Program-made: the position numbers and the translations under genes
Source: Methanothermobacter sp. CaT2
GTDB taxonomy: Archaea > Methanobacteriota > Methanobacteria > Methanobacteriales > Methanothermobacteraceae
Length of the DNA stretch: 32,000 bases
Reading direction: 5' to 3'
NCBI RefSeq assembly: GCF_000828575.1
Contig: NZ_AP011952.1
Span: 433,065 to 465,064 of the forward strand
The notes under the pieces: model-generated
Database searches by the model: none
Told to the model about the DNA's origin: nothing
Seen by the model: only the letters and a program-made list of their open reading frames with translations
Shown here: positions 1 through 32,000 of the stretch, piece after piece
Layout of the letters: each line of letters opens with the position of its first letter
How positions within the stretch are numbered: position 1 is the stretch's first letter

Positions 1-1545
1 ATGCCGACAAAGGCTGCATGGGATACCGCAGTGAAGATAGTTGATTCACTGCTTGCAGAGTACTACCAGAAGCACGGCAGCTTCCCTGAACTCATAGGTA
101 TGGTTATGTGGGGCACTGAACTCCTGAGGACCGACGGGATAGCCATCGCAGAGTTCCTATACCTCCTTGGAGTTAAACCCCAGTGGAACAGCAACGGTGA
201 CGTCAACCCGACACCGGTCCTAATGAACGCATCAGAACTCATGATAACAGTGAACGGCACTCAGATCCCAAGACCACGTATAGACGTCTTTGTAACAGCT
301 GTTACAGGTAACCAGCTCTGGATAGACCTCATGAATAAGGCTGTTGAACTGGCAGCTTCAGCCAGTGACACCAAAAACTATGTGAAAGAACATTACAGTG
401 AATGCGGATCCCTTGACCGTGTATTCGGTCTCAGGGGCCTCGTACTTGAGGGTACAGGCGTATCTGATATGACACCTGCAACCTCAAGGTGGAACACAAG
501 CAGTGAACTCGCAGATGTCTACCTCTCAAGGGTATCCTATGCCTGGAGGTCAACCCCTGGAGGCGTTGATATACAGCAGAACCGGGCCACGTTCCAGTAC
601 CTGCTGGGTAAGGTCAAAGTGGTGACACAGAACCTCGACAGTACCTGGAGGCTGATGGACACAGACGACTACTATGACTGGTTCGGTGGTATGGTCCTTG
701 CATCAAGGCACCTTGGAGGTAATCCGGATACAGCGCTTATCGATATAAGGAACAGGAACACGGTTACAGTGAGAACTGTGGCTGAGGAGATTGAACTTGA
801 GGTCAGATCCCAGCTACTCAACCCGAAGTACATGGATTCGCTCCTCAATTCACCCAGCGGGTGGCTGGAATACGCTTCAAGGTACAAGAACGTCTTTGGA
901 ATTGCAGTTACAACCGGCAGTGTTAGCAATGAACTCTGGGATCAGCTCGCCAGGAACCTTCTCAGTGACCGCTTCAGGGCAACAGAGGGCTATAAGGCAA
1001 CCGCAACACAGTCCATGATTGCATGGGTCCTTGAAGCTGCAAGGAGAAACATCTGGAGTGCTGACAGTTCCATGGTCAGGGACCTCGCAAACCGCTACAT
1101 TGAACTCGCAGGACAGTACGGTGTTGTCTGCTGCCACCACACCTGCGCAAACATGGTCTTCAACAGCTGGGTGGTGAAGGTCTCATCCCTGGACCAGGCA
1201 TCCCTCAAGAAGTTTGCAGCTGCAGTGGCTGCAGCCACAGGGAAGTCCATTGATGTACCTGACTCTGATGATTCACAGCCAGGCTCAGTGAATGGGGGTG
1301 GAGTCAGTGAGACAGGTAAACCTGATTCAGGTCCCGCCGGGACCACAGGCAGGACATCAAACCCATCAGATGCAGCTGCAGGGTCATCATCCAGTGCAGG
1401 TGAGGAGGGCGAAACCGGGAAGGCCTATGAGGTTTCAGCCTCAAACAGCAGCGGTTCAGCAGAGAGTCAGGTCCCGATCTATGCACTTCTCGGGGTTGTG
1501 ACACTTGTCCTGCTGGTCGGATTCGGTTACTTCAGGGGTAAATAA
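1..1545 (+). CDS. CobN/Mg-chelatase-family large-subunit homologue, C-terminal 514 aa (5' end almost certainly outside the window), ending in a Ser/Gly-rich tail and a C-terminal TM helix
   Basis: The frame is open at nt 1. The conserved chelatase core string GMVMWGTELLRTDGIAIAEFLYLLGVKPQW...RPRIDVFVTAVTG starts only 33 aa from the window edge, whereas it lies in the C-terminal third of CobN-type proteins. Residues 418-492 are low-complexity S/G/A/D/E. Residues ~493-511 are hydrophobic (IYALLGVVTLVLLVGFGYF), followed by RGK and stop. Confidence 0.7.
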   Translation: MPTKAAWDTAVKIVDSLLAEYYQKHGSFPELIGMVMWGTELLRTDGIAIAEFLYLLGVKPQWNSNGDVNPTPVLMNASELMITVNGTQIPRPRIDVFVTAVTGNQLWIDLMNKAVELAASASDTKNYVKEHYSECGSLDRVFGLRGLVLEGTGVSDMTPATSRWNTSSELADVYLSRVSYAWRSTPGGVDIQQNRATFQYLLGKVKVVTQNLDSTWRLMDTDDYYDWFGGMVLASRHLGGNPDTALIDIRNRNTVTVRTVAEEIELEVRSQLLNPKYMDSLLNSPSGWLEYASRYKNVFGIAVTTGSVSNELWDQLARNLLSDRFRATEGYKATATQSMIAWVLEAARRNIWSADSSMVRDLANRYIELAGQYGVVCCHHTCANMVFNSWVVKVSSLDQASLKKFAAAVAAATGKSIDVPDSDDSQPGSVNGGGVSETGKPDSGPAGTTGRTSNPSDAAAGSSSSAGEEGETGKAYEVSASNSSGSAESQVPIYALLGVVTLVLLVGFGYFRGK

Positions 1546-1552
1546 CCCCAAA

Positions 1553-1562
1553 TTCTTTTTTT
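1553..1562 (+). terminator. Oligo-T tract (ttcttttttt) 8 nt after the stop of the chelatase-like gene; archaeal-type terminator candidate
   Basis: T-run directly downstream of the stop codon in a convergent intergenic region. Archaeal termination commonly uses oligo-T. Confidence 0.35.
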
Positions 1563-1642
1563 AATGTAATTCTAAACCTGATATTCCATTGTATTTGAAA
1601 ATAATCAATACCGGACCCTGAAAATCCCTTCTTTGAGCACTG

Positions 1643-2503
1643 CTAGATGCACCCGAACTGTTTCCTGAGTTCCGTTAGAACACGCCTCAGGAGTTCACTT
1701 GTGAGGGACCACTCCCCTCCACTGAGCTCCACAAGGCCCCTCAACTCGATTTTCTCAAGTTCCTCAGCCTCCACATCCCTCTGAGGTATTGGGGCATCAG
1801 TTAGATCCTCAAGGATTCTTTTCTCACCCATACTCAGCTGTGATAGTTCAGCAATCCATGGAAATGCGATCTGCTGGAACTTGGCCCTGAAGTTCTCCTC
1901 CAGCAGCAGCGGGCCATATATGATCCCATCTGAGAGGACGTTCAGGAAGCTGTCAATGAAGAGGGGCAGTCCCTCAGTGAGTCCATGTATGTACTTCATG
2001 CCTGCGGCCGTGGCCCTGAATGTGGGTGCCTTCCTCTGGATGTAGTCCTCTGTTTCTCTCTCTGTGAGGGGTGGTACGCTGACGACTGCCACGCCCGGTA
2101 TCTCCTCCTCAAGTTCCTGCAGGAAGCGCCTGCTGTACCTCATGGAGACGGCGCACCTCATGTCGTACATGTGATTCATCTTGAAGGCCTCCCTGAAGGC
2201 TGATACCTCCGGTGGCATGGAATCTATGAGTATATTCCAGTCAACTGTCCTTGCCATTACCATTATTCTCCTGAAGTCGGGTATCCCCTCATGGGCCTCC
2301 CTTATATCGGTGCACCTCATATCGATAAGGGTTGTTTTGCTGGGGTTTTCCTCGTGGAGTTTCCTAAAAATAGCTGTTTTTCCGGACCCCATCCTTCCTG
2401 TTACAATAACGAATCCAGGATCATTGAGGCCCTCTCTGATCCTTCTAAGTTCCTTTGCCCTTCCAATAAACACTTCAGTCCTGTTTAATGGAATTATGGG
2501 CAT
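1643..2503 (-). CDS. Small P-loop NTPase (archaeal-ATPase / STAND-like) with a C-terminal winged-helix-like segment
   Basis: Walker A in VIVTGRMGSGKTAIFRKL. Also VPPLTERETEDYI and GLTEGLPLFI motifs like those of archaeal ATPase/STAND NTPases. Lies 19 bp downstream of the CARF-wHTH gene on the same strand. Confidence 0.55.
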   Translation of the reverse strand: MPIIPLNRTEVFIGRAKELRRIREGLNDPGFVIVTGRMGSGKTAIFRKLHEENPSKTTLIDMRCTDIREAHEGIPDFRRIMVMARTVDWNILIDSMPPEVSAFREAFKMNHMYDMRCAVSMRYSRRFLQELEEEIPGVAVVSVPPLTERETEDYIQRKAPTFRATAAGMKYIHGLTEGLPLFIDSFLNVLSDGIIYGPLLLEENFRAKFQQIAFPWIAELSQLSMGEKRILEDLTDAPIPQRDVEAEELEKIELRGLVELSGGEWSLTSELLRRVLTELRKQFGCI

Positions 2504-2522
2504 GATGACACTTATTCATGTT

Positions 2523-3116
2523 TTAGAGCACTGCAAGTTCACCTGCAGAGGTTATCTCAAGCTTTTCCCGGTCAATGAACCCCATGTCACGGAGTTCCCT
2601 TATGTGGTTGTAGGTCATGCCCCTGCTTATACCTATCTTGACTGCAAGGTTTTTAACGGATTTTTCGCCGGCTTTGAGCTCCTCAAGGACCTGTTTCTTT
2701 GTCTTGGATATGCCGAAGCTCAGTATCGGGAGGTCTATCAGTTCATTGTCCTCCTCGGTCACATAGACTATGCGCTGGACGTCATGGTTCCTTGCGTAGC
2801 AGCCAAAGAGTGCTCCGAGTGCCTGGGTCTTCCTGCCGCCGCTTATGTTAACAACCACGCGCCTTCCATGGGCCCTTTCCTCGTCTATGATCTCAACCAT
2901 ATCCCTTGCAATGCTCACAACATCGTAGAGGCTCGTCTCAAAGGTTGTTATCTCCACTAAGTTACCGAGTGTGTCCCTGAGCACCTGTTCCACCTGTTCC
3001 TTTTCCCGTGGAGCCTTGTCCTCCTTGAGTAGAACCACCTTTCGCGGTGAGAACTGTGTTATGCAGAACATCACGGGTTCAATGGAGTATATCGTGGATA
3101 TCAGTGTGGTATCCAT
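2523..3116 (-). CDS. Csa3-like CARF + winged-HTH DNA-binding protein (CRISPR-locus-related DNA-binding protein family)
   Basis: N-terminal Rossmann-like region with the loop [20 protein letters not shown]-terminal w[33 protein letters not shown]. The ~197-200 aa size fits that family. The ORF track starts at GTG 3125, but the GGAGGG at 3128-3133 is only 2 nt from it, so ATG 3116 is preferred. Confidence 0.55.
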
Positions 3117-3382
3117 TATTATCACATCCCTCCAGTTTTCCTATCCCAAATTTTTGTTCACGGAAAACAATTCATTACAGTTAAAGGTATATTCTCTGAT
3201 TATTCTATATATAATTTTCCTACCTTGATTTTACATTCATAAAAACCGCTTTCTTCTATTAAATATCGGAGCATTTTTCAGAAATAAATTTAAAATTACA
3301 TGGAACCATCGTGTCTATCTTGAATTGTTTCATTCATTTCTGGAGATGCCGGGATTTTTAATGATCATGACATCACATCTGG

Positions 3383-3490
3383 GGATGGTATACTGAACTT
3401 AAGCGGGCTGGTATGTTAATCCTGATGAAAAAACTCCACAGTCAAGGATGGTATAATGAAGTTAACGAAGCTGATATCTTATCCATGAGG
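3383..3490. repeat. Two imperfect ~45-bp direct repeats with a 63-bp period in the AT-rich intergenic region
   Basis: Copy 1 (3383-3428) is ggatggtatactgaacttaagcgggctggtatgttaatcctgatga. Copy 2 (3446-3490) is ggatggtataatgaagttaacgaagctgatatcttatccatgagg. The first 10 nt are identical and roughly 70% match overall by eye. Confidence 0.6.
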
Positions 3491-3612
3491 TAAATTTCTC
3501 TGCTGTGTAAATAAAATAATGTTCTGTCAATAAAAAATGTTAAAATTTAAATATAATGACTCACTAATTAAATTTTAGATCCATTGATACATTTTATACT
3601 GTGGTGTTAGGT

Positions 3613-3939
3613 ATGAGATTTAAATATATATGTCACAGAAAACCAGAGCGAACATTTTCATTCAGGGGGCACTACTTTCCTGTGTGTTCAAGGTGTACCG
3701 GCATATACCTGGGGGCATTCACCTATTTCCTGTATGCATTCCTCATACCTGTGAAGTACACAGCAGCCACTGTGCTTCTGGCATTGCTTCTTGTGATCCC
3801 CACATTCATTGACGGATTCACCCAGCTGATGGGTTACAGAGAAAGCAACAATGTTCTGAGATTCTCAACTGGCCTGCCAGCAGGTATTGGACTGGCAGTG
3901 CTCACAAAGGTCCTCAAACATCTCATACTCCACCTCTGA
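3613..3939 (+). CDS. DUF2085-family small membrane protein
   Basis: [28 protein letters not shown] matches the DUF2085 Cys motif, followed by 3 hydrophobic helices. The ORF track starts at GTG 3601; ATG 3613 is preferred because TATA-like sequences sit at ~3553-3560. Confidence 0.6.
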
Positions 3940-3972
3940 TACTCAATGGATCAAAAAGAGGAGGTATTTTAA

Positions 3973-4455
3973 ATGAGCTGGTGGAAGGAACAGAGTTCAG
4001 CCACCAAGGCCGGCGTCCTCATAGGGGCACTGTGCCTTGGTATGATACTGGTAGTTGCGATAGCTGGAATGATGGCCCCGGATAATTCTCAGACCGGAGT
4101 AGAATCCGTAGATGAGAGTTCTGGGTCCACAGGAACTGAATCAGATATCGTGGTTGAGGACCTTCAGGTTGTCTCAGAGGGGTATGGAAGCTACTCTGTG
4201 AAGGGAAAGATCACTCCCAGCATTGACTTCTCCTACCTTGAAATGCACCTGAAGTGGTACGACTCAGAGGGGAACCTTCTCTATGATGACCCTCTGGCAT
4301 GGAACATAAACAATGCCAAGGCAGGGCAGACAGTTAAGTTCAGTGCAGTTGACTTTATTGACACAGGGACCCCCTCCAAGGTTGAAGTTATGATCTTTGA
4401 CTCACTGGCAGCGGATGATAGCTCAGCCATTTACAGGACAACAGTGAATGTTTAA
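3973..4455 (+). CDS. Membrane-anchored FxLYD-domain-like exoprotein
   Basis: Strong RBS gaggagg upstream. N-terminal TM helix (AGVLIGALCLGMILVVAIAG). The extracellular part contains WYDSEGNLLYDD, which resembles the FxLYD domain motif of archaeal anchored proteins. Confidence 0.5.
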   Translation: MSWWKEQSSATKAGVLIGALCLGMILVVAIAGMMAPDNSQTGVESVDESSGSTGTESDIVVEDLQVVSEGYGSYSVKGKITPSIDFSYLEMHLKWYDSEGNLLYDDPLAWNINNAKAGQTVKFSAVDFIDTGTPSKVEVMIFDSLAADDSSAIYRTTVNV

Positions 4456-4470
4456 GGGAGGTGAACGGGT

Positions 4471-4785
4471 ATGGCGGACGCTCCAGAAACATCAAGGACA
4501 CTGGAACTTGTCCTTGGAATAATAGGCGGGATTTTCGGTTTACTCGGAGGACTTTTTGCCATTATCTTTTCGGTATTTGGAACCGAACTCCTGTACCTGG
4601 GTATGAGTGCAATTCTGGCCTCAATTCTGGGTATCATAGGATCTGTGTATGTGAGGAATAACCCCCGCAGGGGTGGTGCTGTACTCATAATAAGTGCAGT
4701 ATGGCTCCTCATAAGCATATCTGCCTTTGCGATTCCAGGTACAGTTTTCATTGGTATCGCAGGAGTCCTTGCCCTCATAAGGTAG
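4471..4785 (+). CDS. Small Gly-rich integral membrane protein (about 3 TM helices), function unknown
   Basis: RBS gggaggtga lies 6 nt upstream. Hydrophobic segments include LELVLGIIGGIFGLLGGLFAIIFSVFG. Confidence 0.55.
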   Translation: MADAPETSRTLELVLGIIGGIFGLLGGLFAIIFSVFGTELLYLGMSAILASILGIIGSVYVRNNPRRGGAVLIISAVWLLISISAFAIPGTVFIGIAGVLALIR

Positions 4786-4816
4786 GGCTCCACCAATTTT
4801 TTTATATGGAGGTATC

Positions 4817-5514
4817 GTGTTGAAAACTTGCTCGGAATGTGGATCAGAAAACAGGGATGGTGCAGCATTCTGTTCAAAATGTGGATCAGAGCTTCCCCAT
4901 GAAGACGGGATTAAAGGATGGTGGAAAAGGCAGAACAGATCCTCAAAGTTTCTTATCATCACACCCTTTGCCATTCTGGTCCTGATTCTACTGTTAGGTG
5001 CATTTACAGAGCCGTCCGGTTACAGCGATGTTAATTATGATGATGCAACAGTCTATGATAACGATGCAGCTGACGTTTCAGGCGCATCCAGCACAAAAAC
5101 ATTTGGGGAAGCGGAATCTCGTTCAGCTATCCAGACACATGGGAAATCTACATACCGGATGAGAGTAGTGATGATAACGTTGTTTCCCTCAAGTCATATG
5201 AGCAGGGCATGGTTTCAATTCTTTCCGTATATAAGAGGCCAGCCACCGTGGACCTTGAGACCGAGCGCGATACGTGTCTTGGAGCCATCTATGAAAATGG
5301 GGATGATGTAACCTATGTTAAGAAGACCACTGTGGACGGTAACAGCGCCTACATCATAGGATCCTCATACTACTATCAGGGTGATGAAGGTGAACAGGAG
5401 TACGTGGTATTCATTGAAGGGGACTATGCCTATGATATCCTCTTCACAACCGATGACCTGTCACTTATACAGGATGACATAGATACCATAATATACAGTT
5501 TCAGGGTTGATTGA
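4817..5514 (+). pseudogene. Zinc-ribbon / TM / extracellular-domain protein interrupted by a frameshift at an A5 tract (5095-5099)
   Basis: The first frame (4817 onward) gives CSECGSENRDGAAFCSKCGSEL plus a TM helix, then turns into implausible R/W/M-rich sequence. The frame in phase with nt 5074 is open from 5074. It reads ...ISFSYPDTWEIYIPDESSDDNVVSLKSYEQGMVSILSVYKRP... through stop 5514. Adding one A to the A5 run joins the two parts into one 232-aa protein. Confidence 0.65.
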
Positions 5515-6064
5515 GGTGTCGGATAGGACCATACTGGTAATTGTGGCTGTCATGGTTATCCTCGCCGGGGCAGCGGTGGCACTGCAGCTCATGGACACCG
5601 GCAGCACTTCAGGTGCCGGTGAAGAGGCTATCATCAAAAAAACAGATGATGGATACTACCTCAACCTCCAGGCAGCCCTGGAGCTTGCAGAGATGGACCC
5701 TCGCAATGGAACCGTGAACTACAGGGGCTTCAACTTCACCGGACCACAGCGCCTCTACATCTTCTCAAGGGCCGTGGTAATGATAGGATTCAATGACACT
5801 GGCATGATACACGTCAGGGATTACGGGGGACCTGAGGACCCCTACGGCTACCTTGACACCGCCACCCTCACAGAGAGCGAGTACCTTGACATGGCAGAGC
5901 GCACCTACACATGGATGGAATCCCATGGCAGAAGCCCCAACCATGTGGGGATCTACGTGAAGGGCTCACCTGATATAACGCCAGAGCTTGCAGAGAAGAT
6001 CTTCAGGGAGGTCCTCCTTGAATACATGAGGACAGGAATGCTCCCTGAAATCATAAGCGTCTGA
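5507..6064 (+). CDS. Membrane-anchored protein with a C-terminal pseudomurein-binding repeat (PMBR)-like domain
   Basis: N-terminal TM helix ILVIVAVMVILAGAAVALQL. The C-terminal TLTESEYLDMAERTYTWMESHGRSPNHVGIYVKGSPDITPELAEKIFREVLLEYMRTGMLPEIISV fits the PMBR pattern (..Y..MA.R......g.lPn.V......i...f......L.......LP..i.v). The start is TTG 5507 or GTG 5516. Confidence 0.55.
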   Translation: MIEVSDRTILVIVAVMVILAGAAVALQLMDTGSTSGAGEEAIIKKTDDGYYLNLQAALELAEMDPRNGTVNYRGFNFTGPQRLYIFSRAVVMIGFNDTGMIHVRDYGGPEDPYGYLDTATLTESEYLDMAERTYTWMESHGRSPNHVGIYVKGSPDITPELAEKIFREVLLEYMRTGMLPEIISV

Positions 6065-6079
6065 AGAACCATTCCCTTA

Positions 6080-6086
6080 TTTTTTT
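6080..6086 (+). terminator. T7 tract downstream of the PMBR-protein gene
   Basis: ttttttt lies 16 nt after stop 6064. Confidence 0.35.
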
Positions 6087-6203
6087 AACAGGGATACCCA
6101 TAAATCCTGTTACTGACAGATCAGAGAGTATCTGAATAGGTGCGTCAGCAGAACCAGAGAGAATAACTGTGAACCCCACAGAATCACAGAGGGATGCGAT
6201 AAC

Positions 6204-6905
6204 TTGAGAAGGAAACTGATCTTAACGCTACTTGTCTTAACCCTGATTACTGCAACATACTACCTTATGGACCCCTTTGCGCCCTCTCAGGGCATCCATG
6301 AGTCTCCAGATGATGTCATCGGCTCGGATGAACTTGGAACCGTTGAAAGGCTGGGACCCTATGGTAACCATGATTCATCCATCAGGATAGCCATAATAAC
6401 CGGCGTCCACCCCCTGGAGGCGAACGCCCACAGTGCCATGATACAGGCTGTGGAGGAGAACTCAGACAGCCTCAGGTACATGTACGTCATCTACCATGTG
6501 AATGTAACCCGGGCCCCATCAGACTATGAGAAGGGGAGGATGGCTGGCCAGATACTCGCAAGAAGGTACGTGGTCCCTGACATCTCGGCCGGAGACTACG
6601 ACCTTGCCGTTGATGTGCACTCCAACAGGGGCAACTACGCCATGAGGAGGTTCGTATTCACACCACTTCCTGAGGATAGGAGCAGAAGGATAGCCCTGGA
6701 ACTCTCATCGAGGATCAGCTGGCTATCCTACCACTTCCCGGAGTCGCAGACAAGCCCGGCCTATGTGACAGAACCCCTTATAAGGAACGGGACACCTGCA
6801 ATCCTCTATGAAAACTTCATGTACCAGGACCAATCCAGGACACTTGAAAATGCCAGGGAATTCCTGATGACACTCGACTCACTTGACGTGTCCATGTTCA
6901 ACTGA
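6204..6905 (+). CDS. Secreted or membrane-anchored putative zinc hydrolase (HxxE...H arrangement, M14/AstE-like); tentative
   Basis: N-terminal signal/anchor RRKLILTLLVLTLITATYY. GVHPLE (H69, E72) and DVHSNRG (H139) recall the zinc ligands of carboxypeptidase/desuccinylase-type folds. TTG start with an RBS-like cagaggga upstream. Confidence 0.35.
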   Translation: MRRKLILTLLVLTLITATYYLMDPFAPSQGIHESPDDVIGSDELGTVERLGPYGNHDSSIRIAIITGVHPLEANAHSAMIQAVEENSDSLRYMYVIYHVNVTRAPSDYEKGRMAGQILARRYVVPDISAGDYDLAVDVHSNRGNYAMRRFVFTPLPEDRSRRIALELSSRISWLSYHFPESQTSPAYVTEPLIRNGTPAILYENFMYQDQSRTLENAREFLMTLDSLDVSMFN

Positions 6906-7006
6906 GAGAACAGCCACCACCGGATCAATCAGGAAGTCACCAGCGAAGGTCCCTTGAGAAAACCACCGCCAGATTAATATACGTGGTGGATGAAATATTA
7001 TAGTCG

Positions 7007-7189
7007 ATGATACACTACAGAATGGACCAGCCAGACAGGGTGAGGTGCAGTGTCTGCGGCGGCATCGCAGATGAGGTCGATGAGACCTACCCTGAAGAGG
7101 GGGACTTCATCCTGGTGATCTACAGGTGCCGTGACTGTGGCCATCTAGAGAAGCGCCAGTACGGTAAACCCGTGAAGATAATTGATTGA
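7007..7189 (+). CDS. Small zinc-ribbon protein (60 aa)
   Basis: Two CxxC pairs (CSVCGG ... CRDCGH). The stop is 9 nt before the next gene, whose RBS gaggtga overlaps this gene's stop. Confidence 0.5.
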   Translation: MIHYRMDQPDRVRCSVCGGIADEVDETYPEEGDFILVIYRCRDCGHLEKRQYGKPVKIID

Positions 7190-7198
7190 GGTGATCCA

Positions 7199-7885
7199 AT
7201 GGTTGATGTGTGCGGTGTTAATGGATACGATGAGATCTCAGGAAAACTGAAGGACCTCCTGGGGCTTGAAAAATCCCCGGTGGCAATTAAACTCGTTCTG
7301 AGGGAGGATGACCTCCCTGAGGGTGTTGAAAAGATAGGAAAACCAGCAAGGCACTGTGAAATGGTCCAGATGGCTGCAGCTGGTGAGGTATTCTATGCCA
7401 CCGCAGAGGCCCAGGCATGCAAGGGAGGTGCCGATGCCCTCGGAATCGATGAGGCCCCTGAGAAGGTCAAAACAGGAGAGTTCTACTATGACCTTGGACG
7501 TTTTGCAAGCTTTGCATCAGCCAAGAGGACCTTCGATAGGATACCATCCGTTGACCTCAGGTTCTATGCAGCAGTCTACGCTCCCCTCGAGAAGGCCACA
7601 TTCGACCCTGACGTCATAGTGATAATCTGCAACCCTGCCCAGGCCATGAAGATCTCACAGGCCCTCGTATACACCCTCGGTGGCCGTGTGGAGGCAGACT
7701 TCTCAGGCATTCAGTCCCTCTGTGCAGATGCCGTTGCAGGGCCATACATGAGGAAGAGACCCAACATAACCATGGGATGCAGCGGATCAAGGCAGTACGC
7801 GGGTGTGCGGGACGATGAACTCATTGTCGGTCTTAACGGTGAAAACATAGGATGTGTCCTTAACGCCCTTGAGGCCATAAGCTAG
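7199..7885 (+). CDS. DUF169-family protein
   Basis: SPVAIKLV near the N-terminus, CEMVQMAAAGEVFYATAEAQACKGG, and a ~230 aa length resemble DUF169 proteins of methanogens. Confidence 0.5.
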   Translation: MVDVCGVNGYDEISGKLKDLLGLEKSPVAIKLVLREDDLPEGVEKIGKPARHCEMVQMAAAGEVFYATAEAQACKGGADALGIDEAPEKVKTGEFYYDLGRFASFASAKRTFDRIPSVDLRFYAAVYAPLEKATFDPDVIVIICNPAQAMKISQALVYTLGGRVEADFSGIQSLCADAVAGPYMRKRPNITMGCSGSRQYAGVRDDELIVGLNGENIGCVLNALEAIS

Positions 7886-7905
7886 ACCATCATGGGGGTG
7901 ATAAA

Positions 7906-8115
7906 GTGGTTGAGACGAAGACCTTCAGGATCCTTGAGGATGTTGCCGACCTTGAGGAGAAGATAAAGAAGTATGAGGGTGAGGCAGACCAGGAACTTGT
8001 GATCAACTGGATCTACGACACCCTTGAGATCCTCAGGAACGTCGGTAAACTCCTCGAGGAGGTTGAGGACCGTCTGGATCTACTTGAAGAGGAGACCGAG
8101 GAAAAGAAATTCTAG
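7906..8115 (+). CDS. Small acidic coiled-coil protein (69 aa), function unknown
   Basis: GTG start preceded by gggggtga. Glu/Leu-rich heptad-like sequence. Confidence 0.4.
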   Translation: MVETKTFRILEDVADLEEKIKKYEGEADQELVINWIYDTLEILRNVGKLLEEVEDRLDLLEEETEEKKF

Positions 8116-8130
8116 GTCTCCACCTTTCTA

Positions 8131-8136
8131 TTTTTT
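8131..8136 (+). terminator. T6 tract after the 7007-8115 operon
   Basis: tttttt lies 16 nt after stop 8115, in a convergent intergenic region. Confidence 0.3.
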
Positions 8137-8197
8137 CTGGGGAATGAAGAATAACTCCAGTTTTTCCATAATACCGCTGTTCTGGTGAAGGATAACC

Positions 8198-8863
8198 CTA
8201 ATTTCCATCAGCATTGGTCCTGAGAAAATGGTCTCTTATCCTCAGGTAGTCACTGTAATGGTTTATGTTCACAAGCTCAATGGGGCGAGAGGCCTCCACA
8301 CCATAGAGCCTCACACCGTCCTCCAGCATCATCCAGAGGAGGGGGTTTATGTTGCCATCCCCAAGGGGCAGGTAATCCCTGAGGAGATCGGCACCTGCTG
8401 CAAGGGGCATGCCGATCCCCCGGGCATTATCAAGCCAGCCACTCTCACCCCTCGCAAGGATTGAAACCGTGGACCCATCAGCATGTTCAGCTATCCTCCT
8501 GAGGGTTGCAGGTGATACCGCAGGCTGGTCCCCTGCGGCACAGAGGATTATGTCCCCCCCTGCGGCCCTCACACCCCTCAGTAGTGACGCTGACAGGGGA
8601 ACATCCACGGGGTCGTTTCTCACCACACGGACATCCATGCCTGAGAGGGCCTCCTCAACCTCCCCTGCCCTGTGGCCGGTCACGACTATGCACTCATCAA
8701 CCCCCGCCGAGAGGACAGCCTTAACTGTGGCCTCTATGACGGTCACCCCATTGAGGGGGAGCAGGAGTTTGTGGACCGGTTCGAGGCCAAGTTCAGCCAT
8801 ATCCCGCATCATCCTGCTTCCCCTGCCGGCTGCAGCAACAACAGCTGAGATCACATTACCCAC
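8198..8863 (-). CDS. MobA/MocA-like nucleotidyltransferase (NTP_transf_3 type)
   Basis: N-terminal AVVAAAGRGSRM nucleotide-binding loop and LCAAGDQPAVSPATL motif, typical of the MobA/MocA family. The GTG start directly abuts the TAG stop of the upstream gene. Confidence 0.65.
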   Translation of the reverse strand: MGNVISAVVAAAGRGSRMMRDMAELGLEPVHKLLLPLNGVTVIEATVKAVLSAGVDECIVVTGHRAGEVEEALSGMDVRVVRNDPVDVPLSASLLRGVRAAGGDIILCAAGDQPAVSPATLRRIAEHADGSTVSILARGESGWLDNARGIGMPLAAGADLLRDYLPLGDGNINPLLWMMLEDGVRLYGVEASRPIELVNINHYSDYLRIRDHFLRTNADGN

Positions 8864-10033
8864 CTATGCCGGTTCAAGCCTGTATAGCCTGGCGTATATC
8901 CTTGTATTGGCACCTGAACCTGTTGTCCACATCTCTATGAGTACCGGGTATTTCCCTGTGTTCCTGACCCTTATACCTGTTGCCGGGTTGAAGCCGAAGA
9001 GTACCGCATGGAACTCCCAGGTCATACCCCGCGGGAGGGGCATGCCAGCCGAGGTCACGATGGCCCTCAGGGCCCTTGCAGGTGGGCATGAACCATGGGA
9101 TGCATAACCTCCAGGGGCTTCAGGGTCCCTTGATGCTGTGAATCTCACGGTCTCCTTACCCGAGGCCTCACTGCCAGGCGGGATTATGGTCCCGTTCCAT
9201 GCTGAGGCGAAGGCCCTCGCATTGAAGGCCCTCCTGTTATCATCGTACTGGGGGTAGGATCCAAGGTAACTCACTGCACTGGATACAAGGGACCTCCTGC
9301 TGTTATCGATGTAGACCATCACAGGTGAACCAGAGGGGTAGTTCTCCATGTACTCAAGCACGGTATCGCCAAAGAGTTTCTCTATCATCCCTGGAGGTAC
9401 AGGGAGCCTTCCGTCGCTGAAGTTTGAGAGCTGGTAGTCCAGCGCAATCCTGTCGCCCTCATCGGCCCTCCTGTACCATCTCTTTATCCTCTCAATGGAT
9501 CTGTACCGGTGGGGGACTGTGCTGTTGCTTATGCTCCCTGCCGGTACAAAACGGACCCTTTTTCCATTTTCAACTATCTCCACACCATCCTTCCTTTTAA
9601 CCCCGTAGGTGTAGGGTGTCTTGTAGGCCCAGAGGAAGGTGGGGGGCTCCTCCACCACGAGCCTCTCCCCCTGCACCCTGAGGGACCCCGGACCGCTGAC
9701 GGCGGACCTGCCACTTGCATCCACACCCTCTGTCATCTCGGATATGGGGACATGAACGGCTCCTGTCAGCACGGCCTGGAGGAGGTTTGATGGGTTGAAG
9801 TAGTTGAATTCGTCAAGGATGTAGTCAGGGTGCAGCATGATGGGCACGCTCCTCACCCTGGACTCGTCGATGACGTCCTGGCCCTCAAGTACTGTACTGC
9901 CCAGGGGCAGGGCCGCTATCTCCACAGGGTTCTGGGGTTCAACCGTTCCCTCAAGGTACCGGCCGCCAGCCGCTGCAGCTGCAACCAGAATTATTAAAAT
10001 GATGACGTGTTTACCTGATAGACTCCTCAGCAT
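8864..10033 (-). CDS. N-terminally membrane-anchored extracytoplasmic protein; the C-terminal region is possibly VanW-like
   Basis: TM helix HVIILIILVAAAAAGG. The C-terminal GTIIPPGSEASGKETV...GGYASHGSCPPARALRAIVTSAGMPL...IRVRNTGKYPVLIEMWTTGSG...IYARLYRL loosely follows the VanW-domain pattern. The start overlaps the upstream ligase gene by 23 nt. Confidence 0.4.
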   Translation of the reverse strand: MLRSLSGKHVIILIILVAAAAAGGRYLEGTVEPQNPVEIAALPLGSTVLEGQDVIDESRVRSVPIMLHPDYILDEFNYFNPSNLLQAVLTGAVHVPISEMTEGVDASGRSAVSGPGSLRVQGERLVVEEPPTFLWAYKTPYTYGVKRKDGVEIVENGKRVRFVPAGSISNSTVPHRYRSIERIKRWYRRADEGDRIALDYQLSNFSDGRLPVPPGMIEKLFGDTVLEYMENYPSGSPVMVYIDNSRRSLVSSAVSYLGSYPQYDDNRRAFNARAFASAWNGTIIPPGSEASGKETVRFTASRDPEAPGGYASHGSCPPARALRAIVTSAGMPLPRGMTWEFHAVLFGFNPATGIRVRNTGKYPVLIEMWTTGSGANTRIYARLYRLEPA

Positions 10034-13001
10034 ACCTGTATCCCCCCTCTCCTATTATGAGCACCGTGTCATCAGGTCCTGCAAGTTCAAGGGCCTTCCT
10101 GACGGCCTCAGCTACCTGCTCCCTGCTGGCACCCAGGGTGCCTCCACCGGCCCTCATCCTGCTGGACCCTATGTGGACCGCTCTCTCTCCAAGGATGTCT
10201 GAGGCCCTCCTGGCGGCGTAGGATGCTGGTATGACCACATCCGCATCCTTGAGGATCGCTGCAATCTCCCTGTCCCCATCGATCCCGCTCTCAGATGCCA
10301 CGGTGTTGACCACTATGAGTCTGCCCTTTCCCCTGAGGTCCTGCATCACTGCCCTGACACCTGCAGGGTTGTGGGCGTAGTCCAGGATTATCCTGGGCGA
10401 CTCTGAGAGTTCCTGGAACCTCCCCGGGACGCCTTTGAATGATTCCAGACCCCGGACTATGTCATCAATTTCCAGTCCCATGGTCCATGCGGTTGCAGCT
10501 GCCGCCAAGGCGTTGTAGACATTGAATATCCCGGGGGTTGCAAGCCTTACCTCCCTCATCTCCTGACCGATTACGAGCTTGAAGCCCCCGGGGGATGCCT
10601 CGATGGCCATGACATCTGGCTGGGGTCTCAGGTACCCGCAGATGCACTGGTAGTCGCCGAGGTGCCCCATGGTTCTCCTGGTGTACCTGAGGGGCTTCCC
10701 GCACTTGGGGCACTCCCTGCCCTCAGGCACCACGCCACCGGATTCAGAGCTCTGTATGCCATAGAACACAACCCTCTCACGGGGGAGTCCGTCTGCAAGG
10801 GAGGCTACAATGGGGTCATCTGCATTCAGGACAAGGTCCTCTGCAACCTCCACCATTTCACCCTTGCATTCAATGTAGTCAGAGAATCTCCGCCCAGCTG
10901 AGAGGTGGTCCCTTGATATGTTTGTTATAACACCCACCGAGACACCTGAGAGCATCGCGGAGCTTCTTATCTCCCCCCTCCTGCCGAAGGTACCTATCTC
11001 AACGACGGCGACGTCACCCGGCAGCCTTGCCTGGAGGGCAGGTACAAGTTCAGTGTTTCCCTGGATGTTCAGGTGGTGCTCCGGGACCCTCATACCTGCA
11101 ACCCGCATTATGGATTTGAGCATGCCAGTGGTTGTTGTTTTCCCGTTTGTCCCTGTAACACCCACCACCGGTTTATCCACAGGGCACATGTTGAGTACGT
11201 CCTCAACACCTATGACGTCGGCGTCAAGACCACCTATGAGGTCAAGGATCTTCCGGTTATTCTCAAGGGCAGGTGTTATGGCCACCGTCCTCGCCCTCCT
11301 GAGTATCTCAGGGTCATGTCCGCCTAGGTCGAGGTGTATGCCCTCCTCCCTCAGCACATCCACCAGGGGCGTGTCCTCCCGGAGATCCGAGACCACGACC
11401 CTGTGGCCCCGGGCCCTGAGGTTTCTTGCCATCAGGCTTCCGACGTTCCCCAGACCCCCAAGGACGACCACACAGTCCTCCATGGATTTCAGGGCCTCCT
11501 CGATGTCGGACCTTACATTTTCGTAGGCGTTGACAACCCCGGGGCCTATGTGAAGGATGGTGTCCCCTGGCTCCGCGATCTCAAGGGCCCTCCTTATGCT
11601 GTCGTATACGCTCTCAGTCTTTATGGTCCTCTCCTCGCCGGCGCCCCTCGCCACCTCATCGGCGGCCTCCATGTCTGTGACGCCTGTTGTCTCGTTCTTT
11701 GCACTTACGATGATGGTGTCGGCCCTCTCAGCCAGCACCCTCCCTATCCTTTCCTTGTCCCTCACCGTGAGGGTGTCAGGGTTGTCGAGGCTCACTATGA
11801 GTCTGCCCTGGAACTCCATGCCCTCGAAGAGTTTCTCCATGCTCTCGGGGTTATGGGCTGCGTCCATGTATACTCTGACACCGTCAACCTCGTCTATGAA
11901 CTCGAATCTGCCCCTTATGCCCCTGAAGTCCTCGATACTCCTCTTAATGTCCTCCATGTCGAATCCGAGTATGAGTGCGACGGTTATGGCTGCGAGGGCA
12001 TTTTCAATGTTGAATATGCCCGGGACCCTGAGGTTTATCCTCTCCCTCAGGGGCCCCACAGAGACGGCCCCATCATGTTCCCTGCAGTTGAGGGCTCCGC
12101 AGGTGCTGCAGATGGCTGTCTTTATCTCTGATACATTGAGGGTGAAGGTGGATCCTGCAAGTCCCCTCAGCTCTATATCGGAGGCCCTGACATGGATACT
12201 GGCTGAGCCAGTGAATCTCCTTCCCATGAATTCAACGGTCCTCCTCTCGCCCACACCATAGACCACCCTTTGCACTTCAAGGTCGTCCAGGAGGCTCGAT
12301 ATGACCGGGTCATCACCACATAGTGCCAGAACTCCGCCAGGAGCCATGAGGTCCTTTATTGAGAAGTTCCTCTCAATGTACTCATCGTAGTTACTGAATT
12401 CGTCCATGTGATCCGGTGTGAGGTTTGTCACAACCCCTGCTGAGAGTTCAAGGCCCTCAGCCATCCTTATCGTCCCGTGGGGGAGTTCAAACACTGCAAG
12501 ATCCCTGTCGTCGATATCCCCATTTACCACAAGTTCCACGAGGCCCTCTATCACCAGTGAATCCTGGAGTGATGAGAATGATACTGTCCTGTAACGTGAG
12601 GAGAGGATGTGGTCTATCATGTTGGTTGTCGTGGTCTTCCCATCGGTTCCCGCAACTCCGACCATTGGGAGCCCTATGAGTTCGTTGAGGGTCCTCCCTA
12701 TATCAGAGGTTGTTATGTGGACCAGGTCCCCTGCTTCCCTTACCATTTTACGTACCGGTGCGTCCTGGGGGATGTTGGGTGATATGAAAACAGCGTCAGC
12801 CCAGAGTATGTCCTCCATGCTGTGACCCCCGAACCTGAACATCACGCCCTCATCCTCCATCTCAGCTATCCTCTTCTGGGCCTTCAGGGGTAGTTCATGG
12901 AGTTCCCTGACGTCGTTCACAAGTACCCTGTTGTTCAGGTGGTTGAGCAATCTCGCTGCGGGTCTACCTGCGTTTCCAGCTCCAATCACAAGCACTTTCA
13001 T
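10011..13001 (-). CDS. Tandem double Mur-ligase-family protein (two complete MurD/MurT-like modules in one polypeptide); probable pseudomurein peptide ligase
   Basis: Two Rossmann starts (KVLVIGAGNAG; VVVLGGLGNVG). Two P-loops (GVAGTDGKTTTT at 12624-12659; GVTGTNGKTTTT at 11127-11162). Two PGIFN..NALAA and D.AHNP motifs. Cys4 ribbon CPKCG...CIC at 10638-10712. The ORF track starts at TTG 13013; ATG 13001 (MKVLVIGAG) is preferred. Confidence 0.75.
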   Translation of the reverse strand: MKVLVIGAGNAGRPAARLLNHLNNRVLVNDVRELHELPLKAQKRIAEMEDEGVMFRFGGHSMEDILWADAVFISPNIPQDAPVRKMVREAGDLVHITTSDIGRTLNELIGLPMVGVAGTDGKTTTTNMIDHILSSRYRTVSFSSLQDSLVIEGLVELVVNGDIDDRDLAVFELPHGTIRMAEGLELSAGVVTNLTPDHMDEFSNYDEYIERNFSIKDLMAPGGVLALCGDDPVISSLLDDLEVQRVVYGVGERRTVEFMGRRFTGSASIHVRASDIELRGLAGSTFTLNVSEIKTAICSTCGALNCREHDGAVSVGPLRERINLRVPGIFNIENALAAITVALILGFDMEDIKRSIEDFRGIRGRFEFIDEVDGVRVYMDAAHNPESMEKLFEGMEFQGRLIVSLDNPDTLTVRDKERIGRVLAERADTIIVSAKNETTGVTDMEAADEVARGAGEERTIKTESVYDSIRRALEIAEPGDTILHIGPGVVNAYENVRSDIEEALKSMEDCVVVLGGLGNVGSLMARNLRARGHRVVVSDLREDTPLVDVLREEGIHLDLGGHDPEILRRARTVAITPALENNRKILDLIGGLDADVIGVEDVLNMCPVDKPVVGVTGTNGKTTTTGMLKSIMRVAGMRVPEHHLNIQGNTELVPALQARLPGDVAVVEIGTFGRRGEIRSSAMLSGVSVGVITNISRDHLSAGRRFSDYIECKGEMVEVAEDLVLNADDPIVASLADGLPRERVVFYGIQSSESGGVVPEGRECPKCGKPLRYTRRTMGHLGDYQCICGYLRPQPDVMAIEASPGGFKLVIGQEMREVRLATPGIFNVYNALAAAATAWTMGLEIDDIVRGLESFKGVPGRFQELSESPRIILDYAHNPAGVRAVMQDLRGKGRLIVVNTVASESGIDGDREIAAILKDADVVIPASYAARRASDILGERAVHIGSSRMRAGGGTLGASREQVAEAVRKALELAGPDDTVLIIGEGGYRYAEESIR

Positions 13002-13304
13002 GTTCCTGATCAATTAAATGCACCCATAAACGTTTTTATTAAACACGCGTTCCTTCCTGATTAATCTGTAAATAAGAGTCACCTGATGGCACCCGTCCTG
13101 ACCGAGGTAGTGGGTGTACCTCTCTGATCATCCTGTGGAATATCTACCAGAGGCAGTCTACCCAAAGATTCTCACCCGGGAGGATATGTATCCACCCATA
13201 GACACTCTACCTATAAAGATATGTTCCCATCCTATATAGCTATCAGATCCCGGGTCAGGCATCTGGCTCAGTAATCCATGAGCTCCTGGAGAGTCAGAGG
13301 TGAT

Positions 13305-14519
13305 CTAGAGACAGGATGCAAGACCCTCAAGTTCCTCCTGGACCCGGATTATCACATCCTGACCGTTACCGGCCACAAGTATCCTCCTGTACTCCCTGGA
13401 GAACTCCCTGACCATTTCAGGGATATCCCCCGGGTCATGGACAGTCAGGATCTCTGATGGAATCCTGAGGCTCTTAAGGTGCTCAAGGGCCATGTCAACT
13501 GTATCATCGAGGCCCGGGAAGAGTACCAGGATTTCGGGTGGAGACTCTGCGATTTCATCAAGAATCCCCAGGCGCCACTCCTCTGATCTTCGTGGTGTGC
13601 CAAGGAATATGACATCAAAATTAGATTCCCTGAGCAGTGCCCTCATGGCGTGGGGGTTATCGGTTTTACCTGCAACTACCAGTGCATCGTTTACACTGAA
13701 GGACCTTATACGGCCAGCCACCGGTCTGAATACTGAGAGGTGCCTGGAGATGACTTCTGAGGGTACCCCGAGGAATTCCAGTGCCTCTGCAGCGGCCCCA
13801 GCGTTGAGCCTGTTGAACTCCCCCTCCAGGACGAGTTCGCCCCTGTAGGGGGTGTACTCCATGACACTGCTGGCCCCTGATGTTAGTTCCTCCAGGTGGG
13901 GTTCATCTGCAGAGATCACCACAGCCCTGCCCTCCAGGAAGCTGGCCACTGATTCCCTGTAGTTCTCCATGGAGCCATGGAAGTTCAGGTGGTCCTCGCC
14001 GAGGTTTGTGATGACGGCCAGATCAATATCGAAGCACTCAGATGCGAATTCAAGGGTCATGTCGCAGACCTCAACCACGATGTAATCGAATTCCTCCTCA
14101 GCTGCCCTCAGGATTACCTCTGTGTATCCATCAAAGCCTCCCCCGGCGTTTCCACCGAGAAGGACCCTCCAGCCTGAACTCTCCAGTACATGTGCTATCA
14201 TTGACGCCGTCGTGGTCTTCCCGTTGGTCCCTGTAACTGCAACGGTGACAGGGACCCTGTGCCCCCTGAGTACCCTGCAGAGAAGCCTGTCACTGAAGCT
14301 CTCCCAGAGCCCCGTGCCAAAGATCGAGGGGCTCAGCACCACAGCATCCGATGATGCTATCCTTTCGGTGTCATGGAAGCCCAGGTCAACGTCCACACCC
14401 TCGAGGTTCAGATCAATGTCTGCCCTTATATCACTGGCGTATACCCTGTGTCCCCTCCTCCTGAGGGATTCAACAGCCTTTAAACCCTCAGCTCCAAGTC
14501 CCAGAACCGCAACCTTCAT
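13305..14519 (-). CDS. Mur-ligase-family protein (MurD-like, 404 aa); probable pseudomurein peptide ligase
   Basis: MKVAVLGLGAEG Rossmann start, P-loop VAVTGTNGKTTT, ITNLGEDHL motif, and RBS ggtga upstream. Confidence 0.7.
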   Translation of the reverse strand: MKVAVLGLGAEGLKAVESLRRRGHRVYASDIRADIDLNLEGVDVDLGFHDTERIASSDAVVLSPSIFGTGLWESFSDRLLCRVLRGHRVPVTVAVTGTNGKTTTASMIAHVLESSGWRVLLGGNAGGGFDGYTEVILRAAEEEFDYIVVEVCDMTLEFASECFDIDLAVITNLGEDHLNFHGSMENYRESVASFLEGRAVVISADEPHLEELTSGASSVMEYTPYRGELVLEGEFNRLNAGAAAEALEFLGVPSEVISRHLSVFRPVAGRIRSFSVNDALVVAGKTDNPHAMRALLRESNFDVIFLGTPRRSEEWRLGILDEIAESPPEILVLFPGLDDTVDMALEHLKSLRIPSEILTVHDPGDIPEMVREFSREYRRILVAGNGQDVIIRVQEELEGLASCL

Positions 14520-14547
14520 TGATTCACCGTTAACTGCTCTTTAAGGA

Positions 14548-14823
14548 TCATTTCTCATCCTTTTCATCAGATGCTCCCTGCTCCTCTTCATTTTCTTCAT
14601 CATCGGAGATTCCGTACTCCTCCTTGAGCTGGGCTATTAGATCCTCATTCATGGATACCTCTGGTACCACAGCCTTTTCATCCTCGCTGGCTCCCCTTTT
14701 CCTTCCTATGGAAACAATCAGTACAACTATAACTGCAATGGCCGCTATAACGGCTGCAACGGTTATCAGAACATCAATGCCTATTGCTGGAGTCTCTGTG
14801 CCGGCGCCGGGTCCCATGGTCAC
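14548..14823 (-). CDS. Small single-pass membrane protein with a highly acidic C-terminal tail
   Basis: TM helix VLITVAAVIAAIAVIVVLIVSIG, then a D/E-rich tail. The start is GTG 14823 or ATG 14817 (RBS gaggtg). Confidence 0.45.
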   Translation of the reverse strand: MTMGPGAGTETPAIGIDVLITVAAVIAAIAVIVVLIVSIGRKRGASEDEKAVVPEVSMNEDLIAQLKEEYGISDDEENEEEQGASDEKDEK

Positions 14824-14830
14824 ACCTCAA

Positions 14831-14859
14831 TTTTATATAAATAATCATACAATATATAT
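14831..14859. promoter_or_regulatory. Two TATA-like boxes in the 41-bp divergent intergenic region
   Basis: ttttatataaat (14831-14842) lies ~25-34 nt upstream of ATG 14865. aatatatat (14851-14859) read on the minus strand lies ~30-40 nt upstream of the 14817/14823 start. Confidence 0.35.
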
Positions 14860-14864
14860 CTTAC

Positions 14865-15428
14865 ATGATAATCAAGGATTTAAGGGGACAGGGTGGTGCT
14901 GAGTACATACTCCTTTTTGCGGCCATAATAGTGATAGCCGTTGCAGCTCTCTACATATACAGCTCCTACTTCAGGTTTTCAGGGAACGAGGCCGTTGATG
15001 TTAAACTCACCATAACAAATATCGGTCCATCCAAGAGCAAGTTCATCTATGAGGCCAACAACACCACCGGCGGCGGAAGCAGACACATAGTATCCGGGGA
15101 TCCAGGTAACAGGTTCTTCCTTCTCCAGCCCGGTGCAAGCCGTACCTTCAACCTTGGAAGGATGAGTGGAGGTACGAGCTTCACCATAGAGGGAGGAGTC
15201 GGAGACCCCAAAGGCGGAACAGATGACCTCAAGGGTATAGGGCAGAGGGGCCGGTGGACGCTGAAAATAGGCAACCAGAGCTACTCATGGGTTATAAGCG
15301 GACCATATGATTACCGCAGGAACCCCACCGGTAGCGTGCTGATGTCATTCTCCATAAGCGGAGGTGGAGGTTCACCCTTCAAATTCACCAGCGACCAGGT
15401 CAAGGTGAGGGGAAACGTGTCAGGATGA
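14865..15428 (+). CDS. Class III signal peptide (archaeal type IV pilin-like) protein
   Basis: The N-terminus [32 protein letters not shown] has the K/R-G-Q...E..LL prepilin-peptidase-type motif followed by a hydrophobic helix. The remainder is Gly/Ser/Thr-rich and looks beta-rich. Confidence 0.6.
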
Positions 15429-15490
15429 GCACCTAAACTGAAAACCCATGGCTAAATGCCGCGGGGAATCAGGATGAAAACCTTCAAGGG

Positions 15491-16000
15491 GTGATGTGTT
15501 TGAGCAGATATGAGAAGGCGACCTTCGGGGCCGGATGCTTCTGGGGGGTCGAGGACGCCTTCAGAAAGGTTGATGGTGTTGTATCAACCCGTGTGGGATA
15601 CATGGGGGGTCACCTTGAGAACCCCACATATGAGGATGTCTGCACCGGTCTTACAGGACACGCAGAGGTGGTTGAGGTAACCTTTGACCCTGATGTTGTG
15701 GGTTACAGCGACCTCCTTGATGTATTCTGGAGCATACATGACCCGACGACCCTCAACAGGCAGGGCCCGGATGTGGGAGAGCAGTACCGCTCGGTCATAT
15801 TCTACCACAGCGATGAGCAGCGAAGGGCTGCCATTGAGTCAAGAAGGAGACTTGAGGAGTCTGGAAGGTTCAGAGACAGGATAGTTACAGCCATTGAACC
15901 AGCAGGGACCTTTTATGAGGCCGAGGAGTACCACCAGCAGTACCTTGAGAAGAACCCCCGGAGGAGATGCTACCTCATGAGACTACTCTCAACGAGGTGA
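15491..16000 (+). CDS. msrA: Peptide-methionine (S)-S-oxide reductase
   Basis: Catalytic GAGCFWGVE motif, plus [21 protein letters not shown] and EYHQQYL. The start is GTG 15491 or ATG 15494. Confidence 0.9.
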
Positions 16001-16004
16001 TCCA

Positions 16005-17672
16005 GTGAAGATCAATGATGATGCTTCAATCGTCCTCTGCGGTGAGGCAGGGCAGGGCATACAGACCGTCGAGGCCCTCCTCATAAGGGCCTTCAAGGCC
16101 ACCGGCTACCACATATTCTCCTGCAAGGAGTACATGTCCCGTGTGCGTGGAGGGGAGAACTCCACACTGATAAGGGTATCATCCACACCGGTCCGGGCCT
16201 TCATAGAAAGGGTGGATGTGCTGTTTGCACTGAGCCCCGGTGCAGTGGAACACATGGATGGCCGTGTGAAGGATACACTGGTCATTGCAGATGAGGAGTT
16301 CCATGAGGAGGGCGCCATCAGCCTCCCGATAATGGGGGAGGCAGAGAAGCTGGGGGGCAGGATATTCGCCAATGTCGTTGCAGCGGGTGCAGCCGCAAAC
16401 CTCTTCGGTGTCAGAGAGGAAACATTCGATGAAGCCGTGCGGTCCCTATTCGAACGCAAGGGCCCTGACATAGTAGAGGCCGACCTCAGGGCCGGGAGGA
16501 AGGGCTATGAACTGGGTGATGAACTCAGGGAGCACCTTGAGATCAGCATTGAACCCCAGCCATCGGTGAGGGAACACGTTGTCCTCAACGGGACAGAAGC
16601 CGTTGGCATAGGGTGCATCGCCGGGGGCTGCCGCTTCATGTCATCATACCCCATGACACCATCAACTCCACTCCAGGTATTCATATCAGAGAACGCCGCT
16701 GAATTCGACATGGTATTCGAGCAGGCAGAGGATGAGATTGCAGCCATCAACATGTGCCTGGGGGCCTCCTATGCGGGTGCACGGTCCCTTGTCGCAACCT
16801 CAGGTAGCGGATTTGCCCTCATGGAGGAGGCCGTTGGCCTTGCAGGTATGATAGAAACACCTGTGGTTATATACATAGGCCAGAGGCCGGGGCCGGCTGT
16901 TGGTCTTCCCACCAGGACAGCCCAGGAGGACCTGAACCTCGCCCTCTACGCAGGCCCCGGTGAGTTCCCAAGGGCAATTCTGGCTCCAGGGAAACTCGAG
17001 GATACCCCTGAAATCGCGGCCCATGCCTTCAACCTGGCAGACAGGTACCAGATACCTGTATTTCTGCTCTCAGACCAGTACCTGGCAGACCTCTACTACG
17101 ACCTCCCCGCACCCCTGATCGGTGAGGAACCCTGTTACCATATCACCCGGACATGGGAGGGGTACAGGAGATTCGAGTTCACAGCTGATGGTATATCACC
17201 CAGGGGTATTCCGGGCTACGGGTCCGGGACGGTACGGGTGGACTCGGATGAGCACGATGAGGAGGGTCTGATAACAGAGGACCTTGACGTGAGGAGGAGG
17301 ATGGTTGAGAAGAGGAACCTGCGCCTTGAGATGCTGAGGGATGACGCACTGAAGCCCGAGGTGTACGGTGATAACTCCTCTGCACTGATATGCTGGGGTT
17401 CCACCTACTGGCCGGTACGGGAGGCCATCGAGTCCTCCGGTGCAGATGTGAGCATGGTGCACTTCAGCCAGGTCTACCCCCTCCCCCATGACACCCTGGA
17501 GCTCCTGGAATCATTCGACAGGACTGCTGTGGTTGAGAACAATTACCGCGGACAGTTCGCGGACCTCCTCAAGCTTGAGGGATTTGAGGCCGATGCAAGG
17601 TTCAGGAGGTACGATGGCATGCCCTTCAGCGTTGAGGGGGTTGCCGGATTCATCGAGGAGGTTCTACTATGA
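16005..17672 (+). CDS. 2-oxoacid:ferredoxin oxidoreductase, fused gamma-alpha subunit
   Basis: N-terminal gamma-type [13 protein letters not shown], then alpha-type [26 protein letters not shown]. The RBS gaggtga overlaps the msrA stop. Confidence 0.8.
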
Positions 17673-18535
17673 GGCCAGAGGATTATGACATGAATGTTGA
17701 AATTGCATGGTGTCCAGGATGCGGTAACTTCTCCATCCTGAGGGCCCTCAAGATGGCCCTTGCAGACCTGGATATACCCCCTGAGAGGCTTGTCCTTGTC
17801 TCGGGGATAGGCCAGGCAGGGAAGCTCCCCCAGTACCTGAAGTGCAACCACTTCAATGGACTTCATGGCAGATCCCTCCCGGCTGCAGTGGCCATCAAGG
17901 CCACGAACCCCGAGCTCACAGTCATCGATGTGAGCGGTGACGGCTGCATGTACGGTGAGGGCGGAAACCACCTCATCCATAACATCCGGAGGAACCCGGA
18001 CATAACCACCATCGTTCATGACAACATGGTCTACGGCCTCACCAAGGGCCAGGCGTCCCCCACAAGTCAGCCCGGCTTCAGGACTCCTGTACAGGTTCAG
18101 GGGGTCTTTGAGGAACCATTCAACCCATTAGCCGTGGCGGTTGCCCTGGGGGCCACCTTCGTTGCAAGGGCCTTCTCAGGAGATATTGAGAGGACGCGTG
18201 ACATACTGGTCGAGGCCATCAGCCACCATGGTTATGCCCTCGTGGATATATTCCAGCCCTGTGTGACCTTCAACCGTGTTAACACCTTCCAGTGGTTCCG
18301 GGAACACACATACTACACCGATCATGATCCTGCAGACAGGTTGCTGGCCCTTGAGAAATCCCTTGAGGGATACGGCGGGGGTAGGTTTCCACTGGGTGTC
18401 ATATACCGGGTTGAGGGTGAGAGGACCTTCGAGGAGAATCTCAGTGTATACCATGGGGATGCCACTCCCCTCTGGAGGCGGAGCCATGACCCTGATAAAC
18501 TGAAGCGTCTCATTGAATCAAAGAGGATGGTGTAG
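17669..18535 (+). CDS. 2-oxoacid:ferredoxin oxidoreductase, beta (TPP-binding) subunit
   Basis: [11 protein letters not shown] and the [19 protein letters not shown] motif. ATGA start/stop overlap with the alpha gene. Confidence 0.85.
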
Positions 18536-18571
18536 CTTCAATCTAACTTATGCTGATCTTCAGGTGATAGA

Positions 18572-18907
18572 GTGACAGCTGAAATCCGGCTCTACATAAC
18601 TGAGGGTGAGGTTGAGGATTACAGGGTGTTTCTGGAGAGGCTCGAACAGTCGGGCCTCGAGTGGAGAGCAGCGCCCCCTGAGGATGCCGATGCAGTCATA
18701 GTACTTGCGGGTCTATGGGGCACCCGGAGGGATGAGATACTGGGTGCTGTGGATCTTGCACGTAAATCATCAAAGCCCATAATAACCGTGAGACCCTACG
18801 GCCTTGAGAATGTACCCCCTGAACTGGAAGCCGTGAGTTCTGAGGTCGTCGGCTGGAACCCCCACTGCATAAGGGATGCTGTCGAGGATGCCCTGGATGT
18901 GATCTAA
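18572..18907 (+). CDS. MTH538-type TIR-like domain protein (DUF1863 family), 111 aa
   Basis: The length, sequence ([31 protein letters not shown]...) and position after msrA and the oxidoreductase genes match my recollection of M. thermautotrophicus MTH538. That protein is the founding member of the TIR-like DUF1863 family. GTG start with RBS aggtga. Confidence 0.65.
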
Positions 18908-19106
18908 TTCGTTAAGTAGTAGCTACGATCAGGCTGAAACTCTCTACGCACCCTCTGCAAGGCCTGCAGAACCATCATCATTCAGGTGCCTCAGATGTAG
19001 GCCTATAAAATGATCACAATATTCAAAGGATAATAACTCAGGGTATCAATAAAGTTGCCTGCTTGACTGATGGGAATTCAAAAAGAAAAGGTTAGGGTGG
19101 CCATTT

Positions 19107-19736
19107 TCAGGCCGATGATTTAACCACAAACATGCCGGGCTTGCTTGAGGTCGGGTGGTATATTTTGTTGTAGCCACTGTAGCTGTAGTCAACCCAGCGC
19201 CCTCCACTGTACACCTGTACAGTACGGTGACGTGGTGACATGCTTGTGGCGTACTGTATTATACGCACCGTCTTTCCGGCTGATGTGAGTTTCCTGTATA
19301 AATATTCACTCATGGCCCAGCAGTCCCCTATGTTAGGATCATAGCGGTATGTGCTGGTGCTGTAGGCGGCCCGCACCCGCTTCTTCTTGTAGTACTTCTT
19401 TGAGTACCTCTTCTTCACACTGGTACGGTATGTCGCCCTGACCTTCTTTCTGTAGGTCTTTTTGTACTTCTTGTACTTCTTGTACTTGTATGCGGCGTCA
19501 ACCTTTACAGGTTCGGCCTTTATATTTTCAGTTTTTGTTACTATTTTTGCGTTTTCTGTTCCAGTATTTACTGCCTCACTGATGGGCACTGAACCCACAG
19601 TGAACATCAGTGCAAAGAGCACTGTGACTGCTTTGAATCGCGTAATTTTATCGCCTCCAATGTCCAATACTAACCCTAAGGTCACTAAGGACACTGAGTC
19701 AATGGTTACATCATCATGGTATATAAATGTTTCCAT
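19107..19736 (-). CDS. Secreted Lys/Tyr-rich protein with a C-terminal transglutaminase-like Cys-His-Asp core
   Basis: GDCWAMSEYLYRKL...RHRTVQVYSGGRWVDYS has the C...H...D spacing of transglutaminase-like proteases. A signal-peptide-like TRFKAVTVLFALMFTVGSVPISEA begins at aa 31. GGAGG (19654-19658) and a TATA-like tatataaa (19720-19727) lie inside the long ORF. The real start may therefore be internal (ATT 19646?). Confidence 0.5.
   Translation of the reverse strand: METFIYHDDVTIDSVSLVTLGLVLDIGGDKITRFKAVTVLFALMFTVGSVPISEAVNTGTENAKIVTKTENIKAEPVKVDAAYKYKKYKKYKKTYRKKVRATYRTSVKKRYSKKYYKKKRVRAAYSTSTYRYDPNIGDCWAMSEYLYRKLTSAGKTVRIIQYATSMSPRHRTVQVYSGGRWVDYSYSGYNKIYHPTSSKPGMFVVKSSA
19464..19490. repeat. 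9-bp tandem repeat (gtacttctt x2 plus gtacttgta) encoding KYKKYKKYKK
   Basis: Direct reading of 19461-19490 gives tttgtacttcttgtacttcttgtacttgta. Confidence 0.8.
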
Positions 19737-20099
19737 AAAATAAAAGCTCTCTGAGCTTCTTTAATCAAAAAAAGCCACCAGAATCCTTTTCTAATATCTG
19801 AATACTCTTTGAGAATCCATGACACGTTATTTAATGAGATGGGTCCTTAGGGAATCTCATTTAAGGTTTGGGACAAAAAGCACTGGCCAATAGAAAAGCA
19901 ATGCAGAAGACAAATCCACTATAAAGAGCCATTCAAATGCCCCATTCATGTTAAAAGAAGATCCAGAAGGTTTAATGGGTTAAAAACAAGGCCATACTTG
20001 AAATTTGAATTTAGAATTCTTCTGATGGTTTAAATAACCTTAAAACCCGTTTTAAACCCTCAAAATTAAAAATAGAATTATTTTAATGGTACTGAAAAC

Positions 20100-22613
20100 T
20101 CAGCCGGCCTTTTCTATGATGGATGTCCCGTCAGACTTTTCAACCCTGTAGATATGGTCTGCAAGGTTTTCAAGTTCCTCCTCATGGGATACCAGGATTA
20201 TCTGTCTGGATTCAAGTTCATCGAAGATGTCCCTGAGCTTGTAGAGCTGCTCCTTGCTGAATCCATCGGTGGGTTCGTCCAGTATAAGTATGTCCGACCT
20301 CACATCGGTGAGACGCTGGACCACCATGTTCAGTGCAAGCCTGTATGCAAGGGCTATGCTGGTCCTTTCACCACCACTGAGGTATTCAAGGTTCTGTTCA
20401 TAGCCATCCTGCTCAACGATGGGTGTGAAGTCCTCATCGATCCTCACGGATTTACCGGGGTCATCCACCAGGACCCTGAACCATTTCTGGAATCTCTCAT
20501 TGAACTCATGGTTTATCTGTGCCATCACGTGGGTCTCAATGTCAGCGAGGGCCGGGATGAAGTACTCCTCGAGCCAGGCCACATAGGTCCGCAGCTGAAG
20601 GGAACGTTTTCGGAGTTCCCTCTTTTTATCAATTTCAGACCTTAGGGTCTCAATCTGTCTCTCCTTTTCCTCGATCTTTCCTTCCAGTGCCCCTCTTCTA
20701 TCTCTCCTCTCGTCACGGAGTCTCTCCTTTTCCCTGATAGTTCGGGTGAGTCCATGTATACTGGCCTCAACATCTTCCCTGTTTCTGAGTACCTCCTCAT
20801 TCTCCTTTATTTTAGCTTTCTTTTCAGCGATCTTATTTTCATTTTCATCGATTTTATTGAGGTTATCTCTGTATTCCCTGCTGGTCTCGGGGTTGAGTTC
20901 ACTGATCCTGGTCCTGAGGTGATCCATCCTATCCTCTGTTGCTGCAAGTCTGCCAGAGCATTCTGACTCACGCTCACGCAGGGATTTCAGTTCATTCTCC
21001 ACCATGTTGAATTCGGATTCAGCGTCCTTCAGTTCCCCGATTATCCTCTCAGTCCCTGCAATCTCTTCCTCTATCTTCTGGATCCTTTCCCTGGTTTTAT
21101 CAAGACCTTCACGCTTTCTACGACACTCCTCAATCCTTTTCTCAAGGTCCTCCATGAGCAGCCTCATTTCATCCTGGGCCCTTTTATACTCCGCTATACG
21201 TTTCAGGAGTTCATTTTTATCCGAGATTTCATTTCTGAGCTCCGCTATCCTTGATTCAACTGACATCTTTCTTTCGAGGGCCCTGCTGAGTTTATCATCT
21301 ATGTAGTCCGGGTCAACTTCCTGGTCACAGGTGGGACATACACCCATCTTTCCGATGGATTCATAGTCCTCTATCTTTCCTTGTATCCCACCGAGTTCCT
21401 GCTGGAGATCTGACACCTCAACCTCAAGCCTCCTGATGCCTGCTTCAACTTCATCCTCCCTGTATCCTGGATCCTCAATGGACTTTATGGCCTCTATCTT
21501 TGATTTTATCCCGCCAGTATAATCCTCAAGCCCGGATATCTCATCCTCCAGATCCTTCCCTGTCTTAAGGAGATTCTCGAGTTCGCTGGTAAGATTTCTG
21601 TACTGAATCGAAGCCTCCCTGAACCTCCGAGAGTCCTCCATGAGGGATTCCCTCTTCAGCTCAAGGTCACTGATCCTTTCTCTCAGGGAATTCAGTTCCT
21701 CCTGAAGCTTTTCCCCGATATCACTGCATTTCTGAAGTTCATCAAGGGATCTCTGATATTCAACCTCTATAACCCTGTTTCTTTCCATGAGTCTCTCTGA
21801 GGATGACATGAGGGTTTCTATCTCATTTTTAAGGGATTCTATCTCCTTCTCTGCACTATCAATCCTGTTTTTCTCTCTCTGAAGAACTTCCATCTCTGAT
21901 TTAAGTTTGCCTATCTCCACCTCGATTCCGTCAATATCACTGTCAAGCTGCTTCTTCTCCACCTCTAGTTTCTCCTTCTCCCCTAGAAGTCCTTCAAGTT
22001 CCTTCTCCTTATCCTCAAGATCATAGGACCTGTCTTCAAGGCTTTCTGATTCCCTCTTTATTCTCCTGGAAACAAGCCTTGCGTTATCAGCCGCCCTGCT
22101 GTACTTTTCAAGGTCAAAGGCCTTCCTGAGCCTCTCAAGACGGTCATTCGTGGGGGCCTCGATTATGCTCTTCATCTGCTCCTGTGGTGTGAAGACAGCA
22201 TAACGGTATATCCTGCTCCTGGCCCTTGGATTGAGGGGTTCCCTGTAACCTAGGATCTCAAGTACCTCGGCCTTCAGTTCCTTTGCAGAGAGTTTCCTGA
22301 CCCCCCGGGGTGTTCTGATGTAGAGCTCGCCCTGCTGAACCCCTGATGATCCCCTTTTGAGTTCCCTGTAAACCGTGTACTCATCGCCATCAACAGTGAA
22401 GGTGAGCTTGACTGAACCTGAATTTGATGTGGCCCTCAGGAGGCTGTCACCCCTCTGATCACCCAGACCGAAGAGGGCGAATTCTATTGCAAGGAGCAGG
22501 GTGGTCTTACCTGACCCTATATCACCCTCAAAGAGGGTCACCCCATCATCAAACTCAACCCTTCCCGAGTCATAGCTCCTTATGTTCTTAAGTTCAAGTG
22601 AATTGATGATCAA
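20100..22613 (-). CDS. rad50: Rad50 DNA double-strand-break repair ATPase
   Basis: Walker [10 protein letters not shown]. Long Glu/Lys/Leu coiled coils with a central CPTC zinc hook (21327-21338). Signature [17 protein letters not shown] and Walker B ILILDEPT. 4-nt overlap with mre11. Confidence 0.9.
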
Positions 22614-23872
22614 GTATCATCACCCCCCAGATCCAGGCCCAGGACATCCTCGGCATCCTCGGTGATCCGCCTCTCATATTCGTTCCTGTTCTCACCGGGG
22701 GCCTTCTCATTCTCAAGTCTCCTCAGGAGTTCTACTGCAATGGAATCACCCCCATCAATGAGGCTCCTGTTTTTGATGTCAAGGCCTGCAAGTTTCTCCC
22801 TGAAGATCCTCCTCTCCAGTCTGGGCACATCACTCTCCACCACCCTGACCTTCTGGATCTCGCGGGTGCTGAGGCCGTACCTGTTTATCTGGACAACACG
22901 GGCCCCCATGGATTCAAGTCTTTCCCTTATACTCGCCGAATCTATGTCCGATGTCCTTCCTGAGCTGAGCTCGCCCCGGATCTTGAGCATCACAACCTTT
23001 CCGGTAACATCATGACCTGATATCTCCCGCCCTATCTGGTGGTATGCGTCCTGTGAGTTCTTACCTGTGACATCACATTCAATGTAATCGAATTCTGCGG
23101 GGCTTATCTCCCTGAATTCAGTTTCCCTGACCTTATCAGTGAATTCAACGAGATAGTACCCCCTTTTCTCGCCCCTGGCGTTCTCCTCGAGGTCACCGGC
23201 GTATGAACCAAAGAGTGTGCCAGGGTACACGATGGGACCGTAGCCCTCCTCAATATAACATCCCTTACGGTGTACGTGGCCACCTGCATAGTACTCGAAG
23301 CCCCTGGGGAAGAGGTTCAGGTCCACCGATTCCATATCTGCAAGGTCAGCAGGTTTGAACTGGGTTATGGCGCTGTGGAAGAGGAATATCCTGAATCCCT
23401 CTTCGGCCTCCAGGGCCTCCCTGTCAAGCCTCATGAAGTAGTCGACCTCAAGGGTCCTTGATCTGCCTGACAGTCCTGTGATCTTTGCACCTGTCTTCTC
23501 GTCCACCGTGAACTCAAGTCCAAGCTTCTTACCGGGGATGGGGCGCACGACCTTATCTATCACCCCTGCACTTTCAAGGATGTCTATCATGGACGTGCTG
23601 GATGGGCTGTAGTCATGGCTCCCGTAATTGACGTATATGGGGACCCCTGCCTCCCTGACCCTCCTGAGTTCAAGGGTGGCCCTCTTTACGGTCTCCATGT
23701 TGGGTATGTTGGAGTGGAAGAGGTCCCCTGCTATTATCATGAAGTCCACGTCATTCTGGAGTGCATCGTCCAGGGCCATCCTGAAGGCCTCGAATTCAAG
23801 TTCCCTGAGGTCAGGCTGTTTCTGGGCCCCCAGGTGGCAGTCTGAGAGGTGTGCGAATCTGTACATGCTCAC
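22610..23872 (-). CDS. mre11: Mre11 nuclease
   Basis: Calcineurin-like phosphoesterase motifs [18 protein letters not shown] and GGHVH, plus operon position next to rad50. Confidence 0.9.
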
Positions 23873-23874
23873 AC

Positions 23875-25407
23875 CTACCCGATAAAGTCAATCTTCTCAT
23901 CTTCAGTATCCTCTGATTCCAGTCCAGCTGATTCAATGAACTCCTCAAAGAGGGGTATCTTCACAGGGACTGCGAACTTTGTGAATATGCTGCTAACTAT
24001 GGCTTCACCCTTATCAAGGCTTGCTATGGTCCTGTTATCATCTGATAGGTCCTGTGAGGCACTCCCTATTATCTCGGCCCTCTCCTGGGCCATCTCATTT
24101 CCCAGGATTATCTTGGTGTTCATGTTGGCAAGGACGGTCCTGGGTATCAGGCTGACGAGCTGGGTTATTGCAATGAGGCCTATGTTAAATTTACGTCCCT
24201 CCCTGGCTATTGTGCTGTAGATGTTGTTTCCCTGTCTCTCAATGACCTCCTTTCCGAGGACGCGGGGGGCCTCCTCTATGACTATCCCTATGACCGGTTT
24301 TCGTCTGAGTTCCCCTGTGGCCTTGTAGTGCTGGTACCTCCTGAAGATCTCGGCTGAGATGACGCTTCCAACCAGGAGCTCCGCCTCTCCCATGAGCCTT
24401 GAGGTGTCCACCACAACGATCTTTCCATCCTCAAGGCTGGCCGCGATGTCCTTTATGGTTGAATCGCCTCCACGGTCCCTGAAGACTCCTCCACGTGACT
24501 TTATGTTGCCCTCATTATCCAGGTATACACCGAGGGTGACGTCGAAGATCCTCCGGAGCACGTTGAGTGTCACCGGCTGTACACCGGGAAGTTCCTCCCC
24601 TTCCACGATCTTCATGATCCATTCATCCCCGAATTCGTTGTGGTACCTTGCAATTGCCTGTTCCTGTGCCTGTGTGAATGGGATTATGCCCTCAAAGTGT
24701 TCGGGGCGGAGTGATCTGAGGTTTATGGTGAGGGTGTTCCCGCCCACAGGTGCATCAGGGGAGTAGTAGATCACATTATCTGAGGGGTGCCTCCCGAGGC
24801 CGGCCTCGTTCCTCCCGTAGTACTCATCGTGTGGGTCCAGGACTAGAATGCCCACCCTGTCCATCTCTGCGAGGCTCCAGAGCATCACCTTCACAAGGTT
24901 ACTCTTACCCCTCCCTGTGGTTGCAGGTATGAGGATGTGGTGGGTTATGGCGTCAACTGCATCGACGTAGACCGGTGTATCCAGGACCTTTGACCCGCTC
25001 CTCACGTGTCCCAGGAAGACCGGGTTGCCGGGCCTCTCCAGGAAGTCAAGGTCACCCTCCCGGATCCTCCTCACCTCCCTGAAGAATCTGGGGAGGCGTT
25101 TGGGTATCATTGGCTGGCCATCCCGCACATGGAGTATGGGGCGGGCCTCTGCAATGATGTAGTTCCTCAGCTCAGGTTCGAGGAACTCCACATCCCCGCT
25201 GTACCCCTCAAGGTTGAACCCCGAGGCCAGCTCCCTCATGCCCTGGGGTATCTGGGACCTGTATTTGAGGTCCTTGACCTGGAGTATTGTGTAGCCGTCA
25301 CCCTCTGCAACCAGAAGGTCGCCGAGTTCTATTGGTTCACCTGCTTTCTGCCTTATGAGTACCGCGGCTGTTTCGCCGCCTATTATCTGCCCTGCAGTTT
25401 CCATCAA
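23875..25407 (-). CDS. herA: HerA hexameric DNA helicase/translocase
   Basis: Walker [15 protein letters not shown], Walker [11 protein letters not shown], ~500 aa, located between nurA and mre11. Confidence 0.85.
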
Positions 25408-26468
25408 TCCTCACCTGCATACCTGTTCAGTTCATCATGGTAGTTGAGGGCATCCACCTCATCCCTTATGCCCTCAAGGACCTCCCGGTCCCTGACCTGT
25501 GAGAGGAGCCTCCTCCTGTATATCTCCACCTCATCACCTGAGACCCTGGCCCTCATATCCACATCAACCAGACCGTAGGGGTAACCCGGGAAGCATGCAT
25601 CCCTGGCGTTCTCTGAGAGGGCTGATGCCACTACCTGTGCATCATCCCTTCCGCACTCTCCAAGGATGTCCATCCTGAATATCCGCCCTGCGGGGTTCAG
25701 CTTAACCGCCGTGAGGGTTGTTGCCCTGTCTGTCCTCACGGCTATGGGGTGGTAGCACCAGCCCCCCTCCATGTCACAGTCTGCGGCGAGCCTCCCTATG
25801 GCTGCAAGGAGTGACATTGAGGTGGTCGTGTAGAGGGTGCATGTCTTTGAGAGTCCGGCAATATGGATATCCCCTGACTCCTCCCAGAGTTTTCTTATGT
25901 AACTGTTCTCCTTCTCAAAGGATGCCTGCAGTGATCCGTCCCTGACCAGTATATCGCCATCCTGGAGTTCATCCAGCGCCCTCCGTGCCATGCTCCACTC
26001 TGCGAATCGCCTGGGAAGGCCCTTGAGGGTTGACTCATCAAACAGCTCTGCATCGCCAAGTTCCAGGTGAAGATCCTCCTCATCAGGCAGGAATTCCCTG
26101 TAATCCTCCATGATGGGGTGGATCTGGAATGTGCACATTTCATTCCCCGGGTGGATCCTCATGACCGATAGGAACTCAACCACCGGTGGTATCTCTGGCT
26201 GGATCCTCCTGGTCCCCATGAAGAGGCCCAGTGCAACCCTGTTGAGCTGGACCGATATGGTTGGCCCCTCCAGTATGGGGCTGTTGCCGCCGTCTATGAA
26301 GGCCATGCGCCTCTCTTCTCCTCCTTTGATGGACAGGAAATTATCCCTGCTGAATTCATGCACCCTGTATCTTGCTGACCTGAAGTATGGCCTTCCGATA
26401 TCTGACCTCACGGTAGCCTGGAGGGTCTCTGCAATCCTATCAAAAATGTCCAATAAAAAATCCCCCAT
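25404..26468 (-). CDS. nurA: NurA 5'-3' nuclease
   Basis: 354 aa, with MAFIDGGNS matching the NurA catalytic Asp motif. 4-nt overlap with herA. First gene of the nurA-herA-mre11-rad50 operon. Confidence 0.7.
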
Positions 26469-26499
26469 GTAAATGTTTAATGTTGAATAAGAAATAAAT

Positions 26500-26507
26500 A
26501 TTATAAA
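26500..26507 (-). promoter_or_regulatory. TATA box candidate for the nurA-herA-mre11-rad50 operon
   Basis: The minus strand reads ctatttataatattta. TTTATAAT lies 32-39 nt upstream of ATG 26468, implying a very short leader. Confidence 0.4.
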
Positions 26508-26572
26508 TAGTTTGTGGTTTTTAATTGAATGGCCTTGTCATCTGACCGTTCCAGGGATATCCGGACCCTTAC

Positions 26573-27097
26573 CTACTCCTCCGGCTCAACGATGACGGCT
26601 GTGCCGTAGGCAAGGATCTCCTGCATTATGTCGGAGATGGAGTCTGAGTCAAAACGGACGCTAATAACAGCATTCGCCCCCAGTTCACGGGCATGGTCAA
26701 GCATCCTCTCAAGGGCCTCCTGCCTTGAGTGCTCCATCATGGTGACGTACTCCTTGATCTCACCACCCACGATGGACCTTAAACCTGCACCTATCTGGCC
26801 CCCCAGGCCTCTGCTCCTCACTGTAAGACCATAGACGAATCCAAGTGTCTCAACTGCCCTGTGGCCAGGTACGTAGTTGCTTGTAACGTATATGATATCC
26901 CCGTGCTCCTCAACAACCGGCGCCCCCTTTCTTTCCTCAAGCTTCGTGCCGCACTCGTCACAGAAGTTTGAGTCAGCCCCGTACTCCTTACCGCAGTTTG
27001 GACAGAATTTCTCTGCTGATGCGGTGCTTGTGGAGGGTGCTTCCCCCCTGCCTCTACGCGCAGCCAGTCTCCTCTTCATCTCTTCGCTTGTAACCAT
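26573..27097 (-). CDS. Zinc-ribbon + YbjQ/UPF0145 (heavy-metal-binding-like) domain fusion protein
   Basis: CPNCGKEYGADSNFCDECG ribbon, followed by YVPGHRAVETLGFVYGLTVRSRG...GGEI...EALERMLDHARELGANAVISVRFD, typical of the YbjQ family. Start chosen at ATG 27097 (MVTSEEMKRR), because the longer ORF to 27205 would overlap the divergent gene. Confidence 0.65.
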   Translation of the reverse strand: MVTSEEMKRRLAARRGRGEAPSTSTASAEKFCPNCGKEYGADSNFCDECGTKLEERKGAPVVEEHGDIIYVTSNYVPGHRAVETLGFVYGLTVRSRGLGGQIGAGLRSIVGGEIKEYVTMMEHSRQEALERMLDHARELGANAVISVRFDSDSISDIMQEILAYGTAVIVEPEE

Positions 27098-27143
27098 AAT
27101 AACACCATAAATATTTCTATTGCAGATGTATAATAAGGTTACC

Positions 27144-28445
27144 ATGAGATCAAGCATGCCACACTCAGGGGTTAGGGGGGCAGTGGAGAGGGTCAAGGGC
27201 TTCATCCCCGGAATAGCAGTGCCCTACATCCCCCTTATCATCATAGGTATGCTCCTCATCATTAAACCATACTACCTCTTCCCGACACATGGGGACCTGG
27301 ACTTCCATCTTGTGAGGGCCAGGGAGATAATGATCAACCCATCCTATGGCCTCCTATGGGACTACCTGGTCTACTATCCCATGGGGAGACCCCTGGGCCA
27401 TCCCCCACTGCTTCACGTGATACTTGCAGGCCTCTGGGTCCTTGGAGGTGTGAGGTTCGCCCACTCCATCATGTGCATACTCCAGATACTCATCACCATA
27501 TTCACGGCCTCATGGGTGGCCTCCGGGTGGTATGGCAGGAGGGCCGGCCTCATAGCAGGGACCCTCGTACTCGCATCCCCACGCCCGGATACCCTCTCCG
27601 TTATAATGCCCGCAGCCTACATACCTGTACTCATGGTCCTCACGGTTTACCTCCTGTCAGAGGACCGGCTCTCCGCTGCTGTAACAGGTACCCTTGCACT
27701 CTGGACCCACTTCATAGCACTCATAACAGTCGTCCCCGCGGTGCTGGCAGACGGTGTGAGGAGAAACCTCAAGGTGCTCCTCCTGCTCCTCCCATCCTTC
27801 ATATTATGGTGGGCCTACTTCCTCACAGCGAGGGGCGCCCCATCCGAGCCTGTGAATGGTGGCTACTTCAGCATCGGCTGGCTTGTGTTCCTCATACTTC
27901 TATACTTTGGGGTCCCTGGGCTCTACCTTATAAGGGGGCGGAGGGAGTTCAGGCCCCTCGTGGCCTACATTCTCACAGTGCTCCTTGCAGAGATCCTCTT
28001 TGATGATATATCGAGGGGTCTGCAGTACGTGGCACTCCCGCTGGCAGTGGTGGGTGGATACACAGGTTCAAGGTTAATCGACAACCCCTCAGGGGCTGTA
28101 AGGCTGGTTACCGGAATCCTCATCATCTCATCGGCCACTGTATTCGTCGAACAGCTCCTTCTAACTGATATATGGTGGTCTGATGCTGATATACCATTTG
28201 AGAACCGATACTATCCCCTTAAGGAGTACATTGACATCCATACATCCCCTGATGACGCGGTATGGGCCTCTGGTTCAGTTGCTGATAAGGTTGCCTGGAT
28301 GACCGGGAGAAGGGTTTCAAATGGTCGCTACGGGCCTCCTCCCGGTTTCAGGGAGACGCACCAGGATATCAACATCTACAGTGAGGATGGGGGATTCGTG
28401 GTGAGGGATAAAAAGAACAGTACTGTGGCTGTTATAGACCCATAG
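27144..28445 (+). CDS. Polytopic integral membrane protein with a soluble C-terminal domain (possibly GT-C-type glycosyltransferase; function uncertain)
   Basis: At least 9 hydrophobic segments through aa ~350, then a hydrophilic ~90-aa tail. The start is ambiguous (TTG 27120, ATG 27124, 27144 or 27156). Confidence 0.4.
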   Translation: MRSSMPHSGVRGAVERVKGFIPGIAVPYIPLIIIGMLLIIKPYYLFPTHGDLDFHLVRAREIMINPSYGLLWDYLVYYPMGRPLGHPPLLHVILAGLWVLGGVRFAHSIMCILQILITIFTASWVASGWYGRRAGLIAGTLVLASPRPDTLSVIMPAAYIPVLMVLTVYLLSEDRLSAAVTGTLALWTHFIALITVVPAVLADGVRRNLKVLLLLLPSFILWWAYFLTARGAPSEPVNGGYFSIGWLVFLILLYFGVPGLYLIRGRREFRPLVAYILTVLLAEILFDDISRGLQYVALPLAVVGGYTGSRLIDNPSGAVRLVTGILIISSATVFVEQLLLTDIWWSDADIPFENRYYPLKEYIDIHTSPDDAVWASGSVADKVAWMTGRRVSNGRYGPPPGFRETHQDINIYSEDGGFVVRDKKNSTVAVIDP

Positions 28446-28456
28446 TATGGGTATGT

Positions 28457-31174
28457 TTATCTTCTGACCTTTTTCTTAAGATCAATTCCCAGCTGTTCAA
28501 AGGTTTCAAGTATCCTCTCATATTTTGTGTCGTCCATCTCCCCATCCCCTGCCACTATCCTTATCTCTGCCACTGCATCAACGTCACTGAAGTCCTCGCT
28601 GATGGTCCTCTTGATCCTGATGATATTTGACATGTTTTCAAGGGCGGTGGTGAATTCCAGTTCAATCCATTTAATGTGCCCATTCTCATCTTCCACTAGC
28701 TCATCTTCCACTAGCTGCAGTACCTCACCCTCTGTGAAGTCCGGCATATCCTTCCCATCAACCCTTAGCTTACCCTTCTGTATACCCTCATCTATGACCT
28801 CTCTGAGTTTCTCCTTAACGATTTCAGGTTCACACCCCATACCCCTGTACTTCTCCGTATATTCTCTCAGTATCTCAATCGTTGCCATTTTCATCCGGGC
28901 CCGTTTTTCAAGTTCACCAACACCTATATCTATGGCATCAGGGGGGCACTCCTCACAGAGTTTTGGATTAACTATTATTTCGGGCGGCTTCAATGAGACA
29001 CTGCAATCCTCACCGATATGTCTGCACTTTGGGTCGCCTGGGTCGCCTTCCAGTACGCCGAGCCCAAAGAGCCTCCTCTTCACACCCTTCCTTATTGCTT
29101 CCTCCAGTACACTGGGACTCATTATCCTCATGGCACCGGGTGTGGTGTGGAAGCTCCTGAGTATCCTCTCTGTCTCAATATAGTCTTCCTGAAGGTATTT
29201 CCTCTCGATTATCACAGGATCCAGGGATTCAAGGAGTTTATCCTCCTCAATGAGCCTGCTTTTTATCTCATAGTCAACCTTCACATCTGCACCGTAGCTT
29301 GCCATCCCAAGGTCTATCCTTTCAAGTCCTGAACGTGAGGGTACAAATACCATCCTGTAAAGGTTCCTTATACTCTCCCTGTCCTCAGCTGAGACTGACT
29401 TTATCTTCTCCCTCACCTCCCTTTTCTGTTCATCTGTAAGGGAGAGTTGCCTGTCTGATTCAACAGCCATCCAGGCAAGTTTTGTCTTTATGTGTTCAAC
29501 AAGCTGGTACCTGTGTGTATCATCCGCCTTGAGGAATATCAGGGTATTCTTGTAGACCCTGGGCTTTTCGCCCTTAAACTCAAGGAAACCAGTACAGTCA
29601 TCGGCGTCCTCAAGTACTATGAGCTTGAGTTTCATGTCATCAGGGACATCGGAGGCGGAAGATGGCCAGATGTAGACACTGAAAATCTTCTTACCTGTTA
29701 TCTCGCCGAGAAGGCGCCTCTCCTCATCCCTGACATCCTCATCCCTTATGTTCTCCTTCTTCCTGAGGACTATGGCGTTGAGGTTGGCCTCAGCAGAGAA
29801 GTAGTAGAGGTCCACCTGCTTGTGTATGTAGAATAGCCTCTCAATCATCATGTTGAGGGCCCCGTCTATGATGGACATGGGGATCTCAGACTCCAGGCAG
29901 GCCATCTTTATATCCCTTATGGTTGCACCGTCCCTTACCCCTCCCCCTGAGAATGAGTACAGGAATATTGATCTCGCTATCCTTGTGCCTATCATGTAGG
30001 GCTCGTACCCCCTGAGTTCCCTGTCAATGATCCTGGCACCTGCATCGGGGGATGTTATATCGGCGGCTATGATGCTATCAAAATTGTTACCTGTGAACCT
30101 CAGGAACTCCCTTTTGAGGTTACCTGACTCCAGTGGAAAGTCTGATAGCCTTATAACTGGTGTGCTGGATGATATGAGCCGGTTCACCACCATGGCAAGT
30201 AGTCTCAGCACACCCCTTGTCCTCTGGAAGTTTGGGAACGAACCCCATCTCTCATAGAGGACGTCTATAACCTCTGGCTGGAAGGGGTAGCTCTTCCTGA
30301 ATACCTCACGATAGTCGGCTGCGTTCATACCCTCAGGGAGGATGCCCTCAGATTCTGCCTTTTCAGTGAACTCCTCTATAACATCAATGGCCGCTGATTC
30401 ATCCACCCTCTTAAACAGCCTCTTCCTTATGACAGAGTAGATCTCGTCGTCCTCGACGGGTGTGAAGATCTTCTCTGTCCTCCCCAGAACCTTTGTGAGC
30501 TGATGGAAGAGTTTCTCTGCGGCTTCATCATAGTGTTCAAGGGAACTTGATGGGAGTGTCACCACCAGTGAAACTCTCTCGAGGGCTGATGCTGCCTGGC
30601 TTAGCTCCTGCATGAATGCCAGGAGCTGGCCTGCAAGTGTGGACTCCCCAACAGTCACACCACTTGCCTTCACCGCGTACTCGAGGAGTTCATCCATGAG
30701 TATCAGCACCGGCTGCTTCTCTCGGAGGAGCCCCATGATCTTATCCATACCCGGGGAGGTCATCCCTGAGAATTCCCTTACCTCCCCACGGAGCTGCCTC
30801 TCCATTTCAGCCCAGAGTGTTGTTTCACTGGCGTCCAGGGCGTCGCCTGAGAGCACAACTCTGGAAGCCCCTATATCACCTGCCCTGTGGTAGAGGGATA
30901 TGAGGGTATGGGTTTTACCCCCACCGAAGGGTGTCTGGAGCTGTATCACAGGGTCGCCGCCCCTGCCCTCGAGTCTGTCACCAACGATATCCATTATGTT
31001 CCTGAGTCCACGGGTCATGTAGGTTTTCCTGAAGAAGACATCAGGGTCCTGGTACTCTGCTGGTGCCTCCCCCTTGTGGACACTCCACAGGTTGGCTGCG
31101 AAGACGTCCAGTGAGAGCCTTTCCCCCATTATGTCCTCATGTGGCTCAGCAATGTTTACAAATGGCCTCATCAT
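28457..31174 (-). CDS. DUF499-family P-loop ATPase (COG1483-like), 905 aa
   Basis: The N-terminal region ...FFRKTYMTRGL...IQLQTPFGGGKTHTLISLYH (Walker A at 30908-30934) and VLILMDELLEY (Walker B-like) match my memory of DUF499 proteins. RBS GGAGGAGG upstream. Lies 13 bp downstream of the DUF1156-type gene. Confidence 0.65.
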   Translation of the reverse strand: MMRPFVNIAEPHEDIMGERLSLDVFAANLWSVHKGEAPAEYQDPDVFFRKTYMTRGLRNIMDIVGDRLEGRGGDPVIQLQTPFGGGKTHTLISLYHRAGDIGASRVVLSGDALDASETTLWAEMERQLRGEVREFSGMTSPGMDKIMGLLREKQPVLILMDELLEYAVKASGVTVGESTLAGQLLAFMQELSQAASALERVSLVVTLPSSSLEHYDEAAEKLFHQLTKVLGRTEKIFTPVEDDEIYSVIRKRLFKRVDESAAIDVIEEFTEKAESEGILPEGMNAADYREVFRKSYPFQPEVIDVLYERWGSFPNFQRTRGVLRLLAMVVNRLISSSTPVIRLSDFPLESGNLKREFLRFTGNNFDSIIAADITSPDAGARIIDRELRGYEPYMIGTRIARSIFLYSFSGGGVRDGATIRDIKMACLESEIPMSIIDGALNMMIERLFYIHKQVDLYYFSAEANLNAIVLRKKENIRDEDVRDEERRLLGEITGKKIFSVYIWPSSASDVPDDMKLKLIVLEDADDCTGFLEFKGEKPRVYKNTLIFLKADDTHRYQLVEHIKTKLAWMAVESDRQLSLTDEQKREVREKIKSVSAEDRESIRNLYRMVFVPSRSGLERIDLGMASYGADVKVDYEIKSRLIEEDKLLESLDPVIIERKYLQEDYIETERILRSFHTTPGAMRIMSPSVLEEAIRKGVKRRLFGLGVLEGDPGDPKCRHIGEDCSVSLKPPEIIVNPKLCEECPPDAIDIGVGELEKRARMKMATIEILREYTEKYRGMGCEPEIVKEKLREVIDEGIQKGKLRVDGKDMPDFTEGEVLQLVEDELVEDENGHIKWIELEFTTALENMSNIIRIKRTISEDFSDVDAVAEIRIVAGDGEMDDTKYERILETFEQLGIDLKKKVRR

Positions 31175-31187
31175 AACCTCCTCCAGT

Positions 31188-32000
31188 TCATTTATAATCC
31201 TTCAGTGTTTTCTGTCTTGTTTTCTCCTTGAGGCTCTTCATCATGGTCTCCCTGTTCACAATTAAACCCTCAAGCCACTGCTTTTCCCTGCAGTTTGGCA
31301 GGAACTCTATTATTGCCTGGGCGACACGGTAGAAGCTTTCACTTGTACCGTAACCTGTCTCTAGGAGAAGTTTCTCAAGTTCTTCCTTTCTGCCCTCACT
31401 CCATAACCTGGCTGCAAGGTGAAGGGCGTCTATGAGTTCTGTGGTGTCATGGTCCTCACCCCTTTTATCAGGTCCTAGGACTGTGACCTTACCCCTCTGT
31501 ATCCTTATGAAGCCTGCCCGGCTGGTGTTGAGGTCTATGCCAAGGCTACCAGCCAGTTTCCTTGCCTCATCGAATTCCACTCTGGAGTTCTCGAAGTTCC
31601 ACCTGTAGAAGAGGTAGAACCTTGTGAGGGGTGATAGTTCATCTGCAAACCCATTATCCAGGATCCTCCTTATGGCGAAGTCGGCCGCGACACTCCTTAT
31701 ATCATCCAGGAGTCTGGAGCCCCTGACCTCCTCGCCATTGTATTTGAGGATCTCACTGTACTTCCCTATAACCTCCAGGCCGGCGCCTATGGCAGCTATG
31801 AAGAAGTCAGGGCCGCTTATACCCTCCTCCCAGAGGTACTCCAGCTTCTCACCGAGGACCTCCTTCAGTTCGACCTGGACCTCCTCATAGTAGCCCGTTT
31901 TCTTCTCAAAGTCCGGTTTACGCGCCACGATGTAAATGGATGATGCAAGGGCTGCTGAAGATTGGGCTCTAAGCCTATGTTTTTGTTCGGTGAATATGGG
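31188..32000 (-). CDS. DUF1156-type DNA methyltransferase, C-terminal 270 aa (gene continues beyond the window)
   Basis: The frame has no stop from 31928 up to nt 32000 (...ALASSIYIVARKPDFEKK...). ASSIYIVARK and TRFYLFYRWNFENSRVEFDEARKLAGSLGIDL resemble the conserved C-terminal region of DUF1156/COG1743 methylases. The pairing with DUF499 supports the call. Confidence 0.55.
   Translation of the reverse strand, partial: PIFTEQKHRLRAQSSAALASSIYIVARKPDFEKKTGYYEEVQVELKEVLGEKLEYLWEEGISGPDFFIAAIGAGLEVIGKYSEILKYNGEEVRGSRLLDDIRSVAADFAIRRILDNGFADELSPLTRFYLFYRWNFENSRVEFDEARKLAGSLGIDLNTSRAGFIRIQRGKVTVLGPDKRGEDHDTTELIDALHLAARLWSEGRKEELEKLLLETGYGTSESFYRVAQAIIEFLPNCREKQWLEGLIVNRETMMKSLKEKTRQKTLKDYK

Follow-up and report, generated by a model that had tools for sequence, protein, structure and literature searches.

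In the Csa3 proteins of Saccharolobus and Sulfolobus (Csa3, Csa3a and Csa3b; 2WTE, 6W11, 6WXQ) a CARF domain is combined with a winged helix-turn-helix (wHTH). Csa3Sso binds cA4 by elements that include CARF motif 2 and Glu122, controls both CRISPR and DNA-repair genes and shows no ring-nuclease activity (motif definitions and functions according to PMC8844856). In RtcR, a CARF sensor, an AAA+ domain and a DNA-binding HTH are joined for transcription control, and CARF is also combined with AAA+ domains in a kinase-AAA+-CARF-wHTH family (PMC4012209). Outside the Sulfolobales, the route by which the cyclic oligoadenylate (cOA) signal passes from type III CRISPR-Cas into transcription is poorly understood. 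Here, we analyzed a 32,000-nt stretch of Methanothermobacter sp. CaT2 DNA (contig NZ_AP011952.1; this whole stretch is termed the window and all positions refer to its numbering), in which a csa3 gene is followed by a gene for a small ATPase. This pairing has not been described, and both proteins belong to known families.

As originally predicted, the two genes lie on the minus strand in the same direction, 19 bp apart, and all sequence motifs quoted for the two products are indeed found in them. Both open reading frames were confirmed, 2523..3125(-) with 200 aa from a GTG and 1643..2503(-) with 286 aa. Since the products of the csa3 orthologues measure 197 aa, and ATG 3116 is preceded by a ribosome-binding site, GTGAT (3121-3125), csa3 most likely starts at 3116 (2523..3116, minus strand) and not at the alternative GTG 3125, yielding a 197-aa transcription factor with a CARF domain (residues 1-~130) and a winged helix (~135-197). 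The minus-strand spacer (2504..2522) comprises 19 nt, contains no T-run and is too short to accommodate an archaeal promoter of its own, implying a bicistronic transcript; judged from this spacing, csa3 and the ATPase gene would form a single operon. The dN/dS values of 0.006-0.03 for csa3, indicating extreme purifying selection, and of 0.14-0.25 for the ATPase gene identify both as real genes and not chance open reading frames. A search for CRISPR arrays in the window was empty and cas genes were absent from those of its open reading frames that were scanned against Pfam and, for some, PADLOC, in agreement with the original prediction. A scan of the whole window against Rfam gave no match.

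The csa3 leader and promoter (3117..3220, minus strand) are conserved in the clade, as seen in an alignment of the upstream regions from the window and loci L001, L003 and L010. They feature a TATA-like element, AAAATTATATATA, at 3206-3218 and, besides GTGAT, a second Shine-Dalgarno-like element, GGAGG (3129-3133). An inverted repeat, GTTTTCC (3162-3168)/GGAAAAC (3135-3141), lies in this leader, and L012, L014 and L017 have an inverted repeat at the corresponding position. The repeat might conceivably act as an operator or RNA hairpin, a suggestion drawn from the sequence with weak statistics: a conserved hairpin was not significant (RNAalifold -0.37 kcal/mol; single-sequence z-scores -0.8 to -1.5), and 8-mer enrichment in 83 regions upstream of csa3 produced AT-rich TATA-like words only and no conserved operator.

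The upstream product is a bona fide Csa3-type CARF-wHTH protein and thus a member of an already catalogued family, as had been proposed. It matches TIGR01884 (cas_HTH) with 192 bits (cut-off 60.2) over residues 2-198 and model positions 1-202 of 202, and the PADLOC profiles CARF3 PDLC01849 (1e-97) and CasR (8e-57). Strands and helices alternate across residues 3-128 of its AF2 model in a Rossmann-like CARF fold, for which Foldseek found 6wxq (Csa3Sso), 2wte and 6w11 as best matches, followed by Can2, Cam1, Csm6 and ring nucleases (E-values down to 7.6e-8). The closest solved folds are accordingly those of Csa3 in complex with cA4, and the CARF-like fold anticipated for the 200-aa protein is borne out. 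Residues 140-185 match Pfam HTH_24 (26.0 versus 21.9) and HTH_5 (25.9 versus 22), and a 15-residue segment making up the recognition helix is invariant across 14 orthologues. The stretch VN(I/V)SGGRK.QALG, which contains the pocket motif S-G-G-R-K, is invariant in the 197-aa orthologues. General CARF motif 2 (small-small-G-x-R/K after beta4) and an equivalent of Glu122 are present as N-I-S-G-G-R-K and Y-V-T-E-E-D, which are (near-)invariant in the 14 orthologues, with E121/E122 strictly so; the correspondence to Csa3Sso rests on visual comparison of strand positions, not on a residue-level superposition. The Csa3-specific cA4-binding motif 1 (Phi-G-F-(N/D)-x-zeta-F after beta1) is unrecognisable: the aromatic Tyr10 is the only feature in common and a different 10-residue beta1-alpha1 loop is kept in all orthologues. 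The ligand could therefore differ from cA4, which lowers the certainty of its assignment.

The downstream protein had been regarded as a sensor-less STAND-like ATPase. Its architecture agrees with this view, as a nucleotide-binding domain (NBD, residues 1-145), a helical lid (146-225) and a winged helix (226-286) cover the 286 residues completely in the AF2 model (pLDDT 83, pTM 0.82), and Foldseek matched the model to Avs4, 2qen (TMq 0.70), CED-4, 2fna and Orc1 as well as to NRC and ZAR1-type resistosomes. Its family is a different one, however: the protein belongs, in reduced form, to the archaeal ATPase family PF01637 and is not a novel STAND protein. Alignment of the short family with long PF01637 relatives by hhalign reached a probability of 99.7% (E 9.4e-26, 284 columns), and the short-family profile retrieved 2fna (1.8e-14) and 2qen (3.3e-11) from the PDB. 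The ATPase itself scores 19.3 bits against Pfam PF01637, below the gathering threshold of 33.2 and by its N-terminal 44 residues only, the 45%-identical short-family member P0132 scores 32.9 bits, and the best two long relatives, P0134 and P0136, reach 56-58 bits, above gathering, with the others near or below it. Models for nSTAND3, nSTAND6, nSTAND1, NB-ARC and NACHT all remained below gathering and touched the P-loop region only, and the Avs4 model, likewise confined to this region, gave 24 bits (cut-off 1500). Neither sensor repeats nor an effector domain were detected by Pfam. A sensor arm is thus indeed missing, but this is not unusual, since the solved PF01637 members 2fna and 2qen (~350 aa) are also sensor-less. 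The resemblance of the ATPase winged helix to that of Csa3 is a generic likeness only (hhalign probability 24%, nothing by BLASTP).

Regarding catalysis, the P-loop is kept (Walker A GRMGSGKT, residues 36-43), sensor-1 is represented by Ser124, and GLPLF (178-182) is the GxP motif of the helical lid. The lack of a clear hhhhD/E Walker B holds, in that Asp94 alone is retained without a DE pair. The nearest candidate originally named, TTLIDMR (57-63), had to be given up, as it coincides with strand beta2 (57-61, TTLID); the best candidate is instead WNILID94, ending strand beta3 (90-94, NILID). Asp94, a Walker B remnant, is invariant in the short family, with S, G or H as the next residue. Neither the catalytic Walker B Glu nor the putative Arg finger is present, and the motifs IIIDEF and FGGR of the long relatives have no counterpart. 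MAFFT, AF2 and hhalign locate the missing piece in three different ways, AF2 and hhalign also differ in the position of the Walker B strand, and all agree on the absence of a DE pair. A deletion spanning Walker B and sensor-1, as placed by MAFFT, was discarded, as the five-strand core is complete in the AF2 model and loss of a helical insert is likelier.

In each of the seven distinct contexts known for the short ATPase gene, csa3 precedes it co-directionally at a distance of 19-49 nt; one of them combines a 45%-identical ATPase with a 94%-identical csa3. This tight arrangement recurs in L001, L003, L010, L100, L101 and L102. All seven belong to the M. thermautotrophicus clade, and in only one of 80 csa3 loci from other (GTDB) species is csa3 followed by the short ATPase gene. 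Conservation of the pair across the Methanobacteriales is therefore not observed, and its absence from most csa3 loci means that Csa3 has no need of the ATPase. The best distant matches of the ATPase in a search of 1.8 billion proteins, P0133 and P0134, are encoded on the 3' side of csa3, at a distance of 0.3-2.1 kb, in two other lineages (the context of P0134 was seen via close, 85%-identical copies in L012 and L013). None of ten metagenomic loci for the long ATPase family, several on short contigs, contained csa3 beside it, so the long family as a whole is not csa3-linked. Profiles of Csa3 and of the ATPase found no relatives on viral contigs, and thus nothing points to an origin from viruses or mobile elements.

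Taking the observed family memberships, folds, synteny and selection together, we favor an explanation to which we assign an even chance: Csa3 is a trans-acting, cOA-responsive regulator that has a lineage-specific accessory ATPase in its operon. Csa3 would bind a cyclic oligoadenylate, probably cA4, that a type III CRISPR-Cas system encoded at another chromosomal site synthesizes. The liganded protein would then alter transcription in trans at its target promoters, and its own leader is probably one of them, which would amount to autoregulation. The original prediction had offered action in trans with a distant type III locus as its alternative reading, and this now gains support from two sides. 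In L083, a 61%-identical Csa3 homologue, which shares the pocket and recognition-helix motifs, adjoins a CRISPR array (37-nt repeat) and a type III-A Cas10/Csm2/Csm3 operon, the Cas10 of which has both HD and GGDD; furthermore, M. thermautotrophicus is reported to possess a type III-D system with a Csm6 that A4>P activates (10.1101/153262). The ATPase, a shortened, fast-evolving PF01637 derivative that retains P-loop, Asp94 and sensor-1 and is now without a helical insert of ~100 aa, the catalytic Glu and a putative Arg finger, would be a lineage-specific accessory. Given this loss of catalytic residues, a motor function is less likely than a role as ATP-binding switch or as co-factor that binds DNA, and if the two genes are co-transcribed its level would track Csa3-controlled expression.

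It is unlikely, in our view, that the two genes share no functional link at all, i.e. that a PF01637 gene was inserted into a variable, partly defence-island-like csa3 3' flank, trimmed and then inherited vertically in one clade, where it may be decaying. The 3' neighbours of csa3 are in fact highly variable and comprise DUF6282, ADP-ribosylglycohydrolase, a GajB-like UvrD-PD-(D/E)XK protein, a Cas4-like nuclease, a ZorD-like SNF2 protein, an MNT-like nucleotidyltransferase (assigned by eye only) and an ABC-ATPase, and the long relative P0134 is similar to the defence candidate PDC-S27 (2.4e-15). The ATPase gene is also roughly 10-40 times less constrained than csa3, and beyond the loss of catalytic residues one variant, P0003, carries a Gly-to-Arg change in Walker A. 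Decay is nevertheless difficult to reconcile with sustained purifying selection, evident from the dN/dS values of the ATPase in all three domains and from a reading frame that is intact from 97% down to 45% identity. The co-directional 19-49-nt spacing has been kept as well, and related ATPases recur by csa3 in differing chromosomal contexts.

A second alternative concerns the ligand. Csa3 of the Methanobacteriaceae could be a core regulator responding to an endogenous nucleotide or metabolite and not to CRISPR-made cOA, the CRISPR name being historical for this subfamily. Throughout the family, orthologues from different genera are 55-98% identical, the constraint on csa3 is that of a housekeeping gene (dN/dS about 0.01), and the gene is adjacent to cas genes in just one of ~85 homologous loci, the other ~84 not being CRISPR-adjacent; these observations also fit a CRISPR-independent role. 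Divergent neighbours recur, namely a response regulator (30 loci) and DUF2085 (11 loci), motif 1 is unrecognisable as outlined above, and non-CRISPR-linked members are known in every CARF family (PMC4012209). On the other hand, the L083 homologue with its identical pocket motifs resides within a type III-A locus, general motif 2 is preserved along with an equivalent of Glu122, and in M. thermautotrophicus SYN1 up-regulation of csa3 was reported to accompany that of cas genes (PMC12743542). We consider an endogenous ligand in place of cOA rather improbable.

Quite doubtful, too, is the main idea of the original prediction, that CARF supplies ligand sensing to the ATPase, here taken as a physical two-protein sensor in which the ATPase is bound by the Csa3 dimer and the CARF ligand gates ATP-dependent oligomerisation or DNA binding, equivalent to a split version of the CARF-AAA+-HTH arrangement in RtcR. 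Strict adjacency in seven of seven contexts with tight co-directional spacing, maintained despite ATPase divergence to 45% identity, is in line with such a complex, as are the related long ATPases near csa3 in two further lineages and the existing fusions of CARF with AAA+ and HTH domains. The best-conserved segment of the ATPase is the lid (178-219) and not the catalytic core, suggestive of an interaction surface. Interacting partners would, however, be expected to change together, whereas here the ATPase has diverged to 75-87% against a nearly constant Csa3 (99.5% identical). Moreover, most csa3 orthologues lack such a partner, the ATPase gene is convergent to csa3 in L012 and L013, and another gene intervenes in L103. 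The most far-reaching version, in which a variable 3' flank is anchored by a conserved orphan Csa3 of the Methanobacteriaceae that, in the M. thermautotrophicus clade, has taken on an obligate partner, a hydrolysis-dead AAA+/winged-helix protein, and with it forms a split, cOA- or endogenous-nucleotide-gated ATP-switch transcription module, a two-polypeptide archaeal RtcR analogue linking type III CRISPR signalling to chromosomal expression, appears improbable to us.

Under the preferred explanation of a trans-acting, cOA-responsive Csa3 with an accessory ATPase, this conserved, housekeeping-constrained and cas-distant regulator would lend itself well to the study of how cOA controls transcription in trans in methanogens. 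The dedicated ATP-binding partner that accompanies it in a single, genetically tractable clade could bring to light a new accessory of CARF regulators. Should the ligand not be cOA, the locus would exemplify recruitment of a CARF sensor to core physiology. The pairing as it stands is a clade-restricted comparative-genomic observation on two known protein families and as such of moderate interest only.

When compared with the described systems, Csa3 from the window shares the CARF-wHTH layout and the approximate size of the Saccharolobus and Sulfolobus proteins, its best structural matches, and with Csa3Sso the conserved phosphate-binding motif 2 and Glu122 equivalent. Structural alignments show only ~13-14% identity, and a PDB sequence search with the Csa3 clade profile did not reach Csa3Sso, which was found by the fold search alone. 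The window protein differs in its unrecognisable motif 1, in being encoded away from cas genes instead of in a type I-A locus and in the ATPase gene that follows. The ATPase has NBD, helical lid and C-terminal winged helix, without sensor repeats, in common with the solved PF01637 (ATPase_2) members SSO1545 (2FNA) and PABY2304 (2QEN), and with its long relatives an N-terminal MPI(I/L)PL...GR..E, Walker A, the GxP lid motif and a C-terminal G(C/Y)-x tail. It deviates from PF01637 by being ~100 residues shorter, without the beta2-beta3 helical insert, by a single Asp in place of the Walker B DE, by loss of the Gly-Arg before beta5, by its sub-gathering Pfam score and by its strict coupling to csa3. 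STAND NTPases such as Avs4, CED-4/Apaf-1 and plant NLR NB-ARC proteins share the NBD-HD-WHD order and a GLPL-type GxP motif with it and rank among the top Foldseek matches; unlike these, the short ATPase has neither sensor repeats nor an effector domain, and Orc/Cdc6-like PF01637 proteins are its nearer relatives. RtcR, finally, offers a possible functional analogy for the pair. In the bacterial RtcR all domains are part of one polypeptide and the AAA+ domain, of the NtrC type, interacts with sigma-54, whereas the pair consists of two archaeal proteins, each equipped with its own wHTH, and an AAA+ domain that stems from another clade and, as far as its residues tell, appears to be impaired in hydrolysis.

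The upstream gene of the pair (2523-3125, minus strand, 200 aa counted from GTG) is csa3. NCBIfam TIGR01884 (CRISPR-associated CARF protein Csa3) matches its product end to end with 192 bits at a cut-off of 60, the PADLOC CARF3 profile matches at 1e-97, and Pfam detects HFX_2341_N, Cas_APE2256 and wHTH domains. An AlphaFold model based on 14 orthologues combines a Rossmann-like N-domain with a C-terminal wHTH and is closest to solved structures of Sulfolobus solfataricus Csa3, both ligand-free and bound to cA4 (6wxq, 2wte, 6w11), followed by Can2, Cam1, Csm6 and CARF ring nucleases. The Csa3-type CARF-wHTH assignment of the original prediction is thus solid, and public annotation already gives it. 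A loop VN(I/V)SGGRK.QALG and a YVTEED segment show little or no variation across the orthologues; their counterparts in the S. solfataricus protein are phosphate-binding motif 2 and Glu122 (PMC8844856). No Csa3-specific adenine-binding motif 1 (Phi-G-F-N/D-x-zeta-F) can be recognised in the beta1-alpha1 loop, which makes the identity of the ligand likely but not certain.

ORF listing and sequence agree that the ATPase gene (1643-2503, minus strand, 286 aa) follows csa3 co-directionally after 19 nt, and all motifs originally quoted for the two products were found. The csa3 orthologues uniformly measure 197 aa, and nearly all lineages have GTGAT, resembling a Shine-Dalgarno element, just before ATG 3116; this ATG is therefore most likely the true start of csa3. 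A TATA-like box lies about 95 nt 5' of the ATG (3206-3218, minus strand). The leader also contains an inverted repeat, GTTTTCC-N20-GGAAAAC (3135-3168, minus strand), that may serve as an operator or form a hairpin in the 5'-UTR, though on weak statistics; at the homologous loci L012, L014 and L017 a different inverted repeat occupies the equivalent place, with some changes in both arms.

As predicted, the window has no CRISPR array, and no cas gene is present among the ORFs scanned. Close relatives of Csa3 number in the hundreds. With each GTDB species represented by a single genome, a scan yielded 80 csa3 loci (54-97% identity), distributed over Methanobacterium, Methanothermobacter and some Methanobrevibacter-like lineages; the window's own Csa3 is 98% identical to the M. 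thermautotrophicus protein. Constraint is extreme (dN/dS 0.006-0.03 within Methanothermobacter), and the recognition helix is unchanged in all orthologues compared. The gene is nearly always distant from cas genes and its neighbours vary; CARF families with members outside CRISPR loci have been documented previously (PMC4012209). Only one of about 85 csa3 loci, L083, features an array. Here, within positions 390-6594, a csa3 homologue has on one side a CRISPR array with no fewer than 12 repeats (37 nt each, GTTACAATCCTTGTTTTAGTGGAAAAGCCTTTGCAAC) and on the other a type III-A operon encoding Cas10/Csm1 (499 bits; HD and GGDD motifs), Csm2 and Csm3. The encoded protein is 61% identical to that of the window, with the same pocket and recognition-helix motifs; the genome has two csa3 copies, the more divergent of which adjoins the array. 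The type III-D Csm6 of M. thermautotrophicus is activated by A4>P (10.1101/153262), and in M. thermautotrophicus SYN1 csa3 is reported to be co-induced with cas genes (PMC12743542). On account of these reports and the L083 locus we favour Csa3 as a cOA-responsive regulator acting in trans with type III systems, which the original prediction had put forward as its alternative.

The best-supported overall reading is that Csa3 would control transcription in trans, probably in response to cA4, and that the ATPase would be a co-expressed accessory. Direct coupling of the two proteins is a live alternative. The short ATPase occurs in seven distinct contexts (the window and L001, L003, L010, L100, L101 and L102), and in every one its gene follows csa3 in the same orientation at a distance of 19-49 nt, including a 45%-identical ATPase next to a 94%-identical csa3, and purifying selection acts on all three ATPase domains (dN/dS 0.14-0.25). 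The nearest longer relatives of the ATPase also adjoin csa3 in differing chromosomal settings, which counts for a link: in L012 and L013, 0.3-1.1 kb downstream of csa3, genes for close copies of P0134 (85% identity) are convergent with it, and in L103 the gene for P0133 runs in the direction of csa3 with one gene in between, a UvrD-PD-(D/E)XK helicase-nuclease gene coming next. The intervening gene in this AT-rich Methanobacteriaceae contig (23% GC; 4432-5772, plus strand) encodes a 446-aa protein that lacks Pfam or PADLOC matches and may be part of the csa3-ATPase-UvrD gene string; P0133 itself has 478 aa. Against a general or obligate link stands that only one of the 80 csa3 loci from GTDB species carries the short ATPase, which is absent from those of M. 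tenebrarum, M. lacus and M. alkalithermotolerans. Ten metagenomic long-family loci show no csa3, several of their contigs being short, and Csa3 retains 99.5% identity where the ATPase drops to 75-87%, a mismatch that would not be expected of tightly co-evolving partners. On its 3' side csa3 has a variable flank that is in part defence-like, with genes for a GajB-like UvrD-nuclease, a Cas4-like nuclease, a ZorD-like SNF2 protein and, assigned by eye only, an MNT-like protein, and P0134 resembles the defence candidate PDC-S27. That Csa3 and the ATPase are not coupled at all is a further live alternative, against which the seven contexts and the selection on the ATPase speak. The predicted operon, for which literature searches yielded no earlier description, is a clade-restricted arrangement.

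The wider surroundings of csa3 show other associations. The divergent gene encodes DUF2085 in 11 loci, among them the window (3601-3939, plus strand) and several Methanobacterium lineages, and a response regulator (CheY-like, or Response_reg plus MetOD1) in 30; each of the two occurs more widely than the pairing with the ATPase. Between csa3 and the DUF2085 gene, a 49-nt unit (TTAACTTCATTATACC) is directly repeated at 63-nt spacing (3383-3494). Since this moderately conserved unit is present only once in L001, L003 and L010, the duplication is specific to the window's lineage. At least 12 loci from different genera (L103/L104, L011, L014, L015, L017, L001, L040, L061, L079, L085, L086, L089) encode, within 0.5-8.5 kb on the 3' side of csa3, a UvrD-type helicase of about 900-1070 aa that carries a PD-(D/E)XK nuclease as a fusion and resembles GajB/RTasHel. 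This synteny may merit study, as Sulfolobus Csa3a is a reported regulator of DNA-repair genes.

Other products of the window, which derives from a Methanothermobacter, are a pseudomurein-binding repeat protein and Mur-type ligases. It also has a complete Rad50-Mre11-HerA-NurA cluster (20100-26468, minus strand; SMC-like AAA_23, Metallophos, HerA/DUF87, NurA), whose PADLOC matches (LmuB, mad3, mad8, HerA) look spurious and are not to be taken for defence systems. A 905-aa DUF499 protein (28457-31174, minus strand) matches PADLOC HmaC (3.2e-124, 414 bits), the AAA+ ATPase of the Hma helicase-methylase-ATPase defence system; the remainder of a possible Hma system would fall past the right end of the window. 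The adjoining upstream ORF (31188-31928, minus strand, 246 aa) has no family match. A Zn-ribbon plus PsbP_2-like gene (4817-5514, plus strand), a single ORF of 227-234 aa in L001, L003 and L102, is split into two frames (4820-5092, frame 2; 5107-5511, frame 1) in the window; this frameshift marks either a pseudogene or a sequencing error.

With the ATPase, Pfam, NCBIfam and PADLOC gave only sub-threshold P-loop matches (AAA_16, ATPase_2, nSTAND models, Avs4, mad8). Exhaustive phmmer of 1.84 billion representative proteins returned full-length matches in only two clusters, followed by proteins of 370-480 aa covering residues 140-240 approximately. The best of the longer relatives, P0134 and P0136, exceed the threshold for PF01637 ('archaeal ATPase'); they combine Walker A with a Walker B of sequence IIIDEF, a GxP motif in the lid and a wHTH at the C-terminus. 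Profiles of short and long families align end to end (99.7%, E 9e-26), and their joint profile retrieves the solved PF01637 structures 2fna and 2qen. The AlphaFold model (pLDDT 83, pTM 0.82) comprises a complete five-strand NBD, a helical lid with GLPLF and a winged helix; Foldseek matches are Avs4, 2qen (TMq 0.70), CED-4, 2fna, Orc1 and plant NLRs. Within the known PF01637 family, the ATPase represents a new, reduced subfamily. A STAND-like core is a fair structural description, but the missing sensor is unremarkable because the family is itself sensor-less. TTLIDMR, previously taken as the closest Walker B, is strand beta2, and the best candidate is WNILID94, in which Asp94 is invariant and followed by S, G or H. 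In P0003 (L101, 1236-2096), a natural variant of the short ATPase in an 8-member cluster, a conserved Walker A Gly is replaced by Arg (GMRGSRKT); the ORF is intact and adjoins a 99.5%-identical csa3, hinting that nucleotide binding may be dispensable. The window's ATPase would be a switch that binds ATP and hydrolyses it poorly or not at all. Unlike the long PF01637 relatives, it has neither the catalytic Walker B Glu nor the Gly-Arg before beta5, a putative Arg finger, and it is smaller by about 100 residues, the missing piece most likely being a helical insert.

Follow-up and report, generated by a model that had tools for sequence, protein, structure and literature searches.

What system do the last two genes of this archaeal DNA belong to? 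The window, i.e. the whole stretch of 32,000 nucleotides from Methanothermobacter sp. CaT2 that was analysed, ends within a gene, and an earlier note had read this gene and its neighbour as a DUF1156-type methylase and a DUF499 ATPase of a restriction-modification (RM)-like module cut by the window edge, with more components upstream. Methanothermobacter is a methanogenesis model and an industrial power-to-methane organism, and strain-specific restriction barriers in this genus affect both genetic tools and virus resistance. We consider it highly probable that the window ends in the three-gene Hma operon, in the order hmaA-hmaB-hmaC, of the Methanothermobacter CaT2/marburgensis group, a Type-1 DUF499-centred BREX-related (BR) system working by the mechanism proposed below. 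The Hma family is already catalogued in PADLOC (Payne et al. 2021), which would label the locus Hma. Type-1 BR systems, defined by an ATPase, an N6-MTase and a helicase-REase (PMC12839542), occur in 203 archaeal taxa (Rakesh & Krishnan, NAR 2026).

The minus-strand open reading frame (ORF) entering the window at position 32000 has 270 codons by ORF call, ends with a TGA at 31188-31190, and contains ALASSIYIVARKPDF (31908-31952) and TRFYLFYRWNFENSRVEFDEARKLAGSLGIDL (31530-31625). The gap between hmaB and hmaC contains GGAGGAGG, and this junction indicates an operon arrangement. An 18-mer with GGAGGAGG at this junction has a second copy inside hmaB. Counted from its first ATG, hmaC encodes 905 aa; gene callers use the second ATG (31171), which gives 904 aa. 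All coordinates and letters that the earlier note had given for the truncated ORF, the 13-bp gap, the 905-aa ATPase and its two motifs were reproduced, as was the convergent orientation of the gene downstream of the ATPase (Table 1). Domain searches of the two module products in the window gave no helicase or nuclease domain, again as the note had stated for the visible part.

Table 1. Features of the hma locus in the window and on the public contig L016, which is identical to the end of the window.
Feature	Position	Strand	Remarks
hmaB 3' end, DUF1156-type N6-adenine DNA methylase	31188..32000	-	residues 616-885 of 885 + TGA
3' edge of hmaB variable cassette	31911..32000	-	most of cassette beyond window
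intergenic 13 nt, ACTGGAGGAGGTT	31175..31187	-	carries ribosome-binding site for hmaC, then ATGATG
hmaC, DUF499 AAA+ ATPase, ORC/Cdc6-BrxC type	28457..31174	-	Pfam DUF499, PADLOC HmaC
HmaC Walker A GGGKT	30911..30925	-	within TPFGGGKTHTL (30902-30934)
HmaC Walker B MDE	30689..30697	-	within VLILMDELLEY (30677-30709)
spacer, hmaC stop to stop of convergent membrane-protein gene, 11 nt	28446..28456	.	right-hand edge of ~8.8-kb module
membrane-protein gene, convergent with hmaC	27120-28445	+	ORF call
hmaA	L016 4108-7323		gene call on identical contig
hmaB	L016 7327-9984		gene call on identical contig
hmaC	L016 10001-12715		gene call on identical contig

Profile searches assigned both window products to families, HmaC by Pfam DUF499 (1e-37) and PADLOC HmaC (3.2e-124), and the HmaB fragment by PADLOC HmaB (2.2e-13, profile positions 696-881 of 973), values which rule out a chance match. 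The exact 904-aa HmaC product is encoded on 20 public contigs, and its protein cluster takes in the proteins of strains CaT2 and Marburg. Residues T80-H88 of Walker A and D160 and E161 of Walker B are invariant among 40 homologues. A structural model of HmaC (pLDDT 84.4) was nearest in Foldseek to BrxC (9zll/9zdx, E = 7e-6, TM 0.50), followed by ORC/Cdc6 proteins (ORC2/Cdc6), and the predicted fold is thus BrxC-like. There is no HEPN fusion at the HmaC N-terminus. The C-terminal region is the part most diverged from strain K4, with 50-76% nucleotide identity versus ~80-90% elsewhere; residues 833-904 were modelled as two helices with no DSSP strands (pLDDT ~77-85), and the published C-terminal RRM/ferredoxin-like domain was not clearly recovered. 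With the NCBIfam equivalog model NF042962 (DUF499_antiphage) HmaC scored 166.6 bits, below the curated cut-off of 1200 bits, and is related to that model's family but not an equivalog of it.

The window part of hmaB encodes a helical domain at the C-terminus, which follows the catalytic core. It is 87% identical to the C-terminus of an 885-aa DUF1156 protein of strain K4. The model of this fragment, covering residues 616-885 with a pLDDT of 82.9, consists largely of helices and includes a single helix-helix-hairpin (winged-helix-like) unit, at fragment residues 124-174; the family's HTH triad was not clearly recovered, and comparison with the PDB gave no significant match.

What lies beyond the edge could be read from a public contig (L009/L016) that is 100% identical to window positions 17567-32000 over 14.4 kb (14,434 nt) and continues past it; hmaA and most of hmaB lie outside the window and are known here only through this contig, on which L016 9172-9984 corresponds, with 100% identity, to the HmaB window fragment. 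As anticipated in the earlier note, a further component is encoded upstream. The gene hmaA encodes a Snf2 helicase of 1071 aa that carries an intact PD-(D/E)xK (NOV_C) nuclease at its C-terminus; the protein matches PADLOC HmaA (2.2e-177) and BrxHII (2.6e-111), and its best PDB relative is RapA. Pfam recognised SNF2-rel, Helicase_C and NOV_C (residues 955-1042), and the motifs GAGKT, DEAH and QRMGRIHRY are present, together with the nuclease residues D985...E998-V-K1000...E1014. Pfam gave no match in residues 1-90, where the family has a TUDOR domain, and no PLD domain; the match to the PADLOC model 'PLD_Helicase' covers only the helicase core (521-598). The full-length HmaB (885 aa) matches PADLOC HmaB (1.5e-129), and its part beyond the window, where the note had proposed to look for Zn-ribbon and SAM motifs, shows Pfam DUF1156 at residues 10-63 (2e-21), the SAM motif DPFGGGGS (motif I, 104-111), a Cys4 cluster (C202/C207/C262/C265) and DPPY (505-508). 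The order motif I, central insert, DPPY is that of group alpha. Junctions between the three genes are overlapping or short-gap, with ribosome-binding sites, and the trio is complete, with all catalytic motifs intact, in the strain matching the window. The DUF3780-type partner that the earlier note had expected is missing: no such gene lies between or beside the trio in L016, L005, L017 or L029, which places the locus in the Hma/Type-1 BR subtype and not in Type-2 (PMC12839542). Neither PglZ nor BrxA, BrxB or BrxL was found among the called genes of the locus.

The module, of ~8.8 kb, is accessory: it is inserted between two conserved genes and is absent from other strains. In CaT2, Marburg and K4 the trio sits between a permease gene and the membrane-protein gene. 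The CaT2-type contigs, Marburg, K4 and a further metagenome-assembled genome (MAG) annotated as M. marburgensis (L017, GCA_041928885.1) carry it at this site. KEPCO-1 and two JGI MAG contigs have an empty site, with a distance from membrane gene to permease gene of 41 nt in KEPCO-1 and 68 nt in L023. Another Methanothermobacter MAG carries a divergent trio at a different locus, beside unrelated genes. Genomes that differ by 5-15% in the flanks share a nearly identical block of 11.6 kb. The GC content of the trio (0.50-0.51, versus 0.54-0.56 in the neighbours) is only mildly atypical, and no integrase or terminal repeats were found at the locus. With both families assigned, a methylase domain encoded upstream and a patchy presence among strains, instead of universal conservation, the note's reading of a methylase-ATPase module stands. 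Its view of the neighbourhood as accessory does not: the neighbours (YbjQ, NurA-HerA-Mre11-Rad50, an oxidoreductase and pseudomurein genes) are housekeeping genes conserved in strains without the module, not a defence island; the 'TIR-like' ORF gave a weak match (2e-4) and lies ~10 kb away, and no transglutaminase domain was found.

Comparison of the occupied loci revealed a variable cassette in hmaB, corresponding to methylase residues ~272-645. Contig L004 equals the window up to ~31900 and then shows 23 mismatches and gaps in the last 100 nt, and L016 and L017 are identical except for L016 8140-9261, position 9261 being window position 31911. Within the cassette, a patch of ~90 aa (HmaB residues 411-500) is only 37-45% identical among three alleles, the CaT2-type, the Marburg-type and the K4/L017-type, with a non-synonymous divergence (pN) of 0.44 versus 0.05-0.09 in the adjoining cassette parts. 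At least three patch alleles thus occur in loci that are otherwise 98-100% identical, helicase-nuclease and ATPase included. The swapped methylase segment probably sets the DNA target of the system. In MANTIS, the sister Type-2 BR system, whose mechanism has been reconstituted, methylation needs the DUF499 ATPase, the methylase sets restriction specificity, restriction requires each of MtsA, MtsB and MtsC, and swapping a stretch of ~84 aa in the target-recognition domain (TRD) switches both methylation and restriction specificity (Shaw et al., bioRxiv 10.64898/2026.09.23.753747). The HmaB patch maps, approximately and by position, at or just C-terminal to the region equivalent to that segment. 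By analogy we tentatively propose, at somewhat less than an even chance, that each allele carried by the co-occurring strains of the CaT2/marburgensis group would specify a different adenine-methylation motif and redirect restriction with it, forming a natural specificity switch. We found no description of such an allelic series in Hma in the literature searched. If true, this would be the first time that targets are mapped for a Type-1 BR system and that an archaeal example is seen to function, and it would indicate that Type-1 works without the DUF3780 co-activator that Type-2 requires.

The mechanism that we propose draws on MANTIS and on the Halomonas HmaA. HmaC would bind ATP and load or activate HmaB on DNA. 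Through its central target-recognition region HmaB would read a short and probably asymmetric motif, methylate one adenine in it and so leave a self mark on the host DNA. On unmodified incoming DNA the HmaB/HmaC complex would recruit or license HmaA, which would translocate on the DNA while its C-terminal nuclease nicks or cuts. Swapping the methylase patch through homologous recombination would then confer a new specificity on modification and restriction alike. The loading step may differ from that of MANTIS, since MtsB (DUF3780), essential there, is lacking in Type-1. The earlier note had called the mechanism and any archaeal example uncharacterised. This has partly been overtaken, as HmaA defends against T4 (PMC11232893), Type-2 has been reconstituted and archaeal instances have been catalogued; it holds in that the literature searched contains no experimentally tested archaeal Hma member, nor methylome data for these strains.

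HmaA might instead be a self-sufficient, abortive-infection-like effector, for which the methylase and the ATPase provide no self/non-self marking. Halomonas HmaA alone restricts T4 ~100-fold, with the NOV_C nickase required, T4 grown in HmaB-expressing cells is not protected, which makes a coupling of methylation and restriction in Type-1 less certain, and 15-20% of HmaA homologues have no neighbouring hmaB or hmaC (PMC11232893, 2024). The methylase and ATPase might in that case work as a module of their own or a regulatory one, or provide defence against other elements. T4 DNA, however, is heavily modified, and is therefore badly suited to testing whether adenine methylation protects. Moreover, every Methanothermobacter copy, the divergent one elsewhere among them, shows the three genes in tight linkage and with operon-like junctions, the Type-2 results described above tie restriction to the methylase and to all three Mts proteins, and an allelic hypervariable methylase patch is what diversifying selection on a specificity determinant would be expected to produce. 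We consider a self-sufficient HmaA unlikely.

Both other readings are far less probable. The window, showing only the methylase 3' end and the ATPase, could suggest a decaying remnant, i.e. an orphan methylase and ATPase with no working restriction arm, and in Marburg (CP001710.1) hmaA is indeed split into ORFs of 294 and 774 aa, a short run of C having lost 1 nt, and hmaB and hmaC are intact. This frameshift may, however, be a homopolymer sequencing error, and the window-identical contig and five others carry hmaA as one uninterrupted ORF of 1071 aa with every helicase and nuclease motif intact; the intact copy in L016 refutes decay for the window strain, and we regard this reading as very improbable. 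Least probable of all is a housekeeping epigenetic or DNA-repair accessory, tied to NurA-HerA-Mre11-Rad50 and not serving defence. The trio does lie only ~1.9 kb (two genes) from nurA-herA-mre11-rad50, HerA matches the PADLOC model 'mad8' and HerA defence models, and HerA/FtsK-centred BREX-related systems have been described (PMC12839542). Yet these matches reflect general HerA homology, KEPCO-1 and L023, both without the trio, keep the repair operon intact and in synteny together with its flanks, the related trio of the other MAG stands beside unrelated genes, and here the membrane-protein gene in between lies in convergent orientation to the trio.

The preferred reading, a Type-1 Hma operon with methylation-guided restriction, concerns a three-gene type that has no MtsB-like activator and for which the sole experiment showed the helicase acting alone. 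The Methanothermobacter strains offer a comparison set at hand, with an empty site (KEPCO-1), three patch alleles and a possible natural helicase frameshift (Marburg).

Among known systems, MADS (Maestri et al. 2024), to which the earlier note had linked the locus, is likewise a methylation-based, multi-ATPase defence, but consists of the eight genes mad1-mad8. Membership is ruled out: only a weak mad2 match (1e-8) was found on the HmaB core, HmaC has no mad match, and the mad8 match is the conserved HerA. BREX, especially Type 3 (BrxC, BrxXI/PglXI, BrxHII), shares methylation-based self-marking, the HmaC model is nearest the solved BrxC structures, the helicase matches BrxHII and the methylase matches PglXI (2e-12). 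In contrast to BREX, the present methylase has a DUF1156 N-terminal domain and a dedicated nuclease is fused to the helicase; the absence of PglZ and of BrxA, BrxB and BrxL rules out canonical BREX. MANTIS/Gao_RL (Type-2 BR) shares with the present locus a DUF499 AAA+ ATPase, an SF2 helicase-nuclease effector and an N6-adenine methylase of group alpha whose TRD lies centrally, between motif I and DPPY; what mainly distinguishes its natural variants is a short stretch of the TRD, shown for MANTIS to determine specificity. It differs by its MtsB (DUF3780) and by an N-terminal HKD/PLD helicase nuclease; the present locus has neither, which rules out Type-2 membership, and its nuclease is a C-terminal PD-(D/E)xK. 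With Type III and Type ISP RM the system would share, by analogy with what was shown for MANTIS, a methylase that alone reads the site and directs a helicase-nuclease, and hemimethylation of asymmetric sites; it differs from them by the additional ORC/Cdc6-type AAA+ loader, the Snf2/RapA-like helicase and another methylase architecture. The closest agreement is with Hma/Type-1 BR itself: one operon encodes a Snf2 helicase with a C-terminal NOV_C/PD-(D/E)xK nuclease, a DUF1156 N6-methylase and a DUF499 ATPase, without DUF3780 and without a HEPN fusion, all three PADLOC models match very strongly, and the ATPase varies more in its C-terminal part than elsewhere. What sets the present loci apart is their archaeal, thermophilic host and the natural allelic series of the methylase patch.

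The hmaB reading frame of the window runs without a stop from nt 32000 down to the TGA at 31188-31190 (270 codons) and contains both peptides cited in the earlier note (31908-31952 and 31530-31625). Its stop is separated by 13 nt (ACTGGAGGAGGTT) from the ATGATG of hmaC, which encodes 905 aa from the first ATG and 904 aa from the second. The sequence description in that note was accurate, and every coordinate and motif was found again. An exact look-up of the 904-aa protein returned 20 contigs, and that of the 905-aa form none, gene callers starting at the second ATG. The gene convergent to hmaC is separated from it by an 11-nt spacer. The hmaC product matched Pfam DUF499 (1e-37) and PADLOC HmaC (3.2e-124). 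Its match to NCBIfam 'DUF499_antiphage' reached 167 bits for a cut-off of 1200, so that HmaC is, judged by its sequence, a relative of this family and not an equivalog. The truncated hmaB frame had no Pfam match; in PADLOC it aligned to the C-terminal third of the HmaB profile (a 'DNA-adenine methylase'; positions 696-881 of 973, 2.2e-13). A scan of GTDB genomes gave only distant relatives (a Syntrophobacter, a Nitrososphaerota archaeon and a Spirochaetia bacterium), and no useful match came from sequence searches of the PDB with the ATPase or the methylase.

The locus was followed beyond the window edge on contig L009 (Logan DRR120520_53), reached by exact look-up of the small YbjQ protein of the window. 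Over 14,434 nt (window 17567-32000) this contig matches the window at 100% identity, and it runs on beyond the edge; L016 is the same contig with more flank, on which window nt x corresponds to position 9172 + (32000 - x). An exact 32-mer scan of JGI metagenomes with the last bases of the window gave no match. The helicase and the methylase N-terminus with Zn ribbon and SAM motifs predicted upstream are both present on L016. HmaA (PADLOC 2.2e-177) carries Pfam SNF2-rel, Helicase_C and a C-terminal NOV_C domain, with intact GAGKT, DEAH and QRMGRIHRY motifs and a nuclease signature D985...E998-V-K1000...E1014; its nearest solved relative is RapA (2e-38). Full-length HmaB (PADLOC 1.5e-129) contains DUF1156 (residues 10-63), motif I DPFGGGGS (104-111), a Cys4 set (C202, C207, C262, C265) and DPPY (505-508).

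Features of the Hma locus and its surroundings, and occupancy of its site in Methanothermobacter (window or L016 coordinates)
Feature	Location	Strand	Remarks
Response-regulator glycosyltransferase	L016 upstream flank	+	partial
TPR protein	L016	+	416 aa
Amino-acid permease	L016	-	423 aa
AT-rich intergenic region	L016		227 nt; TATA-like boxes
hmaA	L016 4108-7323	+	1071 aa
hmaB	L016 7327-9984	+	885 aa
hmaC	L016 10001-12715	+	904 aa
Membrane protein	L016	-	429 aa
YbjQ, NurA, HerA, Mre11, Rad50	L016 downstream flank	+
hmaB, 3' end	window 31188-32000	-
hmaC	window 28457-31174	-
HmaC motif TPFGGGKTHTL	window 30902-30934	-	sequence check
HmaC motif VLILMDELLEY	window 30677-30709	-	sequence check
Gene convergent to hmaC	window 27120-28445	+
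herA + nurA	window 23875-26468
rad50	window 20100-22613
ORF just beyond rad50	window 19107-19736	-	209 aa
'TIR-like' ORF	window 18572-18907	+	111 aa
CARF-wHTH protein	window 2523-3125	-
Small STAND/AAA_16-like ATPase	window 1643-2503	-
Permease/membrane-gene site, CaT2-type contigs			trio present
Same site, M. marburgensis str. Marburg (L029)			trio present
Same site, strain K4 (L005)			trio present; ATPase 80% identical
Same site, M. marburgensis-annotated MAG (L017)			trio present
Same site, strain KEPCO-1 (complete genome, L006)			empty; 41-nt spacer
Same site, two JGI MAG contigs (L023, L024)			empty; 68-nt spacer

The PADLOC models HmaA, HmaB and HmaC assign all three genes, and by its gene content the locus is a Hma, or Type-1 BR, system, which is a known kind; the core interpretation of the earlier note was thus essentially right. 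The name Hma comes from PADLOC, which in 2021 described the operon as a defence candidate present 1,638 times across 26 phyla (PMC8565338); a 2026 survey, with 2,446 taxa including 203 archaea, renamed it Type-1 DUF499-centred 'BREX-related' (BR) (PMC12839542). Three components define Type 1 there: the ATPase, the N6-methylase with DUF1156, and a helicase of the Snf2 family whose C-terminus bears a PD-(D/E)xK nuclease (PMC12839542). Type-2 BR has in addition a standalone DUF3780 gene, and its helicase bears an HKD nuclease; in contrast, the Methanothermobacter locus on L016 has no DUF3780-type gene, although one had been expected. Membership of Type-2 BR, of MADS, to which the locus had been linked, and of canonical BREX was ruled out in each case on the defining genes of the system. 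The description 'uncharacterised' no longer fully applies to the family, as work on HmaA of Halomonas and on the Type-2 mechanism has been published; no tested archaeal Hma member was found in the literature searched.

An AlphaFold2 model of the window HmaC (pLDDT 84.4) had as best fold match the recently solved BrxC structures (E = 7e-6, TM 0.50, ~575 columns), followed by archaeal and eukaryotic ORC/Cdc6. At the level of a predicted fold, the BrxC match is an independent check of the relationship between Hma and BREX. In their C-terminal parts, the models of HmaC and HmaB did not clearly show the features reported for the family. The C-terminus of the HmaC model shows helices; family reports lead one to expect an RRM fold there, yet strands were not assigned. 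The model of the HmaB C-terminal domain, the only part lying in the window, is confidently predicted as helical with one winged-helix-like unit (pLDDT 82.9), and Foldseek found no significant match to it in the PDB.

The exact HmaC falls in a 90% cluster with proteins of Methanothermobacter sp. CaT2 (BAM69720.1) and M. marburgensis str. Marburg (ADL58528.1). Going by the top matches of one search, M. marburgensis isolates would lack Hma; this was ruled out by the cluster listing and by the Marburg locus. The inserted segment with the trio measures ~8.8 kb, and its site is empty in some strains (table). A divergent trio (ATPase 56% identical) lies at another site in Methanothermobacter MAG GCA_964268345.1 (L025 3136-14635), where it adjoins a class I aminoacyl-tRNA synthetase gene; the gene after the trio encodes a UvrD-helicase/PDDEXK_1 protein that may be an auxiliary nuclease. 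No integrase was found among the called genes of the L016 locus, and a terminal-repeat search at the module gave only short, chance-level repeats. Composition is not informative, since the GC of the trio, slightly lower, and its GC3 differ only mildly from those of its neighbours. The comparison of L016 with L017 suggests that the module moved recently from one lineage to another by homologous recombination in the flanks, because an 11.6-kb block (L016 3789-15356; window ~25816-32000 and beyond), which takes in the trio as well as the membrane gene, YbjQ and a portion of nurA, is nearly identical while the backbone on either side differs by 5-15%.

The neighbourhood had been taken for an accessory one, a view that does not hold. 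It comprises YbjQ, NurA-HerA-Mre11-Rad50, a 2-oxoacid oxidoreductase, MsrA and pseudomurein Mur-type ligases, of which the syntenic ones are kept in trio-free strains, and none of the ORFs scanned gave a transglutaminase domain, contrary to what had been proposed for one neighbour. HerA matches the PADLOC 'HerA' and 'mad8' models (about 5e-24), and automated defence finders could mis-score its neighbourhood; a functional tie of the trio to HerA-NurA was ruled out, since the nurA-herA-mre11-rad50 repair operon is present in all strains compared, those free of the trio included. The 'TIR-like' ORF retains a weak PADLOC ThsB match (2e-4) and has no Pfam match. It is not linked to the Hma module, because K4, KEPCO-1 and L023, with and without Hma, have an ORF of similar size at the corresponding place, next to the oxidoreductase beta-subunit gene.

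Elsewhere in the window, the CARF-wHTH protein (PADLOC CARF3 1e-97, CasR/Csa3-like) is followed by the small ATPase gene, the pair (1643-3125) adjoins a low-GC stretch (3001-4000, GC 0.38), and no cas genes were seen. Between L016 and L017 the centre of rad50 shows 60-70% nucleotide identity, and mre11 and herA 80-88%. The ORF just beyond rad50, 162-212 aa long among strains, has no family match, adjoins intergenic DNA of GC 0.42 and lies in a stretch that is among the most diverged between otherwise similar genomes (57-65% identity, L016 vs L017).

The most useful new point is an allelic series in hmaB within otherwise identical loci. L016 and L017 carry identical helicase and ATPase sequences and agree at either end of the methylase gene; they differ in a cassette at L016 8140-9261, corresponding to methylase residues ~272-645, with its 3' edge at about window 31,911. 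Metagenome contig L004, whose ATPase gene differs from that of the window at three nucleotide positions, diverges abruptly within the last ~100 nt because the cassette edge falls there. L004 and a second metagenome contig, L013, stop at or near this edge, which fits a coexistence of variants in these samples. Between L016 and L017 the cassette shows 86-95% protein identity with high synonymous divergence, except for a patch at residues 411-500, just upstream of motifs III/IV, which is 37-41% identical (pN 0.44). The L017 allele of the patch is K4-like (81%), and a third allele, that of Marburg, shares 41-45% identity with those of L016 and L017. At least three alleles (CaT2/window type, L017/L030 type and Marburg type), mutually only 37-45% identical at residues 411-500, thus occur in loci otherwise 98-100% identical.

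On another contig (ENA ERZ26872905 NODE_1, L027 5880-9908), a Hma-type methylase is split at the position of the hypervariable patch: an MNT-HepT toxin-antitoxin pair is inserted between its N-half of 494 aa, which carries DUF1156, and its C-half of 411 aa. Another MNT-HepT pair stands before the ATPase gene, and the helicase gene is followed by one of Schlafen/AlbA_2-HATPase type. The many clusters of ~411 aa suggest that the split form is common.

In Marburg (L029, CP001710.1, 4106-7320) the absence of 1 nt from a short C run, at L016 position 4941, breaks hmaA into ORFs of 294 and 774 aa; hmaB and hmaC are intact. Either the restriction arm has been lost naturally in the model strain, or the deletion is a sequencing error. 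Together, the allelic series, the empty-site strain and the possible hmaA frameshift would allow a straightforward test of specificity in archaea.

From the reconstituted Type-2 mechanism and HmaA of Halomonas we infer that HmaC would act as an ATP-dependent ORC/Cdc6-like loader, placing or activating HmaB on DNA. The central region of HmaB would read a short motif, one adenine of which the enzyme would methylate to mark host DNA as self; on unmodified DNA the complex would license HmaA, which would translocate and nick or cut the DNA by its NOV_C nuclease. HmaA of Halomonas restricts T4 and needs its Mn-dependent nickase domain; it is active alone, and T4 progeny are not protected by HmaB (PMC11232893). 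In Type-2 BR, the ATPase and MtsB are needed for methylation, the methylase sets the specificity of the helicase-nuclease, and inverted unmodified sites are the best restricted (10.64898/2026.09.23.753747); Type-1 systems, in contrast, have no MtsB. In MANTIS, the Type-2 sister system, the main difference between two natural systems lay in methylase residues 444-527, a segment with motif I (241-245) before it and DPPY (621-624) after it, and swapping this segment switched the specificity of both methylation and restriction (10.64898/2026.09.23.753747). By position, and with an approximate mapping, the Methanothermobacter cassette encloses the equivalent of this specificity segment, and the patch that diverges most falls at the equivalent region or immediately C-terminal to it.
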